The position numbers were made by a program, and so were the translations under genes. Positions 1 to 64,000 of a stretch of 64,000 bases of DNA are shown piece after piece. The stretch covers positions 1 to 64,000 of the IMG/VR virus record IMGVR_UViG_3300028115_001312. One strand, written 5' to 3'. The notes below the pieces were generated by a model. The model was not told where the DNA came from and made no database searches. It saw nothing but the letters and a program-made list of their open reading frames with translations. Positions within the stretch are counted from its first letter, which is position 1. Every line of letters begins with the position of its first letter. Origin of the DNA: an uncultured virus (IMG/VR IMGVR_UViG_3300028115_001312) (Duplodnaviria > Heunggongvirae > Uroviricota > Caudoviricetes).

Positions 1-1177
1 TAGCACTATCAATCATATCAAATGCTTTATCAGGTAATCTTTTATCAGTGAGATAACGTACACTTAAATCTACTGCATATTCAATTGCTTCTGCAGTAAT
101 TGTGCAACTGTGAAATTCTTCATAATATTTTGCACTGTTTTTTAGTATTTCTTTTGCAAGTTTAGGTGTAGGCTCATCAACAGTTATGTGATAAAAACGT
201 CTCATTAATGCACGATCTTTTTCAAAACTCTGATTATATTCTTCCCAGGTAGTACTTGCAATTACTTTAAGTTTGCCTCTTCCTAGATATGGCTTTAACA
301 TATTTGCAAAATCTGTACCACCATTACCGCCAGAGCCTGCACCTTTAAGTGTATGTGCTTCGTCTATAAACAATATACATTTTGTTTTTTGTATTAGAGC
401 CTCAAGCACTTCTTTTACACGTTCTTCAAACTGTCCTCTGTACTGTGTACCTGCCAACATATTTGCTACATCAAGGTTGTAAACAGTATGGTCATACAAA
501 TATTCTGGAACTTGTTTGTTTACAATTTTTACTGCAAGTCCTTCTGCGACTGCAGTTTTACCAACTCCAGGATCACCAACCATTAGTACATTGCTTTTAT
601 TTCGTCTTGCAAATGTTTGTGTAATATCATCTATTACATCGTCTCTGCCAACAACAGGATCAAGTTTATTTTCTTCAGCAGCCTTGTTTAAATCTTCACA
701 AAATTCATTTACAATACCATTTAAATATTGCTGCTGTTGTCTACTAATTGCACTGTTTCTATCATTCTTTTTTACAAAGTCTAAAAATTCATCTCTTTCG
801 ATGTTATACTTCATTAAAAAATAACTACTGTAACTACTGTTCTCTTGCATTAGACTTACGAATATATCAACAATTTGTACTTGATCTCTGCCACTAAAAA
901 GAACACTTGTTAATGATCTGTTGAAAACACGTTCTAAACTTTGTGTTTTTACAGGATTGCTATTTGTATATTTGCCATATTGGTTTACAATGTGACTTTC
1001 TAAATCAAGACTCATCTCTTCTAATTGTACACCAAATTTTAATAGTAACTTTGAAAATTGATTATTTTTAAGAATAGCCAGCAACATATGCTCAGTGCTT
1101 ATATAAGAATGACCATACTTAGATGCAATATCTGTTGCAATTTTTAAAACTTTATCAACTTCTTTTGATGTTTTCAT
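1..1177 (-). CDS. clpA: ClpA-type AAA+ chaperone/unfoldase, N-terminal part (runs off window start)
   Basis: Missing from the ORF track. Manual translation from ATG 1177 gives MKTSKEVDKVL..TEHMLLAIL (Clp N domain), LDPVVGRD, Walker A GDPGVGKT, GTQYRGQFEER, Walker B LFIDEAH, DRALMRRF, RLPDKAFD. Confidence 0.9.
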   Translation of the reverse strand, partial: MKTSKEVDKVLKIATDIASKYGHSYISTEHMLLAILKNNQFSKLLLKFGVQLEEMSLDLESHIVNQYGKYTNSNPVKTQSLERVFNRSLTSVLFSGRDQVQIVDIFVSLMQENSSYSSYFLMKYNIERDEFLDFVKKNDRNSAISRQQQQYLNGIVNEFCEDLNKAAEENKLDPVVGRDDVIDDITQTFARRNKSNVLMVGDPGVGKTAVAEGLAVKIVNKQVPEYLYDHTVYNLDVANMLAGTQYRGQFEERVKEVLEALIQKTKCILFIDEAHTLKGAGSGGNGGTDFANMLKPYLGRGKLKVIASTTWEEYNQSFEKDRALMRRFYHITVDEPTPKLAKEILKNSAKYYEEFHSCTITAEAIEYAVDLSVRYLTDKRLPDKAFDMIDSA

Positions 1178-1987
1178 TTATTCGTCTCTTAGTTTCTTGC
1201 ATATATTTAATTGTTGTTCTGATAAATTTTCTGGTATTTTTACAAGTACTTGTACAAGTAAATCACCTCTACTGTCTTTTTTATTATACATTCCATAATT
1301 AGGTAGTTTCAGTATTGTACCAAATTGTGTACCTGCAGGAATATTTAAATTTAATAACTTTTTATCAATTGTTGTAACTTGCACAACAGTACCTATTATA
1401 GCATTCCATGCGTTTATTGTCAAGTGTATTTTGAGATTATCGCCTTCTCTAATGAACACATCGTCTGGAATAATTTTTACAGTAACAGTTAAATCACCCT
1501 GTGGAAGATCAGGATATCTTAAATCTCCTAGGCCTTTATATTTTATTTTTGTACCATCATTAACACTACGAGGTATTTTTAAATTTACTAAATGTCTTGT
1601 ACCATTTGTATGTTTAATACTAACAGTTTTTTCTTGTTCGCTAAAACTTTCTTCTAGTGTGCAATCTATAACAATGCCCAAATTTTTATTTGTTTTTGTT
1701 CTTGTATATTCTCTCTTACTAGGATGAAATCCTGCACTTCCAAACACAGTAAACATATCATCGAAAATATCATTTGTTTTTAGTGTATGTTGTCTAGCAT
1801 TATGCATATCAAATCTTGCACGTTTATGTGGATCTTTAAGGACGTCATATGCTTCACTTATTTCGTGAAACTTTTGTTCATCACCACCTGTATCAGGATG
1901 AAATTCTTTCGCTAGTGTACGATATGCTTTTGTAATATCTTGCGGACTGCAATCAGTTTTTAGTCCTAATACATCATAATAGTTCAT
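1178..1987 (-). CDS. DnaJ/CbpA-type co-chaperone (J domain + C-terminal domain, no Zn finger)
   Basis: NYYDVLG, HPD motif, AYDVLKDP, GDLTVTV, IPAGTQ. Confidence 0.9.
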   Translation of the reverse strand: MNYYDVLGLKTDCSPQDITKAYRTLAKEFHPDTGGDEQKFHEISEAYDVLKDPHKRARFDMHNARQHTLKTNDIFDDMFTVFGSAGFHPSKREYTRTKTNKNLGIVIDCTLEESFSEQEKTVSIKHTNGTRHLVNLKIPRSVNDGTKIKYKGLGDLRYPDLPQGDLTVTVKIIPDDVFIREGDNLKIHLTINAWNAIIGTVVQVTTIDKKLLNLNIPAGTQFGTILKLPNYGMYNKKDSRGDLLVQVLVKIPENLSEQQLNICKKLRDE

Positions 1988-2025
1988 ATGTCTATTTACG
2001 TCATATTAGGACTATAGATAAATTT

Positions 2026-2358
2026 TTACTTTTTCTTAGTATTGCCTACTGCTTGTGCACCAAAAAATGCAGCTACAATAGCAGCAACAGAAACAAAATA
2101 TACTGCAGCCATGTCACCTAATATCTTAGCAGCTTGATCCATGCCAATTATATTTGCTATTAGTACTATTGCAGGATACAACAACATACCAAACAGTGCA
2201 AACCATGCCATGCTACGTTGTGCATCACGCATAGCATCTGCATCTTCTAGTTCTTTGCGTTTGAACTCTAAGTACATTGCCTGTTCTTCTTCGGTTACTT
2301 TTCCGTCACCGTTTGTATCTGCAGGATGAAAACCTGCTTGTTTAATTTCTTCAGCCAT
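2026..2358 (-). CDS. Small membrane protein with EF-hand-like loop (possibly holin-like)
   Basis: DTNGDGKVTEEE EF-hand pattern followed by two hydrophobic helices and a basic C-terminus. Confidence 0.55.
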   Translation of the reverse strand: MAEEIKQAGFHPADTNGDGKVTEEEQAMYLEFKRKELEDADAMRDAQRSMAWFALFGMLLYPAIVLIANIIGMDQAAKILGDMAAVYFVSVAAIVAAFFGAQAVGNTKKK

Positions 2359-2638
2359 TATTTCTCTCCTCTAATTCTTGAATTCTGGCTTCAAGTTCGT
2401 CAATTTTATTTGTTATCTTAGGATATTTTATACGCCAAGCATTTGGATCATTCTGTAGCCAAGTCCAGCCCCAACGTATTGCAAGATATTCTAGTGTAGC
2501 ATCAAACTTTTGTACACCCCATGTAGCCATACGTGTGTCTTTAAACCAAAATAAAAATGCAGCTCCAAATAATGATCCAACTATTGCAGTATAGATCCAT
2601 AGACGGTCATCTGCCATCCTTTCTATCATTTCCCACAT
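2351..2638 (-). CDS. Hypothetical membrane-anchored protein
   Basis: One N-terminal TM helix and a C-terminal coiled coil; overlaps both neighbours. Confidence 0.6.
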   Translation of the reverse strand: MWEMIERMADDRLWIYTAIVGSLFGAAFLFWFKDTRMATWGVQKFDATLEYLAIRWGWTWLQNDPNAWRIKYPKITNKIDELEARIQELEERNNG

Positions 2639-3428
2639 TCTCTCTACTCCTATATACCATTCGTTCTACAGTATCATCTCTATCGACTACTGGTTCTAAC
2701 TTTGTATTTAACTTATATGCAGTACAAACCCAGTTTATAACTCCGTGTTTTGGCCCAAATATATCATCTGTATTATTTTTTTGATTGTTTTTATTATATG
2801 TGCTTACAGGAAACCAATACATACTGTAATTGCAACTTTTTAAAAAGTCATAAGTTTCAGCATATGTTGTTTCGTCTTGCATTTCTATTAGCATGTCTGG
2901 TTTATGTGTATGTAAAATATTACGCATTCCTACTAACACTTTTAATTCTTGACCTTCTACATCAATTTTAACCAGATCAACTTTGGGTAATCCTAGTATA
3001 TCAAGTGGTGCAGATTTTATACCTGTGCCTTGTACTACTTTTGTTTTTCCGTAATCGAATTCTGTATCAACTTCTACTAAAGTATCACCTATTGCCATTT
3101 TAGTGGCAGTAACATTTTTTCTTAATGCACACATGCCTGCTACATTTTTTGATAACAAATCAAAATTAGCATCGTCAGGTTCAAATGCTAGTACTCGTTC
3201 TACATTGTAACTAAGTGGGATTGTATGTGTACCTATATTTGCACCTATATCAACGAACCATGTATTTTTTTTAGATAGGCTTTTAAGTAATTCTATTTCT
3301 GCTTGACAGTACTCGCCGTATAAATCTAAACTACGTCCTATTGTAGGATCGTCTATATAGATTAACATTTTACCACTTATTGTGTCAGTCAGTTTTGATT
3401 GTAGATTTATCTTTTTCGTTTGTTTCAT
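2607..3428 (-). CDS. FkbM-family SAM-dependent methyltransferase
   Basis: DIGANIGTH, AFEP, KIDVEGQE motifs. Confidence 0.88.
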   Translation of the reverse strand: MKQTKKINLQSKLTDTISGKMLIYIDDPTIGRSLDLYGEYCQAEIELLKSLSKKNTWFVDIGANIGTHTIPLSYNVERVLAFEPDDANFDLLSKNVAGMCALRKNVTATKMAIGDTLVEVDTEFDYGKTKVVQGTGIKSAPLDILGLPKVDLVKIDVEGQELKVLVGMRNILHTHKPDMLIEMQDETTYAETYDFLKSCNYSMYWFPVSTYNKNNQKNNTDDIFGPKHGVINWVCTAYKLNTKLEPVVDRDDTVERMVYRSRENVGNDRKDGR

Positions 3429-3810
3429 CCGGTGTCATTGCTTTTTCATAATAGACTATAATCTCATTTTGTTGATTTATGAAACGTCTTAGTTCACTTA
3501 TATTAAGTGCTAGGTTTTCGTATGTGTCAATGCTTAGTGCAACAAAGGCTAGTTCACCATTTTGCTCTGTGAACTCAGCAATAAACGCTTCCAGATTACC
3601 TTTGTTTACAACATATACTTGTGTATCTGTAAGGTTAATCGGCTTTGGTCTGGCTACTATCGGTACTGTCACTTTTTGTACTTGTGTCACTACCTTCACT
3701 TCCGGTTCCGGTTTTAGACCGCTGCAACCAGAAAGGAAGATCGCTAGTACTGCCAGTATTGTTGCCAGTTTCGCCCATGATTTCACGCCACAGTTTAGCT
3801 GTTGCACCAT
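3385..3810 (-). CDS. Outer-membrane lipoprotein, o-spanin (Rz1-like); likely GTG start at 3786
   Basis: Hydrophobic signal ending in lipobox LSGC; overlaps the 3' end of the upstream i-spanin in another frame. Confidence 0.7.
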   Translation of the reverse strand: MVQQLNCGVKSWAKLATILAVLAIFLSGCSGLKPEPEVKVVTQVQKVTVPIVARPKPINLTDTQVYVVNKGNLEAFIAEFTEQNGELAFVALSIDTYENLALNISELRRFINQQNEIIVYYEKAMTPDETNEKDKSTIKTD

Positions 3811-4135
3811 TCATACGTCCTTCTAAATTTTTAGCATTTGAAATAGCATCTGCTAGTAGATCAAGTTTCCTTAATCTATTTCTTAGATCGTCTCCATATG
3901 CTTCTGCTTTTTGTAATTGTACTTGTAAATTTTTACTAAGCTCTGCATTCTTTGCTGCTTCACTTTTTAATAAATTTACACTTTTTTCACTTTGTTCAAT
4001 TGCTACTTCTAGTTTAGCATTATTTTCAGATAGAGTTTGTATTCTTTGTTGTGTACTTGTATAGTACCCGTAGGCGCCGTAACCAACGCCTCCTAGTACA
4101 CCTAAAAGTAATAAAACAAGATACAGTCTAGCCAT
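3635..4135 (-). CDS. Inner-membrane spanin (Rz-like)
   Basis: N-terminal TM helix then long coiled coil; lies between endolysin and lipoprotein. Confidence 0.7.
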   Translation of the reverse strand: MARLYLVLLLLGVLGGVGYGAYGYYTSTQQRIQTLSENNAKLEVAIEQSEKSVNLLKSEAAKNAELSKNLQVQLQKAEAYGDDLRNRLRKLDLLADAISNAKNLEGRMNGATAKLWREIMGETGNNTGSTSDLPFWLQRSKTGTGSEGSDTSTKSDSTDSSQTKAD

Positions 4136-4299
4136 TATTCACTCTTGTAAATTGTCCAAGCACCATAACCTATTGCGATGTAAGCTGCAAGTTTTGCAAA
4201 CGGACCTGCAATTAAAACTATTAGACCTAAGCCTATTAGCATAGCACCGTCCCAGGTTGTTCTTTCTTCTAATCTACTTGTAATAAATTTCTTAATCAT
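4135..4299 (-). CDS. Small two-TM protein, possible holin
   Basis: AAGGAG SD before ATG 4299 (MIKKFITSRLEERTTWDG..); two hydrophobic segments; lysis context. Confidence 0.5.
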   Translation of the reverse strand: MIKKFITSRLEERTTWDGAMLIGLGLIVLIAGPFAKLAAYIAIGYGAWTIYKSE

Positions 4300-4465
4300 C
4301 TGAATCTCCTTTATTACATTTTTCACAACTACAACTTTCGCAAGCCTTGTAGAAGTTATTGCCATCTTGTGGATAGCCTTTATTTTCTAGCCATAGCGGT
4401 TGTCCGCAATGACTATAATGTCCACAAACTACACAACTTGTTGATTTGTAATTTTCTACTGTCAA
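4292..4465 (-). CDS. Small Cys-rich (Zn-binding) protein, 57 aa
   Basis: Manual translation from TTG: MTVENYKSTSCVVCGHYSHCGQP..CESCSCEKC; fills the gap between neighbours. Confidence 0.55.
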   Translation of the reverse strand: MTVENYKSTSCVVCGHYSHCGQPLWLENKGYPQDGNNFYKACESCSCEKCNKGDSDD

Positions 4466-4466
4466 A

Positions 4467-4715
4467 TTATGTCCAACTTTTGTTTATATTAGGACCACTT
4501 ATTGTTAAGTAATATTTGTTACCTGCATCATTAATGCCGTGTTTAATAGTGTGGCCTTTAGGAATACGACTGCTAACATCACGCATAATATATCCGTGTG
4601 CGTCATCCCACCCATGTGCCATTGTTCTATCTTTACTTGCCCACCATGTATCAATATCACTTTCTGACATTGCTTCACTGTATGGGTCTACTGGTGTATC
4701 GAATGCGAATCCCAA
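4467..4715 (-). CDS. Hypothetical protein
   Basis: AGGAG SD upstream; tight packing with neighbours. Confidence 0.55.
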   Translation of the reverse strand: MGFAFDTPVDPYSEAMSESDIDTWWASKDRTMAHGWDDAHGYIMRDVSSRIPKGHTIKHGINDAGNKYYLTISGPNINKSWT

Positions 4716-4725
4716 CTTTTTTCTC

Positions 4726-5250
4726 CTAAATCATGTTAAGTGCTAGTTCTGTAGTTTCATCTACTCGTCGAGTCCATCCTCTGCCAAATGTTTCAAATGT
4801 GCTAAGACTTTCATAGTATTCCTGTCTTGCTTGTTGAAAATTTGTTATGGTATCTGTTAATCCGTTTTCTTCTATATATTCATCTAATTTTTTAAGTGTG
4901 TTTGGACCAATGCCTCCGTCTGCAACTGTACCAATCATTGTTTGTAAGTATTTTGCACTACGTCCTGTACCTGCATTAACACCAAAATCAAAAACACATA
5001 AATCTAATCCTGCTGGTAATTGATCACCTTTCACTCTATCCCAATAGTTCTTTTTGTAAATTGGTGCAACATCTTCAACAATAAGATCACGCATATCTTT
5101 TTGTTCTATATCTTGTTCAGCACACCATGCTTCATAAACTTTTAGTGTAACACCTAAGTTAGTTTCACCACCTGGATCGCTTGGATGATTTACATATCCA
5201 CCTTCATGATGTAGTATTGTTTCTATACATTTATCGTAATTTTCTTGCAT
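4726..5250 (-). CDS. Glycoside hydrolase family 108 endolysin with peptidoglycan-binding domain
   Basis: HEGGYVNHPSDPGGETNLGVT, FDFGVNAG, ADGGIGPNT, FGRGWTRR. Confidence 0.92.
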   Translation of the reverse strand: MQENYDKCIETILHHEGGYVNHPSDPGGETNLGVTLKVYEAWCAEQDIEQKDMRDLIVEDVAPIYKKNYWDRVKGDQLPAGLDLCVFDFGVNAGTGRSAKYLQTMIGTVADGGIGPNTLKKLDEYIEENGLTDTITNFQQARQEYYESLSTFETFGRGWTRRVDETTELALNMI

Positions 5251-5253
5251 TGA

Positions 5254-5793
5254 CTATCTCTCTTTTGGTTGGTAAGGTTTGAATTGTTCTATATCGCCTT
5301 TGCTTCTTGGCACTCTTGCACTGTTTAGAATACTTTCCATTGTTGCTACTGCACGTTTAGCATCTCTATATTTTTTAGGACTAAGTGGAATAGATGATGC
5401 CAACTGTGTTTGTGTTAGAGGAAGTGTTGCATTTTTTCTACTTTCAGGTCTATCAAAATACATAAACTGCCAGTTTTCTACATCTGTAATATTTTTAAGA
5501 TCTTCAATTAGACCCATAAACTTTGCAGGATAATGTGTTCTACGTTCTGCTTCAACGAATACAATATACTTGCCTTCGCTTATTTCACCAGCACTAGTTT
5601 CTGCATCTATTACCCAGTCATATCCTTTTTCAATAAAACTTTCAAGATCCATTGCAGGTTGTTTACCAAACACTTTGAATGTTGCAACTATAATTGCATC
5701 ATCAGTTCCCATCTTAGGCTTGTATTCATCAAAGTGTACAGTTTCCTCAATACGACCTTCTAAATCCTGTTCATCAAGTGGCATCAAATTCAT
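5254..5793 (-). CDS. Hypothetical phage protein
   Basis: 179 aa ORF with typical codon usage, overlapping upstream gene. Confidence 0.7.
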   Translation of the reverse strand: MNLMPLDEQDLEGRIEETVHFDEYKPKMGTDDAIIVATFKVFGKQPAMDLESFIEKGYDWVIDAETSAGEISEGKYIVFVEAERRTHYPAKFMGLIEDLKNITDVENWQFMYFDRPESRKNATLPLTQTQLASSIPLSPKKYRDAKRAVATMESILNSARVPRSKGDIEQFKPYQPKER

Positions 5794-6301
5794 CCTTGTC
5801 TTTATTCAAGTTTGTTAGTTCTGCTTGATCTAAGCCTTCTTCATATGCATCATCAATTTCAGAAACGTCTATTTCTTTACCTTCAATGTCCATATATCCA
5901 TCACGAAATTCTTTTATAAGTTCAATAGGTAATTTAATATTTACTAGCCAAACTGGATCTTCACGTAACTTAGGCTTCTTAGTTCCAGGTCTAAAGTCAC
6001 TGTAATCTTCTACTTTAACTGGTGTAGCAACTGTACTTTCTCTGTATGTAACTTTTGCATTGTACCCAAGCAAACGTTTTGCCCCGTCAGGATCTGGCAT
6101 AAGTTTCTTAGGCCACATAAAGGTTGCTTCAACCCAATGCTTCTTACGTATAGGGCCTTCTACTAGTTCACCTTTTTTCCAATTTTTAAAAGCATATATG
6201 TCTAAACTATCTACAACACGTTCAATGTCCATCATAGTTTCTAGACTGCTCTCACTCATGTAAATACTTTTAGTATTTTTGATAATATCAACTATATCCA
6301 T
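5774..6301 (-). CDS. Hypothetical phage protein
   Basis: 175 aa ORF, translationally coupled (TAATG) to upstream gene. Confidence 0.7.
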   Translation of the reverse strand: MDIVDIIKNTKSIYMSESSLETMMDIERVVDSLDIYAFKNWKKGELVEGPIRKKHWVEATFMWPKKLMPDPDGAKRLLGYNAKVTYRESTVATPVKVEDYSDFRPGTKKPKLREDPVWLVNIKLPIELIKEFRDGYMDIEGKEIDVSEIDDAYEEGLDQAELTNLNKDKDEFDAT

Positions 6302-6987
6302 TACACAATCCTATCATATAACATATTTATCCATTCTATATGTGCAGACTCTTTAGGATGAGTTGTATAAAACTCCTGTTTTGTACGTTTTGCCCAGGTA
6401 AACATTCCTTCCTGGTCAATAAATTTTGACATATCTATATCAGCAATAAGTGTTTTAAGTGTTGTGTCTAATACTAATTGCGACTTAAAAATTGTATGAT
6501 CTACTGTCATAAAAACATATCTGATGTTATGTTTGATAAGATAATTTTGTAACATAACAATTTCACACCAGCTATTATATATTTCCCAATATGGGTCAAT
6601 TGCTATATTTTTGACATAATTGCCTACAAATTCTGTAATACCTTTAGAGTCTGCATTATCTGTATGTGTTTGATTTGTAAATGTTGGAGGTGTAAAAGGA
6701 TTAATACTATACCAAGGACTTTCACGTTGTCCTGTATCGTATGCAAATCTAAACTCATAACGATTAGGAAAACTCCACATAACTGCTACATAAATATCTA
6801 AGTCTTTATATTGATTTACTGCATTCATGACATTACGTCTAATAGCACTATTAGAGTAACCAGGTTTTGCAGTATTACAAATATTCCAACCTTTTCGTTT
6901 TGCTAGTAAATTTGCCCAGGTATGTTCTTGGCTTGGTAGTTCACTACCATATGTAAAACTATCTCCGCCTGCTATTAATACTGTCAT
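6301..6987 (-). CDS. SGNH/GDSL hydrolase-like protein
   Basis: GDSFTYG block I, G-x-SN block, C-terminal HP. Confidence 0.7.
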   Translation of the reverse strand: MTVLIAGGDSFTYGSELPSQEHTWANLLAKRKGWNICNTAKPGYSNSAIRRNVMNAVNQYKDLDIYVAVMWSFPNRYEFRFAYDTGQRESPWYSINPFTPPTFTNQTHTDNADSKGITEFVGNYVKNIAIDPYWEIYNSWCEIVMLQNYLIKHNIRYVFMTVDHTIFKSQLVLDTTLKTLIADIDMSKFIDQEGMFTWAKRTKQEFYTTHPKESAHIEWINMLYDRIV

Positions 6988-7736
6988 ATTTTAAAGATAT
7001 TATCCTTGTTTGCATTATCTAGAATTTCTCTTGTACGATCTGTCTTTAGTCCAGTCATTTGTAATACTGCTCGTGGATGACTACTAGCATTAGCAGTACA
7101 ATGTGGAACATTACTCCAATCAAATACATGTACCTCTCCGGCACGCCATCGATCGTACATACAGTTTCCGTACATATAAAAATGTCCAGGTTGCCAGTCA
7201 TCTAACATAATAGTTATTCGTACTACACGTTCTGGATCGTCTGGACATCTGTCCCATAATTTATCAATGTGCTTGTTAAACATTTGTCCAGTCATTTGTA
7301 TATGTGCTTGCCACTTTACTAAACTAACACCATCACTTGTAAGTTTAAAGTAATCCATCATTTTATATAATGTTGGATAATCTGACCAATCTGAAAAACT
7401 ATTTTTGTTAGTAAGAATTAATCCTTTTGGATCCCCGCCTGCTTGAGCAATATCATATTCTTCCTGAGTAAGCATTTCAGGATCTTTTTTCTTTTGTGCA
7501 AAATGTTTACGTGTTGACCAGTTTACAGGATGTGTTGCTTTGACAAGTCTATCACGTTCCGCTTTCCAATCTCCTTCGAATCTACCAATCACTTCAAACC
7601 AATCACCTGGTTGGTCTTGTATAGTGTCATCAAAATGGTAATCACTATGTGCAACAGTCCAATCCCAACTACTGGCATAGTCGTTAGGATCATCAAGTTT
7701 TTTGTTTACAAATTTTCTCATAATAAGTACATCCAA
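6984..7736 (-). CDS. 2OG/Fe(II) oxygenase, Asp/Asn beta-hydroxylase-like
   Basis: HID ... PHCTAN ... R facial-triad pattern in a DSBH-like C-terminal half. Confidence 0.6.
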   Translation of the reverse strand: MDVLIMRKFVNKKLDDPNDYASSWDWTVAHSDYHFDDTIQDQPGDWFEVIGRFEGDWKAERDRLVKATHPVNWSTRKHFAQKKKDPEMLTQEEYDIAQAGGDPKGLILTNKNSFSDWSDYPTLYKMMDYFKLTSDGVSLVKWQAHIQMTGQMFNKHIDKLWDRCPDDPERVVRITIMLDDWQPGHFYMYGNCMYDRWRAGEVHVFDWSNVPHCTANASSHPRAVLQMTGLKTDRTREILDNANKDNIFKI

Positions 7737-7990
7737 ATTAACATAGGAACTATTATCGCAAACTGTGGTAAAAAGTTAAGAATAATTGCACGTTCATTCC
7801 ATTTAAAACCAACATAAATCCACCCACTAGCACCTATCATTTGCAGTATGCTATTCCATGGAGTTACGCCTGCGACATGCAGTATCATAGCAATAAGTAT
7901 GACCACTGCACTCGCATATTTAACGTAAACTACGATGCCACTATTATTTTTGGGCAAGTAATGTATCCTTATACACAGCTTTAATTCCAA
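7718..7990 (-). CDS. Small multi-TM membrane protein downstream of tctC-like gene
   Basis: About three hydrophobic segments; start codon uncertain. Confidence 0.55.
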   Translation of the reverse strand: MELKLCIRIHYLPKNNSGIVVYVKYASAVVILIAMILHVAGVTPWNSILQMIGASGWIYVGFKWNERAIILNFLPQFAIIVPMLIWMYLL

Positions 7991-9005
7991 ATGCTTCGTT
8001 ATTAAACTTCACAAGTGTACTTAATGCTTCAGGTGTAATAAGTTTCATCAGTGTATCTCTATGAGCATCACCGGCATTGCCAATTAGCCATTGATACTTG
8101 CCAACTTTCTTTTCTACTGCACTGACACTTTCAGGATTTGTAGCAACTTGTTTTAATGCTGCGATTAGTTTCGCTTTATTTGGATTTCCTTTTCCAACCC
8201 ATAGTGCTTTTTGCATACCATCACGGAAACTTTTTACAAGTTTATAGGCGGCATATAAATCACCTTCTGGTTTTGTTCTATTTGCTGCATAGAATAATTG
8301 CTCCATTTGATATCCTGGATAATTTGGATCATCAGCATGTGAACCATCTGCTTGTAGTATCCCATGGTGAAACCATAATCCTGCAACGCCTTGTTCAATA
8401 GTAGGTTGAACATGTTTTTTAAAAGCAGCTGGATTTTCTCTAGTACCGTCTAGTTCGCCACGTTTAAATGCTAAACGTCTTTCGCCACCTGACATACCTT
8501 TTACCCAGTTTACTTTACGTTTGAAACAGTCAATGTATTGTTCTGTAGTAAGTCCTGCTCCACACTTTAGTAATGTCATTGCAATGCCTTCTGGAATCAT
8601 TCCACTACCAGCAGCAAAAGCAGTTTTCTTTCCACCGTATGGATTATGATCCTTACGTGATGCAACAATAATATTTAGATTCATTAATCCTACACTTTCA
8701 TAGTCGGCATAGTTGTAATCTACCTTTTCGTTTAAGAAACTTACACCATTACCACCATGAGATACCATTATTGTTTTTGGATCATTTTGGAGTTCATTGT
8801 GAAACTTGTTGAATCCAGGAATGTCTCTAGCACCTCTAATGTGTTTGATAACAATCTTTTCATCTAAATATTTTTCCATTTCTGTAGCCACGATCTGTGC
8901 CCACACACTTGTACCTCCTCCTGGCTTTTGTGGTACTATCATTGTATAATCAGCAAGTGCTGGTGTACTAAGCATTAAAAATAATGCAATTAAAAATTTA
9001 CGCAT
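7944..9005 (-). CDS. tctC: Tripartite tricarboxylate transporter substrate-binding protein (TctC/Bug-like)
   Basis: Signal peptide (PALA|D), IVPQKPGGGTS resembling the Bug IVPF.PGG.TD motif, GELDG; adjacent to TctA. Confidence 0.7.
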   Translation of the reverse strand: MRKFLIALFLMLSTPALADYTMIVPQKPGGGTSVWAQIVATEMEKYLDEKIVIKHIRGARDIPGFNKFHNELQNDPKTIMVSHGGNGVSFLNEKVDYNYADYESVGLMNLNIIVASRKDHNPYGGKKTAFAAGSGMIPEGIAMTLLKCGAGLTTEQYIDCFKRKVNWVKGMSGGERRLAFKRGELDGTRENPAAFKKHVQPTIEQGVAGLWFHHGILQADGSHADDPNYPGYQMEQLFYAANRTKPEGDLYAAYKLVKSFRDGMQKALWVGKGNPNKAKLIAALKQVATNPESVSAVEKKVGKYQWLIGNAGDAHRDTLMKLITPEALSTLVKFNNEAFGIKAVYKDTLLAQK

Positions 9006-10428
9006 AATCGATTTTTCCTTTCTTTATAAAACTATATGCAAAGATACCTATAATAAAAATAACTAATACCATAAATATCGGTCTTGTAATTAAACTTTCA
9101 ATGTCATACAAAGCAAACATCTGTATGGAAAGTTTTTCTATTTTTTCGGATAATATAAATCCTATTAGTAGAGCAGGTCTACTAAATTTGTAATGTCTGC
9201 AAACAAATCCTATGCAGGAAAATACAGCTAACATTACAAAATCTTCCCAGCCTCCTGTATACTGCATACTACTCCATACAATTACTGCTAGTAAAATAGG
9301 AAAATAATATTTGTAAGGGACACTGGTAATATAACTAATTGGCTTTATTAAAAATATACACAATATTGCAACTATAACTGTTGCACTTAAAAAGCCAAAT
9401 GTCATACTTGTAAAAAATTCTGTGTCGTAGGCTAAATCTGGTGTGCCTAATTCAAAATTTAGATACATAAACAAACTCATTAAAACTGCCGCAAACGGTG
9501 CACCTGGTATACCAAATAAAACTGTTGGAATCATACTTGTTGCTTTCTGTGCATTATTAGCACCTTCTGGTCCTATAACACCTTTAATATTGCCGTTACC
9601 AAAACGTTCATTTGGATTACTAGCGACTGCACTTCCGTATGCCATCCAATCTGCCATAGCACCTCCTAGTCCAGGCAGTAAACCTATAAAAGCACCAATA
9701 AAACCGCCTCGTAGTCCTAACCAACGATTACGCCAAAATTCTTTGACACCTTCTGTTAATTCGCTTTTTACAATAGTGGCAGTCTTAGTTCTATTGAACA
9801 GTCCTTTAATTAATTCTGGAATAGCAAATAGTCCTGCAACTACTGGCATAAGTTGTATACCATCTTCTAAATAAAACCAACTACCAGTAAAACGTGGCTC
9901 ATTTGTTTCTGGGTTAACTCCTACCATGCCTAAAAATATACCAATACAAATTGCACACAAACTACGGAACCAAAATTTTGTACTTATAAATCCAACTGTT
10001 GCTAGTGCAAGTACAGTAAATGCCCAAAGTTCAGGTACACCAATAATCATCAATAAGTTTGTATACCAAGGTAATAATAAGAACACTAAACAACCCCAAA
10101 TTAAACCATTTACTGTTGAAGTGGTAACGGCGGCACTGATTGCATAACTTGCTCTGCCTTGTTGTGCAAGTGGAAAGCCATCTACCATAGTAGCAGCGGC
10201 ACTGTTTGCTCCTGGTATTCCTAACAATATTGAAGTAAAACTATCGCCTGTGGTACTAGCAGCAACCACTGCCATTAAGAATACTACACCTAAATATGGT
10301 TCATGAACAAAGTAACTGATAAAACCAAACAGTGCAACCAAACCTGTAGTAGCACCTGCACTAGGTATTATGCCTATTAGTAATCCATATAGTACGCCAG
10401 CCATTAAAGCTGTAATCATTTCAATCAT
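8998..10428 (-). CDS. tctA: Tripartite tricarboxylate transporter permease TctA
   Basis: SILLGIPG...T..DGFPLAQQGRA, GLFAIPE, GLLPGLG, PEGANNA, GIPG repeats; many TM helices. Confidence 0.9.
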   Translation of the reverse strand: MIEMITALMAGVLYGLLIGIIPSAGATTGLVALFGFISYFVHEPYLGVVFLMAVVAASTTGDSFTSILLGIPGANSAAATMVDGFPLAQQGRASYAISAAVTTSTVNGLIWGCLVFLLLPWYTNLLMIIGVPELWAFTVLALATVGFISTKFWFRSLCAICIGIFLGMVGVNPETNEPRFTGSWFYLEDGIQLMPVVAGLFAIPELIKGLFNRTKTATIVKSELTEGVKEFWRNRWLGLRGGFIGAFIGLLPGLGGAMADWMAYGSAVASNPNERFGNGNIKGVIGPEGANNAQKATSMIPTVLFGIPGAPFAAVLMSLFMYLNFELGTPDLAYDTEFFTSMTFGFLSATVIVAILCIFLIKPISYITSVPYKYYFPILLAVIVWSSMQYTGGWEDFVMLAVFSCIGFVCRHYKFSRPALLIGFILSEKIEKLSIQMFALYDIESLITRPIFMVLVIFIIGIFAYSFIKKGKIDYA

Positions 10429-10436
10429 AGAGAATC

Positions 10437-10519
10437 CACAGTCGCATACATGCGAATGTGCCTTAAAAATTTCCGGGAGTCTACAACTGAACTTCTTTAC
10501 ATTCGAGCGTTAGTTGTAG
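10437..10519 (-). promoter_or_regulatory. Structured 5' leader of tctA (candidate cis-regulatory RNA)
   Basis: Stems CTACAACT/AGTTGTAG and CACA-TCGCAT/ATGCGA-TGTG plus a 7-nt loop complement; TAAATA at 10528-10533. Confidence 0.4.
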
Positions 10520-10526
10520 TATGTTT

Positions 10527-10895
10527 TTATTTATGTTCTTTCCAGACAGATTCAAACTTTTCTGAAGTACGAGGTAAACGTTCACAGTTTCCCCAAAGTC
10601 TTGCGGTATAATTATCAACCATTCTATCTACGTCTTTTTGGCTCCAACTATCAGGTATAAGTTGTCCTTTTACTGCAAAGTATAGTTCATTTGCATCTTT
10701 CCATTTTTGTGCAAAATCTTTTTCCCAATAAGCACGACCACCGTCCCATAGTGTTTTTAACCCAAATCCACATTTTAGTTGATAAATTTGTGATCCATCT
10801 GCATCATATTCCCATAGTCTATCATCTGGGGATAAGCCTACGTTTGTATATTTCTTTTGGAATATTTCCCACTTCATTACTGTTTTGTCCTCCAA
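10527..10895 (-). CDS. Hypothetical protein
   Basis: 122 aa ORF overlapping the upstream gene. Confidence 0.65.
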   Translation of the reverse strand: MEDKTVMKWEIFQKKYTNVGLSPDDRLWEYDADGSQIYQLKCGFGLKTLWDGGRAYWEKDFAQKWKDANELYFAVKGQLIPDSWSQKDVDRMVDNYTARLWGNCERLPRTSEKFESVWKEHK

Positions 10896-11560
10896 ACGAA
10901 GTACAGTCGATTTTTATGACTGTCTGTACGTAGATCCAATATGTCTACACCTAGTTGATTAGCACAATTTACTACAAAGTTGGCGTCCCAGGGATAAAAA
11001 CTAATCCAGTTTGATTCTGTTTTATCATGTGGCAGTCCTGGATTTGCTCTAAAGAATAGTACTGCACCTGGATTGCACAAACTCACTGCATGTTCTAGCT
11101 CAGCAAATATTTTATCTGTACTACCAAAATTTATACTTCCTAGTGCTAGTATTGCATCAAAACGTTCTTCTGGATAGTAATCTAATAGTTTGATTTGTAA
11201 ATCAGCACGATCATTATATGGATCAATCCCTATAATATTGTCTATCTTGCCTTTGAACTCATGGTATCCACATCCAATATCTAGAACATGTCTTGGTTTC
11301 AGTTTGTTTATTTCATCTATTAGTGCTGGACCACTGTATTTGTATTTTGACATTTCTCCTTGCCAAACATTGGCAAAATAATGTCCCAACACTTTATCAT
11401 CAATTCTATCTACTAGTTGTCCAATGTTTTCGTACTCAACATCTTCTACAGTTACATTAAATGTGGCCTGTATTGCTTGACGCATGGTATTTGGATTTCG
11501 TAGAAGTTGAGGTGATACGTGTATCATCTGTTCTAGTTTGTTAAGGATTTTATGATTCAT
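10877..11560 (-). CDS. Class I SAM-dependent methyltransferase
   Basis: VLDIGCG, IGIDP, FDAILA, NPGAVL motifs. Confidence 0.82.
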   Translation of the reverse strand: MNHKILNKLEQMIHVSPQLLRNPNTMRQAIQATFNVTVEDVEYENIGQLVDRIDDKVLGHYFANVWQGEMSKYKYSGPALIDEINKLKPRHVLDIGCGYHEFKGKIDNIIGIDPYNDRADLQIKLLDYYPEERFDAILALGSINFGSTDKIFAELEHAVSLCNPGAVLFFRANPGLPHDKTESNWISFYPWDANFVVNCANQLGVDILDLRTDSHKNRLYFVWRTKQ

Positions 11561-12090
11561 GGTTTACCTTTATATGTAGTAATGAAAATATCACTGTGTT
11601 TATGATGTTGTTTCCATTGTAACTTATGTTTCTGAGCAAAGTCAAGTATAAGTTGATTTTGTTCACATATTCTTTCCCACATAGTATCTATATTTTCATA
11701 CCATTCATAGTTAGGATATGTAATTGTAAAACCTCCGGCTTGTAACCACCAATCCATACTAGGTTGGTCTGCTCTATATATTAGTTGTATCCAAGCATCT
11801 GGATATTGATATTGTATTTCTGAAAAATAATATGGCCACTCATGACTCATTAGTAATTTAGTACCTGTACCTGAAAAAGGTGCATATAGGTTGCTTGCAA
11901 ATAAACTACAATCAAACTCCATGCCTGTGCCAAAATAAGCATCTCGATGTCCTGAGAATTTATTGTGTGTATAAACTCTATGTGGCGCTCTGTCTGTTGT
12001 ATCGTAAGCTGGGTCTTGTTTGATCTCCTGTGCAATACCACTCCAACGACTGCCTGGCACACCTGTAAAAAATATTAATTCTGGAAGCAT
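11557..12090 (-). CDS. P-loop/sulfotransferase-like protein
   Basis: FFTGVPGSRWS resembles a P-loop/PAPS-binding start; K/S-H and IYR elements follow. Confidence 0.45.
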   Translation of the reverse strand: MLPELIFFTGVPGSRWSGIAQEIKQDPAYDTTDRAPHRVYTHNKFSGHRDAYFGTGMEFDCSLFASNLYAPFSGTGTKLLMSHEWPYYFSEIQYQYPDAWIQLIYRADQPSMDWWLQAGGFTITYPNYEWYENIDTMWERICEQNQLILDFAQKHKLQWKQHHKHSDIFITTYKGKP

Positions 12091-12246
12091 AAAATTATTT
12101 ATCCATTATATACGTATATAACTAATATATGGTATTATATCTACTAATAGTGTGATTTAAATACAGTTAGGAAAGGGAGGCAAGAGTCTTCATGAATCAA
12201 TTAAAAAATTTGCTTCTCTATAACATTAACAGGAGATAGCAAATAA

Positions 12247-12990
12247 ATGGCTAGAAAAAACCGTAAGCAGAGACATAGACACGAAACTCATGCTGAATAC
12301 ATCAATAATAACGTTCACTACCTACCACAAGCACAAAAACAAAAACAAGTCCATATACATGGTCGCAACCCAAATCAAAAAGATTACATACAAAAACTAT
12401 TAGATCCGACGCAAACAATTATATTTGCTACAGGACCTGCTGGTACAGGTAAGACAATGTTAGCAGTGTTGGCGGCAGTGAAAGCACTAAAAGAGCAGAC
12501 TATAGATAGGTTAATTATTACGAGACCTGCAGTTGGTGTAGATGATGAAAAACACGGATTTTTACCTGGCGATTTAAATGCAAAAATGGAACCCTGGACA
12601 AAGCCTATATTTGATGTAGTAAGAGAATATTATACTGCAAAACAAATACAAACTATGATTACAGAGGGTATAATAGAAGTTAGTCCACTTGCTTTTATGA
12701 GAGGACGTACATTTAAAAATGCATTTGTTATCGCAGACGAGATGCAAAATGCTACACCTAGTCAAATGAAGATGTTACTCACTCGTATAGGTGATGACAG
12801 TAGAATGGTTGTTACAGGTGATATAGCACAAACAGATCGTAAAGAGTATGAAAATGGCTTATTAGATTTTCAAAAGTTATACGATGCTTATTTAGACAGT
12901 GAATATATATCTGTAAGTAAATTTGATCACGAAGATATCGAAAGACATCCTGCAGTTGCAGAAGTTTTAGACATCTACGGCGATAAATAA
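12247..12990 (+). CDS. phoH: PhoH-family ATPase
   Basis: GPAGTGKT, TRPAV, GFLPGDL, LAFMRGRTF, DEMQN, GDIAQ. Confidence 0.95.
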   Translation: MARKNRKQRHRHETHAEYINNNVHYLPQAQKQKQVHIHGRNPNQKDYIQKLLDPTQTIIFATGPAGTGKTMLAVLAAVKALKEQTIDRLIITRPAVGVDDEKHGFLPGDLNAKMEPWTKPIFDVVREYYTAKQIQTMITEGIIEVSPLAFMRGRTFKNAFVIADEMQNATPSQMKMLLTRIGDDSRMVVTGDIAQTDRKEYENGLLDFQKLYDAYLDSEYISVSKFDHEDIERHPAVAEVLDIYGDK

Positions 12991-13027
12991 TGGTGTTATA
13001 ACATTTTTAAAACCGGAGACTTAATTC

Positions 13028-13558
13028 ATGGATTATAAATTTGCACTAAGGTGTTGGCAAGATAAAGAAGGCAGCGAAAATGCTAAAATAAATGTCTTCG
13101 TAAATGATACTCAAATATTAACAGAAGCAGAAGTTTCTGCTGAATCACGTGATACACCAAGTATTGTTTCTTTTGATGCTACAGGACTACCTGATCCTAA
13201 TAGTGATGGAAGTGTGACATGTACTATTAAAGTAGTTTTAGTAAATGATTATTATGTAGATTCAGATACTGATAGAAATGTACATATAAATGGTATAAGA
13301 TATATTACTAAAGACACAGATGGAATTTTTAAAGCATATAATGGGACAACTGATGTTACAGTTACTGATTTTACAAATTATGATAATTTTCAGGGAAGAA
13401 CTATACCAACTAATGTTACAGGAGATCAAATTCCTGCAGACTGGAACGAAAGTTCTGGGGATTTTTATGATATTATCGTTTGGGGTGGCGATGATGGTGT
13501 TGTTATTACATGTCCTTTAATAGCATTATTCCGTGCACCTAATGGGTTTTTAGAATAA
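13028..13558 (+). CDS. Beta-rich protein with carbohydrate-binding-module-like segment
   Basis: NDYY..DRNVHINGI resembles the ND..DRNL motif of Ca-dependent CBMs; GGAG SD. Confidence 0.45.
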   Translation: MDYKFALRCWQDKEGSENAKINVFVNDTQILTEAEVSAESRDTPSIVSFDATGLPDPNSDGSVTCTIKVVLVNDYYVDSDTDRNVHINGIRYITKDTDGIFKAYNGTTDVTVTDFTNYDNFQGRTIPTNVTGDQIPADWNESSGDFYDIIVWGGDDGVVITCPLIALFRAPNGFLE

Positions 13559-13565
13559 GAAAAAT

Positions 13566-13642
13566 TGGTGCACCAGGAAGGATTCGAACCTCCGACCCTC
13601 GGTTTCGTAGACCGATGCTCTATCCAGCTGAGCTACTGGTGC
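13566..13642 (-). tRNA. tRNA-Arg (ACG)
   Basis: GCACCAG acceptor stem, anticodon arm TCGGT-CTACGAA-ACCGA, GTTCGAATC T loop, encoded CCA. Confidence 0.95.
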
Positions 13643-13648
13643 TAAATT

Positions 13649-14008
13649 TTATTCGTGTTCGCCACCTGGATCATTTTTATCCAGTATGACTTTTTTACCG
13701 TTTACCCACATATAGCCTCTGCTTCTGCTAGGTGTATGGTACCTTTTATCTAAAAAGAATGTAGGACGTCTTTTGGCTAATTCAAACGTGCCCACTGTGA
13801 TTACTATTCCTGCAAGCAGTAGACTATGAGCAACTGCACTGTATGCAAACACTGTAATACTACCTATACTCATTGAAAAAATAATACACCACATCCATGC
13901 TAATACCTGCATTACCATGTGTCTAGTGTTTAGATCAGGAATATTAGCCAGTGGATTACGTTTATCATTCATCACTGCATTCCAACAGTCTGCAATAAAT
14001 TTGTTCAT
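13649..14008 (-). CDS. Hypothetical membrane protein
   Basis: Two TM segments; AAGGA SD. Confidence 0.65.
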   Translation of the reverse strand: MNKFIADCWNAVMNDKRNPLANIPDLNTRHMVMQVLAWMWCIIFSMSIGSITVFAYSAVAHSLLLAGIVITVGTFELAKRRPTFFLDKRYHTPSRSRGYMWVNGKKVILDKNDPGGEHE

Positions 14009-14018
14009 AATGTATTCC

Positions 14019-14600
14019 TTATACTAAGTTCTTATTTACATAGTTGTATATATCTTTCCAATTTTTCATTAATGGAAAGTCTTTATCATGCATATTAAAA
14101 CCATGCTCCATTAGCAACGGTTTCATTCCTTGCTTTAATCCTGCTAAACAATTCTCAGGCTTATCTTCTACCCAAAAGTAACCACTGTCTTTGTAAACTG
14201 AAAGTGCATCATCTTTATCTGCACCAGTGCCTATACAAGTTACAACACTGAATGTATCTTTTCCAAAAAGTTTTGCTAAGTTCATCTTCCTTAGTTTCTG
14301 TGCATATTTGTTTGTTGACAAACTTGTAACACAATGAAAGTCCCAACCTTCTTCAGCCATCTTTGTAACATATTGTACTGCATCTCTAAGTGGAGGAAGG
14401 TAACCAATTGCTGCACTTTCATTAAACTGTTTAATAAGTTTCTTACCTTGTGTTTTATCTACACCGTATCTTTCACCAATGTTGTAAATTAAATTACTAT
14501 CTTTTACTCTCTTAAATCCAAGTTCTGCCATAAAAATATCAAAGGCATATTCCCAATTACATATTACTCCATCACAATCTACAACTATCGTCTTTTTCAT
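14019..14600 (-). CDS. HAD-family 5'(3')-nucleotidase-like protein
   Basis: DCDGV motif I, VTS, K, VEDKPEN motif IV. Confidence 0.8.
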   Translation of the reverse strand: MKKTIVVDCDGVICNWEYAFDIFMAELGFKRVKDSNLIYNIGERYGVDKTQGKKLIKQFNESAAIGYLPPLRDAVQYVTKMAEEGWDFHCVTSLSTNKYAQKLRKMNLAKLFGKDTFSVVTCIGTGADKDDALSVYKDSGYFWVEDKPENCLAGLKQGMKPLLMEHGFNMHDKDFPLMKNWKDIYNYVNKNLV

Positions 14601-14628
14601 CTTCTCTCCGTTTTCTAACTATATTATT

Positions 14629-14656
14629 ACTATAGCACCTTTTTATGTTTTGTCAA
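14629..14656 (-). promoter_or_regulatory. sigma70-type (early) promoter
   Basis: TTGACA-N16-TATAGT with TG extension. Confidence 0.65.
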
Positions 14657-14949
14657 CCTTTTATTTGCGAAACAATATAACGAGTGTATATTTCTAAAGT
14701 ATTACAATCTGCTCTTACAAATTCGTCTCCCATACCTCGTAGAGTCCATCCGCCAACTTGATTTGGATTATTCCATGTTTGATAGTTGTTAACAAGATCT
14801 TTGATTAGTTGTTCACTAGCTTCATAATCTTCTGCTTCTCCTTTTGTATAAAAGATTTTCCCGTCACTTGTTTGGTAAGCTGGCATACTAATTTGTTTAA
14901 CACCTGTAGAGTTGTTGTCGTTTTCAAAAAGATCTAGAATTTGTCCCAT
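14653..14949 (-). CDS. Hypothetical protein
   Basis: AAGGA SD; 98 aa. Confidence 0.6.
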   Translation of the reverse strand: MGQILDLFENDNNSTGVKQISMPAYQTSDGKIFYTKGEAEDYEASEQLIKDLVNNYQTWNNPNQVGGWTLRGMGDEFVRADCNTLEIYTRYIVSQIKG

Positions 14950-14993
14950 TTTATTTTCCTTTAGGTTTGTTAAAGTTTAATAGTAGTGTCTTA

Positions 14994-15659
14994 TTATGCT
15001 TTGTCAACTGTTTTAACATAATTTAATACAGTTTCATTGCCTCTATGAAACTTACTCTTCTGATGTCTTTTTACTTTGCCTTTTATTTTACAACTGGTAC
15101 CCCAATGTTCAGCAGGATGTTTTGTAAAGAAGCAAACTAAGTTACCATCTATCTCTCCATTGACAACATGACATTGTAAACTCTGTATAAAACTACAATT
15201 AAGCACATTTAGTGTACCTGTGAAATCTTGATTTACTACACCTACAAATGTACTGTTAACACTTAAACTTCTTATAGTTTGATCTGTAGCATCTCTCTTA
15301 ATACTTCTAAAATAGGCTTTAGGTAAACTTGCTACAACACCTATATCTCGCATTGTAACTTCACCAGTGTTAATTACATTGAGAACACGTTGCTCAAACT
15401 CATTTATTTTACCACCCAGTGCTTTAAAAGTTAATCCTTTGTAATATGTAATAACTTTATCTGCAAGTTCTGCACAGTCTTCAGCAACAAAATCCACAAA
15501 TGCCATTCTAAAATCATCTAATAGTCCTAAATGACTCTGTATTATAATTTTATTACTAGCAGGTCCATCTGTAACATATTTTTCGTTATTTTGCTTAAAT
15601 GCAGCCACTGCATAAGTCATTACAGTTTTAATATCAAAAATAGTATCGAATTTCTTCAT
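14994..15659 (-). CDS. Hypothetical protein, possible C-terminal OB fold
   Basis: AGGAGG SD; KIKGKVKRH...ETVLNYVK ending suggests an OB fold. Confidence 0.6.
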   Translation of the reverse strand: MKKFDTIFDIKTVMTYAVAAFKQNNEKYVTDGPASNKIIIQSHLGLLDDFRMAFVDFVAEDCAELADKVITYYKGLTFKALGGKINEFEQRVLNVINTGEVTMRDIGVVASLPKAYFRSIKRDATDQTIRSLSVNSTFVGVVNQDFTGTLNVLNCSFIQSLQCHVVNGEIDGNLVCFFTKHPAEHWGTSCKIKGKVKRHQKSKFHRGNETVLNYVKTVDKA

Positions 15660-15695
15660 CTGCTTGGTCCTCCTAGTTAAATACTTTATACTTAC

Positions 15696-15723
15696 ATAAT
15701 AACATAGATGAACAACTTGTCAA
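15696..15723 (-). promoter_or_regulatory. sigma70-type promoter
   Basis: TTGACA-N16-TATTAT with TG extension. Confidence 0.6.
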
Positions 15724-16334
15724 CCTATAATTGGAAAAGATTTAGAGAATATACTGTAGACCGTATACGTAATAGTACTGTTGATTGGGAACCTTATTGG
15801 CATGTTGTAATTGAAAATACACTACATCCTGAACTTTTTGCTCTTGTAGAACAACAATGGCCAGATTTTAAGAGTATAGATTACAATAAAAATCCAGACG
15901 GTTTCAATCAAAACAGAAAATACACACCTTTAGAAACTAGACGTGATTTGCCTTTTTGGCAGGACTATTATAAAAACATAATTGATCATCCTGATATAAT
16001 AGATGCAGTATATAGTTTGGAAAGTTTAGAAAATAATTGCTCTGGAACAACAAGTAGCCTATGGGAAGATTATAGAGGATATGGTGTAAAGAACCATTAT
16101 GATGGTTATACTATAAGTGTTGCTTGGCAATCATATGTTTATTGTGATGGCGGAGAACGCTGGGGAACTAGCATAAATGATGAACACGGAAACGAAATAA
16201 AAAGGTTTCCTTTTAGACCTAATTTATCCTGGTTAATGAGAGTTGATGCAACTAGTTGGCACAGTTGTGATGAAATAGAATGTGACTTACGTAGAAGTAT
16301 AATGGTACGTTTTATGTGTAAGGATAGAGGCTAA
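15708..16334 (+). CDS. 2OG-Fe(II) oxygenase
   Basis: HYD, GTS, PFRPN, SWHS, RRS motifs. Confidence 0.7.
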   Translation: MNNLSTYNWKRFREYTVDRIRNSTVDWEPYWHVVIENTLHPELFALVEQQWPDFKSIDYNKNPDGFNQNRKYTPLETRRDLPFWQDYYKNIIDHPDIIDAVYSLESLENNCSGTTSSLWEDYRGYGVKNHYDGYTISVAWQSYVYCDGGERWGTSINDEHGNEIKRFPFRPNLSWLMRVDATSWHSCDEIECDLRRSIMVRFMCKDRG

Positions 16335-17254
16335 TTAATCTGACTTAATTCTACTAATGTTGCAGATAAGTTTATTTCCTGATCTGCAACCATTGGAATG
16401 TTTCTTAGACCTTTTGCAATAATTAGTATTGCAGCATCCTGTTGTTCTTGTGTCTCTCCCCACAGTTGCAAATTGTCATACATCCATCTAAACAGTTCAT
16501 CCATTTCTTCTGGACGCACCTGACTACATAACATTTTACGAGCTTCTAATATTTTGCCTTGCTTGAACAAATCAACTACTGCAAGTTTATAATCAGCAGT
16601 CGCACTGTCTCCCTCGTTTGGCTTTATAAGTTTACCATCAACAGTATTCATTTGACATAAGTTCAAGCATTTACGTAAGTCAGGATACGTTGCTTTTACA
16701 TAACTGTCCAGTGTATCAATATCTATCTCAACACCTTCTTCAACACATACTGTTGCAATTCTCGCAGTAAACTCTGTGTGATCAATCTTTTCAATATGAA
16801 AGCCTTGACACCTGCTATGGAGTGCAGGTATTATTTTATTAGGGTAATTACAAGTTAGTATAAATCTACTGCTACTTGCATATGTCTCCATAACACCACG
16901 TAATGCCGCCTGACCATTAGGTGATATATAATCTGCTTCATCTAATAGTACAACTTTAAATTCACCAAAAGGCATTGTTTGTACAAAGTTTGTAATTTTA
17001 TCTCTTACATTTTCAACACTATTTTCACGACTAGCATTTATTTCCAGTACATCATATTCATCTATATCTAGCATGTTTATTAAAACTTTTGCTAGTGTAG
17101 TTTTACCTGTACCAGGTGCACCACTAAACAATAAATGAGGTATTGCCTTACTATCTACCCAACCTTGTACTTGTTTACGTTGTGCATCATCTCTGAACAC
17201 ATAGTCAGCAATAGTTTTAGGGCGATACTTTTCAGTCCATAGTTCTTTCATCAT
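16331..17254 (-). CDS. Clamp loader / RFC small-subunit-like ATPase (T4 gp44-like)
   Basis: WTEKYRP, GAPGTGKT, EINAS, LDEAD, SRC motif. Confidence 0.93.
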   Translation of the reverse strand: MMKELWTEKYRPKTIADYVFRDDAQRKQVQGWVDSKAIPHLLFSGAPGTGKTTLAKVLINMLDIDEYDVLEINASRENSVENVRDKITNFVQTMPFGEFKVVLLDEADYISPNGQAALRGVMETYASSSRFILTCNYPNKIIPALHSRCQGFHIEKIDHTEFTARIATVCVEEGVEIDIDTLDSYVKATYPDLRKCLNLCQMNTVDGKLIKPNEGDSATADYKLAVVDLFKQGKILEARKMLCSQVRPEEMDELFRWMYDNLQLWGETQEQQDAAILIIAKGLRNIPMVADQEINLSATLVELSQIN

Positions 17255-17266
17255 ATACCTATTATA

Positions 17267-17806
17267 TTATATTTTTTCGTAAAGGTCAAAATCTTCTTTG
17301 TATAAAGATTCAACACCAGACTCTTCAATGAATAGTGTTATCAGTGCAATTAGTTCTGGATCAGCATTTTCTGGATATAGTTCAAATTTTTCATATCCAT
17401 TTTTTACTGCCCAATTGCTAAAGTCATCTAATTTTATAAACTTCCAATTGATATTCTTATAACGTTCACTTGCACTAGTTTGTGTTTGTAGATGCACTGG
17501 ATTTATATTATACCAATCTTTAGGTTCATCTTCCAGTGTTTCAGTCATTAGTTCTTCAGTATCATTCCATTCAGATAATAGTTCTTTACCATGTGCAGTT
17601 GCAAATCTTTTTGTTACTGTTTGTATCTGTTTAGGTAATCTACCATTAGGATTTCGTACAAGATAAATTGCATCTGCATTTTCAATTTTTTTAACATCTG
17701 CATCACCTAATTGTACAAAGCCATTTGCTTCACCCCAATTAATGATACTTCTTCTAGCACATTTAGGACTAGTCCCTATCAGATGTGTTCCGTTCCATAT
17801 TACCAT
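17267..17806 (-). CDS. Sulfotransferase-family-like protein
   Basis: PKCARRS, VRNP..R, H..Q and Y..DF pattern. Confidence 0.5.
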   Translation of the reverse strand: MVIWNGTHLIGTSPKCARRSIINWGEANGFVQLGDADVKKIENADAIYLVRNPNGRLPKQIQTVTKRFATAHGKELLSEWNDTEELMTETLEDEPKDWYNINPVHLQTQTSASERYKNINWKFIKLDDFSNWAVKNGYEKFELYPENADPELIALITLFIEESGVESLYKEDFDLYEKI

Positions 17807-17948
17807 TTGTTAATTCTGCAATACGCCTATATAAACTATAAACTTGATCTTGCAGTTCCTTTACGTCATGTCTTAATAATCGATTTTCTTCTTGCATTGC
17901 TAAAGAATGTTTACGCCATTCTTCTGCTTTTGTCATCAAGTGGTTCAT
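17769..17948 (-). CDS. Small coiled-coil protein, 59 aa
   Basis: GGAGG SD; MNHLMTKAEEW..ENRLLRHDVKELQDQV (manual translation). Confidence 0.55.
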   Translation of the reverse strand: MNHLMTKAEEWRKHSLAMQEENRLLRHDVKELQDQVYSLYRRIAELTNGNMERNTSDRD

Positions 17949-18332
17949 TTATACCTCCAGTTTTCCTACACTAACTTTACCTTGATACTCTTGTGTTTGG
18001 TGACCAGCACTTGCTTTATAGATGCTTTGTGGTTCTTCGTCTTGTATACCTAACACATCATTTGGATCCACTGTTCTAACAGTTTCACCATTTAGTTCAA
18101 ACCCACGACTCCAACGTCCATGAGCAACTAATACGTATTGTCCTACACTAACATCTTGTTGTTCAGGTCCAATTGCAATTACTTTACCCCAACGAGGATG
18201 AATACCGCCTGACTTCCCGTCATCACTTAATATAATGATTCCGCCTTCAGTACGTTGTTCACCAAATTCCATGTTGTTTACAAGTATTCCATCTCTAAGA
18301 GGCTTAAATGTACCTGTAGTTTTTGTTATCAT
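17949..18332 (-). CDS. groES: Co-chaperonin GroES
   Basis: KPLRDGILV, TEGGII, GKVIAIGP, VSVG, DVLG. Confidence 0.85.
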   Translation of the reverse strand: MITKTTGTFKPLRDGILVNNMEFGEQRTEGGIIILSDDGKSGGIHPRWGKVIAIGPEQQDVSVGQYVLVAHGRWSRGFELNGETVRTVDPNDVLGIQDEEPQSIYKASAGHQTQEYQGKVSVGKLEV

Positions 18333-18341
18333 TAATTACTC

Positions 18342-18548
18342 CTAGTTCTTATTGTGTGGTGGCATTTTTGTTTCTATAAACCAAACATGCTTACGTAATC
18401 CAGGATGATACTTTTTCATTCTTAGTTTTTTACCTTCACGTATCATACTAATACTTTTACGATGAATAAAATGATGAGTTGCATTGTCTCTAGTCTCACC
18501 TTCTGGAACCATCCATGCTTTACTGTCTTTATTCTTTTTTACTGCCAT
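18342..18548 (-). CDS. rpmG: Ribosomal protein bL33-like
   Basis: KKLRMKKYHPGLRKHVWFIETK matches the Zn-free L33 C-terminal signature (KKYDP..RKHV.F.E.K). Confidence 0.75.
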   Translation of the reverse strand: MAVKKNKDSKAWMVPEGETRDNATHHFIHRKSISMIREGKKLRMKKYHPGLRKHVWFIETKMPPHNKN

Positions 18549-19123
18549 TATATCCTCTTTACACCTGGGGTGTTAAGTGTTTTTGTAGTTTGTGATTCTT
18601 GTACTTTATTATCTACCTCTTTAGCCGCCGCCACTGCTGCAGCTAGTCCGCCTGAGGGTACTTTAGTTTTTGAAGTATTATCTATTACTCTATCAGGATT
18701 GTTTTCTACCATTTGTCCTACGTTTGTTCCTTGAACTGTTGGAGTAGGTTCTTCAACTGGTGTTGGAGTAGGTTGTACTGGAGGAGGTGGTGGTGGAGGA
18801 GTAGGAACTGTTGGTTGTATAGGAGCAGGTTCTGTTTTTACAGTTTGTGGCGGAGTCCAATCTTGCCAATCATCGTCAGCAGTAATACCTGTTCCTTCTG
18901 GAATGGCACTATCACTTGGCACCATAGTATTTAATTCATTGTATTCTCGCATAATTTGTTCACGACTCTTTACAATGTTGCCTGCAGGATCTATTTCGTC
19001 ACCACGTGCATTTACATTCATATTTCCTATTGCAGGAGCAGTTTCGTTTGCAAGTAATAATGCACCAAAGTCTACACTCTTGCCACTTGATGTTCTATAT
19101 GTTCTACCCGGCTTTCTTGCCAT
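18548..19123 (-). CDS. Hypothetical protein with Pro/Thr-rich linker
   Basis: GNMNVNARGD N-terminal block, poly-Pro middle region. Confidence 0.7.
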   Translation of the reverse strand: MARKPGRTYRTSSGKSVDFGALLLANETAPAIGNMNVNARGDEIDPAGNIVKSREQIMREYNELNTMVPSDSAIPEGTGITADDDWQDWTPPQTVKTEPAPIQPTVPTPPPPPPPVQPTPTPVEEPTPTVQGTNVGQMVENNPDRVIDNTSKTKVPSGGLAAAVAAAKEVDNKVQESQTTKTLNTPGVKRI

Positions 19124-19157
19124 TTTAGTCTCCTAATTATATACGTATATTATATAC

Positions 19158-19673
19158 TTATCTTAAAAATTCGTCAACATCTAAATCATAATAAATGCTA
19201 TCTATTTTATGAACACCTATTAGATAAAGCACGTAACTTGCTACACTTGATCCTCTGCCTACACCCCAGACAACGTCATTATCTCTCATTGTGTCCACTA
19301 GATATACCAAAAAGCATAATAATTTAAACATATCTCTTTGTTGATAAAGTAATAGCTCTTTGCCTACACGTTGTAGCTCTACGTCAGTTTTACACAAATC
19401 CAATAGATATTTTGCAATATCTAAATTTTTGTATTTGTCAGGCATGTTCCAATCGTCTTGATTTTGTTTATGGAACCGTTGTACATCTATATCTAACTCG
19501 CCCAATTGTTTAAGCATAGTATTATAGTGTAGTTTATTACAGGCGTTATTAAACTTAGATACGTCTTGTAAACATAGATTACTAATATCTAGTTGAGGAT
19601 TTGCATATAGCATCTCAACTGCTTGATCTTCATCTAATATTTGTCTTGAATAGTTATCAAGCATTATTGTCAT
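19158..19673 (-). CDS. Stand-alone fragment of DNA polymerase III alpha (DnaE)
   Basis: RV..EL...Y LVD..R...WGVGRGSSVASYVLYLIGVHKID; only 171 aa. Confidence 0.75.
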   Translation of the reverse strand: MTIMLDNYSRQILDEDQAVEMLYANPQLDISNLCLQDVSKFNNACNKLHYNTMLKQLGELDIDVQRFHKQNQDDWNMPDKYKNLDIAKYLLDLCKTDVELQRVGKELLLYQQRDMFKLLCFLVYLVDTMRDNDVVWGVGRGSSVASYVLYLIGVHKIDSIYYDLDVDEFLR

Positions 19674-20295
19674 TGTCTTTATCAGGTGGCTTCTTTTTGT
19701 ATTGTTTTAAATCTATTACTTTACCTTCAACTAAGTCTACACTCTTTTCATACTTAATGTCAATATCTGAATCTTCCCAACTTTGTTCAACTAGTTTAAG
19801 TCCTTCTTGTAATAGTAATACCTGAGGATGGGGTTTGTACCAATGTGTGATAATGTCAAGAGCTTCTTCATTATCTTTAAATAACTCATGAAGCACTTGT
19901 CCTCCTCCATCCTGATCACCAAAATTATGGCTTACTGTTCTACTTTGTAGACTATTGACTGTAATACTCTCTATAAAAAGTACTTCTTCACAAATTGCAG
20001 TAAGTTTAGTATACAAACACATTGCTACCATATGGTCCCAGGGTTCGTCTGGAAAAACATGAACCTGTGCTCTAAGTGGAATGTTGTTAAGTAGTTGTAA
20101 ATTTTTATATGAAACAAAAATACTGTTCTCTAAAACATCAAAAATATAGTATTGTATACGTTCTACTGCTTTTGTAAAAAAATCTTTGTCTTTTTGTCCA
20201 TTAGGATGAGCTTTAATTTCTATATTCCATGTATTAGGAAGTAAATAATCCTCTAGTACACAAGTACTGTTGAAAGTTTCTTTTATTATTATCAT
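19657..20295 (-). CDS. Hypothetical protein
   Basis: 212 aa ORF, operon-packed. Confidence 0.7.
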   Translation of the reverse strand: MIIIKETFNSTCVLEDYLLPNTWNIEIKAHPNGQKDKDFFTKAVERIQYYIFDVLENSIFVSYKNLQLLNNIPLRAQVHVFPDEPWDHMVAMCLYTKLTAICEEVLFIESITVNSLQSRTVSHNFGDQDGGGQVLHELFKDNEEALDIITHWYKPHPQVLLLQEGLKLVEQSWEDSDIDIKYEKSVDLVEGKVIDLKQYKKKPPDKDNDNNA

Positions 20296-20298
20296 TGA

Positions 20299-20544
20299 TT
20301 ATACATCGATTAACGAGTCCCAGTCTTTGCCTTTGTTATCTTTATTGTTTAATTTTTCGTATCTTTCGTGTTCTCTACGTTGTTGTTCTGCTTTGTAATC
20401 ATCTAACATCATATGTATTTGATTTACAACATGTCCATGGCCACTAGTATGTGCCCATACTAAACGTTTGTTTAGTTCATTTATCTTCTTTGTTAAATCA
20501 CTGTCTGATAATTCAAAAACATTAGGAGTTAGTGGATGGTTCAC
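20299..20544 (-). CDS. Hypothetical helical protein
   Basis: 81 aa; overlaps upstream stop (GTGA). Confidence 0.6.
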   Translation of the reverse strand: MNHPLTPNVFELSDSDLTKKINELNKRLVWAHTSGHGHVVNQIHMMLDDYKAEQQRREHERYEKLNNKDNKGKDWDSLIDV

Positions 20545-20714
20545 ATTTCACCTACCCTTCTTTTTTCACAATACATTAAAAAAGATCTCCAATTCCAATA
20601 TAATAAAAATGCACCAAATAAACTTAATACTGTAGGACTTAGTGTAATCTTAAGACTTATATACATTAATAATGCAAATATTCCACAAACCCAATGATCT
20701 TTTGTTGTAAGCAA
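20541..20714 (-). CDS. Small membrane protein, 57 aa
   Basis: Manual translation from TTG: MLTTKDHWVCGIFALLMYISLKITLSPTVLSLFGAFLLYWNW. Confidence 0.45.
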   Translation of the reverse strand: MLTTKDHWVCGIFALLMYISLKITLSPTVLSLFGAFLLYWNWRSFLMYCEKRRVGEM

Positions 20715-20717
20715 ATA

Positions 20718-21401
20718 CTATTCTCTATTTCCTAGTAGTGCTAATAACATTTGGAATAAGTTGATAAAATTAAGATATAAACTTAATGCAAACTGTACTC
20801 CGTATCTTTCATCGCCACCACATTCGTTATAAATTTGTTTAGCTCTTTGTGTGTCCCAGGCAGTCAAACCTGTAAATATAAGTACACCAATAATACTAAT
20901 TGCAAAATGTAATCCACTGCTTGCTAAGAAGATATTTACAATACTAGCAATTATTATTCCAATTAGTCCTATTATTAAAAAACTACCCATTGAAGTTAGA
21001 TCTTTTTTAGTACTATATCCATATATACTTGCACCAGCAAAAGTTGCACTTGTAATGAAGAAAACTTGAACTAAACTATAGGCAGTATAAACTGCAAATA
21101 ATGCACTTAATCCTATACCCATTACGGCAGTAAATGCATAGTAAAAGTTCTTTGTAGTAGATAGTTCCCAATTACGTCCTGCAAAACTATACCAAAAAAT
21201 CATACCCAATGGTGCTAACATTACTACCCATGCTAGTGGACCACTCATTAATGAGTATACTAATCCTGTTGCATAAACAAAATAAGCAACAACACCACTT
21301 ACTGCTAATCCCATAGCAGTGTGGTTAAACATATTCAACATAAATTTACGTAAACCTTCATCATACTGATAACTAGTTGTCGCATATGCTGATCTATTCA
21401 T
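20718..21401 (-). CDS. Bax inhibitor-1/YccA family membrane protein
   Basis: DEGLR.FM, TKKDLTS.G, FTGLTAWDTQ, ALSLYLNFINLF. Confidence 0.9.
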   Translation of the reverse strand: MNRSAYATTSYQYDEGLRKFMLNMFNHTAMGLAVSGVVAYFVYATGLVYSLMSGPLAWVVMLAPLGMIFWYSFAGRNWELSTTKNFYYAFTAVMGIGLSALFAVYTAYSLVQVFFITSATFAGASIYGYSTKKDLTSMGSFLIIGLIGIIIASIVNIFLASSGLHFAISIIGVLIFTGLTAWDTQRAKQIYNECGGDERYGVQFALSLYLNFINLFQMLLALLGNRE

Positions 21402-21808
21402 TATAAATCTCCGTCTTTTCTATTCTCACTATAGAAAGCATCAAAACTACCACCTGGGTAACGTGCTTCTAACTTTTTAACATTTTCTGCTATTACTTCG
21501 TTTGGATCAAGATTCAATGCACGGCATGAATTTATCCAATACCACATAATATCACCTAGTTCTCTTTTAGCATGATACTGTGTTTCTTCGTTAAGTGGTT
21601 TGCCTTGAAATATACACTTCTTTACAATTTCCATAAACTCACCACCTTCTGCACTGATACCTACTGCACCAGTCAGTAGTAAACTTACATTTACACCACT
21701 GTCTTCAAGATTGTCTACCGCAGTTTTCATGTCACCCACATTGTTGGATTCAGCACTTGTAACTGCTTGTACGAATTCTTTGTATTTGTTTAAATCGATT
21801 TGTTTCAT
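21401..21808 (-). CDS. MazG-like NTP pyrophosphohydrolase
   Basis: EGGEFMEIVKK, ELGDIMWY, N..KL..RYP. Confidence 0.88.
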   Translation of the reverse strand: MKQIDLNKYKEFVQAVTSAESNNVGDMKTAVDNLEDSGVNVSLLLTGAVGISAEGGEFMEIVKKCIFQGKPLNEETQYHAKRELGDIMWYWINSCRALNLDPNEVIAENVKKLEARYPGGSFDAFYSENRKDGDL

Positions 21809-21832
21809 TTATACCTCTAATAATAAGTTTAT

Positions 21833-21860
21833 ATTATAGCAGATATAATTTAATAGTCAA
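21833..21860 (-). promoter_or_regulatory. sigma70-type promoter
   Basis: TTGACT-N16-TATAAT with TG extension. Confidence 0.6.
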
Positions 21861-21863
21861 CTG

Positions 21864-22592
21864 TTAAATTGCTTGTAGAACTAATTTTTTCCAAATAACT
21901 GTAGAACCATCATATGTACCTGTACAAACATACAAGTTTGTAGCATCTGCGGCAATATCACCTGCAGCATCACCAGCTTGGCCTGCAGCAGTTGCAGTTC
22001 TAACTTCTATGGCTCTATTGTTTCTGAGGCAATCTATTACTGCAATACTTGTACCTGCATCATCAGTTACAAATTCAAATATATGAACACCTGTTCTATC
22101 CGGAGTAATTACACGAGCACCATTTGAACCAATTAATTGATCTTGTCCTATATCTACTGCACTTGGTAATGTAATAGTATGAGCTACACTTGCCACGTTT
22201 ATTTCAACTCTAAGTGTACCAACTTTTCCTGAAGCAGGAAAGTTACTAAATGCTAGAGTGACACTACCACTAGTTGTAAGTGTTTGGTACGGGCCTGCAC
22301 TAAAATCAAATGTTTGAGTACCTGAAACTGTGCCTTTAGCAATACGTGTTTCGCTTATGTCTTTAAGTTCAAAATCTTCAAGCACTGCACCTGCACCGTC
22401 GTTGCTTAGTGAGTCTCCACTTAACGCACTCTTTAGTACTGCTTTTGCTTCTAAGTCTGTTATCTCTGATTTAGCAGTATCAAGTGCAGTTTTTAAATTT
22501 GTAAAATTATCACGAAAGCCTTGACTATCGTTGTCCTGTCCTGCTACTGGATATGCTGTATCAATACCTGTTGTTACAATTGAACTTGCCAT
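21864..22592 (-). CDS. Putative virion structural (tail/baseplate) protein
   Basis: YPVAGQDNDSQGFRDNF N-terminus, coiled coil, beta-rich body; structural gene cluster. Confidence 0.6.
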   Translation of the reverse strand: MASSIVTTGIDTAYPVAGQDNDSQGFRDNFTNLKTALDTAKSEITDLEAKAVLKSALSGDSLSNDGAGAVLEDFELKDISETRIAKGTVSGTQTFDFSAGPYQTLTTSGSVTLAFSNFPASGKVGTLRVEINVASVAHTITLPSAVDIGQDQLIGSNGARVITPDRTGVHIFEFVTDDAGTSIAVIDCLRNNRAIEVRTATAAGQAGDAAGDIAADATNLYVCTGTYDGSTVIWKKLVLQAI

Positions 22593-22628
22593 TATCTTTT
22601 TTCTCCGTCTTGGAAATTATGTATATAT

Positions 22629-25169
22629 TTATCTTTCAGTATAAGGCAACCTATCAAAAACTCCAACTTGTGGAAACTTGATATATAAATCGCCTTCATC
22701 TTTGTCTGTATACGTATCTATTGTTGCAAAAAATCTTGTACCATCACCATCAAATGAAGTTACTGTTGTAGTTACATCAAAACTAGTTTCAGAAGTAGAA
22801 GTAAACATATTAGAAGTTTTATCAAAATTTTTGGATAAGTTATTATCTAATATAAATCTATCTATTTCAAAACTTATCTTTTTAATGTCTAAATTATCAT
22901 TTTTAATTCGTTCTTCTAACCTGTATTTTATTTTATCTGCAGTCCCTGGTTTACAATATACAACAGGTGCTGCCAATGTCCAACCTAAAACTGTATCGTC
23001 AGTCTGTTTATCCTGCATCCAATTTGGAAGAACTTTACGTTCTAATATTTGATGACCTATTCCTGTTCCTAATCTGCTTCTCATATTTTCTATACTATTA
23101 GGATAAGCAAAGTACATATTGTCCTGAGATGCAAGATATTGACTATGACTGACATCAGGCATTGTTTCACTTACATGAAATGGATTTGTCCAGGTAGTTG
23201 CACTACGTAGATCCTGTCTTAACGCAGGACTATCACTAAGTCCTGTAGTTGGATTTACCCCTTGCATATTATCTACTAATTCTATATATACTATTTCATA
23301 TTTTACAGTATCATCTGAATTAAGTGCTCTTGCAGTTTTAAACCCTCCAAAACGTAATGTATTATTGTAAAAGTTTCTATTCATTGCACTTATATAATCT
23401 GTTTCATTACTAGGAGTAAGTCCTGTAATTATTAATGATCTTATATCTGTTTGTACACCAAAAGCATAATCACTTATTCTGTAAATATCTTGTGTAGGGA
23501 TATCATCACTATTTTGTATTATACTCTCATAAATTTCTCTTTGTGATTGGCTAGGCAATGCTAGTGCATATACACTATCATAAGGCCTATCTGTATCTGC
23601 AGTAAGTGTAATTGTAAACTTTTTATATGTATCTACACTACCATCAGTACTGAATACTCTTGCTACAAAACTATAAACAGATTCAAATGTTGTTTCGTTT
23701 GTGTATAGATCTTCTAAATCAAAAGTAGTTGTACCTGTATCGAACATTAATGTTTCGAAACTTACTCTACCTACTATAAATCCATCACTGTTTAATTTTA
23801 AACCCTGTGGAAGTTTGTTTGTTCCTAAACTTGCAGTACCTGTGCCTGATCCTATTCCTGTTGCAGTAAATTTTGTTCCTACTTTGTTATCAAAACTTCC
23901 TATTGCAATAAAATCTGTAGTACCGGCAGTTACTATTGTATATTCTTCACCTACTACAAAATTTCCTGCAGGTATAGTTGTAACACCACTTTTTAATTCA
24001 TATTGTACAGGTGTCCCATCACTTATTGTAGCAATTACGTCTAGTTGACTTTGCTCTCCTGTCTTTATAGTTAAGTTGTTACTAGGCCATGTAATATTAC
24101 TTACTTCTGATCCTACAACAGTAATTGTAAAACTTGTCTCGGTACTAATATATTCTGTTAAATCTCGTTTTTGTACTTTTATACCAAAGGTAAAATTTGT
24201 TTCAATAGCACTAAAACTTGGAATTGTACCTGTTAACCAGCCACTTTGACTGTTAAGAGATAGTCCTGTTGGTAATGATCCGCTTGAAAGTATATAATCA
24301 ATAGTATCGCCATCAAAGTCTTTGCCTAAAAATTGGAAATTAAAGACATTATTATCTTTGATGCGTCCTAGTCCTGTACTTTGTGTTAGTAATGCAGGAA
24401 CTCTTAAATTTGTTTCACTTGCATCTAATAATTGACTTATGTCAATGTTTGTATTTGAATCATTAATATTATCTGCAGTTACTAAGTCCATATCTGCAGT
24501 AACGGCGTTTCTACTTACTGCATATAACGTATATGTTTTGAAATCTACATCTTTGCCATCAGTAACTTGTACAGTAAATTCATAATTTTTGTTTATTGCT
24601 TTCGTTCTAAAATCCCACTCACTCATATCAAAGTTTGTATCATCAAAACCTGGTGTACCATCTATATCAGCAAAAGGATCTATATATCCGTAAATTCTGC
24701 CTGTGCTAGAAACTGTAACACCACTAGGTATTTGACCACTTTGTAATGACCAAGTTAGTGTATCTAGAGGATCTGGATCTGTAGCAGTTAGTTGTACATC
24801 TACTAACTCACCATCTAAGTATGCGCCTAAATTACTTGCAGGTGTCGAATCAATTGTGGGAGCATCCTGTCCAGTGACAGTCATCTCAAAAACACGATCT
24901 GCAACTGTGCCATCTAAACTTACTGCTCTAACAACAAATTTACTAGTGACGTCTTTTGCTACTTCTGCTGGCACACCCTGTATATAATCATAGTTTTTAG
25001 GATTGCCTTCAATAACACCATTTGTAGTAACTCTTATACCTACAGGAAGAACGCCACTAAGGTATTTGTAACTATTTGCATTGTCTGCATTAAGTTGAAT
25101 TTGATAGAATTCGCCTTCTACTACTGTGCCCAAATCGCCTGGTGGTGTGATCCATACTGGAGCCGCCAT
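22629..25169 (-). CDS. Large Ig/cadherin-repeat structural protein (baseplate wedge-like)
   Basis: Repeated SG.LP.GL.L...G.I.G putative-Ig motifs; 846 aa. Confidence 0.7.
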   Translation of the reverse strand: MAAPVWITPPGDLGTVVEGEFYQIQLNADNANSYKYLSGVLPVGIRVTTNGVIEGNPKNYDYIQGVPAEVAKDVTSKFVVRAVSLDGTVADRVFEMTVTGQDAPTIDSTPASNLGAYLDGELVDVQLTATDPDPLDTLTWSLQSGQIPSGVTVSSTGRIYGYIDPFADIDGTPGFDDTNFDMSEWDFRTKAINKNYEFTVQVTDGKDVDFKTYTLYAVSRNAVTADMDLVTADNINDSNTNIDISQLLDASETNLRVPALLTQSTGLGRIKDNNVFNFQFLGKDFDGDTIDYILSSGSLPTGLSLNSQSGWLTGTIPSFSAIETNFTFGIKVQKRDLTEYISTETSFTITVVGSEVSNITWPSNNLTIKTGEQSQLDVIATISDGTPVQYELKSGVTTIPAGNFVVGEEYTIVTAGTTDFIAIGSFDNKVGTKFTATGIGSGTGTASLGTNKLPQGLKLNSDGFIVGRVSFETLMFDTGTTTFDLEDLYTNETTFESVYSFVARVFSTDGSVDTYKKFTITLTADTDRPYDSVYALALPSQSQREIYESIIQNSDDIPTQDIYRISDYAFGVQTDIRSLIITGLTPSNETDYISAMNRNFYNNTLRFGGFKTARALNSDDTVKYEIVYIELVDNMQGVNPTTGLSDSPALRQDLRSATTWTNPFHVSETMPDVSHSQYLASQDNMYFAYPNSIENMRSRLGTGIGHQILERKVLPNWMQDKQTDDTVLGWTLAAPVVYCKPGTADKIKYRLEERIKNDNLDIKKISFEIDRFILDNNLSKNFDKTSNMFTSTSETSFDVTTTVTSFDGDGTRFFATIDTYTDKDEGDLYIKFPQVGVFDRLPYTER

Positions 25170-25200
25170 ACTATATACTCCTCGTTATACAGTATTTATC

Positions 25201-26061
25201 TTACGGTGCTGACGATTTATATGGGTGATCAACTGGTAAGTTGGCGGTTAAGCCCCATTTGTGAGCAAGATAACCTTCTGCTTTTTCAAAATCTGTTATG
25301 TCTGTGCCGCCTGTACCCGGAATGGCAGCAACACAAAAAAATTCTGCTACTCTGCCATCCAGTCTCTCGTTAGCCCTGTTACGCATGATTCTCACGTCTT
25401 GGTCAGTGTTGATTGAGTTGTCGTAGTCGTTCACAGGAGTAAATGCGTTTGAACCATCTACCCTGGCGGCGATTTGGTTACCAGTTTTGTTAAATATAGT
25501 GCCTACCAGATGAAATGCGTCAAGGCTGACTGCTGAGTCAAAGGCTTCGAGGTTACCTATGGTTGATGAAATTCTGTTTGAACTTAATCCATCTAGGTCT
25601 AACTCACCGTTGAATGCACTGGCGTTACCAGAACTGACAGCATAGCCTCTTTTGCTGGTTGCTGCTACTGTGTTGTTTGTAAAACTGTAGAAACTGTCCT
25701 GCGTGTCATTTACGGTGTCCGCCAGAAACACGCCTATGGCCCAGTGATTACCACTGGATGCTACTGCCTGTTCGTCTGATGTAGTAAAGTCCTCACCAGA
25801 TCCGCTAAAGTCCCATACGTTAAGACTGTTTAATCCACTGGTAACTCTGGTTGGTGTACCGTTGACTGTGATTGAGAAATTACTTGCCTTGTCGGTGACT
25901 GCTGTAACTGTGCTACCACTCAATGTATAACTGCCTGTGTCTGAGGCATCTATCCAAAATGCAGTAGTTATATCTGTTGAAGGATCCCACGCCGCACCAC
26001 TGTAAGCAGTTGATCTACGTCCTGCAAAAAAACTACCGTTTACTGTTCCAATTATTGGCAT
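25201..26061 (-). CDS. LamG/concanavalin-like beta-sandwich protein, candidate receptor-binding module
   Basis: FWIDASD...DK, G.VAEF, EGYLAHKWGL...LP..HPY pattern. Confidence 0.6.
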   Translation of the reverse strand: MPIIGTVNGSFFAGRRSTAYSGAAWDPSTDITTAFWIDASDTGSYTLSGSTVTAVTDKASNFSITVNGTPTRVTSGLNSLNVWDFSGSGEDFTTSDEQAVASSGNHWAIGVFLADTVNDTQDSFYSFTNNTVAATSKRGYAVSSGNASAFNGELDLDGLSSNRISSTIGNLEAFDSAVSLDAFHLVGTIFNKTGNQIAARVDGSNAFTPVNDYDNSINTDQDVRIMRNRANERLDGRVAEFFCVAAIPGTGGTDITDFEKAEGYLAHKWGLTANLPVDHPYKSSAP

Positions 26062-28976
26062 TATGTAAAGTCTACCATCTGTCCAAGAACAACATAAGAA
26101 CCGCCATCATTTAGTATTGTAAATGAAAAACTATCAATACCGTTAGCATTTCCTGTAGGTGCTGAACCACCTTGCCAGTTTAGTGTTTGTGCCGCACCAC
26201 CTATTTGAACAGCAGTAATTTCGTAAGGTGTGCCACCTTGATTAATTATTACTGTTAGGTTTGTGGCATATTCTTGAGTAAGTGTTAAATTTGTAAAGTT
26301 TGCAGTTATATCACCACTTGCACCTGTAAGATAATGTATATGTCCAGTACTACAATCTAAAGCAGTAACACCTGTTGCACCTGTTGTTGTTTCAAACTTT
26401 TCTTCAATGCCTTCATTAATCTGTATTGGTGCTCTGAAAACAATTTGTCCGGTACCATTAGCATCAAGTGTAAGGTCATCATTACTTCTATCTGAACTTA
26501 TATTGTTGTCTACAATCTGTATACCATCTGTGTTTAAACTGCCACTAACAGTAATACTTGTTACACCTGAGATATCATCTGCTAAACTAAATGATAATGC
26601 ACTACCGGCGGCATTGACATCAATTTCATTTGTTGTACCTAGTGCCTGTAGTGTATCTCCTACACCAATGCTTCCTGAGCCTGTGTTACCAGCAGTTGCT
26701 ATTGCACCTTGTGAATTAGTATCAACATAATCTTTTACTGCTGCCGATGTAGGTAAAGTTGTATCATTGTCGTTACTTCCAATACCTTCACTTTCAATAA
26801 CTATTGCCGCCGCTTTAAAATCTGCAACATCAATATTACTAATACTATTTCCTGTACCTTCAACATCAAATGTTTTATTAGTAAATGTCATCGAATCAGA
26901 AGCAACATTTCCTGTTTCCGTATCAACATATGCTTTAATACTTTGTTGTGTTGCAAGTTGTGTATCACTATCACTTGCAAAATTATCTTCATCAAGGATT
27001 GCAGTACCACTTACACCAGTATTAATAACTGGACTTGTTAATGTTTTGTTTGTTAATGTTTGTGTACCAGAATCTGACACTAAAGTTGCGTCACCATTTC
27101 CAATTGTAGTACCACCTGGTAATGTTAATGTATTTGTAGCACCTGCTGAATGAGGTTGAGAAGCAATTACTTGGCCATGTGAATTAACATGACAATTTAA
27201 TTGTAATTGACCAACTACTGATGAACCATCACCTCTAACTTCAACAATATTGGTTGCTGGTTCTAAAATAATGTTACCTGAAGCACTTGTTGTAGTGCCA
27301 CCGACAATAGGTGATGTCAAGGTTTTGTTTGTTAGTGTTTGTGTATCTGTTAATGTTGCTACAGTTGAATCAATAGAAATGTCATCTGCGTTTGCATCAA
27401 TACCTGTACCGCCAACCACATTTAATGTTACTGCACCAGATACTCCACCACCAGTTAAACCATCACCTGCAGTAACCGAAGTTATATCTCCACTAGCAGT
27501 TATTTGTGAATCCACATATGCTTTGATACTCTGCTGAGTAGCAAGATGAACAGCACTGTCACTTGCCATATTATCTTCATCTAGTACGCCTGTGCCTGTT
27601 ACTGTTCCGTTTATATTGATACTTCCTGTACCACTTGATGAAAGTATTAGATCATCATTAGTTCTATTTGCACTAATATTATTGTCTACAAGTGTTAAGC
27701 CGTCTGTAGTTATAGTATCAAAGTCAGTGGAACCTGTAAATGTTCCAACTAAATTTGTTGCAGTTACAGTTCCAGTTATATTAATATCACCTGTGCCTGT
27801 GATATCGTTACCATTTAAATCTAAATTACCGCCTAGTTGTGGGGTTGTGTCTTCAACAATACTTGTTATTGCTCCACCACCGCCTGCATTGGCTTCTAAT
27901 CTTATAGTACCTGATGCATCATCATACGTTAAAACATAGTTGTCCTGACTAGATCCTACTACTTGATCTGCATCAAAAACTAAATTTCCTAATGCTACGT
28001 TTCCTGTACCGTTTGGTATTAAATTAATATTATCATTACTACGAGAACCTTGTATGTTATTATCTACAATAGTTAATCCATCTGTAGTAATGGTATCAAA
28101 GTCACTTGACCCAGAAACAGTTAACCCACCATTTAATGTAGTATCACCAGCAACTATAAAAGTTCCTGTTCCTTGTGGATTTATAGTTATGTCACTATTA
28201 GTTGATATACTTTGAATAGTATTACTAATTGTTTGTAAACCACCAATCTCTGAACTTGTGCCTGTGTATGTAGTTGCAAAAACATCTCTATAATATTTTG
28301 TAGTACTTCCTATATCAAATGTGTTATGTGTATTGGGTATTAAGTTACTGTTTAAATCTGCATTAATGCTAATACTGTCAGTGGTAGCATCACCTATTGT
28401 AATGTTTCCACCAATAGTAACATCACCACTTGCATCTAAGTCTGTTACATATGCAGTTGCAAATCTTAGTGAACTAGATCCTAAATTATAAGTTGCAGTT
28501 GCATCTGGAACAATACTGCTGTCAATGCGTCCTGTAATTGTAACTGTATCTGCACTACTATCACCTAAGTCTACTGTACCATTTGCGACAAACGCACCTG
28601 ATACTGTAATACTACTAGGAGTAAATGCACCTGCAGTCATTGAACCATCAACGATTATATCGCCATCTATGTTTGCATTGCCATCTACTTGTAGGGTAGC
28701 ACCTCTAATTTGTCCTGTTGCTACTGTGTCTCCACGAAATAAACTATCTCCTTCAACTTCTACTTTACCAGTGCCATTAGGGTCTAAAATAATATTTGTA
28801 TTGGTATTGTCAGTTGTTATCTTATTAGAAGTTAATTTAAGTTCACTTAGACTATCGCCGCCTATTTCGTTGTAAACTTCTGTAAAGTTTTCATTTACCT
28901 TTACAAAAGCAGCACGTAGACTATCACCTGTGCCGTCGTCACTAGCAGTACCTACATTAATAGTTTGCTTGCTCAT
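26061..28976 (-). CDS. Long repetitive tail fibre/baseplate-associated protein
   Basis: N-terminal DGTGDSLRAAF.K.N.NF (T4 gp9/gp10-like anchor); internal repeats DNNI...ND....NGTG, ATQQSIKAYVD, TQTLTNKTLTSP. Confidence 0.75.
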   Translation of the reverse strand: MSKQTINVGTASDDGTGDSLRAAFVKVNENFTEVYNEIGGDSLSELKLTSNKITTDNTNTNIILDPNGTGKVEVEGDSLFRGDTVATGQIRGATLQVDGNANIDGDIIVDGSMTAGAFTPSSITVSGAFVANGTVDLGDSSADTVTITGRIDSSIVPDATATYNLGSSSLRFATAYVTDLDASGDVTIGGNITIGDATTDSISINADLNSNLIPNTHNTFDIGSTTKYYRDVFATTYTGTSSEIGGLQTISNTIQSISTNSDITINPQGTGTFIVAGDTTLNGGLTVSGSSDFDTITTDGLTIVDNNIQGSRSNDNINLIPNGTGNVALGNLVFDADQVVGSSQDNYVLTYDDASGTIRLEANAGGGGAITSIVEDTTPQLGGNLDLNGNDITGTGDINITGTVTATNLVGTFTGSTDFDTITTDGLTLVDNNISANRTNDDLILSSSGTGSININGTVTGTGVLDEDNMASDSAVHLATQQSIKAYVDSQITASGDITSVTAGDGLTGGGVSGAVTLNVVGGTGIDANADDISIDSTVATLTDTQTLTNKTLTSPIVGGTTTSASGNIILEPATNIVEVRGDGSSVVGQLQLNCHVNSHGQVIASQPHSAGATNTLTLPGGTTIGNGDATLVSDSGTQTLTNKTLTSPVINTGVSGTAILDEDNFASDSDTQLATQQSIKAYVDTETGNVASDSMTFTNKTFDVEGTGNSISNIDVADFKAAAIVIESEGIGSNDNDTTLPTSAAVKDYVDTNSQGAIATAGNTGSGSIGVGDTLQALGTTNEIDVNAAGSALSFSLADDISGVTSITVSGSLNTDGIQIVDNNISSDRSNDDLTLDANGTGQIVFRAPIQINEGIEEKFETTTGATGVTALDCSTGHIHYLTGASGDITANFTNLTLTQEYATNLTVIINQGGTPYEITAVQIGGAAQTLNWQGGSAPTGNANGIDSFSFTILNDGGSYVVLGQMVDFT

Positions 28977-28986
28977 GTACTACTCC

Positions 28987-29571
28987 TTAACTAACTGCGT
29001 ATGCTGGTACTACGTAATTTACACCGTTGATTTTGATTTGAAAATATGTTGATGGTGTAGCCGGTAAGGCATCAGCACCACCTGCAGCTCCTACTGTTGT
29101 TTGAGCAGTTGTAATATAATTTATTTTACCTGTACCATTTGGATCAATATCAATATCATCGTTAGTTGTTTGTGTTGTAATTCTGTTATCTTCTAGTAAT
29201 AATCTTGTATTAACACTTATATTTCCTGTAGTTGCTACATTTGTTCCATCGAAAGTAAATGCACCACTTGTTTGTATATCGCCATCAGCATCAACGTATG
29301 CAACTCCATTGTCGGTATGGTCTGTTAATCTAATTTCTGCACCTGTTGCTATTACTAGTCTACCTGTACCATTTGGATCAATAATAACATTACCATTTGT
29401 ATTATCACTAGCAATAGTGTTGCCAGTTATTGTAATATTGTTGCCACTTGCAGCAGTACTGTATAGATAAAGTTCATCAAAATTATCGTTGATTTTATCA
29501 AAGGCAGTACGTAACGGATCACCTGTACCGTCGTTTGCACTACTACCTAAGTTTACGGTTTGTTTTGCCAT
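28987..29571 (-). CDS. Short tail/baseplate-associated protein, paralogous N-terminus to the downstream gene
   Basis: ANDGTGDPLRTAFDKINDNF; DPNGTG repeats. Confidence 0.72.
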   Translation of the reverse strand: MAKQTVNLGSSANDGTGDPLRTAFDKINDNFDELYLYSTAASGNNITITGNTIASDNTNGNVIIDPNGTGRLVIATGAEIRLTDHTDNGVAYVDADGDIQTSGAFTFDGTNVATTGNISVNTRLLLEDNRITTQTTNDDIDIDPNGTGKINYITTAQTTVGAAGGADALPATPSTYFQIKINGVNYVVPAYAVS

Positions 29572-29597
29572 CTTGTTTAGACTCCTAATTTATAGTG

Positions 29598-29605
29598 TAT
29601 TTATA
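29598..29605 (-). promoter_or_regulatory. T4-like late promoter TATAAATA
   Basis: Full TATAAATA upstream of the structural gene run; core TAAATA recurs upstream of many operons. Confidence 0.6.
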
Positions 29606-29640
29606 ACCTGTTTTAATCTAGCCGTGTGCTAAATATTTTT

Positions 29641-29904
29641 ATGATACTGGAAACTGTAAAAGAATACAGAACTTACAATAGAACACGTCGTGGTAAAAAA
29701 GAAGAATGTACAATAGGTTATACGGTGTACATTTTACGTTGCGATAATTGTGGACATGACTTTACAAGGACCAGTAAAACGTTTGATAAAAGAAGTTCTG
29801 CTCATGTATGCAGTAATTGCAATCAAAAAAAATTTGCTCAAAAGCAAAGTAGTATACTAAGACAATATAACAGATATGATGCTAGTAGCAGTAGAAAAAT
29901 TTAA
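29641..29904 (+). CDS. Zn-ribbon protein
   Basis: CDNC and CSNC pairs; basic; ATG 29641 just downstream of TAAATA. Confidence 0.6.
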   Translation: MILETVKEYRTYNRTRRGKKEECTIGYTVYILRCDNCGHDFTRTSKTFDKRSSAHVCSNCNQKKFAQKQSSILRQYNRYDASSSRKI

Positions 29905-30209
29905 ACTGCGAAGCTTTCTCCACAACCACAACTGGCAACGGCATTTGGATTGATAACTTTTAGATAGTTACCTCCTAGTTCGTTGACCCAATCAACTGTG
30001 CATCCTAGCACAAACATTTCTGCTATAGGATCAACAACCAATATGTCGTTGATAGGCTCGCTCCACTTTACATCTGGCCATTTTGATTTATGATCCCAAA
30101 CATATGTAAAGCCTGAACATCCTCCACCTTTAACACCAAGTGTAACATAGTCACCATCAGGAGTAACTGACTTTAAATATTCTGTTGCTTTTTCTGTAAG
30201 TTTTAACAT
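29901..30209 (-). CDS. iscA: IscA/HesB Fe-S cluster carrier
   Basis: GVKGGGCSGFTY and NPNA..SCGCGESF. Confidence 0.9.
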   Translation of the reverse strand: MLKLTEKATEYLKSVTPDGDYVTLGVKGGGCSGFTYVWDHKSKWPDVKWSEPINDILVVDPIAEMFVLGCTVDWVNELGGNYLKVINPNAVASCGCGESFAV

Positions 30210-30231
30210 AAAAATATTTATCTGTAAAAAT

Positions 30232-30320
30232 TGGCGGACAGTGTAGGATTCGAACCCACGGTACCTTTTGGGTACAACGGATTAGTAATCCGCCGCTTTA
30301 AGCCACTCAGCCAACTGTCC
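30232..30320 (-). tRNA. tRNA-Ser with anticodon ACT (unusual A34)
   Basis: GGACAGT acceptor, anticodon arm GCGGA-TTACTAA-TCCGT, long variable arm GTACC-CAAAA-GGTAC, GTTCGAATC, G73 plus CCA. Confidence 0.9.
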
Positions 30321-30327
30321 GTATTAG

Positions 30328-30477
30328 TTAATAAGAGTATTCGTATCTTTTTGTAATAGCATTTTTTGCAGTTGCATAATCACAACCTGCCATCTTCATA
30401 ATAAATTTAATTGTTTGTTCTTGTGTCAATTGCATTGTACGAGCTTCTTGTACTGCAAATTCTATTTCCTGTTGCAT
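30328..30477 (-). CDS. Small protein, 49 aa
   Basis: AGGAGG SD and own sigma70 promoter; MQQEIEFAVQEARTM.. (manual translation). Confidence 0.6.
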   Translation of the reverse strand: MQQEIEFAVQEARTMQLTQEQTIKFIMKMAGCDYATAKNAITKRYEYSY

Positions 30478-30502
30478 AAAATCCTCCTATTAATTACTAA
30501 TC

Positions 30503-30531
30503 AGTATACTACTAATTAATAGGAGTGTCAA
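30503..30531 (-). promoter_or_regulatory. sigma70-type promoter embedded in a 13-bp inverted repeat
   Basis: TTGACA-N17-TATACT. Confidence 0.65.
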
Positions 30532-30699
30532 CTACTTTATACTAGAATTTTTGTTTTCACGGAAATTTTCATGTCCATAGATTTCTGCCCATTCCATAGG
30601 ATCTATCTCTCTTTTAATTCCATATTGATCTAAATTTTTAGGATTTATAACTTGTGTACTTGTAGTTGAAGATTTTGTTGATGTGTCCTGATTTGACAT
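30532..30699 (-). CDS. Small protein, 55 aa
   Basis: AGGAG SD; MSNQDTSTKSS..IDPMEWAEIYGHE (manual translation). Confidence 0.5.
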   Translation of the reverse strand: MSNQDTSTKSSTTSTQVINPKNLDQYGIKREIDPMEWAEIYGHENFRENKNSSIK

Positions 30700-30727
30700 A
30701 ACTTTTCTCCTGCTGACTACTTACTTA

Positions 30728-31789
30728 TCAATGTAATAAACAAATTTGTGTGTTACTATAATTTTCATCGTCCCATCTATAATCAAATACACACTCAGCA
30801 TCACTTGTTTTAATTTTATATACATCAAGATTTTTTATTAACTTGTCCTGTACGTCTTTGTAATTGTTTGAGCCAAAACTTTTTTCTAAATCAACCTTTG
30901 CTACAACAGGATGTCCCAGTGTTAAACTAGGATCTTCTGGATCCAAGTTATTTCTTTTCAACCATTCAATAAATCGTTTTACAGTAGGAGACATACTAAG
31001 ATCTGTTTGACTCCAGCGGACATCAAAATCTCCACTGCCTTGCCATTGTGATGTTAATGCAATAGTAGTTGTATTATCTAGATCAACATCTCCTTCATCA
31101 TTGAAAACTTCCCAATGACTTTTGCCTACACTCTTATCGATACCCATTGTAACATCACCTTGTTTTCGTATAAGAGTATGGACACCAAATGCATCAAAGT
31201 CTGTATTTGGATCTAAATTAAAAGTTGGAGTGTTTAGAAAACAAAACAGTTGGTTATACTGTTGCCACTCAGGTGCATATTTGGATTTCCTTAAACTTAA
31301 TGCACGAGATTCAAATTCATGACATAATAAATTAAGTTGTCTTATGTGCCAACGTATTTCTTTAGGTGCACGTTGATAGTAAGGAGATATTCTTCCTGCT
31401 TGTCCTTGTAGCTCTTCGAAATGCCTATGTAAATTATTGAACATGTCGTGATTCACATGTCCACCTGGTAGTCCAGGTCCTATGTCACCTTTTACTATTG
31501 TATTTTCTGCAGTAAAATGTTCTGGAATGTCATATTGGGCAAGTCCTACATTTTCCCAATTAAACATTTTTATTGTATTACAACTAAAGTTAATTTTATC
31601 ACATAGTACATGCAAATCTCTTTCAGAAAATCCCATCCAATGGTAATTTTTTTCCAAATGGTATTCTTGTCTTAATAGTGTATTAAGTGATGTTAACCAT
31701 TTTGTAGATAAACTACTTTCAATTACATCTATGAAAACATCTAATAGTTCATTGCTTCTGTTTCTGAGTGTAACTGTAATTTGATCCAT
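30728..31789 (-). CDS. Hypothetical protein
   Basis: 353 aa ORF; N.LHRHFE and LN.LCHEFE His/Glu helices. Confidence 0.7.
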   Translation of the reverse strand: MDQITVTLRNRSNELLDVFIDVIESSLSTKWLTSLNTLLRQEYHLEKNYHWMGFSERDLHVLCDKINFSCNTIKMFNWENVGLAQYDIPEHFTAENTIVKGDIGPGLPGGHVNHDMFNNLHRHFEELQGQAGRISPYYQRAPKEIRWHIRQLNLLCHEFESRALSLRKSKYAPEWQQYNQLFCFLNTPTFNLDPNTDFDAFGVHTLIRKQGDVTMGIDKSVGKSHWEVFNDEGDVDLDNTTTIALTSQWQGSGDFDVRWSQTDLSMSPTVKRFIEWLKRNNLDPEDPSLTLGHPVVAKVDLEKSFGSNNYKDVQDKLIKNLDVYKIKTSDAECVFDYRWDDENYSNTQICLLH

Positions 31790-31792
31790 ATG

Positions 31793-32011
31793 TTAGAGAA
31801 TCTCTTTGGAAAAATATTTTTCAATCATATCAATACGATCTTGTGCTGAAGCCAATTTATCAAGTTCTGCAATGACTGCTTCAGTAACATCTGAATGTTC
31901 ACCAATACCTGCTGGCATTGTTTTATAAACTTCAATGTTTGCTAAATGAACTGCAATTTCGCCTTCTGCTTGTTTCTTAGCTGCAAGTATTATTTGATCG
32001 CCTACTTTCAT
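31793..32011 (-). CDS. Small helical phage protein
   Basis: NIEVY...PAGIGEHSD; GGAG SD. Confidence 0.7.
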   Translation of the reverse strand: MKVGDQIILAAKKQAEGEIAVHLANIEVYKTMPAGIGEHSDVTEAVIAELDKLASAQDRIDMIEKYFSKEIL

Positions 32012-32030
32012 TTTTATCTCCCAAGTTTAA

Positions 32031-32106
<76 letters not shown>

Positions 32107-32113
32107 TTTGTTA

Positions 32114-33265
32114 TTACATATTAACTTCATAGAAGTCAATACTTTCTTCAATTAATTCATCTTTTGATTTAAAGATTACTTTATTTTGGTACTTTTCTGT
32201 AAGTATTTTTTTAAATTCTGTAGGCAAGTATTTACTTGGATTTACATATACTGTATTGCCTAGTTCTAAAAGTTTACAACAACATTCAAACTGCTGACTT
32301 TCATCAGTAATAGTTACTCCTGGCTTGTATGTAACGTAATCAAAATAGTAAGGGTTTTCATCTACATTTTCACCAATAAGATAATCTGCTAGAAATTTGC
32401 TATGATCATTGTTGAATTTATCTACAATATCACCAAACACATAATCACTATCTATACTACGTGCATAAGCAACCATTGCTCTATTATCTCTAGGTAGACA
32501 CGGTCCGCCAAATCCAAAACCAAAACCTAGATCCATATCATTGAACCTATTAATAGCACTGTCTATCTCTTGTAGATCTTCAGCAACTCCAGATTGTATT
32601 GCCAGTTCACCTATTTGGTTATAAAAACTAATACGTAAAGTCATCAAGCAATTAAAAGTTAATTTTAGTATTTCTGCAGTGGTTTGATTTACTATACTTA
32701 AAGGAGCATTGTTCTTTTGAATCTTACTCCAAATCTTTTGGCACTCTTTACCAATATCTATATGCTCTGTACCAAATAATACACCAGGCGGATTATATAT
32801 TCTGTCTATTACATTTCCTTGTGCAACGAAAGTAGGACTGTATACAACCTTGACACCAAGAGGAGTTAACATATTTTGTATACGTTTTGTATCTCCTGGA
32901 TTCATTGTGCAACCTATTATTAATTTTCTGTTACGTACATCACCTTCATAATTTAGAAAGTCTTTTGCTACTGTTTCTACTGCACTAATATCATAGTTTC
33001 CTGCAGGTAGACTAGGTGTTGGCACCATAACATAAATGTATTCACATTGAGTAATTACTCTATAGTTATCTGTTGTAAAAATAATATTTTTGCTATTTTG
33101 TAGTCTGTCTTTAATGCCAGGCTCAACTGTATCTACAATTTTATTCTGTAGCAATTCAACATATTCCTGTTTATAACTACTTGCAAATACATTAAATCCT
33201 GATTCTTCAAACACTAATGCATAAGATAAACCTAGTTTGCCTACGCCTATTATACCAATGTTCAT
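32114..33265 (-). CDS. ugd: UDP-glucose/GDP-mannose dehydrogenase family
   Basis: GVGKLG, EPG, VPTP, AEILKL..N, GFGFGGPCLPRD, YKP. Confidence 0.85.
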   Translation of the reverse strand: MNIGIIGVGKLGLSYALVFEESGFNVFASSYKQEYVELLQNKIVDTVEPGIKDRLQNSKNIIFTTDNYRVITQCEYIYVMVPTPSLPAGNYDISAVETVAKDFLNYEGDVRNRKLIIGCTMNPGDTKRIQNMLTPLGVKVVYSPTFVAQGNVIDRIYNPPGVLFGTEHIDIGKECQKIWSKIQKNNAPLSIVNQTTAEILKLTFNCLMTLRISFYNQIGELAIQSGVAEDLQEIDSAINRFNDMDLGFGFGFGGPCLPRDNRAMVAYARSIDSDYVFGDIVDKFNNDHSKFLADYLIGENVDENPYYFDYVTYKPGVTITDESQQFECCCKLLELGNTVYVNPSKYLPTEFKKILTEKYQNKVIFKSKDELIEESIDFYEVNM

Positions 33266-34122
33266 TATATTCCAATCATATCTGTAAAAGATTTGTTATT
33301 AATTGCAAATTCAAATGCAACTTTATTTGCACTTTCTAAAGGGTGTTTGTTAGGACCAAGTTCTAAATTATTTTCTTGACACCAATGTTTTAAACCAGTT
33401 GTATATGGTTCTTCCTCCCAATGCCACCAATTATATTTTTCTATGTTTTCCCACATCAAATGTAAGTTTGCAGTTGTTGTAGGACAATCATATCCCCTAA
33501 CACCATATTTTTTAAGTTTTGTACTTTCATTACAATTTAAATCTTTGTATATATCATCTAGTGCTTCAAAAATTACTTGATCTTTACGATGTCCTTCTAC
33601 AAATTGACTTTTAAATACTGGTTTGTCTTTCCAACTATGAGCTAAACAATTTATAACATTATAGTTTTGTGCTGACAAATTTGCATGTTCTACAACACGA
33701 GTTGTTTCATAAAACAAACTTGAATCATCAAATAATTTATAAAAACTATGAGCCCAATTAGTAACTTCTGTATTATCACTTGCATTAAAGATTTCTACGT
33801 ATGTACGAATGTAAGGAAAATCTTCACATACATTGTAAGCACATTCAGCAATAGTTTCATAACGATGATATTGTGACCACTGTAAAATAAACAGTGGATT
33901 TAGATTTCTTCTTTTACAATAGTCTATTGCAATTTGTAATTTCCTTAAAATTGTTTGATTACTTGCACCTGGAACACTACAATTATAAACAGGCAAATCC
34001 ATATGTTCACCAATAAGATCTACCCATGTGTGTTTACTTGGATTTGTCAGATTATTTGTGCTTTCATGTTCAGCGCCATACATATGGCTACATCCTATTG
34101 GAATTATGCAATCGTACATCAT
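33265..34122 (-). CDS. SGNH hydrolase-like protein
   Basis: GCSHMYG, PGASN, QWS...RYE, C-terminal HP. Confidence 0.6.
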   Translation of the reverse strand: MMYDCIIPIGCSHMYGAEHESTNNLTNPSKHTWVDLIGEHMDLPVYNCSVPGASNQTILRKLQIAIDYCKRRNLNPLFILQWSQYHRYETIAECAYNVCEDFPYIRTYVEIFNASDNTEVTNWAHSFYKLFDDSSLFYETTRVVEHANLSAQNYNVINCLAHSWKDKPVFKSQFVEGHRKDQVIFEALDDIYKDLNCNESTKLKKYGVRGYDCPTTTANLHLMWENIEKYNWWHWEEEPYTTGLKHWCQENNLELGPNKHPLESANKVAFEFAINNKSFTDMIGI

Positions 34123-34295
34123 TATAATCTTTTGGAAATGTCTTTAATCCTATTTACCATCCATTTCTCTATGGCTTTGGATTCCGATTCATTTATATCC
34201 CAACGAGCTTTTTTATCTGCTACTTTAAAAGTCGCTAGTTCGTATTTTAGTGCATGTAATAATGCAAGCTCAATGCCATCAGGAGTTTTAGTCAT
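34122..34295 (-). CDS. Small protein, 57 aa
   Basis: GAGG SD; MTKTPDGIELALLHALKYE..; TAATG coupling to next gene. Confidence 0.55.
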   Translation of the reverse strand: MTKTPDGIELALLHALKYELATFKVADKKARWDINESESKAIEKWMVNRIKDISKRL

Positions 34296-34307
34296 CAAAT
34301 CCTCAAA

Positions 34308-34337
34308 TGAAAAGAGAGGACATTTCTGTCCTCTCTT
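34308..34337 (-). terminator. Intrinsic terminator
   Basis: AAGAGAGGACA-GAAA-TGTCCTCTCTT followed by T run. Confidence 0.7.
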
Positions 34338-34343
34338 ATAGTT

Positions 34344-34622
34344 TTATAAAGAAACTTGCTTGGAAGCTAGAGCTTTGTAACCAGCAGCAATAACTTTTCT
34401 GCTTGGTGTACCTAAAGTATATCTCATACTCTTTCTACCTGTAGTAGACTTTACTTCATTTAAGTAAATTGGGTTACCAGCAAAACGTAATGCTTGGATA
34501 ACTGCCTGCGGATTTCCTGCTTTAAATTTATTACGGATATCTGCACTTGTTAATCGGTTTCCATCTTTAAGAGCATTTAATACTCTTGCTTGTTTAGTCA
34601 TTTTAGTTTTTGTATTAGACAT
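34344..34622 (-). CDS. Basic winged-helix DNA-binding protein
   Basis: Q.RVL.AL..G..LT..I..F....P.A.I..LR..G..I wHTH pattern; own promoter TTGACA-N17-TATAAT at 34657-34685 and terminator. Confidence 0.7.
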   Translation of the reverse strand: MSNTKTKMTKQARVLNALKDGNRLTSADIRNKFKAGNPQAVIQALRFAGNPIYLNEVKSTTGRKSMRYTLGTPSRKVIAAGYKALASKQVSL

Positions 34623-34684
34623 AATATTCCTTTCTGTCTTTTAAATGTATAGGCACATTATATAATAATTTTGTACCCATGTCA

Positions 34685-34806
34685 ATAAAAAGATTACCTT
34701 CTATCATTTAAGTGTGTAAGGCAATCTTTTTTATTATGTGTATGTTTTTGAACCTAGACCTCTATGGGCGATCCACGAACTTTCGTTACCTGCGGAATCA
34801 ATTTAT
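34685..34806 (-). ncRNA. Candidate small RNA between a sigma70 promoter and a terminator
   Basis: Promoter 34813-34840, GC-rich core with GAAA-capped hairpin, terminator inverted repeat 34684-34735. Confidence 0.4.
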
Positions 34807-34958
34807 ACAGTTATAATAGCATATAATAGGATTGTGTCAACCAGAAAATGTGTATTTTTTGTATCTAGAACCATATAGCATATGTTTATAAAGAAAAGTT
34901 GTAGTCTAAATAAAACACGATTTTAAAAATCGTTTAATTGCTAGGAAGGAGATCTATT

Positions 34959-35192
34959 ATGGATATCGTAAAAAGCATAAAAACATGGGCAGGAGCACTA
35001 ACTGAAATTGGTGTTAGCCTTATAGCACTAGGCATTGTACTAGAAGTATTGTTTAGTGGACAAAACATTCCGTTTTGGCCAAACATTACTATCATAGACA
35101 ATATCACAGGTATAATCACTGCACTTTCAGCTCAGGGATTAATTGGTCTAGTGGCAGTTTGGATTCTATATCATATATACAATAAAAAGTAA
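34959..35192 (+). CDS. Small two-TM membrane protein
   Basis: AAGGAG SD before ATG 34959; two hydrophobic helices. Confidence 0.7.
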   Translation: MDIVKSIKTWAGALTEIGVSLIALGIVLEVLFSGQNIPFWPNITIIDNITGIITALSAQGLIGLVAVWILYHIYNKK

Positions 35193-35202
35193 AATAGTAT
35201 AG

Positions 35203-35256
35203 AAAACCGCTTATAGTTGTTGAGCGGTTTTGTCTTGGCGGATTTGCCGCTCAACA
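35203..35256. terminator. Terminator region between convergent genes (two overlapping hairpins)
   Basis: AAAACCGCT/AGCGGTTTT and GTTGAGCGG/CCGCTCAAC share one arm. Confidence 0.55.
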
Positions 35257-36312
35257 CTATTTAAATAAATTAGCACTTATATTCTGTTGGTACATTTGAT
35301 TGTAAAAGTCAATTGATGCTACTTGTTTGAACTTGCTTTCACACATAATGTCAAATTCTTTGTTAAATTGTATTGCCCATTCATTAACTGCAGAATTCCA
35401 GTACATGTCACTGTGGGCTCTTAGTTTAGCTTTTTTGTAATTGTCTTCAAGTAGAGTATTGTAATTAGGTTTTGTTATTGAACAATGATCAACTAGGTAA
35501 TCTTCTCTGCTGACACTGTAATGTATGACAGGCCTTACACCTCGCCAACTGTCTTTTATGCGAGATACTCTTTCGTCCAGGGGCGAGATGTATTCACCCG
35601 TTTTAACCCAGTGGTGGTGTATATCGAGAACGAGGGCACAGTGTTCCGTAAGTTCGAGACTCGCATCCAGTCCCCATGAATTCTCATCATTCTCGATTGT
35701 AAGGACATTTCTCGATTCCGGAGAAAGTCTTGGGAGGATTGAAATGATGCCTTGTGGACCTTTTCTACCTGCGATATGTACGTTGCATTTGGCGTCCTGG
35801 AAGGACTTGCCATATCCCATGTACCTGAGGACATCGGTGTGATATTCATATTCTTCTATGCTCCTATCAACAATATCTGGATTATCGCTTGCAAGCACAG
35901 TAAACTGACCAGGGTGCATACTAATCCGTACATCAAGAGCACGAGCTTTATCCCCGACAGGTGCAAGATGTGTTTCGAGATACTGGCGTACATCAGGTAA
36001 CTGCCAATAGTAACTCCAACTAGACTCAGTGTAAGCAGGCAATATGCTACTGCCCAATCGAACCATTCGTAACTCATTAGGTAAACTCCCTACGTAAGTA
36101 ATTAGTCTTTCAACACTTTTAATATTGTGTTGCATAATATCCCACAAACGTTGTTCTGCAACTTCTTTAGTCTGTCTGTTAAGCCATGTAATAGTTGTAG
36201 TACGTTCATTAAGTGGACGTTCTATTTCTTCTAACTGTTTTTTCTTTAGTGTACGGTCTGGATGAAAATACTTACATGCAAACCCAATACGATGTATACT
36301 GTTATCAAACAT
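35257..36312 (-). CDS. uvsE: UV damage endonuclease UvsE/UVDE
   Basis: RIGFACK, RLGS, SMHPGQFTVLAS, NVH, IENDE, LDIHHH, HYS, AHSD, MCESK. Confidence 0.92.
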   Translation of the reverse strand: MFDNSIHRIGFACKYFHPDRTLKKKQLEEIERPLNERTTTITWLNRQTKEVAEQRLWDIMQHNIKSVERLITYVGSLPNELRMVRLGSSILPAYTESSWSYYWQLPDVRQYLETHLAPVGDKARALDVRISMHPGQFTVLASDNPDIVDRSIEEYEYHTDVLRYMGYGKSFQDAKCNVHIAGRKGPQGIISILPRLSPESRNVLTIENDENSWGLDASLELTEHCALVLDIHHHWVKTGEYISPLDERVSRIKDSWRGVRPVIHYSVSREDYLVDHCSITKPNYNTLLEDNYKKAKLRAHSDMYWNSAVNEWAIQFNKEFDIMCESKFKQVASIDFYNQMYQQNISANLFK

Positions 36313-36355
36313 ATACTTAATATAGCATATAAACTAGGTATGTCAACCTATCAAA

Positions 36356-36412
36356 CCGTCAATTTTTTGTACCAAAAATCGGTACAAATTATTGTTCCGT
36401 CAATTTTTTGTA
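36356..36412. repeat. 16-bp direct repeat CCGTCAATTTTTTGTA x2 with overlapping inverted repeat
   Basis: Copies at 36356-36371 and 36397-36412; TTTGTACC/GGTACAAA inverted repeat. Confidence 0.8.
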
Positions 36413-36523
36413 TCGCTGGAAAATACGACAAACAACCTATAAATATTTGTATAAATTTATTAAAAGAGAGGCTTACATAAATATTATTACATATGACAAT
36501 ATTGTCTTACAAAGAGAGAATCT

Positions 36524-37069
36524 ATGATTAGAAAAATATTTATTTACAGCCTAGCTGTATTCTTCATTGGCATGGCTAATGCAGAAACAATAGTAACAGA
36601 AAGCACAACGAACAGTAAAATTATTACTGAAGGAAATATGGAAACAACTGTAAAATCACCACCACCGAGTGCTATTAGTCCGCAGTTTAGTAGTGGCAGT
36701 AATAGTGATTTATGTACAATTGGTGTTGCCGGTGCAGTACAAACACAGATATTAGGTATAAGTGCAGGTACTACATTTACAGAAGACAACTGTATAAGAT
36801 TAAAAAATGCAAAGACACTATATGACATGGGCATGAAAGTTGCTGCAGTTAGTGTAATGTGTCAGGATAAGAAAGTATTTGATGCTATGATGATGGCAGG
36901 TACACCATGTCCTTATGAAGGTAAAATTGGAGAGGCAGCCAAGATTGGTTGGGAATCACACGAAGATAAAAAGAAACATGAAAAGAACGGTAAGGAAGAA
37001 CAAGTAGATGTTAAAAAAGCTGCTACTTGGAGTATTGGTGGGATTTTATCCCTACTATTGTTACTCTGA
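36524..37069 (+). CDS. Exported Cys-containing protein with hydrophobic C-terminal tail
   Basis: Signal peptide ANA|E; four Cys; ends WSIGGILSLLLLL. Confidence 0.75.
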   Translation: MIRKIFIYSLAVFFIGMANAETIVTESTTNSKIITEGNMETTVKSPPPSAISPQFSSGSNSDLCTIGVAGAVQTQILGISAGTTFTEDNCIRLKNAKTLYDMGMKVAAVSVMCQDKKVFDAMMMAGTPCPYEGKIGEAAKIGWESHEDKKKHEKNGKEEQVDVKKAATWSIGGILSLLLLL

Positions 37070-37901
37070 TAACATTGCACCATATTATGGTACGACTGGT
37101 AATGCTGCTCAAAGCGGACACAGTTGGAGTATGAAAGATGTACTACCTGCACCACCTGGCTTAGATATTAATGGAGTATTTTATAGATACACTGCAAATA
37201 AAAATCCTGAAGATGATATGAAAGTTCATGTACAAAATAAAAATGCAAACGGTACTGGATATGTTTTTAGAGATACAGAAGACTGGTCAGGTGCACCAGG
37301 AGGAATAGAAGTTAGAAAGGTTATTGGAATAGGTGATATCCCTAGAGAAGCATGGGGAGATGGTTCTATAGAAGTAGAGGGTACAGGTACTGTAGATGAT
37401 GCGAGTGTTATCTACAGTTACAAAGTTGATCCTTGTTATGACCCACAATTTAGTCCAAGTTGTCCAGGGTATAAGACACCAGTGCCTGTTGTACCTACAG
37501 TTAATCTAGATGATTTATATGATGCTACAAAAGATGAGTTTGTTAATTTAAACGATGAGGAAAAATTATCTATAGAAGAAAATGAAGAAAGACTAGCTGA
37601 GGAAGAAGAAAAAGAAAAAGAAGAAGCTGAAGAAAAGAAGAGAAAGTATAGATTAGAAAAATTAATGTCAGCATCTGATACTGCAGCACTTTTTGCAGAA
37701 AATCAAAGAATAGAACAAATGAATAATATTATGCAAAATCAGATTAATAATACGTATCTTGCCGCAACTATACCAGGTGGTCAGTACAAAGAAACAATTA
37801 GATTGGTAGATGCTAAACTACCAGATAGCAAAGCCGGGTTGAGAAACGGCTTAGCACAACAGATATTGCATGAGAAAATGATTTCTCAGCAATACAAATA
37901 G
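37008..37901 (+). CDS. Exported protein: beta-rich domain, Cys pair, charged coiled coil
   Basis: Signal-like N-terminus; DPCYDPQFSPSCPGY; E/K-rich helix. Confidence 0.75.
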   Translation: MLKKLLLGVLVGFYPYYCYSDNIAPYYGTTGNAAQSGHSWSMKDVLPAPPGLDINGVFYRYTANKNPEDDMKVHVQNKNANGTGYVFRDTEDWSGAPGGIEVRKVIGIGDIPREAWGDGSIEVEGTGTVDDASVIYSYKVDPCYDPQFSPSCPGYKTPVPVVPTVNLDDLYDATKDEFVNLNDEEKLSIEENEERLAEEEEKEKEEAEEKKRKYRLEKLMSASDTAALFAENQRIEQMNNIMQNQINNTYLAATIPGGQYKETIRLVDAKLPDSKAGLRNGLAQQILHEKMISQQYK

Positions 37902-37910
37902 GAGAGAAAA

Positions 37911-38414
37911 ATGCTCAAAAAGGCAAGTATAATAGTTGCTATGAGTTTATTCACATTATCAGCACAAGCTGTTGATGTACCAATAAGTGGAACTGTGCAA
38001 TCACGTTGTGTAATAACAACTGATACACCAGGTACATATGGAAACCCAAATGCTTATACACTAACAACAGCTGCCGCCGACGGTGGTGTACAGCCTATTG
38101 TAAGATATGATGTAACATTGGCTGATGCTTATTATGCACAAATTACTACACCAACTTCATTTAGTACTAGCCCGTCACTTAATGATACAGTATCATGGAC
38201 AGGCTCTACAGAAGTTAGTAGCGTAAGTGATGCAACAGGCATGGCAGGTTATGAAAGTGCAAAGACAGTATCTGGACAAACTACACAGTTTGATCTAACC
38301 GCAACTGGTTCTACATGGTTTAAGTCTACTTCGGTTGCTACAAATGGTGGAAACAAAGCATTTCCAGGTGGTAACTATTCAGCAACAATTGAAGCGGTGT
38401 GTGTAGCAAAGTAA
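37911..38414 (+). CDS. Exported fimbrial-subunit-like (pilin-like) protein
   Basis: AGGAG SD; signal AQA|V; ISGTVQSRC near N-terminus; Thr/Ser/Gly-rich beta strands; C-terminal G.Y.A strand. Confidence 0.6.
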   Translation: MLKKASIIVAMSLFTLSAQAVDVPISGTVQSRCVITTDTPGTYGNPNAYTLTTAAADGGVQPIVRYDVTLADAYYAQITTPTSFSTSPSLNDTVSWTGSTEVSSVSDATGMAGYESAKTVSGQTTQFDLTATGSTWFKSTSVATNGGNKAFPGGNYSATIEAVCVAK

Positions 38415-38798
38415 ATGTATAAATATTTTATAACATTATGGTTGATTCTGTTTTCTCATGGTGCTTTTAGTCATGAGATGACTCCAACTTATCCTAAATG
38501 GAGTTATGCATATATGGATGATTTAATTGTCACCCGTATGCAAATTTTCAATAAAAGGAATGATGTTGAATATTATGAGATAGGAGTGTTCGATAAAGAC
38601 TGGAGACCTATTCCATTTGTATCTCAATATACAATATTGAATATAAAATATTTGGAACGTGCAGAAGTAGATGTTTATATTAGAGAAGTTGACAAATACA
38701 ATGCTGAATACGTATGTAGTAGGTCAAAGATGAGGAATGAGGATTTAAAATCTTCAAGTATATCATCTAAAATATGTTCTAGATTCAAGCATGAATAG
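38415..38798 (+). CDS. Exported protein resembling a single-domain pilus chaperone
   Basis: Signal AFS|H; MTP..., IFNKR...YEIGVFD..W..IPF Ig-like pattern; Cys pair. Confidence 0.5.
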   Translation: MYKYFITLWLILFSHGAFSHEMTPTYPKWSYAYMDDLIVTRMQIFNKRNDVEYYEIGVFDKDWRPIPFVSQYTILNIKYLERAEVDVYIREVDKYNAEYVCSRSKMRNEDLKSSSISSKICSRFKHE

Positions 38799-38800
38799 GT

Positions 38801-39232
38801 ATGAAAAAATTTGTATTTACAACACTAACACTTACAGTTTTATCTAGCACAGCATTCGCCAATAGCAGTTCATTAAATCTTCAATTACCAAACGCATCGG
38901 GTAATTATTCTAGCGATAAATTTAAAGCAGGCGATTTAGATTGCCAAAATGCTATTGGTGGTAGTACCAATTTGGAATTTGGTGTGACTGGTATAATAGA
39001 CAACTATCAAAGTCCTTTTGACGACAATACAACTATAGGCAACAGTACTAAGGATGTTGGAGTATATGCAAGAATCACAATACCGCTTGACGGTCCTAAA
39101 GAACGTATTAACTGTAACACACTCTATCAATTAGAATTAAAGAAGAAAAGATTGGAAGTTTTAAAATTAGAGCAAGAACTTAAAAAGTTAAGAGAATTAC
39201 AAAGCCAATCTAAACAAGGTTTGGAGAAATAA
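38801..39232 (+). CDS. Exported protein with amphipathic beta hairpin and C-terminal coiled coil
   Basis: Signal AFA|N; NLEFGVTG and VGVYARITIPL strands; Cys pair; LELKKKRLEVLKLEQEL. Confidence 0.72.
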   Translation: MKKFVFTTLTLTVLSSTAFANSSSLNLQLPNASGNYSSDKFKAGDLDCQNAIGGSTNLEFGVTGIIDNYQSPFDDNTTIGNSTKDVGVYARITIPLDGPKERINCNTLYQLELKKKRLEVLKLEQELKKLRELQSQSKQGLEK

Positions 39233-39233
39233 C

Positions 39234-39767
39234 ATGGCAAAAGATTTAGGTGAAGAAATTGAAAACATGGAAGAAGGTATAGAGAACTTAAAGAATAAAC
39301 AGTTCCGTATCCTTGGCTTCAAAGTTAGTTTTATGTCAATATCTGCTCTTATTGCAGTTATTGGTAGTGTACTTGGTGCATTGTATGGTGGCTTTTTAAT
39401 GTATCAAAAAGTAGAACAGGCTATAGAATTTGTAGAACAACAAGAAGAATACGAAGCAAAAATCAATGCATATGACAAACGTATGCAAATCATGGAATCC
39501 AAAATGGAAGACACTGTAGAATATACACGTGACATCAAAGGCGGGTTGCGTGATGATATACTACGTATTGAACAACAAGCAGACAGAACAGAAGACATGG
39601 TTCGTAAAAGTGTGGACGATGTCCGTAACATGATAACTGATGCCGAAAGTAGATTTGAAACTAAAAGAGATAGTTTGAGAGAAACAGTGAATCGTGATAC
39701 TAAAGAACTAGAAGATAGACTTATGCGTAAAATACAACGGGCATTAGACAATCCGTTAGCAAATTAA
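39234..39767 (+). CDS. Membrane-anchored coiled-coil protein
   Basis: GGAG SD; one TM helix then long coiled coil ending ALDNPLAN. Confidence 0.72.
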   Translation: MAKDLGEEIENMEEGIENLKNKQFRILGFKVSFMSISALIAVIGSVLGALYGGFLMYQKVEQAIEFVEQQEEYEAKINAYDKRMQIMESKMEDTVEYTRDIKGGLRDDILRIEQQADRTEDMVRKSVDDVRNMITDAESRFETKRDSLRETVNRDTKELEDRLMRKIQRALDNPLAN

Positions 39768-41137
39768 TAAGTTCCACTATAATTGGCTAAAAAATGTGTA
39801 AGATCTTCAGGTGTACCTAATCCCCACATTCCTTCTGGATTAATATGCTTAATCCTTACTTTACCTCCACCTTGTATAAATTCATTAAACACAGGACATA
39901 CATAAAATTCGTTATTAGTTCTAATGTTCTTATCAATCATCTGAAGTGCAGAACTAACGTAATCACAACCACGTGCCCAATAATAGATACCAACAGTGGC
40001 GTTAATCGAAATAGGTTGTTTTTCAGCAACTTGGGTAACCCATCCATTTTGGTCTGTACGTGCATAACTCCATTTTGGATGTGTGCTTTCAAACGTGAGG
40101 ATGCCACCTCCCACGCCCTCTGTTGAAAATGCATAAAGGACTTCGTTTGAGTTCCATTCGACGAATTGGTCCGAGTTCGCGATGATGAGCGGGTCTTCAT
40201 TGTCTATATACTCCTTTGCTAAAAGCGTTGTACAGGCAGCGCCTTCAGTTACACCTTCAACTTGTACAATGGTACAATCAGGTTTTACTAGATTTAAAAC
40301 TGTTTCTAAATTATACTTTTCGTAATGTTCTTTTTGCACTATAAAAATGTAGTTTGCTTCAATATTTAAATTGTCTACTACAACTTGTATCATAGGCTTA
40401 TTACCTACTTCTATAAGAGGTTTAGGAAATGTGTATCCTTGTTCAGCAAATCTACTTCCTGCACCTGCCATTGGTATTAGTACATTCATTTTTTTACTCT
40501 TCCATGGTATATTACGTTTAGGTTCTTCATATTCTTCTATAGCATCTAGCACTTTGCTCAAGTAAATATCTTTAGTATCCTCTACTGCTAGTAAATTTGC
40601 ACCACTATCTAATACTGCTTGTCTACCTATATGACTGTCTTCTATTATAAGTGTTTCGCTAGGCTTACAGTTTGCAGTAAGCATACATTTAAAATACATT
40701 TCAAAGTGTGGTTTAGGTTTTTCAACATCTTCATTACTATACCAAAAATCAAAATATTCTATAAGGTTTAATTTAAGCAAACTCATTTTTACTGTGTCGC
40801 GAACTGCATTGCTTGCACAGGCTAGTGTATAACCTCTGTCTTTCAACTCGCGACACATGTCCGTAAAATCGTCTCGAGGTTCAACAGTCTCTTTTAGTAT
40901 ATCAACTGTTGCCTTTTGTTTGGCCCTGGCGATTGACGCATGACGATCCGTGGGCAAGCCTTTACGTTCTGATAGCATATTTAATTTGGACCTGGTAGGC
41001 AAACCATCATAGTTTGCTAAATGTTCTTCTATACTAATGGCATACTCATCACCCAAAGCACGGTTAAGAGCTTCGTAATGAATCTGCTTGCTATCTATAA
41101 GGACACCATCTAAGTCAAATATGACTAATTTAATCAT
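39764..41137 (-). CDS. HAD phosphatase fused to nucleotidyltransferase (NTP transferase)
   Basis: FDLDGVL, KPKP, IEDS..G; then IPMAGAGSRF, PKPLIEV, GAACT, NSDQ, EK, NEFYV, LGTPEDL. Confidence 0.88.
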   Translation of the reverse strand: MIKLVIFDLDGVLIDSKQIHYEALNRALGDEYAISIEEHLANYDGLPTRSKLNMLSERKGLPTDRHASIARAKQKATVDILKETVEPRDDFTDMCRELKDRGYTLACASNAVRDTVKMSLLKLNLIEYFDFWYSNEDVEKPKPHFEMYFKCMLTANCKPSETLIIEDSHIGRQAVLDSGANLLAVEDTKDIYLSKVLDAIEEYEEPKRNIPWKSKKMNVLIPMAGAGSRFAEQGYTFPKPLIEVGNKPMIQVVVDNLNIEANYIFIVQKEHYEKYNLETVLNLVKPDCTIVQVEGVTEGAACTTLLAKEYIDNEDPLIIANSDQFVEWNSNEVLYAFSTEGVGGGILTFESTHPKWSYARTDQNGWVTQVAEKQPISINATVGIYYWARGCDYVSSALQMIDKNIRTNNEFYVCPVFNEFIQGGGKVRIKHINPEGMWGLGTPEDLTHFLANYSGTY

Positions 41138-41562
41138 TTATATTGTCCGATATAATCACTACATACACCTGCATATTCACTTACATCTAAATGTGTTGCT
41201 GGCATGACTGCAATACAATTATGACCTGCGTTAGGTTTACCAGGATAAGCCCAGGTCCAGCCTTGACTTGTAATTGTGTAATCATCATCCTGATGCCAAA
41301 ACCAATGTATACCCCAACCATTTAAATTATCAATTGCTAACTTATTTTTACAATGCACAACTATTTTAGGATGATTTAAAAAACGACTATCTGTTTTATA
41401 TTGTGGAGCATCATGCCCTAACCAAAGTTCTCCGTTTACTTTTCCCCATATATCTACTTCACAATAATAGCCAGATTTAATTGCTTCAATTATGTACCCT
41501 TGATTATTTTCCCTTTCAGGATCTCTTCCCTCAATGTTCCCTCTATGACTGATTAAGTACAT
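41134..41562 (-). CDS. GDPD/PLC-like phosphodiesterase-fold protein
   Basis: ISHRG, EN, EVDIW, LGHD, HCKN, GVCSD. Confidence 0.7.
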   Translation of the reverse strand: MYLISHRGNIEGRDPERENNQGYIIEAIKSGYYCEVDIWGKVNGELWLGHDAPQYKTDSRFLNHPKIVVHCKNKLAIDNLNGWGIHWFWHQDDDYTITSQGWTWAYPGKPNAGHNCIAVMPATHLDVSEYAGVCSDYIGQYK

Positions 41563-42166
41563 CTATCAATTCTCCTAATTCTTGAAATTGTAAATTTGGG
41601 AATACCTCATTACTCCAACCCATAGGTTTTTGCCAATTACCTATATTTGGCTGGCAAAATACAAACTGTGTAGTAGTATATTTTTGAAAAAACATTACAA
41701 ACTGTTTTATCCAAAAACTAGGATCTACTGCAGGAGCAATTACATCTGCATAGTTTTCTGTGCCTTTATATAGATTATTATGTTTAGATCCACTACTCCA
41801 AAAGTCATGTCCTATGACAATAATAATATTAGGTTTGTGTTGTAGTGCAACATTTACTGCATGTAATCCACTGCCCATATGGAAACTTTGTGTATGCTTT
41901 TCTTTTTCTTCCCAGGGCAGTTCTGGTAGTTGTCTAAAGTTATCATAAGGAAAGAAACTGTACCAATCTTTGCGTGTATAGACTAAACCTTTATAACCTT
42001 TGCTTACTGTTTCCATAGCCATACGTCTATCACAACATATTAAATGATCTACTTCTGTATCTCTAAAAACTGCATTGGCTCCGTATAGCTCTCCATATTG
42101 TTTTAACTTTGCTAAATTAAAACCTGCACGACTTTCACCATTACCTATACAGAAAACAATTTTCAT
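41543..42166 (-). CDS. Hypothetical protein with GNGES motif (glycosyltransferase/MptE-like fold possible)
   Basis: IGNGESR, YGANA, SG..A, IGHDF. Confidence 0.6.
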   Translation of the reverse strand: MKIVFCIGNGESRAGFNLAKLKQYGELYGANAVFRDTEVDHLICCDRRMAMETVSKGYKGLVYTRKDWYSFFPYDNFRQLPELPWEEKEKHTQSFHMGSGLHAVNVALQHKPNIIIVIGHDFWSSGSKHNNLYKGTENYADVIAPAVDPSFWIKQFVMFFQKYTTTQFVFCQPNIGNWQKPMGWSNEVFPNLQFQELGELIDVLNQS

Positions 42167-43281
42167 TATTCTATTTTACCAAATCCAGCCCAACGTATTC
42201 CATCCAAACAAACCCATCCAATGTATTTGCCTACTTGAGGATTAGTATTGAAAACTATATCACCCTGTTTACTTGCATGATTAGGAAAATCACGGCTACT
42301 AGATATAATTTTACCCTGTAGTTGTAGTTTATCTATAATTACTGTTCCTTCACTATTAACAGTAATACCAACTTTATTATTAGCACCTATGTTTATACTC
42401 TGTCTGCGGCGTGTTCCTATATATCCTTCTTGTTTTTTGTGTTTTCCTATTACTACTTCTGCTTCTTGATCCCATACAGTAAGTGCATCACTAGGCTCTA
42501 GTGTATTAATACCCACACGATTATTACCCGGAGTTGTATATAGTACATCACTAAGCAATGCTTCGCCACTAACTTCTAGTTGTTTTAAATGCCCGCCACG
42601 CTCTTCATTTACTTTGATACGTGCTTCCATTTCTGCAACTTTAAAACTCCAGTCTTTAGGAGCAACAGGTTTAGGGATACTTTCTATGAAATCTTTTTTA
42701 AGAGCTGAAACCCAGGGTTGAGTTTTGTCTATGTCTTTAGTAACTAAATTGTCTGTAACAATAGAATTTGTATTGATTTGGTTTGTAATAATTTTGTTCT
42801 CAATAACAACTGCATCATTCATAATGGTAAGTTGTACATTGTCTGCAATGTCTTCTATACCTGCAGTATTACCAAAATCCTCAATGTTTTCTCTTTTAAT
42901 TTTTAACTTCCGTGTATCAATTAACTTTGGATCTATGCTACGTTCTGGAAATTGTATGTCTCTTAGTTTTTGATTAACAACATCACTCATAACTGCATCA
43001 ATTCTATCAGTTATTACTTGAATAACTCTAGGCATGTTTTGTTGTATTAATACATTGCCATTTTCTTCTAACTTTTTTAGTGCAGGGCCTGTAATATTAA
43101 TCTGGTTTACATGTTGTCTTAGTGTGCTATTAATGTAATCTTGAAAAGAGCCGCTATCTAACCGTTCCTGTACTGTATGGTTTACTTCGGCACTTATATC
43201 AATGTTTTCTAATGCTTCGTCAATAAGACGTTTGACTTGTGTATTGAACTCCTGCTCAAACACCTGTTGCAACTTGTCCAT
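42166..43281 (-). CDS. Hypothetical protein, possibly virion-associated
   Basis: Helical N-terminal half; RVGINTLEP, GDIVFNTNP, GWVC motifs as seen in tail-type proteins. Confidence 0.65.
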   Translation of the reverse strand: MDKLQQVFEQEFNTQVKRLIDEALENIDISAEVNHTVQERLDSGSFQDYINSTLRQHVNQINITGPALKKLEENGNVLIQQNMPRVIQVITDRIDAVMSDVVNQKLRDIQFPERSIDPKLIDTRKLKIKRENIEDFGNTAGIEDIADNVQLTIMNDAVVIENKIITNQINTNSIVTDNLVTKDIDKTQPWVSALKKDFIESIPKPVAPKDWSFKVAEMEARIKVNEERGGHLKQLEVSGEALLSDVLYTTPGNNRVGINTLEPSDALTVWDQEAEVVIGKHKKQEGYIGTRRRQSINIGANNKVGITVNSEGTVIIDKLQLQGKIISSSRDFPNHASKQGDIVFNTNPQVGKYIGWVCLDGIRWAGFGKIE

Positions 43282-43316
43282 TGTTGCTCCTTGAATTATA
43301 TACTACTATATTTATT

Positions 43317-44048
43317 TTAGAATTTTATGGTAACTATGTATTCGAATGTTTTACTAAATGCAGGTTTATACATAATCTTTTTGTCTACAGTATAACTTTT
43401 ACTGCCTAGATCACTGCTAAATTTTGCAAGTTGTTTAAAATACATTGTACGTCTATTTCTAGGCTCACAAATTATCAACTCGTCATTATGTATAATATAG
43501 TTTTCTTGTATCCATGCTTGTCTATCAACTTGATCCCATTCACGTTTTCTTATAACTATTGCACTTCCTTGACTGGTCCTTAGTGTAAAGGGTTCCTCAA
43601 AGTAACGTTGATTGGCGTACATATTTTTGTAATCTTTGATTGTAGTAACAAACGCTTTATCTGAAATTTTACTTATTATACTTAACATTTGTTTTTGTTC
43701 AGTCTCGGTGTGAGCATATGTAAGTAATTCATCAGGTGCTATTACATAATCAAACTTTATTCCTTGTGCAACAAAGTCTGCTATTTCTCCGTCATAGTGT
43801 TTGCATTCACACTCAACATCACCATAGTTTTTTATACCATCTATCACAGTGACGTCACCACCCATTTTGTATAATCCCCAAGGAATTATATTAGGACCAA
43901 TTACGAGAAATCTATTTTGAGAAACATCTATTTCTGGAAAATTAGATAACATACTTTTTGTTTTTATTTCTGCAATATTATTGAAGTTCTTACCTATTTC
44001 TGTTATACTAGCAAGATAAGAATTACAGGACTTAATTTTCTTTGACAT
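43317..44048 (-). CDS. Hypothetical protein (degenerate methyltransferase-like fold possible)
   Basis: LVIG, FDYVIA elements; GAGGAG SD. Confidence 0.6.
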   Translation of the reverse strand: MSKKIKSCNSYLASITEIGKNFNNIAEIKTKSMLSNFPEIDVSQNRFLVIGPNIIPWGLYKMGGDVTVIDGIKNYGDVECECKHYDGEIADFVAQGIKFDYVIAPDELLTYAHTETEQKQMLSIISKISDKAFVTTIKDYKNMYANQRYFEEPFTLRTSQGSAIVIRKREWDQVDRQAWIQENYIIHNDELIICEPRNRRTMYFKQLAKFSSDLGSKSYTVDKKIMYKPAFSKTFEYIVTIKF

Positions 44049-44118
44049 GTCTCTCCTCTGGGGTACTGTATTTATTTTCTCAAAACGAGAATTATACTAG
44101 TATAAATATACGCATATA

Positions 44119-45246
44119 ATGGAACCTTATACACTAATCAATCACATTACAGAAGATATAATTAGCAATCAGTTTAAAGATGATTATTGCTTAATGTATT
44201 TTCCTGACAATATAAGATACAATCATAATTTACAAGAGCATTGGAAGTTTTTGCATGACAAGCATCTAGAAGCGTTACCTCTTCCAAGATGGCATAAAAC
44301 TCCAGATATATTTGAGAAAGGTTCAAAAAAATATTTTTTCCATAACGAAAAATGGATATATGGATTACATAATCCAGATAAATTACGAAAATACACAAAC
44401 TATAACTTTTACCAACACAGTTGGGAACCAATAGATGTTAATCTCGATAAGTTTTTTTGGGATTTTTTACAAGCATTCAATGATAATAGACACACAATTG
44501 TTTTACATAGTGAACTTAATAGTAAGGACATAGCTAAACTAGCAGGAAGAAACATCAAAAACGTACACTGGTTTGCACATGCATACATCTGTAGTGAATT
44601 TTATTTTAAACATTATAAAAAATTAAAAATGTTTACACACTACAAATCAAGACCTATAAAATATAGATGGTTAAGTGCAAACAGACTTTTACGTCAACAT
44701 AGAACAGATTTGTTAGAGTTGTTAGATTTGAAACGAGGATGTTATAGTTTAGCAAATCCAGATCCTAATGGATTGATATATACTGGTCCTGTACAAGCAC
44801 ATAGTTTTGATACTCATGAAAATCAAAGTGCCGAGATAAGTATTGACGATTTAAATCCTTGGAATACAAGTTTTTTACATGTTGTAAATGAAACAGTATG
44901 GCAAGATAAAATACATTTTACAGAAAAAATATTTAAACCTGTAGTAATGCATCAACCATTTGTAGTAGTTCAAGCACCAGGCAGTTTGAAATATTTACAA
45001 AGTTATGGTTTTAAAACATTTGGTGATTGGTGGGACGAAAGTTATGATGGTATAGAAGACCCTACACAACGTTTACAGGCTATTGCAAAAATTATAAATG
45101 ATATTGGCGGTAAAGATATAAGTGAGTTAGAAAAATTACGTATGGAAATGGCGGGAGTTCTCGAACATAACTTTCATCATTTTTACGAAAACATACCCGC
45201 CATTGTCCTAGGGGAATTAGAAAATAATATTAGGCTTTTAAGTTAA
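44119..45246 (+). CDS. Hypothetical glycosyltransferase-like protein
   Basis: NR..R.HR, VVNET, FTEKIFKP, GFKTF..WWDESYD; TATAAATA at 44101-44108. Confidence 0.55.
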   Translation: MEPYTLINHITEDIISNQFKDDYCLMYFPDNIRYNHNLQEHWKFLHDKHLEALPLPRWHKTPDIFEKGSKKYFFHNEKWIYGLHNPDKLRKYTNYNFYQHSWEPIDVNLDKFFWDFLQAFNDNRHTIVLHSELNSKDIAKLAGRNIKNVHWFAHAYICSEFYFKHYKKLKMFTHYKSRPIKYRWLSANRLLRQHRTDLLELLDLKRGCYSLANPDPNGLIYTGPVQAHSFDTHENQSAEISIDDLNPWNTSFLHVVNETVWQDKIHFTEKIFKPVVMHQPFVVVQAPGSLKYLQSYGFKTFGDWWDESYDGIEDPTQRLQAIAKIINDIGGKDISELEKLRMEMAGVLEHNFHHFYENIPAIVLGELENNIRLLS

Positions 45247-45478
45247 GTTTTTCTCTTTCTTTAGCATATTGTGCTTCTCTTTGTTCACTTTCAACTTGAC
45301 TAACACTCATTGACCAGGTAAACCAAATAAAAACTAAACCAAGCATTCCTATTAGTCCATAATATGGATCTCCAAAGTACATAGATGTTAGTTTTATAAC
45401 ACCTAAAAACAATGCACCACCTATTAATGCGCCTAACATGTAACTTGAAAATTTCTTTAAAACTGCTATATTTTTCAT
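45230..45478 (-). CDS. Small two-TM protein
   Basis: AAGGA SD; promoter TTGACA-N17-TATTAT at 45530-45558. Confidence 0.65.
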   Translation of the reverse strand: MKNIAVLKKFSSYMLGALIGGALFLGVIKLTSMYFGDPYYGLIGMLGLVFIWFTWSMSVSQVESEQREAQYAKEREKLNLKA

Positions 45479-45572
45479 ATTTTTGGTCCTTATACTATAT
45501 GTTGTTATTTATTTTTTTATTATGTTTATATAATACTATATGTTGTATGTTCTGTCAACCCTTTTATAAAAA

Positions 45573-45956
45573 TTAATTTATATTACTTTTGTGTGCTAGT
45601 ACTTCCTCAAATGTATATTTACATTGCATAGAAACACCATATTTTGTAGGTTCCATATTCTCAACCATATCAGGAGTAATACCATAAAACTCTGTCCAAT
45701 CCTTTATATCGATTTGGTCACCTTTTGCAATTTTTAACATCATTACTTGCTTAGGTGTTAAACACATTATATCGTTTAAACTTAAATCGTTGAACACTAC
45801 CGCATAACAACGTCTACCTTTTGGATCTTTATATTTGCTATCAAAGTGGACATATCTATTACCATCAAAATGAACTTTTGTAGTAACTTTATAATTTACT
45901 GAAGACATATACACCCTCCCATTTTTCTCTTCCTTCTTTACGATCATTGCCCACAC
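45573..45956 (-). CDS. Hypothetical protein (true start probably internal MSSVNY)
   Basis: GGAGGG SD precedes the internal ATG. Confidence 0.55.
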   Translation of the reverse strand: MWAMIVKKEEKNGRVYMSSVNYKVTTKVHFDGNRYVHFDSKYKDPKGRRCYAVVFNDLSLNDIMCLTPKQVMMLKIAKGDQIDIKDWTEFYGITPDMVENMEPTKYGVSMQCKYTFEEVLAHKSNIN

Positions 45957-47016
45957 CAGGTCTTGTAGTAAGCATCATCTTAATTGTTTGTATGTGTTTG
46001 AATCCTAGTTTTTCTGCAGTGTTGATCCATCTTTGTGTAACCTCGTAGGGTTCTTTTCTGTCGTAACTTTTGTAGTCAGCGATGTTAGTTGCGAAAAGTC
46101 CTTCTCTATTGAGTCCTCTATGTATGTGTTCCATGGTCGGTACAACGTATCCGTCAAACCATTCATCTTCTGTTTTAAATTGTACCATACACTGTGTCTC
46201 TTCATCTGAATATTTCTCCAAGTTAAAATAAGGAGGACTACTAAATGCTAAATCTATGTCCTCAGGTTGATATTCTTCGCTTACACTTTGTACGATAGTA
46301 CCTCTTACACCTGTTGCTTCATCGACGATATCATTTAAATAATTAAGATATTTTACAGTTTCAGTATTAGGTTCTACGCCTATATAATCATATTTGAAAT
46401 TACTTGAACCTATACCTAACAATCTTCCACCATAGCCACAACTGTAATCATACACTCTGCCCCAAAGCACAGGACACAAGTGTTCCGCTATTGCTTTAGC
46501 ATTCTGTGCTTTAAAATTGGTAACATTTTCACCAGTCACTAGTTCAAGTGCAGTTCTTAATTGTGTAGGTCTTAATAACTTATCACCAGTTCTAAATTCA
46601 AAACAAATACGAATTGCACGTTTTAGTTTAGCATCGTTCCAAAACCTATCACGTAAACTGTTACTACCTCTACCTTTAGGCTCTGCAGTCATCATATTAG
46701 GAAATAAGAACCTGTTTATAGTTTGTCCTCGATTATTTCCTAATCCTATTACACTATTGTTCACACCATTGTAAGACTGTTGTGAAAATGTTTTTACTGC
46801 TTGTACTAGCCCTGCTTGAGTATAATATACAATAGGTACTAAACCTATACTTCTATACAGTTCGAAAACTTCATCTATTACTGCTTGTGGATCTTTATCG
46901 TACTGCTCTTTTGTGTAACTGTCAAGTTTATTATAGATACTTTCATATCCAGTAAACTGATCTGCTACAACGTATTGATCTTTTATATTCCAAATTTTAT
47001 ATAAGTGATCTATCAA
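45889..47016 (-). CDS. DNA amino-methyltransferase (N4C/N6A type)
   Basis: DYSCGYGGR SAM-binding motif and FSSPPYF catalytic motif. Confidence 0.85.
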   Translation of the reverse strand: MIDHLYKIWNIKDQYVVADQFTGYESIYNKLDSYTKEQYDKDPQAVIDEVFELYRSIGLVPIVYYTQAGLVQAVKTFSQQSYNGVNNSVIGLGNNRGQTINRFLFPNMMTAEPKGRGSNSLRDRFWNDAKLKRAIRICFEFRTGDKLLRPTQLRTALELVTGENVTNFKAQNAKAIAEHLCPVLWGRVYDYSCGYGGRLLGIGSSNFKYDYIGVEPNTETVKYLNYLNDIVDEATGVRGTIVQSVSEEYQPEDIDLAFSSPPYFNLEKYSDEETQCMVQFKTEDEWFDGYVVPTMEHIHRGLNREGLFATNIADYKSYDRKEPYEVTQRWINTAEKLGFKHIQTIKMMLTTRPGVGNDRKEGREKWEGVYVFSKL

Positions 47017-47384
47017 CCTCGACGCATCCTCGCAATTTCTTTTGCATCATTACTGTCTTTACGTACAGGAACCATATTGCTCTTATGTAGCATGCCAATA
47101 CCTGCAAGTTGATCACCAGTATACTGTTGTTCAGGTTTCTTAGCAGTACTGCCCACAACGTTATTACTACATTGTGCAGTACCTTGATGTTCTCTATAGT
47201 TGGGAATTTTATTGCCAGCATTAGTATTTGCTTTTGTTCTCTGGCTAGGATGGGCACCCATCTTTTTAAGCCACTTGTCATGCTCTGAACGAGATTGTAA
47301 TTCTCGTTCACCGGGTGTACGTTTATTCTTTTTACGATTATATTTTGTAGTGGTCATCCAAGGACCAAGTAAATGCATACTCAT
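47013..47384 (-). CDS. Basic hypothetical phage protein
   Basis: AAGGAG SD; YTGD.L.GIG.LHKSNMVPV; promoter TTGACA-N16-TATACT at 47408-47435. Confidence 0.7.
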   Translation of the reverse strand: MSMHLLGPWMTTTKYNRKKNKRTPGERELQSRSEHDKWLKKMGAHPSQRTKANTNAGNKIPNYREHQGTAQCSNNVVGSTAKKPEQQYTGDQLAGIGMLHKSNMVPVRKDSNDAKEIARMRRG

Positions 47385-47435
47385 GTCAACTCCTTAACTA
47401 TATAAAGAGTATATACTAATTTATAGATTTGTCAA

Positions 47436-48605
47436 CTATCTATATGAGTAAAAAGGTCCATTGTAGCCTCTAATTTTTTCTACAATTGTTTGTGCAGTAT
47501 AAGCACTCAAAGTCCAACCCAAATGACCATGTCCTGTATTATACCATACATTTGATCTTGTTTTACTTTGTTTGACTATAGGCATCATACTAGGTGTCAT
47601 AGGTCTTAGCCCTGCCCAGGGTTTTATATCTTCTGTGTTTATATCTTGAAACATACGTTCTGACCAACGTATTAATGGTCTTATTCTTGCTTGTACTATA
47701 TCTGTATTATACCCATTAAATTCTGCAGTACCTGCTACTCGTAATCTATTCTTGCCCAGTCTCGCAGTAACTATTTTGGCTTCATCGTCTAATAAACTTA
47801 CCCACGGAGCATTACCTGGATTGTTTATTGTAATTGAATAACCTTTTACAGGATAAATTGGTAAATCCTCTTCTATAGTGTTTGCAAGTTTCCTACTACC
47901 AACGCCTGCACATACAACTACTGGCCCATTATAATCTAATCTATTAACAGGTTTACTTGTAAATACTACACTGTATTTGTTTTTTAAAACTTTTGTCAGT
48001 TCAACACAGAACTTGTGTATATCACCTGTAAAATCACTAGTGTTATAATATCCACCAATTATATCAGGATTACTTAGTGCAGGTTCTATCTTGTTGATTT
48101 CTTGTGGACTTACTTCCCATCTGTCTAACCCTGCACGTCTGTATAAGTCATTTGTTTTTTTAGCAAGGTTAAATTCTTCATCTTTAGTATATACATGAAG
48201 TATACCTTTTTCTACTTTATCAAATTTAATACCTTCTTCGTCTGCAATATCCTTATAAAGTTTGTGTGCTTCTAAAGCCATCCGACAAGTTTCAATAGAG
48301 TTAACTTCTCGATTTTTTATTTCAAGCATAAACTTTACAAACCAACTATATTTGTCTAACTCAGGAGTTAAGTTTATTTTTAAAGGAGCATCAGGTTGTG
48401 TTAACCACTTTATGCCTTTTTTAATATTACGCCAGCTATTCCATGTTTCAGCATTGCTTGCACTTAGTTGTCCACCATTAGCATAACTGGTAGCCATAGC
48501 TGGATATTTTCTTTCATCACATATAGTGACATCATAGTCTGCTCGTGCTAGATAGTAAGCGGTAGTAACTCCGGTTATACCTGCACCAATGACTAATGCT
48601 TTCAT
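47436..48605 (-). CDS. dadA: D-amino acid dehydrogenase (FAD)
   Basis: GAGITG, TSYANGGQLS, PIYPVKGYSIT, RVAGTAEF, WAGLRPMTP, NTGHGHLGWT. Confidence 0.92.
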   Translation of the reverse strand: MKALVIGAGITGVTTAYYLARADYDVTICDERKYPAMATSYANGGQLSASNAETWNSWRNIKKGIKWLTQPDAPLKINLTPELDKYSWFVKFMLEIKNREVNSIETCRMALEAHKLYKDIADEEGIKFDKVEKGILHVYTKDEEFNLAKKTNDLYRRAGLDRWEVSPQEINKIEPALSNPDIIGGYYNTSDFTGDIHKFCVELTKVLKNKYSVVFTSKPVNRLDYNGPVVVCAGVGSRKLANTIEEDLPIYPVKGYSITINNPGNAPWVSLLDDEAKIVTARLGKNRLRVAGTAEFNGYNTDIVQARIRPLIRWSERMFQDINTEDIKPWAGLRPMTPSMMPIVKQSKTRSNVWYNTGHGHLGWTLSAYTAQTIVEKIRGYNGPFYSYR

Positions 48606-48826
48606 TTGCTATCCATTATTTTTTGCATTTGTAGTTCTTTGCCAACTATTTCACGCAGTTGTAATCCGTTGCCTATTGGATCCATGTTTTCGTAACGTGT
48701 TAAACAATCACGTGCATTGATATCTTTCCAGATTTCCTTTTTGCCACTAGGCCAGGTAACCTCATAAACACGTAAACTTTTATCCCAACTTTTAGGTGAA
48801 CCTTCTTTCATATATGTTACTGTCAT
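48602..48826 (-). CDS. Hypothetical protein
   Basis: Operon-packed 74 aa ORF. Confidence 0.6.
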   Translation of the reverse strand: MTVTYMKEGSPKSWDKSLRVYEVTWPSGKKEIWKDINARDCLTRYENMDPIGNGLQLREIVGKELQMQKIMDSK

Positions 48827-48830
48827 TGTT

Positions 48831-49970
48831 TTATCCTAGTATTGTACAAATTTTTCCTGCTAAGTTAATAAAGAAATCTTCTTTATGACCTTTTGTAGTT
48901 TCAGCGGCAGTGCCTATTCTTATACCACTTGTTTCTACAAAACTACGTGGATCATTTGGTACACCATTTTTATTAACAGTAATACCATTTTCTTCCAGTA
49001 AGTCTGCAGCTTGTCTACCACTATGCTTACTTTTGCTTAAATCCATTAATATAATATGACTATCTGTGCCACCTGTTTGTACAGGAAAACCACGTGCTTC
49101 AAATACCTCGCACATTACTTTTGCATTTTTGATCACTTGGTGTGCATACTGTTCAAAACTAGGAAGTAATGCTTCACTGTAACATTGTGCTTTTGCAGCA
49201 ATTATGTTCATAAGTGGTCCACCTTGTGTGCCTGGAAATATTGCACTATTAATACGTTTGCACCATTTAGGATCATCCCATAAGATCATGCCACCTCTAG
49301 GTCCACGAAGTGTTTTATGTGTAGTGCTTGTCACTACATCTGCATAACCAAATGGACTATCATATACTTGACCAGCGACTAGTCCACTATAGTGTGCCAT
49401 ATCAACTAATAATATTGCACCTACACTGTCAGCAATTTGTCTAAATGCACTCCAATCTATCTGTCTTGGATATGCACTTGCTCCTGCAACAATTAACTTA
49501 GGCATATTAAGTTTTGCAATACCTTCTATTTTATCGTAGTCAAGTAAACCATTATCATCAACACCATAAGTGACTGCATTGTAAAACTTACCACTTAGAG
49601 TAGGAGGTGCACCGTGTGATAAGTGTCCGCCACTTGCTAGATCCATACCCATAAGTACATCACCAGGTTTCATAAATGCTTGATAAACTGCAGTGTTTGC
49701 ATTTACACCTGAATGTGGTTGCACGTTTGCATACTCACAACCATAAAGTTCGCAAACTAAATCTATTGCAAGTTGCTCAACCTCATCCATATACTCGCAA
49801 CCATTATAGTAACGTTTACGTGGATAACCTTCTGCATACTTGTTAGTAAAAATACTACCACACAAGTCCATTACTGCTTGACTTGCATAGTTCTCACTAG
49901 CAATTAATTCTATAGTTGTATCTTGTCTTAGTTGTTCTTTGTCTAGTATTAACTTTATGTCTTCATACAT
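48831..49970 (-). CDS. glyA: Serine hydroxymethyltransferase
   Basis: LIASENY, NKYAEGYP, GGHLSHG, TTHKTLRGPRGG, FPGTQGGP. Confidence 0.96.
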   Translation of the reverse strand: MYEDIKLILDKEQLRQDTTIELIASENYASQAVMDLCGSIFTNKYAEGYPRKRYYNGCEYMDEVEQLAIDLVCELYGCEYANVQPHSGVNANTAVYQAFMKPGDVLMGMDLASGGHLSHGAPPTLSGKFYNAVTYGVDDNGLLDYDKIEGIAKLNMPKLIVAGASAYPRQIDWSAFRQIADSVGAILLVDMAHYSGLVAGQVYDSPFGYADVVTSTTHKTLRGPRGGMILWDDPKWCKRINSAIFPGTQGGPLMNIIAAKAQCYSEALLPSFEQYAHQVIKNAKVMCEVFEARGFPVQTGGTDSHIILMDLSKSKHSGRQAADLLEENGITVNKNGVPNDPRSFVETSGIRIGTAAETTKGHKEDFFINLAGKICTILG

Positions 49971-50199
49971 TTTGTACTATATCCAATCCATATTTCATTT
50001 TAAGCATGAATAAATCTTTTTCATTTCCTAGTCTAACTCTCAAACCTGCTTGTAATACATCCTCATGTCCGCTAGTCCAAGGACCTTTACATACTCTATT
50101 TACATAATCACGTATTTCATTTGCATACTGAAATATATTATGTTCATCACCCATTTCAGGATACGTCATTCCGTTTGGATATGGTAAAAGTACAACCAT
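49963..50199 (-). CDS. Hypothetical protein
   Basis: Operon-packed. Confidence 0.55.
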   Translation of the reverse strand: MVVLLPYPNGMTYPEMGDEHNIFQYANEIRDYVNRVCKGPWTSGHEDVLQAGLRVRLGNEKDLFMLKMKYGLDIVQNV

Positions 50200-50403
50200 T
50201 TACTTAATTGCTTGTTTTGCACGTAATTCTTTAATGGTTTTCTTAGCGACTCTGTATGCTATTCTAGCGGCACGTCTTAGTTCTGGTCTGTAATGAGCAG
50301 TAGGACGTGGACCACTATCTGTTGGAGCTCTATAGTATCTTTCCATAAAGTCTGATACCTTGTTAAATTGGTTATTCCAAATATGTCCTTTACCTTGATA
50401 CAT
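50200..50403 (-). CDS. Small basic protein
   Basis: Operon-packed. Confidence 0.55.
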   Translation of the reverse strand: MYQGKGHIWNNQFNKVSDFMERYYRAPTDSGPRPTAHYRPELRRAARIAYRVAKKTIKELRAKQAIK

Positions 50404-51369
50404 TTATATTATTTCCTTTTCTTTTTTTGTTATAAATTTATATATATGATCTGCAAAAATAATGTGTTGTTTAGGACCAGGATGACAGTTGTCAGTACCA
50501 TAATCTACAAAGTCCCAATTGTTTTGATAATTATTATAACTATATGAGATATCTAAAAAATTATTATAGTCCTTAAATATAATAGGGGTAAGGCCATCTT
50601 CTAAAAAATTTATAAGGTACAACTTAGCACCTAACTTACTGCAGAAGTTTATAACATTCAAAATATCTCTGTAGTAAAGTATTTTGTTTGTTGTTGAATC
50701 AAAATAGTCTGGATTCCAGTTGTACTCTTTCACTAAATTGATTGCCATATACGGCTTTAATTCCCAATCTTTTGAATACTCGCCTCTGTACATACTAGTA
50801 AGTCCCCAAACAACTATGTCACCTTTTTTTATATCAGATCTTAATATTTGACTTGCTGCCCAACTATTACAAGAAGCACTTCTAGATAAATTTATCTCAT
50901 GAATGTTAAGATATTCCGATAATAGGTGTCCATACCTTTGATTGTTTTCTATACCTTCACCTGCAGTAAAACTACAACCAACTGTCCATAAAACTTTTTC
51001 TGTAGTATTTCTTATATTCTGTAAACTATTAAATTTTTGTAGATTTACATCTTGTACACAATCATCTAATCCACTTACTTTGTGTTTTACTTTATATAAA
51101 CAATTTATAAGAGTACTTAAATTGTAATTAAAATTTGAATCTGTATAATCATGGTTACACATTTCATATAAGTTTAAATCTTTTATTATAATTTTTTCAG
51201 CAGCATTACAAACTTTTTTAATATTTTTTTCTTTAACATCTACTATGCTTGTAAAATAATCTTTGTATTCTTTACCGGATATTGCTTTATCTAAATTTTT
51301 GTAGTTTAACAGATTACTGCCATTATTCCAATTATAATCTTCATGACTAATGTATAGGTTGTTAATCAT
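50404..51369 (-). CDS. SGNH hydrolase-like protein
   Basis: GCSFTAG, WGLT...R, D..HPG; very AT-rich. Confidence 0.65.
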   Translation of the reverse strand: MINNLYISHEDYNWNNGSNLLNYKNLDKAISGKEYKDYFTSIVDVKEKNIKKVCNAAEKIIIKDLNLYEMCNHDYTDSNFNYNLSTLINCLYKVKHKVSGLDDCVQDVNLQKFNSLQNIRNTTEKVLWTVGCSFTAGEGIENNQRYGHLLSEYLNIHEINLSRSASCNSWAASQILRSDIKKGDIVVWGLTSMYRGEYSKDWELKPYMAINLVKEYNWNPDYFDSTTNKILYYRDILNVINFCSKLGAKLYLINFLEDGLTPIIFKDYNNFLDISYSYNNYQNNWDFVDYGTDNCHPGPKQHIIFADHIYKFITKKEKEII

Positions 51370-51710
51370 TTTGTAATAATATAATCCCAGGGATCACTTT
51401 TAGGTTGTTTCATCCTTGCAAATAGTTCAGTATAGAAACTGTCAACATTTCCACCAAACTTACCTTGTAAATGTTCAATCATTTGCTCTACAAAATCAAG
51501 ATTGCCTATTTTATAGTTTTTAATTAAGTTTTCATGTTGAGTTTTAAAGTGATCAAGTTGTGTCATTTCTGCTAATGGAATATCACCAGCATCTATTATA
51601 CACCAACTGGGTACTATTTGATCTTCGATACGAAAAGTATCTAATTCTAAAACTAAGTATCTATCCTTAACAGGCTTGATATCCTGTTCCGTTGCTAAAA
51701 CAATTTTCAT
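51366..51710 (-). CDS. Hypothetical protein
   Basis: LELDT motif; promoter TTGACA-N17-TATTAT at 51717-51745. Confidence 0.65.
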   Translation of the reverse strand: MKIVLATEQDIKPVKDRYLVLELDTFRIEDQIVPSWCIIDAGDIPLAEMTQLDHFKTQHENLIKNYKIGNLDFVEQMIEHLQGKFGGNVDSFYTELFARMKQPKSDPWDYIITK

Positions 51711-51760
51711 AAACTAATAATACTATGTGTTGAATTATCTGTCAAGTTATTTATTGAAAT

Positions 51761-51785
51761 AAAAAAGAGGGCCTAAGCCCTCTTT
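51761..51785 (-). terminator. Intrinsic terminator
   Basis: AAAGAGGGC-TTAG-GCCCTCTTT followed by T run. Confidence 0.75.
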
Positions 51786-51787
51786 AA

Positions 51788-52048
51788 TTAAATTGCTACG
51801 TCACCCGTTGCATTTCGCATTTCTTCTAGCAATCGTTTCAGTGCTTTTTCCTCTGCACAGTATATATTATCTACAGGTCTGCCTTGATATGCCTCTGAAG
51901 CACCTAGTACTAATCCATTGGCCTCTGCTTGAACAAATGCTATACAAGCACTTGCACTACCAAAAGTTGGCTCTTCGTAAATATATAAATCTTCTGTAGG
52001 GTATTGTTGACTCATTAACATAACGACTACTATAAAAAATGTCTTCAA
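51788..52048 (-). CDS. Small exported/hypothetical protein with Cys pair
   Basis: Hydrophobic N-terminus, F.S...C and C near the end. Confidence 0.55.
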   Translation of the reverse strand: MKTFFIVVVMLMSQQYPTEDLYIYEEPTFGSASACIAFVQAEANGLVLGASEAYQGRPVDNIYCAEEKALKRLLEEMRNATGDVAI

Positions 52049-52086
52049 TTATAAAATTCTCTTTCCTCTTCCGTATAAGGCCACAT
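52045..52086 (-). CDS. Micro-ORF MWPYTEEEREFYN (13 aa)
   Basis: AAGGT SD; stop overlaps the next TTG start. Confidence 0.35.
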   Translation of the reverse strand: MWPYTEEEREFYN

Positions 52087-52096
52087 AATATTTACC

Positions 52097-52192
52097 TTAT
52101 GCTATAATCGGAAAAGTACTTACAATACCAACTGCGCCTACTACTACGAGCAGTGCTAATACGCCTGTAGTTGCTTGTAAAAAATCTTTCAT
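52097..52192 (-). CDS. Single-TM microprotein (31 aa)
   Basis: AAGGA SD; MKDFLQATTGVLALLVVVGAVGIVSTFPIIA. Confidence 0.45.
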   Translation of the reverse strand: MKDFLQATTGVLALLVVVGAVGIVSTFPIIA

Positions 52193-52194
52193 TT

Positions 52195-52371
52195 TTATTT
52201 TCCTTCTCTTAATGTCTTTGCTATATCATAGTGACCATAGCACTCTAATGTTTGAGCTGCTCTTACTCTACCTATTCTTTCGCAAGTTTTATTAATTTTT
52301 CCTGTGGCTAAACTCCAGCCTACTAAAAAATCTTGTAAAAAAGTTCTTGTTCCTAATACTAATGCAGTCAT
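52195..52371 (-). CDS. Small protein, 58 aa
   Basis: ATG 52371 directly after the upstream stop; RVRAAQTL..YG.YDIAK. Confidence 0.6.
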   Translation of the reverse strand: MTALVLGTRTFLQDFLVGWSLATGKINKTCERIGRVRAAQTLECYGHYDIAKTLREGK

Positions 52372-52372
52372 T

Positions 52373-52531
52373 TTATATACCAAACCTTCCGTATGTTGTG
52401 TGTAATTTTTTCATTCTATTTTCTAAGTCACAAATATCTGTGCTTTGTGATAAGTATTTCTCTTGAGCACTTTTCGTTTCAAACATGTTACGAAACATTG
52501 TCACAAGAGTATTGGATAGCTTCTTAGCCAT
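52373..52531 (-). CDS. DUF3563-like small protein, 52 aa
   Basis: AGGAG SD; EKYLSQSTDICDLENRMKKL resembles the YL..A.D..DLE.R.R motif. Confidence 0.6.
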   Translation of the reverse strand: MAKKLSNTLVTMFRNMFETKSAQEKYLSQSTDICDLENRMKKLHTTYGRFGI

Positions 52532-52554
52532 TTTTGGTCTCCTATTAATGTTAT

Positions 52555-52695
52555 ATGCTTGAGGGAAGCAATACCGCGGTCTTTTCCGCCGTCAGTAATC
52601 TTTGATTACCGTCATTCGCTTGATAAGGCTGTCTGCGCCAGCCCTAGTCTTTCCTAGTGCCACTCATTTTTATTGAGCTGAGGACGCTCCTGTCT
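52555..52695 (-). ncRNA. Multi-hairpin structured leader / candidate ncRNA
   Basis: About six hairpins including two GAAAGA/AAAAGA-loop stems; TATAAATA at 52703-52710. Confidence 0.5.
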
Positions 52696-52840
52696 ACACT
52701 TTTATTTATATTATTATACCGCCTTTCTAGGGCATTTGCAACACGGTTTTGGGAAAAACACTATTGCTTTTTTAGCAACAATGAATAAATTTTTTATAAT
52801 ATTATTAAGTATTAAGCAATAATGTAATTTTATTAGTCAT

Positions 52841-52868
52841 AAAAAAAGCACGTTTAAAAACGTGCTTT
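52841..52868 (-). terminator. Intrinsic terminator
   Basis: AAAGCACGTT/AACGTGCTTT followed by T run. Confidence 0.7.
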
Positions 52869-52884
52869 ATTGAGTGTTTTTTTA

Positions 52885-53850
52885 TTAGTATCCGTTTGGA
52901 ACTATAACATAATGTATTGCTAACACAATACCTAAACTTGCTCCTAATCCAATCATCATCTTCATAAAGTCTCTTCCTACAATAGGAAACACATTCTTTA
53001 ATCTGTATGAACCATTGCTCATTGTGCTTATTGCTAGTTCTCTACCACATAATAATCCAACGAATACCCAAGTAGTTGACATTGGAATATTGTTTAGTTC
53101 TTTAAAGAAGTATAAACATAAAAAATATGCCGCATCAATGATACAGGCACTACGTACATACCTAGTGTGTTGTTTCTCCAACACAATCTTCTGTATCTTA
53201 CCACCGCCTTCTCGAAACATAAAACCTAAACCTAAAACAAATATTGCACTAATTGCAATCATCATATCAAATGGCACTTGCCTTGGTAAAAACACTGCTA
53301 TGTTTGCAACATCATGACTTAGCCATGTCCACCATAGGAAACCTGTAGTAACCCATTGTCCTATACGCCAGTATCGTTTGTGTTCTTCTTTAACTGGGTC
53401 ATTACGTTCATTTAACCATCGTGCTATAAGTATCCATAAACAGTAAGCAAATACACCTGCGACAGCATATCCCATGATTGACTTTACTAGCATCTTCTCC
53501 AGCACAAAAGTACTAGCAAAGGCACTTAAAACTAAAAAAGACGTACTAACTGGTACGCCTATCCTTGTGAGCAGTAATAATACCAACGGTGCCATAGCAT
53601 GATACCATTGTATTTCTTGAAATGGAATCTTAGTAAGTCTACCGTAACTGATGTCTCCACCATTTACTGTCCATCCATACCAGAGTGCCCAAAGTAAAAC
53701 CGCACTAGCGGCGGCCCACATTGTTGTCCATTTAAATCTTTGATTGTTACTTGCTATCCATGTACCCAGTGTTTGTACACTATCGTTAGCAATAACTGAA
53801 TAGCCAGCAAATAAAAAGCCTAACGCCATCCAAAGTGTTAGTTGATCCAT
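52885..53850 (-). CDS. Multi-pass membrane protein, PiT-like phosphate transporter fold
   Basis: IANDS, G.PVSTS, HDVAN, PMSTTW repeats resemble the PiT GAND and P.STT motifs; lies downstream of pstS. Confidence 0.6.
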   Translation of the reverse strand: MDQLTLWMALGFLFAGYSVIANDSVQTLGTWIASNNQRFKWTTMWAAASAVLLWALWYGWTVNGGDISYGRLTKIPFQEIQWYHAMAPLVLLLLTRIGVPVSTSFLVLSAFASTFVLEKMLVKSIMGYAVAGVFAYCLWILIARWLNERNDPVKEEHKRYWRIGQWVTTGFLWWTWLSHDVANIAVFLPRQVPFDMMIAISAIFVLGLGFMFREGGGKIQKIVLEKQHTRYVRSACIIDAAYFLCLYFFKELNNIPMSTTWVFVGLLCGRELAISTMSNGSYRLKNVFPIVGRDFMKMMIGLGASLGIVLAIHYVIVPNGY

Positions 53851-53859
53851 AATTTTTCC

Positions 53860-54081
53860 TTATATTTTTTTGCCGCAATGAGGACATGTTTCAGTCTTCA
53901 TGTGTGCTTGCATTTCTCGTAAGTGATCTCGCATATCTTTTGCATCAGCTATCTGTTGTTTCAACCATGCTTTACGCCTATCACTTTTGGCTTTTTTATA
54001 TTCTTCTTTTAAAGATTGTTTTTGATTCTGTAACTGTTGTTCAAAAACACTATAAAAAGATGTTAACACTTGTACCTCCAT
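53860..54081 (-). CDS. Small coiled-coil protein with C-terminal CPHC (likely GTG start a few codons in)
   Basis: GGAGG before GTG; promoter TTGACA-N17-TATAAT at 54102-54130. Confidence 0.6.
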   Translation of the reverse strand: MEVQVLTSFYSVFEQQLQNQKQSLKEEYKKAKSDRRKAWLKQQIADAKDMRDHLREMQAHMKTETCPHCGKKI

Positions 54082-54145
54082 AAAAATAGCACTATTTTTG
54101 TATTATAGTGCTATTCATATTTTTTGTCAAGTGTAATAAAAAATA

Positions 54146-55180
54146 TTACTTCTTAAGCATGTCTGCAGTAAGCACTGGTAATTCTTTCATTGCTTTAGCA
54201 TACTTTGCTCTTTCTTCTTTTGGCATTGGAATCATACCAGCATCAGATAATATGCCTTCTTCGTTCCAATTCTTTTTCCAACTAACCATATACTCTTCGA
54301 TACCAGGTACAACACCTATGTGCTGATGCTTGACATAAAAGAACAAGGCTCTTGAAACTGCATAGTCACCATCTGCAATTGCTTCAAATGTTGGCTCACC
54401 ACCATCTATGATTGCACCATTGAGAGTATCACTGTTTTGATCTAGGTAACTGAAGCCAAAAATACCATAAGCTGTTGGATCTTCAATTAACTTTTGTACA
54501 ATCAAGTTGTCCTGTTCACCTGCTTCAATGAATGCACCGTCAGTTCTCATGGCTCTACACTTTTTGCCTTTTTTATCACCTCTTGCTTTAGATGCTGCTT
54601 TTGCAATTTTGTCTTTGCCACAATAACCTTTTTGATTTACCATTTCTGCATAACTTGCTCTTGTACCTGAAGTTGTTGGTGGCCCATAAACTCTAATGTC
54701 CAAATTAGGAAGTGCAGGATTTATATCACTCCACTTTTTGTATGGATTGTCTATCCATGTTCCGTCTGCTTGTGGTATTTTTGCAGTTAGTGCTCGTGCT
54801 AAATCTGCTTTACTAATGTTTAATTGAATACCTTTTTTACTGCTTGCAACAACAATACCATCATAACCTACTTTAATTTCAGTTACCTTTACACCGTTCT
54901 TTTCACAGTATTCTAATTCTTTTGTTTTCATTCTTGAACTTGCATTTCCAATGTCTATGAACTGTGTTCCTACACCATCACATACACCTTTCTTACCAAC
55001 ACTACTACCACCTGATTCTACAACTGGTGTTGGTATACTTGGATTCTTTCCTACTTGTTCAGCGATTATTCTCGCAAATGGAAGTACAGTACTTGAGCCT
55101 GCAATACTTAACTGATCTCTCGCAACTGCCACATTAGAAGCCATTGCTAATGCTACTAATGCAATTAACATTTTATACAT
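54146..55180 (-). CDS. pstS: Phosphate-binding protein PstS
   Basis: Signal peptide, GSSTVLP, GGSSVG, ASSR, GYDGI, SGTR, GFSY, Y..SR.LFFY. Confidence 0.93.
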   Translation of the reverse strand: MYKMLIALVALAMASNVAVARDQLSIAGSSTVLPFARIIAEQVGKNPSIPTPVVESGGSSVGKKGVCDGVGTQFIDIGNASSRMKTKELEYCEKNGVKVTEIKVGYDGIVVASSKKGIQLNISKADLARALTAKIPQADGTWIDNPYKKWSDINPALPNLDIRVYGPPTTSGTRASYAEMVNQKGYCGKDKIAKAASKARGDKKGKKCRAMRTDGAFIEAGEQDNLIVQKLIEDPTAYGIFGFSYLDQNSDTLNGAIIDGGEPTFEAIADGDYAVSRALFFYVKHQHIGVVPGIEEYMVSWKKNWNEEGILSDAGMIPMPKEERAKYAKAMKELPVLTADMLKK

Positions 55181-55240
55181 TTCGATTTTTTCCTTATGTT
55201 ATTAATATAAAATTTTTAATTCAATTTTATTTAATATTCT

Positions 55241-55284
55241 TAGTATTACAGTTTTGTTACATTTACATTAAATTTTTGTTACAT
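55241..55284 (-). promoter_or_regulatory. Pho-box-like array (four 11-bp units)
   Basis: ATGTAACAAAA/ATTTAATGTAA/ATGTAACAAAA/CTGTAATACTA about 60 nt upstream of pstS. Confidence 0.7.
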
Positions 55285-55290
55285 TGTAAT

Positions 55291-55512
55291 TTAATATACT
55301 GTAGTCTTTTTAGGATCCACCTTACGTGGCTCACACACTGCTGTATAAAATTGTGTTTTAGGATCTCCATCGCCTGCACGTGGATTTGGTACACCAGGTT
55401 GTTTATTAAGTCGCTCAGCATAATACTTACAACTATCAATACTACGAAAATACATATTTTGATTAATTATATTTTGTCCAAGATATACTATAAGTAGAAA
55501 TGCATGTGTCAT
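55291..55512 (-). CDS. Small hypothetical protein with Cys pair
   Basis: MYFRSIDSC...TAVCEP; TAATG coupling. Confidence 0.6.
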   Translation of the reverse strand: MTHAFLLIVYLGQNIINQNMYFRSIDSCKYYAERLNKQPGVPNPRAGDGDPKTQFYTAVCEPRKVDPKKTTVY

Positions 55513-55985
55513 TACGTGTAAAATATAATGCCAACAACTGCAGCACCTATTGCCAATATAACACCAAGTACTATTAACACCATCTTAAGATCTGCCCAAA
55601 GTTCAGCATCTGCTTTTGCTTTTGCTATTCTTGCTTGACGTTGTGCTTCTTTATGTTCAGCGATACGTTTAGCACGTTCTTCTAGAATACTTGCCCAAGT
55701 TCCAGGACCAAAACGTAAATTAATTAATGTTGATATTTCTTGTAGTGCTTCTGCAGCAAGTTTAGCATCAATAGCTTCTTGTGCAATATGAGCAGTGTCA
55801 AATTGTTCTTTGACACCCATAGTTCTACTATTGACTTTTTTATCTAGGTCTTGTTTACCTCGTAATAGGTTGTCAATTTGACCTCCTAATTCGCTGATAT
55901 CTTGACATGTTTGTATATTTGATTTTATGAATTCTACACTAGATTTGACTAGTGCAATACCCGCTAGTATCTCTGCTACTGGCAT
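55512..55985 (-). CDS. Hypothetical protein with C-terminal TM anchor
   Basis: GAGG SD; helical; RFG..TW..I. Confidence 0.7.
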   Translation of the reverse strand: MPVAEILAGIALVKSSVEFIKSNIQTCQDISELGGQIDNLLRGKQDLDKKVNSRTMGVKEQFDTAHIAQEAIDAKLAAEALQEISTLINLRFGPGTWASILEERAKRIAEHKEAQRQARIAKAKADAELWADLKMVLIVLGVILAIGAAVVGIIFYT

Positions 55986-56023
55986 AGACTATCCTCTCAA
56001 CTTGACTCTCTATACGTATTTAG

Positions 56024-56170
56024 CTACTTAGAGTTATTGAGGCGTTGCCACAGTTTTCGTACACCATAGTTTTGGTGTTTTACATACATTATTTGAGGTT
56101 TTTGTGCTTCTAATAGCAAAGGACTATCTTTTGCTAGTTGGTCAACTATACTAGAAATATCCTTTGCCAT
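56024..56170 (-). CDS. Small protein, 48 aa
   Basis: MAKDISSIVDQLAKDSPLLLEAQKPQ.. (manual translation); weak SD. Confidence 0.4.
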   Translation of the reverse strand: MAKDISSIVDQLAKDSPLLLEAQKPQIMYVKHQNYGVRKLWQRLNNSK

Positions 56171-56287
56171 TATAATATCTTCTAATCTACTTGTACAATC
56201 TCATCCTGCATATCTTATGGGATAACCGATGGACCTTATTGCACAAACGTTGTGCCCTTTACAGGATTACTTGTTAAAAGTATTTAG

Positions 56288-56962
56288 TTATATACCTATC
56301 TTTCCACTACATGTATAATAATAAAAATCATCATCTGCACAACAAAAGAAGTCTCCTACGAGATAGAAAAACTTACTTTGTGTTAGGTAATGGTCAAATA
56401 AGTCTATTAATGGATTCCTATATTCTAGTGTAAACTGTACTGCTTTATCATCTTCAGTTTTAAACCAATGATTGTATTTTATTTCAGGACCGTATCTTGT
56501 AGTAGTGCTTCTTAGGTATTCTACTTTAAGTTTTTTACCATAAATGGTCATGTTAAAAGGAGTACTAGTATCACAAAGATCTTGTATTTCTTTTTTTACT
56601 ATATCCTGTATATAAAATTCTGGTAATTTTGTAAGCATGCCTACTTCAGTAAAATGCACTAAATGTTTGCTTTCTCTTTCTAGTGCCTGTTGTAAATGTT
56701 TCCTAAAAGTTGAGAAATGATATTCTTTTTTAAAAGTTCCTAAGAATAGGTTTTGCTTATAAAATTTACGAATATCTTCTGCACGTTCTAAATAATCACC
56801 TTGTGCAATTATTTCTTTTGTACGTGTAGCATTATCTATGTCTTTTAAGTCAACATGGTAATCTGTGCCTTCATTTCTTATTATGGCTATTGCTATAGGA
56901 TCATGATTAAATTCTATAAAACCGTCTTGTCCTGGTTGTAAAAACTCTAGTTGTTCCTGCAT
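56288..56962 (-). CDS. Hypothetical protein
   Basis: 224 aa; coupled to guaC. Confidence 0.65.
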   Translation of the reverse strand: MQEQLEFLQPGQDGFIEFNHDPIAIAIIRNEGTDYHVDLKDIDNATRTKEIIAQGDYLERAEDIRKFYKQNLFLGTFKKEYHFSTFRKHLQQALERESKHLVHFTEVGMLTKLPEFYIQDIVKKEIQDLCDTSTPFNMTIYGKKLKVEYLRSTTTRYGPEIKYNHWFKTEDDKAVQFTLEYRNPLIDLFDHYLTQSKFFYLVGDFFCCADDDFYYYTCSGKIGI

Positions 56963-58083
56963 TACTCATATACTCTATTGTGTGTATCCTGACAACGAAT
57001 AAATGTTGTACATTTAGGTAAGTGTTTTAATTTTTCTGCACCCACATATGTACATGCACTACGTAAACCACCTAGCATGTCCTGCACTGTGTTTGTAATA
57101 GCACCTTTGTATGGCACCAATACTTCTCTACCTTCGCTTGCACGGTAGTCTTTAAGCCCTCCAAAGTGCTTTGTATTGGCAGCATCACTGCTCATGCCAT
57201 AAAACTGTACAAAATGTTTTTCTTCATAAACTGGCTCAAGCCATCCTTTATCATCTTTAAGGACTTCGTTAGTTTCATAAACTTTAGTAATTACTTCACC
57301 GCCACCTTCATCGTGTCCAGCAAGCATACCACCTAGCATAACAAAATCTGCACCACCAGCGAATGCTTTTGCTACATCACCAGGGCAAGTACAACCTCCA
57401 TCAGCAATAATGTGTCCACCTAATCCATGAGCTGCATCAGCACATTCCATTACTGCACTTAGCTGTGGATAACCTACTCCTGTTTGTATACGAGTTGTAC
57501 ACACACTACCAGGTCCTATACCAACTTTTACTACATCTGCACCACGAAGTATCAACTCCTGTGTTTGATCTGCGGTTACTACGTTTCCTGCAATAATGAC
57601 TAAACCAGGATATTCTTCTCTGATACTTGCAACATAGTTTAGGAAACGTTCACTATATCCATTTGCAACATCAATACATACATACTTAATACCTTTACTA
57701 CCTGCATATACTGCCCTAAACTTACTAGCATCATCTTCTGTGATGCCCATGCTATATGCTACATGTTCTCTTGCAATTGTACTTGTGTTAAAGAAATCAA
57801 CTAATTCTTTTATACTGTATGTTTTTACAAGGCAAGTAAACAAACCAAGTTTGCCCAGTGCTTCTGCCATATCAAATGTACCCACACCATCCATGTTAGC
57901 AGCCATAATTGGAACTGCATTAAAATCATAATCTCTTTGTGTGTTTATAGGGTAACTTGGATTGTAATTTCTAAAACTGTGTCTACGTGTAAGTTGTACT
58001 TCTTTACGTGAACCTAGTGTGCTACGTTTAGGACGCAACAGAACACTATTGTAATCTAACTTGACTTCATTCTCGATATTCAT
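56962..58083 (-). CDS. guaC: GMP reductase
   Basis: [47 protein letters not shown]. Confidence 0.95.
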
Positions 58084-58098
58084 ATATGCCTCTTTTGG

Positions 58099-58404
58099 CT
58101 AGTTTGATTCTAATTTAATCTCTAATGGGTAACCTTGATTTCTTGCACTAAGCAATACTTCTACACCTTTTTGTTCTGCTACTTCAAAAGGAAGTAGGGC
58201 AACAACACCAGAACCTTTTTCATTTATTTCCATTGCTTTTTTGTCTGCATCTGTAGGTTTGTATGAAAATTTATCTACTAAACTTCCTGTAACAAAATCA
58301 AATGTAGTTACATTGTCATTTAAATAAATGATTTTGTAATCTTTAGGTGGTTCAATATCGTCTAATATTGGTCTGAACTTTTGTTTGATTTCTGTTCCAC
58401 TCAT
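58099..58404 (-). CDS. clpS: ClpS adaptor
   Basis: PP..YKIIYLNDNVTTFDFV, G.GVV, E.AEQK, AR..GYPL. Confidence 0.88.
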   Translation of the reverse strand: MSGTEIKQKFRPILDDIEPPKDYKIIYLNDNVTTFDFVTGSLVDKFSYKPTDADKKAMEINEKGSGVVALLPFEVAEQKGVEVLLSARNQGYPLEIKLESN

Positions 58405-58462
58405 GTAAACTCCTGTTATGTTTGGGGAGTATCACTACTCCCCTCACTAGTATTTACTCGTA

Positions 58463-58900
58463 TTACTTGTTAATTGTAATTTTACGAGGCTTCTTCTCTT
58501 CTGGAACTATTCTTTCAAGTTCAATGAAAAGCATACCATTTTCAAGTTTAGCATCTTGAACAACGATATCATCATTTAGTGTAAACTTACGAGTAAACTT
58601 TCTACGTGAAATACCTCTGTGTAATATTTCACCAGCAAAGTTATTTTCATCAAGTTCTACTGGATTATGGCTAATTGTCATAACATTTTCTGCTACTTCA
58701 ATGTCCAAGTCTTCCATTTTTACACCTGCTAGAGCCATTTCAATTTGAAATTTATCTCCGTCTCTTACAATGTTGTAAGGTGGATAGCCAGTACTCTGAG
58801 TCTGATGTTCAACATAGTTAAACATATTATCAAAGATTCTGTCGAATCCGACGGCATATGGTGTAAGTTTATTGATATCGAGTGAGGTTAATCTTGTCAT
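58463..58900 (-). CDS. Small heat-shock protein (Hsp20/IbpA-like)
   Basis: VGFDR.F, YPPYNI, EMALAG, LHRGIS.R.F, ENGML, PEEKKPR.I.I. Confidence 0.93.
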   Translation of the reverse strand: MTRLTSLDINKLTPYAVGFDRIFDNMFNYVEHQTQSTGYPPYNIVRDGDKFQIEMALAGVKMEDLDIEVAENVMTISHNPVELDENNFAGEILHRGISRRKFTRKFTLNDDIVVQDAKLENGMLFIELERIVPEEKKPRKITINK

Positions 58901-58990
58901 TTTGTATCTCCTTTATTAAGCAAGATTTAATTTATGAGACCCATAATAGGCATCTCTGTTGTTTTGAGGACTAACCATGATCCTCACGAG
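58901..58990 (-). promoter_or_regulatory. ROSE-like RNA thermometer
   Basis: Three hairpins; the last, ATCTTGCTT-AATA-AAGGAGAT, pairs UUGCU with the SD. Confidence 0.65.
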
Positions 58991-59115
58991 TTATTTAAGG
59001 TTACTATCCATTCTTGGCCCACGAAATATATTGACTATATTTGACCCTAAGATTGTTTTAGGATGTTTTGTCAAAGTTCCTAACAATCTATTCATATTTA
59101 TTTATTAAAGAAGTT

Positions 59116-59349
59116 CTAATAATTTTCTATTTCACGTTGTTTTTTTAACCATCTGGCTCTACCCGCCGCTTTTGCTTTAGCACGTTTTTCGCTAGGCTTA
59201 ACATAATACTTACGTTTCCTCATTTCTAAAATAATGCCTTCATCCTGCATTAATCTTTTTAGTTTGCGAATTGCACGAGAAACATCATTGTTTCTTACTT
59301 GGACATATAGTCCTTGTTTTTCTCTAGTTGGTCTTTGTGGTCTTGCCAT
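59116..59349 (-). CDS. rpsU: Ribosomal protein bS21
   Basis: VQVRNNDVSRAIRKLKR..EG..EMRKRKYYVKPSEKR. Confidence 0.88.
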   Translation of the reverse strand: MARPQRPTREKQGLYVQVRNNDVSRAIRKLKRLMQDEGIILEMRKRKYYVKPSEKRAKAKAAGRARWLKKQREIENY

Positions 59350-59702
59350 TTAGTCATCCATTTTATTAGCGGATCTATAGGATCCTTAACTTCATTTAAA
59401 TTAAATCGTTTGTACGATTGTTTATTATTATAGTAGTAAACTTGTGATTTGTCAATAAAGAAACCTAAAAAAGTTTCATTATATGCACAGTTTAATATAC
59501 TTATGTCTGCTTGATGGTAAGCAGTAGAAATCCATTCTAAATCTTCTTGTTTGTTAGTAGTATATAAAGTAACTTCTATGGGTAATCTTCTAATGTTATC
59601 TACTATATTTTCTATATAATCATCACATCCTATGCAAAGAATACTTGGTGCTTTTGCATAGTATATATCAGGAGGAGTTACTACTGTAACATTATGGTGC
59701 AT
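59295..59702 (-). CDS. Hypothetical protein
   Basis: VVTPPD N-terminus; operon-packed. Confidence 0.65.
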   Translation of the reverse strand: MHHNVTVVTPPDIYYAKAPSILCIGCDDYIENIVDNIRRLPIEVTLYTTNKQEDLEWISTAYHQADISILNCAYNETFLGFFIDKSQVYYYNNKQSYKRFNLNEVKDPIDPLIKWMTKWQDHKDQLEKNKDYMSK

Positions 59703-60561
59703 TTAATTTTATCCATTGTTTCTTTGTAATTACATTTGCTTTGTGATCTAAAATACTATCTTTATCTTTTTTTGTAGGACACATAGTGCAAATTTTATGT
59801 GGTTTACCAAAATTTTTTATAAACATAACAATCTCATGCAAAGGACTTTCAATTGATATACCCTGGTAATCTGTATATGGTTTCCATTCTTGATTAATAG
59901 GTTGTTTCCAGTCATTAAGAACTTTATTTAATAAGGCAATACTACTGCATTTGTATATCTTACCTTCATAAAGTAAAGGGCAGGTCTGTTGAATACACAT
60001 ATCAAATGCATCCTTAGGATTATTATTGTGTGGCCACATATTTCCAAAAGTACCTTTATAGGTTTTAAAAAATTGTGTTGGACTGTTAATTTGGAATCTA
60101 GTATTATTAGGGCCTATCCAGCGATTTATACCATATTCAGTAACAGGTTTCCATTCATACTTTTTAAAAATATATTCTATTATCGACTTAGCATATGGTT
60201 TATCTTCATGTATTGTAAACTTAAACACGGTATTTCCAACATCAATACACCAATCTAAAACTTCAGGACATTTATGAAAGTTAACTCCGTTTGTTGTAAA
60301 CCTTATTTGACTATTAGGTAGTAACTGTCTTACACCATATATCCATTTCTCACAATCTGGGTTAAGAGTTGGTTCTCCTCCCATTATACCAAAATCAGAA
60401 ATATCTAACCTGTCTATCCATTTTTCTATCCAAGACTTACCGTTTTGCCAACTTATACTGCCTTTCATATTATAATCACTATAATTTGAACACCCTGCAC
60501 AACTTAAATTGCAAGCATATGTAATCATAGTTTCAACAAAAGGAAGTATAGGCTTACTCAT
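59692..60561 (-). CDS. Radical SAM protein
   Basis: CNLSCAGC, GGEP, TNG, SPASM/twitch-like C...GKIYKC...CTMC. Confidence 0.88.
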   Translation of the reverse strand: MSKPILPFVETMITYACNLSCAGCSNYSDYNMKGSISWQNGKSWIEKWIDRLDISDFGIMGGEPTLNPDCEKWIYGVRQLLPNSQIRFTTNGVNFHKCPEVLDWCIDVGNTVFKFTIHEDKPYAKSIIEYIFKKYEWKPVTEYGINRWIGPNNTRFQINSPTQFFKTYKGTFGNMWPHNNNPKDAFDMCIQQTCPLLYEGKIYKCSSIALLNKVLNDWKQPINQEWKPYTDYQGISIESPLHEIVMFIKNFGKPHKICTMCPTKKDKDSILDHKANVITKKQWIKLNAP

Positions 60562-60869
60562 AACTTAAATTTAACTTCTTCTTGTTCTTGCTCTGTAAGA
60601 TCATCTATTTCAATATGACCCTGTTTTACCAACCAAGTAAGATGTGTTATGTAATCTTCATTTAAGTAAGTATCGGTTGTTTCTTTATCTAATTGCATCC
60701 AGTTTGAACCTGTCCAGCGAAATAATTTATTAGGTAGTGCATCTACTCTTACAAACAAATCACCTTTATCAGGATACTTGGGAAAAGCAGTACCAAAGTC
60801 TGCTTGAGCCGCCTTTTCTAAATCCAGATCCGCTACAACGGCTAAATTCGGGGTAGGGATCGTTATGCT
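60558..60869 (-). CDS. -1 frame C-terminal extension of the upstream gene (likely reached by programmed frameshift)
   Basis: Frame open from the A7 run to 60558 with no ATG/GTG/TTG before 60758; encodes ..ADFGTAFPKYPDKGDLFVRVD.LPNKLFRW.G..W. Confidence 0.7.
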   Translation of the reverse strand, partial: SITIPTPNLAVVADLDLEKAAQADFGTAFPKYPDKGDLFVRVDALPNKLFRWTGSNWMQLDKETTDTYLNEDYITHLTWLVKQGHIEIDDLTEQEQEEVKFKL

Positions 60870-62626
60870 TTTTTTGGCTCTTCAGGGGTTTCGGTGTTAG
60901 CTTCTGCTTCTAAACCTTGTGCAAATTCGTCTTTTTCAACTAATTGATACTTCTCTGCCATTTTAATAACAACTGCATCACGTCTTTCTATCTCTGCTTC
61001 CTGTTCAGCTATCTTCTTTAATAGTTCTTCTTCACGAGTTTTAAGACCTTCTGCACCTTGTGCTATTTCATCCAGTGTCTTTTTGTAGTTGTCACGTTCT
61101 GCTTCTGTTGCAACTACTTTATCAACTAGTGCATCACTTTCTGCTTTTGCTTCTGCGAGTTGTGCTTCTAAACCAGCAATTTTTTCTACTAGTTCATCAC
61201 GTTCTTTTTGTAGTTCTGCAAACTTCGCAGGATCTACATTAGCAAGATTACCATCTAATAGTTTTTCTATTTCTGCTAAGACTTCATTATGTTTTTTAAG
61301 TTCCATTTCTAGTTCCTCTACTCTTGGATCAGTAACTCTTACGATTTGTTCTTTTACTTTTGGTTTATTTTTTTGGCGGTCTTCTCTCCACCATCCTATT
61401 GTCATAGTACCTGCTAGTACTAAACAAACTGCAAGTGGATCAAATACTGCAACAATAATTATAATAACCCAACGTACTGCATCTTCTAATAAGTTACGAT
61501 CTGCTTCACCATATATAAGTTCTGCAATATATTTTACAGGACCAACTTCAGCTTCAAACTGTCTATATTCTTTTTCAAATACAAACTTTTCTTCTCTTAA
61601 TTTGTCTAACTCTGGTTGTACACTTTCTATATTTTTTTCTAACTGTACAATCTTTTCATCTACACTATCATTAGTAGTACCTGCTTCTGTAGTATATTTT
61701 GCAATATTTGAATTTGCACTATCAATAGTGCCTTTTATACTGTCACGTATTTTTTGTATACGAACTTCTACTTGGTTAATTTGTTCAGCAAGTTTTTTGT
61801 TAATCTCTGTAATTTGTCTTTGTACTCTACTTGCGACACCAATCTCATTTTGTTTTGCTTTTGCAATATCAGCATTAAGTTTATCACGTTCAGGCTTTTG
61901 TTCTTTACGTAATTGATTACCTTTTGCAACATTATCTACATCAGCAGTAAACACACCACCCTTAGTTGTGCCTTGTTTTAAATATGCTTCAACATCTTTG
62001 TCCAGTACTGCTAAACGTTTTTCTGCTTGTGCTATGTCTGCCTTTGTACGATTCTGTGCATCACTTAATCGTTTGTTTTGTTGTGCAATTTCTTTATCTG
62101 CTTGTGCTTGTAGGCCAGGTATCTTCGCATTTTCTGCATCTATTTGTGGTTGTATTCTATTGTTTGCTTCTTTAATACGATCACGTTCACGTTTTATTAA
62201 TACATCTAATCTAGTGCTTGTTTCACCCTGGTTAAGTCTTTTAATATCTTCTGTCCAGCGATTGACTTTGGCTTGTATACGTGCCATCTTTTTGTCAATT
62301 ACTTCAACTTGTGCAATTTGTTCTGTACCCATTGCACTTTGTTCAATATGGGACTTAGATAGGAAACCAAATACACCCATGCTTGTGATAAACATAAGAA
62401 CAACTACTGCAATTACTAGATAACTTTTTATTACCATAGGTGCACGATGCCAGTTTTGATGTAACCATACTGTTGCTAGTAGTTTACCTACTTCTAATAC
62501 ACTACCCATTAGGACAATTGGTAAGAAAGCCGCTGCAAATATTGCAGTAAGTCCAATAATACTATAATACGCAGCAATTATACTGATTGATATAGCAACA
62601 AATAATGTGAGGATACCTAAAAACAT
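60863..62626 (-). CDS. Membrane protein with long coiled coils
   Basis: Three N-terminal TM helices (LEVGKL, ITSMGVFGFLSK), coiled coil, EVGPVKYIA, TM with FDPLA, second coiled coil. Confidence 0.8.
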   Translation of the reverse strand: MFLGILTLFVAISISIIAAYYSIIGLTAIFAAAFLPIVLMGSVLEVGKLLATVWLHQNWHRAPMVIKSYLVIAVVVLMFITSMGVFGFLSKSHIEQSAMGTEQIAQVEVIDKKMARIQAKVNRWTEDIKRLNQGETSTRLDVLIKRERDRIKEANNRIQPQIDAENAKIPGLQAQADKEIAQQNKRLSDAQNRTKADIAQAEKRLAVLDKDVEAYLKQGTTKGGVFTADVDNVAKGNQLRKEQKPERDKLNADIAKAKQNEIGVASRVQRQITEINKKLAEQINQVEVRIQKIRDSIKGTIDSANSNIAKYTTEAGTTNDSVDEKIVQLEKNIESVQPELDKLREEKFVFEKEYRQFEAEVGPVKYIAELIYGEADRNLLEDAVRWVIIIIVAVFDPLAVCLVLAGTMTIGWWREDRQKNKPKVKEQIVRVTDPRVEELEMELKKHNEVLAEIEKLLDGNLANVDPAKFAELQKERDELVEKIAGLEAQLAEAKAESDALVDKVVATEAERDNYKKTLDEIAQGAEGLKTREEELLKKIAEQEAEIERRDAVVIKMAEKYQLVEKDEFAQGLEAEANTETPEEPKKA

Positions 62627-62651
62627 CTTTGTATTATACTACCTTTAGCTT

Positions 62652-63506
62652 CTAATTGTCAACTAACAAAATATCAAATGTACAGGTATATCTACCATTA
62701 TTACTAAATGTTATCATCCTTGCATCTAAGTCAGATTTTTCAGTCAGTGCTTGTGGTATAGGGTACTCAAGTTGATAAGGTCCACCTACACCATTTACTT
62801 CTGCAATGTGCTTGGTTTGAAAACTACCTGTACCACTTGGACGAACCATAAGTTTAAAGCTACCTGTCGCCGTACCTTGTGCAGTTACATCTAATCTCAT
62901 TAGATAACCTGTTTTTCCTGCAGGAATAGTATATATACTCATTAAGGTTTGACCTATATTCTCTAGTATTTTTGCTACAGTTGTACCGCTTGACTTAATT
63001 AAAATACGTTTTGTGTTAGGTTCAAAACTTCCACCGTCAGTAAATTTTGCTCTAAAAACTCTTTTGAAATTATTTGAAGTTGTGCCACTAGATCCTGATA
63101 TAGTTACTGTTTCTGTTTGTAAAGCATAGTCGCCATCTAATCCTTGTATTTCAACAGTATCGCCATTATGTGCAGTACTAGTGGATGCTTCATTATTTGG
63201 TTCTACAACTGTAACTGTGAGGACACCATTGCTATCTATAGTACTCCAAGGATATATAGTATCATCTTCATCCCATATTGTACCTTCTGTATTTTGGCTC
63301 ATTGAAGGGACTGCACCAAACTTGTGAATTTCACCAAACCCTGAAGGCAGTTGGATATTTGTTATTACACTACTACCCGTGGTCCTTAATACAGGTTCAC
63401 CACCTAAATTATACTCCATTGCTTTATGTACATTAAGTAGATTAGTTTCTTGTGGATGCACATAACTTGTAGAGTTTTGTCTACTAGTATCTGAATAGTC
63501 AGCCAT
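62652..63506 (-). CDS. Beta-rich hypothetical (possible virion) protein
   Basis: IHKFG, IQGLD, F.RVFRA, YTIPAGKTGYL, EKSDL. Confidence 0.7.
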   Translation of the reverse strand: MADYSDTSRQNSTSYVHPQETNLLNVHKAMEYNLGGEPVLRTTGSSVITNIQLPSGFGEIHKFGAVPSMSQNTEGTIWDEDDTIYPWSTIDSNGVLTVTVVEPNNEASTSTAHNGDTVEIQGLDGDYALQTETVTISGSSGTTSNNFKRVFRAKFTDGGSFEPNTKRILIKSSGTTVAKILENIGQTLMSIYTIPAGKTGYLMRLDVTAQGTATGSFKLMVRPSGTGSFQTKHIAEVNGVGGPYQLEYPIPQALTEKSDLDARMITFSNNGRYTCTFDILLVDN

Positions 63507-63509
63507 TTA

Positions 63510-63971
63510 TTATGTCCAAGGACGACTTGCAGTTAGGTTGCCACTATCGCCTGTGTTATCAGTTACAGTATCGTTCACATAACGTGTAGGTAACAGTGTT
63601 CTGTCATGTGTATTCCCACTACGATAATATGGTTTTGTTGTATCGCCACCAGCAGTACGTTTTAATGCAGCAATGTCAAGCATCATAAGTTGACTGCGTT
63701 CTCTTGTAGTCTGGTTTCTGTCTGTTGCTACAGTTATAATATCACCTGCTATTATACCAGCATTTACTAATGTAGTACTTGCACTATCTGTACTATCTAC
63801 AACTGTTCCATTTTTATGAATACTAACTGGACCATAGTAATAACTTTGTAATCCTTCATCAGCAATAATAGCAGTACGAAGTTGCGCCATTGTTTGCCCA
63901 TTGTCAATTGTAAGGTCGTTGTGTAATCCTGTTAGGCCTTTATATTTTATATTAATGTTTGCCACGTTCAT
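63510..63971 (-). CDS. Protein with N-terminal ubiquitin-like beta-grasp domain (likely GTG start 63965)
   Basis: IKYKGLTG..LTID..TMAQLRTAI..DEGL...TL...GI..GD.I aligns by eye to ubiquitin. Confidence 0.6.
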   Translation of the reverse strand: MNVANINIKYKGLTGLHNDLTIDNGQTMAQLRTAIIADEGLQSYYYGPVSIHKNGTVVDSTDSASTTLVNAGIIAGDIITVATDRNQTTRERSQLMMLDIAALKRTAGGDTTKPYYRSGNTHDRTLLPTRYVNDTVTDNTGDSGNLTASRPWT

Positions 63972-64000
63972 GCTCCAGTTGTGTTATGTAATGATATAAA

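Follow-up and report, generated by a model that had tools for sequence, protein, structure and literature searches.

What is a ubiquitin-like (Ubl) domain doing in a bacteriophage protein? To our knowledge, ubiquitin-fold domains of phages are known only as the ThiS/MoaD-like domain of the lambda-type tail assembly protein I (TAPI); host-encoded Ubl conjugation has recently become central in anti-phage defense. The locus studied here lies at one end of a 64,000-nucleotide window (positions 1 to 64,000 of IMG/VR record IMGVR_UViG_3300028115_001312, Caudoviricetes), where a sequence-only reading had likened the product of one gene to ubiquitin. The source is a large uncultured marine phage, present in salt-marsh and marine samples, of a lineage that carries a T4-type DNA polymerase and baseplate genes.

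The open reading frame spans 63510..63971 (minus strand; 153 amino acids [aa]), and all strings quoted in the sequence-only reading were present exactly in its translation. It ends in tandem stop codons (TAA TAA), so no read-through into the downstream neighbor is expected. The GTG at 63965 (151 aa) appears to be the likelier start, because its distance from an upstream GGAG is 7 nt, compared with only 1 nt for the ATG, and because most homologues are 151 aa long with the N terminus MAN-. Relatives (n = 156; 122 cluster representatives) came from aquatic metagenomes. The protein consists of two modules, a ubiquitin-type beta-grasp domain (the Ubl; residues ~4 to 85; 63717..63962, minus strand) fused without a cleavable di-Gly to a conserved 66-aa tail module (residues ~88 to 153; 63513..63710, minus strand), in which helix 90-109, a loop, and hairpin 129-138 precede the C terminus, R-P-W-T.

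Residues 4 to 85 are predicted to adopt a ubiquitin-like beta-grasp fold. The AF2 model of the 153-aa protein (pLDDT, 91.9; pTM, 0.84) placed strands at 5-11, 17-23, 46-53, 56-59, and 78-83 and a helix at 28-39. Foldseek searches of the PDB with this model gave at least 296 matches at an E value of ≤1e-3, led by the ISG15 C-domain, SUMO2, ubiquitin, and NEDD8 (TM, 0.7 to 0.8 on the target), and VIA-align (48,161 chains) matched the Ubl to ISG15-C (Z, 12.2; rmsd, 1.7 Å over 77 residues) and to ubiquitin (Z, 10.4 to 10.9); both searches aligned residues 1 to 89 only and so do not bear on the tail module. The UBLs of Dsk2 and Rad23 were also among the fold matches. A BFVD search returned two phage relatives first, followed by ubiquitins or inserts of eukaryotic viruses, and the ESM Atlas held no usable match for the 153-aa protein. 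The beta-grasp fold on which the sequence-only reading had staked its proposal is thus the one that modeling and structure search predict.

Sequence kinship with ubiquitin exceeds chance at the level of the family but not for the single sequence. With the 153-aa protein alone, phmmer against PDB sequences gave three unrelated matches (E ≥ 0.22) and no ubiquitin, and Pfam gave only OTU1_UBXL (14.1 bits; cutoff, 22.7), with no match to PF00240 at an E value of ≤1. A profile of 36 family members matched single ubiquitin chains at E values of 2e-6 to 5e-6 (about 30 bits) over profile positions 4 to 77, in the same alignment as that drawn earlier by eye. The 60 matches listed for this profile comprised only ubiquitin, its fusions, and engineered variants of it, without a single ThiS or MoaD, in agreement with the earlier judgment that the domain is closer to ubiquitin than to ThiS/MoaD. 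The PF00240 gathering threshold (25.4 bits) was passed by 4 of 35 relatives (26.0 to 53.7 bits). In one relative (P0164), the Ubl matched ubiquitin at an E value of about 1e-13, and a count along the HMMER match line gave identity at 41 of the 76 aligned positions; it also matched the UBL region of the Rad23 model. The ubiquitin domain of some lineage members appears to be about half identical to ubiquitin.

A conjugation end is absent. After strand 78-83 the chain runs on into helix 90-109, no Gly is conserved at the Ubl/module junction across the 36 sequences, and the G-G at residues 108 and 109 belongs to the tail and lacks conservation in the family. In P0164, the near-canonical ubiquitin has likewise lost the second Gly and passes into the helix. 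The lack of a di-Gly end and the tail of about 70 aa had both been seen from the letters, and the tail is the conserved 66-aa module. Judged by its residues, the Ubl of the 153-aa protein cannot be conjugatable. No ThiS or MoaD sulfur-carrier family was matched in Pfam by the protein or its 35 relatives, and the terminal Gly-Gly is absent. ThiF and Prok-JAB were absent from the 75-kb source contig and from contigs of four relatives (up to 203 kb), records that are 15 to 57% complete (CheckV: source contig, 22%; 203-kb relative, 57%, from which full genomes of about 340 to 355 kb are expected). A search of the same contigs for UQ_con (E2) found nothing, but its control was also silent, which makes the E2 part of the E1/E2/JAB search proposed earlier uninformative.

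It is the 66-aa module that defines the family, not the Ubl. In the 36-sequence alignment, residues 94 to 152 hold all three invariant positions (Q94, R150, and P151) and seven of the eight near-invariant ones (L98, A101, R105, L127, P128, L146, and W152), and mean pairwise identity is 46% in the tail module versus 32% in the Ubl. Some module proteins have the Ubl and others lack it, and the same holds for C-terminal lectin domains; the module is also seen alone at the N terminus of other proteins or after inserted repeats. Among 65 module proteins encoded beside genes for the N-terminal peptide described below, 32 were Ubl plus module, 16 carried an additional C-terminal domain, 12 were module only (3 of them at contig edges), and 5 were module plus C-terminal domain; at least nine closed reading frames comprise the tail module without a Ubl. 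C-terminal fusions in 35 longer relatives were to Laminin_G_3 (LamG; n = 17), PA14/GLEYA (n = 5), and DUF285 (n = 1), and the fused parts matched PHROGs named virion structural protein, baseplate wedge subunit, and tail fiber protein. Representatives longer than 250 aa numbered 49 of 122, so that about 4 in 10 have a C-terminal lectin-type domain of their own. The boundary at R-P-W is sharp: standalone proteins stop 1 to 4 residues later, and fused proteins continue from there. The 401-aa forms were considered as fusions with the downstream gene and rejected, since that gene still follows them and the extra part is LamG. The 75-kb contig has a single copy of the module; the 203-kb relative has two, one standalone and one LamG fused, the latter near the DNA polymerase. 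A link to the radical SAM gene at 59692..60561 was also rejected, its homologue adjoining the fused paralogue in the 203-kb relative and the module gene at no other locus. The module of the 153-aa protein matched nothing in Pfam or PHROGs. Literature searches found no description of the family, and the passages on ubiquitin terms in the jumbo phage study of Iyer et al. 2021 (PMC7824862) do not mention it.

The downstream gene (62652..63506, minus strand; 284 aa; phrog_8198) starts 3 nt after the stop codons of the target; in its product, a disordered peptide at the N terminus precedes an all-beta body of jelly-roll type. This invariant N-peptide (residues 1 to 41; 63384..63506, minus strand) also heads an unrelated 466-aa body (phrog_1645). 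Residues 11 to 41 contain 17 of the 19 invariant columns of alignment A2, phmmer between the two body types sharing the peptide gave E values of 1.6e-18 to 3.4e-18, and carriers numbered 44 in a large protein collection and 99 in IMG/VR. The predicted structure of the 284-aa protein has a pLDDT of <50 at residues 1 to 28 and 40 to 52. Its body was best matched by a viral turret protein (Z, 10.1) and, at lower ranks, by phage cement, TNF/C1q-like, and fiber-tip domains, jelly-roll matches that are generic and of middling Z. A complex prediction from the target family alignment and neighbor residues 1 to 60 scored 0.00 and gives no answer either way.

Homologues of the 284-aa protein were found in 50 cyanophage records, labeled hypothetical, tail fiber protein, or virion structural protein, the latter two labels being depositors' annotations. 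Cyanophage homologues of both bodies lack the N-peptide (tblastn matches start at about residue 10 to 55 and at 54), share a common N terminus of their own, and adjoin the neck and terminase genes gp15-gp16; they are annotated as virion structural protein and are accompanied by no Ubl. Neither body has a homologue in phage S-SM1, for which a virion proteome has been published, and S-PM2 has only an 83-residue domain-level match inside p175, a 1,095-aa virion structural protein. Sullivan et al. 2010 (PMC3037559) note that the gp16-gp17 hot spot includes a virion protein, for which no tie to these families emerged.

Together these genes form a block with the order c2-like gene, module protein, N-peptide/jelly-roll protein, and often a transmembrane/coiled-coil protein. 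Here, c2 (~100 aa; contig positions 63952..64257, of which 63952..64000 fall in the window; minus strand) overlaps the start of the target by ~20 nt, and the product of the fourth gene (60863..62626, minus strand; 587 aa) has transmembrane segments at its N terminus and center, along with long coiled coils. At least 24 of 80 loci have a homologue of this gene downstream, and the 587-aa protein matched only viral clusters in the ESM Atlas, below 0.9. The 80 loci were found in IMG/VR by the N-peptide alone; the module gene lies immediately upstream on the same strand in 64 of them, with a c2-like gene ahead of it in 61 of those 64, and after merging of loci at ≥95% nucleotide identity it was upstream in 46 of 57 groups. 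Seven further loci have a different, beta-rich protein of ~97 aa in the slot between c2 and the N-peptide gene. The link is asymmetric, since among 25 loci found by the module protein a c2-like gene precedes in 13, but the N-peptide gene adjoins in only 9. No N-peptide was found in the 57% of the genome covered for the 203-kb relative.

The block sits among auxiliary genes (HSP20, ClpS, GMP reductase, and a nuclease), of which ClpS and HSP20, on the same strand, are 5 kb downstream, and apart from the baseplate cluster at 22 to 30 kb of the window, where the T4 gp9/gp10 N-terminal domain is found (28987..29571 and 26061..28976). The T4-type late-promoter word TATAAATA occurred once in 13.4 kb around the block, in an unrelated place and below chance expectation, and PADLOC gave no match. 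Among cultured phages, megablast with 4 kb gave no match, tblastn with the 153-aa protein (50,697 records) and with a module-only relative gave none, and tblastn with a fused relative matched the LamG part only, in cyanophages and Rhizobium phages. Six metatranscriptome runs contained 51 to 88% of sampled words, and contigs from all four assembled runs cover the block (one spanning neighbor, target, and the start of c2); this coverage is not proof of transcription, because both strands are covered and DNA carry-over is possible.

In the reading that we favor, the 153-aa protein is an adaptor with a structural role in a virion appendage and bears its own Ubl as a cap, a proposal that could as easily fail as hold. 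Against it count the lack of matches among cultured phages, the depositor-made labels of the cyanophage homologues, the position of the block among auxiliary genes, the asymmetric gene link, the generic jelly-roll matches, and the missing late-promoter word near the block. The family joins a constant anchor to distal binding domains that can be exchanged (the module with or without LamG, PA14, or DUF285; the N-peptide on two bodies). The module would be a fixed joint or connector in a virion appendage, be it fiber or decoration. Distal binding domains would be carried either covalently, as the LamG, PA14, or DUF285 fused after R-P-W in relatives, or non-covalently, the module docking the N-peptide of the downstream jelly-roll protein, as may be the case here. 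That would make the Ubl a permanently attached cap exposed at the N terminus, or a knob for binding a protein partner, and no transferable tag. The sequence-only reading had offered a structural beta-grasp adaptor as one of two explanations; we retain the adaptor, but the beta-grasp domain looks like an optional cap, and the 66-aa tail module is the most likely seat of the adaptor function. The layout recalls modular phage fibers (e.g., the T4 gp9/gp10 N-terminal domain), in which a constant short module is combined with variable lectin or jelly-roll distal parts; this module differs from such anchors in lying mid-protein, between Ubl and lectin, in lacking a Pfam or PHROGs match, and in that its place in the particle is putative. 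A bolder version, that large aquatic T4-like phages display a eukaryotic-type ubiquitin domain on the virion as a functional surface ligand, on a connector with lectins or docked jelly-rolls, strikes us as improbable. A displayed ubiquitin may attach the particle to eukaryotic or particle surfaces or, alternatively, may pre-occupy or mimic the tail-fiber site modified by Ubl-conjugating bacterial defenses.

Other functions would keep the protein out of the particle. It might be a tail or fiber assembly factor like lambda gpI (TAPI), helping the jelly-roll protein to fold or attach, which we regard as unlikely but deserving of consideration. The lambda/T1 TAPI layout is similar, in that a Ubl comes first, a small C-terminal domain follows, and the gene lies directly ahead of one of host-specificity type; the genes are tightly coupled (3-nt gap downstream, ~20-nt overlap upstream), and the N-peptide of the neighbor is predicted to be disordered on its own. 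The Ubl of TAPI is ThiS/MoaD-like and ends in a conserved Gly; a TAPI-C domain and an adjoining JAB plus NlpC/P60 protein complete the picture (PMC1779556). The 153-aa protein instead has a ubiquitin-type Ubl without such a Gly, no JAB or ThiF was found on its contig or those of the four relatives, and Pfam gave neither a lambda-family (Lambda_tail_I) nor a ThiS match at an E value of ≤1. The lectin-type domains on about 4 in 10 representatives are a further difference from TAPI, unexpected in a chaperone and characteristic of displayed proteins. A role inside the cell, as a host-takeover adaptor whose Ubl recruits partners to proteolysis or chaperone machines, seems far-fetched. Eukaryotic integral UBL domains do act as shuttles to such machines, and the phage also encodes ClpS, HSP20, DnaJ, and Cpn10, ClpS and HSP20 near the block as noted; we know, however, of no UBL receptor on bacterial Clp or Lon machines, the cyanophage homologues of the neighbors sit with neck and terminase genes and without a Ubl, and the lectin fusions of relatives speak for an extracellular role.

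The sequence-only reading had also proposed a non-conjugatable decoy, absorbing or blocking E1/E2 or the deubiquitinase of Bil or CBASS Cap2 systems, for which we found no support and which we consider very unlikely. The Ubls of Bil and CBASS Cap2 are host encoded, have a ligatable terminal Gly, and are encoded with E1, E2, and JAB. They share the beta-grasp fold and the phage-bacterium arena with the present protein, which differs in being phage encoded, with its Ubl C-terminally fused and with ThiF and JAB not found nearby. A true ubiquitin-family fold without a ligatable end would suit a decoy, and a fiber-associated Ubl is thematically close because Bil is reported to conjugate its Ubl to a phage's central tail fiber (bioRxiv 10.1101/2023.09.04.556158). 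Against this, the Ubl is dispensable in the family, with the more conserved tail module and the gene order kept; lectin fusions and virion-like neighbors fit a cytoplasmic inhibitor poorly; no bacterial defense Ubl was among the solved structures listed as fold matches; and PADLOC was silent. Likewise very unlikely is processing, in which a cut near the Ubl/module junction or after R-P-W would free the Ubl or the lectin or body. The very sharp boundary after R-P-W invites the idea, and a protease could be encoded elsewhere in the genome (of which the contig is 22%) or by the host, but the end of the Ubl has no Gly-Gly or conserved residue, P0164 runs into the helix without the second Gly, neither the 75 kb here nor the 203 kb of the relative yielded a JAB or E1, and the tandem stops preclude read-through into the neighbor.

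Parallels to the domain itself are also found outside phages. It shares its fold with the modifiers ubiquitin, ISG15, SUMO, and NEDD8 and has profile-level sequence kinship to ubiquitin, and, like the UBLs of Rad23 and Dsk2, it is N-terminal and permanently attached; it differs from the modifiers and integral UBLs in occurring in a tailed-phage protein, without a di-Gly, followed by a phage-specific 66-aa module and with lectin or jelly-roll partners. Baculovirus v-ubi, giant-virus ubiquitins, and BVDV inserts are likewise virus-encoded ubiquitin-family domains but act in eukaryotic cells with a ubiquitin system, whereas the lineage here is of bacteriophages.

What appears to be new is a ubiquitin-type domain, traceable by profile to ubiquitin, that is hard-wired into a phage protein family. 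The 66-aa connector was previously undescribed and is part of a block of three to four genes that is widely conserved and whose distal proteins are swappable. Should the Ubl instead meet a host Ubl system, it would be a lead for counter-defense; if displayed, it would be the first built-in Ubl on a phage appendage. If the block builds an appendage, the module and 41-aa peptide would constitute a new docking system for annotating host-recognition genes in uncultured aquatic phages and a defined pair for in vitro testing, and the family would offer a natural case of the ubiquitin fold used as a structural or adhesive part, not as a signal.

The window spans bases 1 to 64,000 of an IMG/VR viral contig of 75,429 bp (G+C content, 34%; 22% complete by CheckV), and sequencing runs containing its sequence are labeled as salt-marsh and marine metagenomes. 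We assign the source, by gene content, to a large T4-like aquatic phage, because its contig includes markers of T4 type (gp9/10-like N-domains, PhoH, MazG, PstS, HSP20, ClpS, and SHMT) and the family-B DNA polymerase of a 203-kb relative is T4-type. The target open reading frame (ORF; window 63510..63971, minus strand) encodes 153 aa from an ATG or 151 aa from a GTG at 63965, and its translation includes the strings quoted in the sequence-only reading. The GTG is probably the start codon, since GGAG sits 7 nt upstream and most homologues have 151 aa and start with MAN-. Tandem stops close the ORF, and the ATG of the next gene follows 3 nt later.

The AF2 model of the target (pLDDT, 91.9; pTM, 0.84) has its elements in beta-grasp order. 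Foldseek returned at least 296 PDB matches at E ≤ 1e-3, the best being the ISG15 C-domain, SUMO2, ubiquitin, and NEDD8, and an independent all-against-all structure alignment placed ISG15-C at Z 12.2 (rmsd, 1.7 Å; 77 residues) and ubiquitin at Z 10.4 to 10.9; all three agree with the earlier claim of a beta-grasp fold. Sequence searches with the target protein alone gave no significant similarity to ubiquitin: a phmmer search of PDB sequences returned three matches, all unrelated (E ≥ 0.22) and none to ubiquitin, and the sole Pfam match was OTU1_UBXL (14.1 bits, under the cutoff of 22.7). The resemblance is solid at the family level. A 36-member family profile matched single ubiquitin chains (E, 2e-6 to 5e-6; positions 4 to 77), and all 60 profile matches listed were ubiquitin, natural ubiquitin fusions, or engineered variants, which bears out the initial judgment that the domain resembles ubiquitin more than ThiS/MoaD. 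Among 35 longer relatives, four exceeded the Pfam ubiquitin threshold (25.4 bits), scoring 26.0 to 53.7 bits, and one family member, P0164, carries what its alignment identifies as a near-canonical ubiquitin (E about 1e-13 against single ubiquitin chains; 41 of 76 aligned positions identical, counted by eye).

Homology searches mark the target as a real, conserved gene. A word-indexed search (191 candidates) found 156 relatives at E ≤ 0.01, nearly all 148 to 153 aa long, unnamed, and of aquatic metagenome origin; exhaustive HMMER searching gave 122 cluster representatives at E ≤ 1e-3 (44 of them at E ≤ 1e-10), about 4 in 10 of which exceed 250 aa (49/122, counted by eye). The target was absent from cultured phages (tblastn, 50,697 records). 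Two uncultured-phage proteins in BFVD match the whole target model (TM, 0.74 to 0.75), the remaining viral BFVD matches being eukaryotic-virus ubiquitins that cover the ubiquitin-like domain (Ubl) alone. UniProt and BFVD relatives are uncharacterized, literature searches found no published description of the family, and the parts of a jumbo-phage survey (PMC7824862) reached with ubiquitin terms do not mention it.

Judged by the family alignment, the C-terminal tail is the constant part: the invariant residues (Q94, R150, and P151) and seven of eight near-invariant ones all fall in 94 to 152, and mean pairwise identity is 46% in the tail versus 32% in the Ubl. Some proteins lack the Ubl and carry the 66-aa tail module at their extreme N-terminus, and others lodge repeats with tail-fiber PHROG matches between Ubl and module. 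In longer members, the sequence directly beyond the R-P-W that ends the module is Laminin_G_3 (17 of 35 scanned), PA14/GLEYA (5), or DUF285 repeats (1), and C-terminal parts match PHROGs named virion structural protein or baseplate wedge subunit.

Gene order in close relatives runs from c2 (overlapping the target start) through the target, a variable gene, and a ~590-aa transmembrane/coiled-coil gene to HSP20, ClpS, and GMP reductase. The variable gene is a 284-aa phrog_8198 member on this contig (the neighbor; window 62652..63506, minus strand), elsewhere an unrelated 466-aa phrog_1645 member ("virion structural protein"; E, 3.5e-112), or missing; it still stands behind fused 401-aa target forms, so the neighbor was rejected as their fusion partner. 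The c2 gene (contig 63952..64257, L002 1953..2258, minus strand; the window takes in just the 3′ end) encodes ~100 aa, with a Gly-rich motif strongly conserved at the C-terminus, and had no match in Pfam, PHROGs, PADLOC, or NCBIfam. The 587-aa protein here (window 60863..62626) has several N-terminal transmembrane segments, one central one, and long coiled coils, with only weak coiled-coil matches (SMC, JetC, and LmuB). Three genes downstream of the target lies a radical SAM protein (window 59692..60561), whose homologue in the 203-kb relative (L028 11456..12304; E, 6e-64) directly precedes a LamG-fused target paralogue; no other fetched locus carries such a homologue.

The 284-aa and 466-aa proteins have in common a near-invariant ~41-aa N-terminal peptide (N-peptide; phmmer E about 1e-18 between the types) that heads otherwise unrelated bodies; 17 of 19 invariant alignment columns fall in residues 11 to 41. 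A large protein collection held 44 carriers in two length classes, and the N-peptide alone as an IMG/VR query found 99 relatives, of which 80 loci were fetched. A module-bearing gene stands directly upstream on the same strand in 64/80 (46/57 groups once near-identical loci are merged), preceded by a c2-like gene in 61 of those 64; the other three have <350 nt of upstream flank. Module proteins at these loci number 65: Ubl plus module (32), Ubl, module, and C-domain (16), module only (12, 3 of them at contig edges), and module plus C-domain (5). In 7/80 loci the slot after c2 is filled by a different ~97-aa beta-rich protein (for example, at about 2660..2980 in L039, L095, L096, L103, and L108, between c2-like and N-peptide genes), which may be an analogous adaptor replacing the Ubl/module protein. 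Nine of the 80 have neither protein upstream (module downstream in one), and a homologue of the 587-aa protein lies downstream in at least 24. The reverse link is weaker, with an N-peptide gene beside the module gene in only 9/25 module-found loci; the 203-kb relative has two target copies, one standalone and one LamG-fused, and no N-peptide was found in its searched part.

The neighbor's AF2 model (pLDDT, 76.5; residues 1 to 28 and 40 to 52 below 50) has an all-beta body, whose top structural matches are jelly-rolls of viral turret and capsid proteins and PBSX XepA, followed by phage cement protein, TNF/C1q-like, and fiber-tip domains; these jelly-roll matches are generic, as Z does not exceed 10.1 across about 100 to 117 residues. 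T4-like cyanophages encode homologues of both bodies (50 records for the 284-aa type, 176 for the 466-aa type) that lack the N-peptide, matches beginning at about residue 10 to 55 and at residue 54, respectively, and have a different N-terminus in common. Genes for these homologues come right after gp15 and gp16, and depositors named the products either virion structural protein or else tail fiber protein; no link to published virion proteomes was established for them.

Elsewhere on the contig, a 126-aa Gly/Pro/Cys-rich protein (L002 8704..9084; weak PAAR-motif match, E 1.5e-4, below cutoff) adjoins a 590-aa protein belonging to no known family (L002 6932..8704; pair at contig about 68931..71083), and the two may form a tail-spike tip pair. 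Tandem phrog_25854 paralogues of 390 and 391 aa (L002 9580..10752 and 10721..11896) are near-identical at both ends. The window also encodes DnaJ (1178..1987), Cpn10-like (17949..18332), ClpS (58099..58404), and HSP20 (58463..58900) proteins, a TctA-family transporter subunit (8998..10428), a Bax1-inhibitor-like membrane protein (20718..21401), serine hydroxymethyltransferase (48831..49970), a PstS-like phosphate-binding protein (54146..55180), and a GMP reductase/IMPDH-family enzyme (56962..58083). A 171-aa ORF (19158..19673) resembles the DNA polymerase III alpha family (phrog_11127; E, 1.4e-48), with the match confined to that family's N-terminal region, whereas relatives have the T4-type family-B polymerase.

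In the target model, the last Ubl strand (78 to 83) continues into a 20-residue helix (90 to 109) and then a hairpin (129 to 138), so the initial observation of a tail in place of a diGly end holds. The junction after the Ubl has no conserved Gly, and G-G at 108-109 varies among family members; as modeled, the Ubl is not a transferable tag, and a Ubl released by processing seems most improbable. ThiF and Prok-JAB models had no match on this contig or those of four relatives (203, 73, 51, and 51 kb; all fragments), on which the UQ_con search lacked a positive control, and PADLOC and NCBIfam had no match for the target protein; a role as an anti-defense decoy is improbable. An intracellular shuttle is likewise given very little weight, with frequent lectin fusions pointing to a displayed protein. 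Those fusions also speak against a lambda-gpI-like assembly factor, which is unlikely and yet the strongest of the rivals because its layout matches: TAPI (PMC1779556) likewise has a Ubl and a small domain beside a specificity gene.

We give about an even chance to the target being a structural adaptor of a virion appendage with a built-in Ubl cap. The data directly show the fold, the missing conjugation end, the series of domain architectures, the order of genes, and the exchange of bodies behind a constant peptide, whereas contact between module and N-peptide, location in the virion, and what the Ubl does are inferred. The module would be a fixed connector, to which distal binding domains are joined covalently, as lectins after R-P-W, or attached as a separately encoded protein docking via the invariant N-peptide. 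The Ubl would be an optional, permanently attached N-terminal cap, and the target would represent the simplest version, having just cap and connector and relying on the jelly-roll protein in trans.
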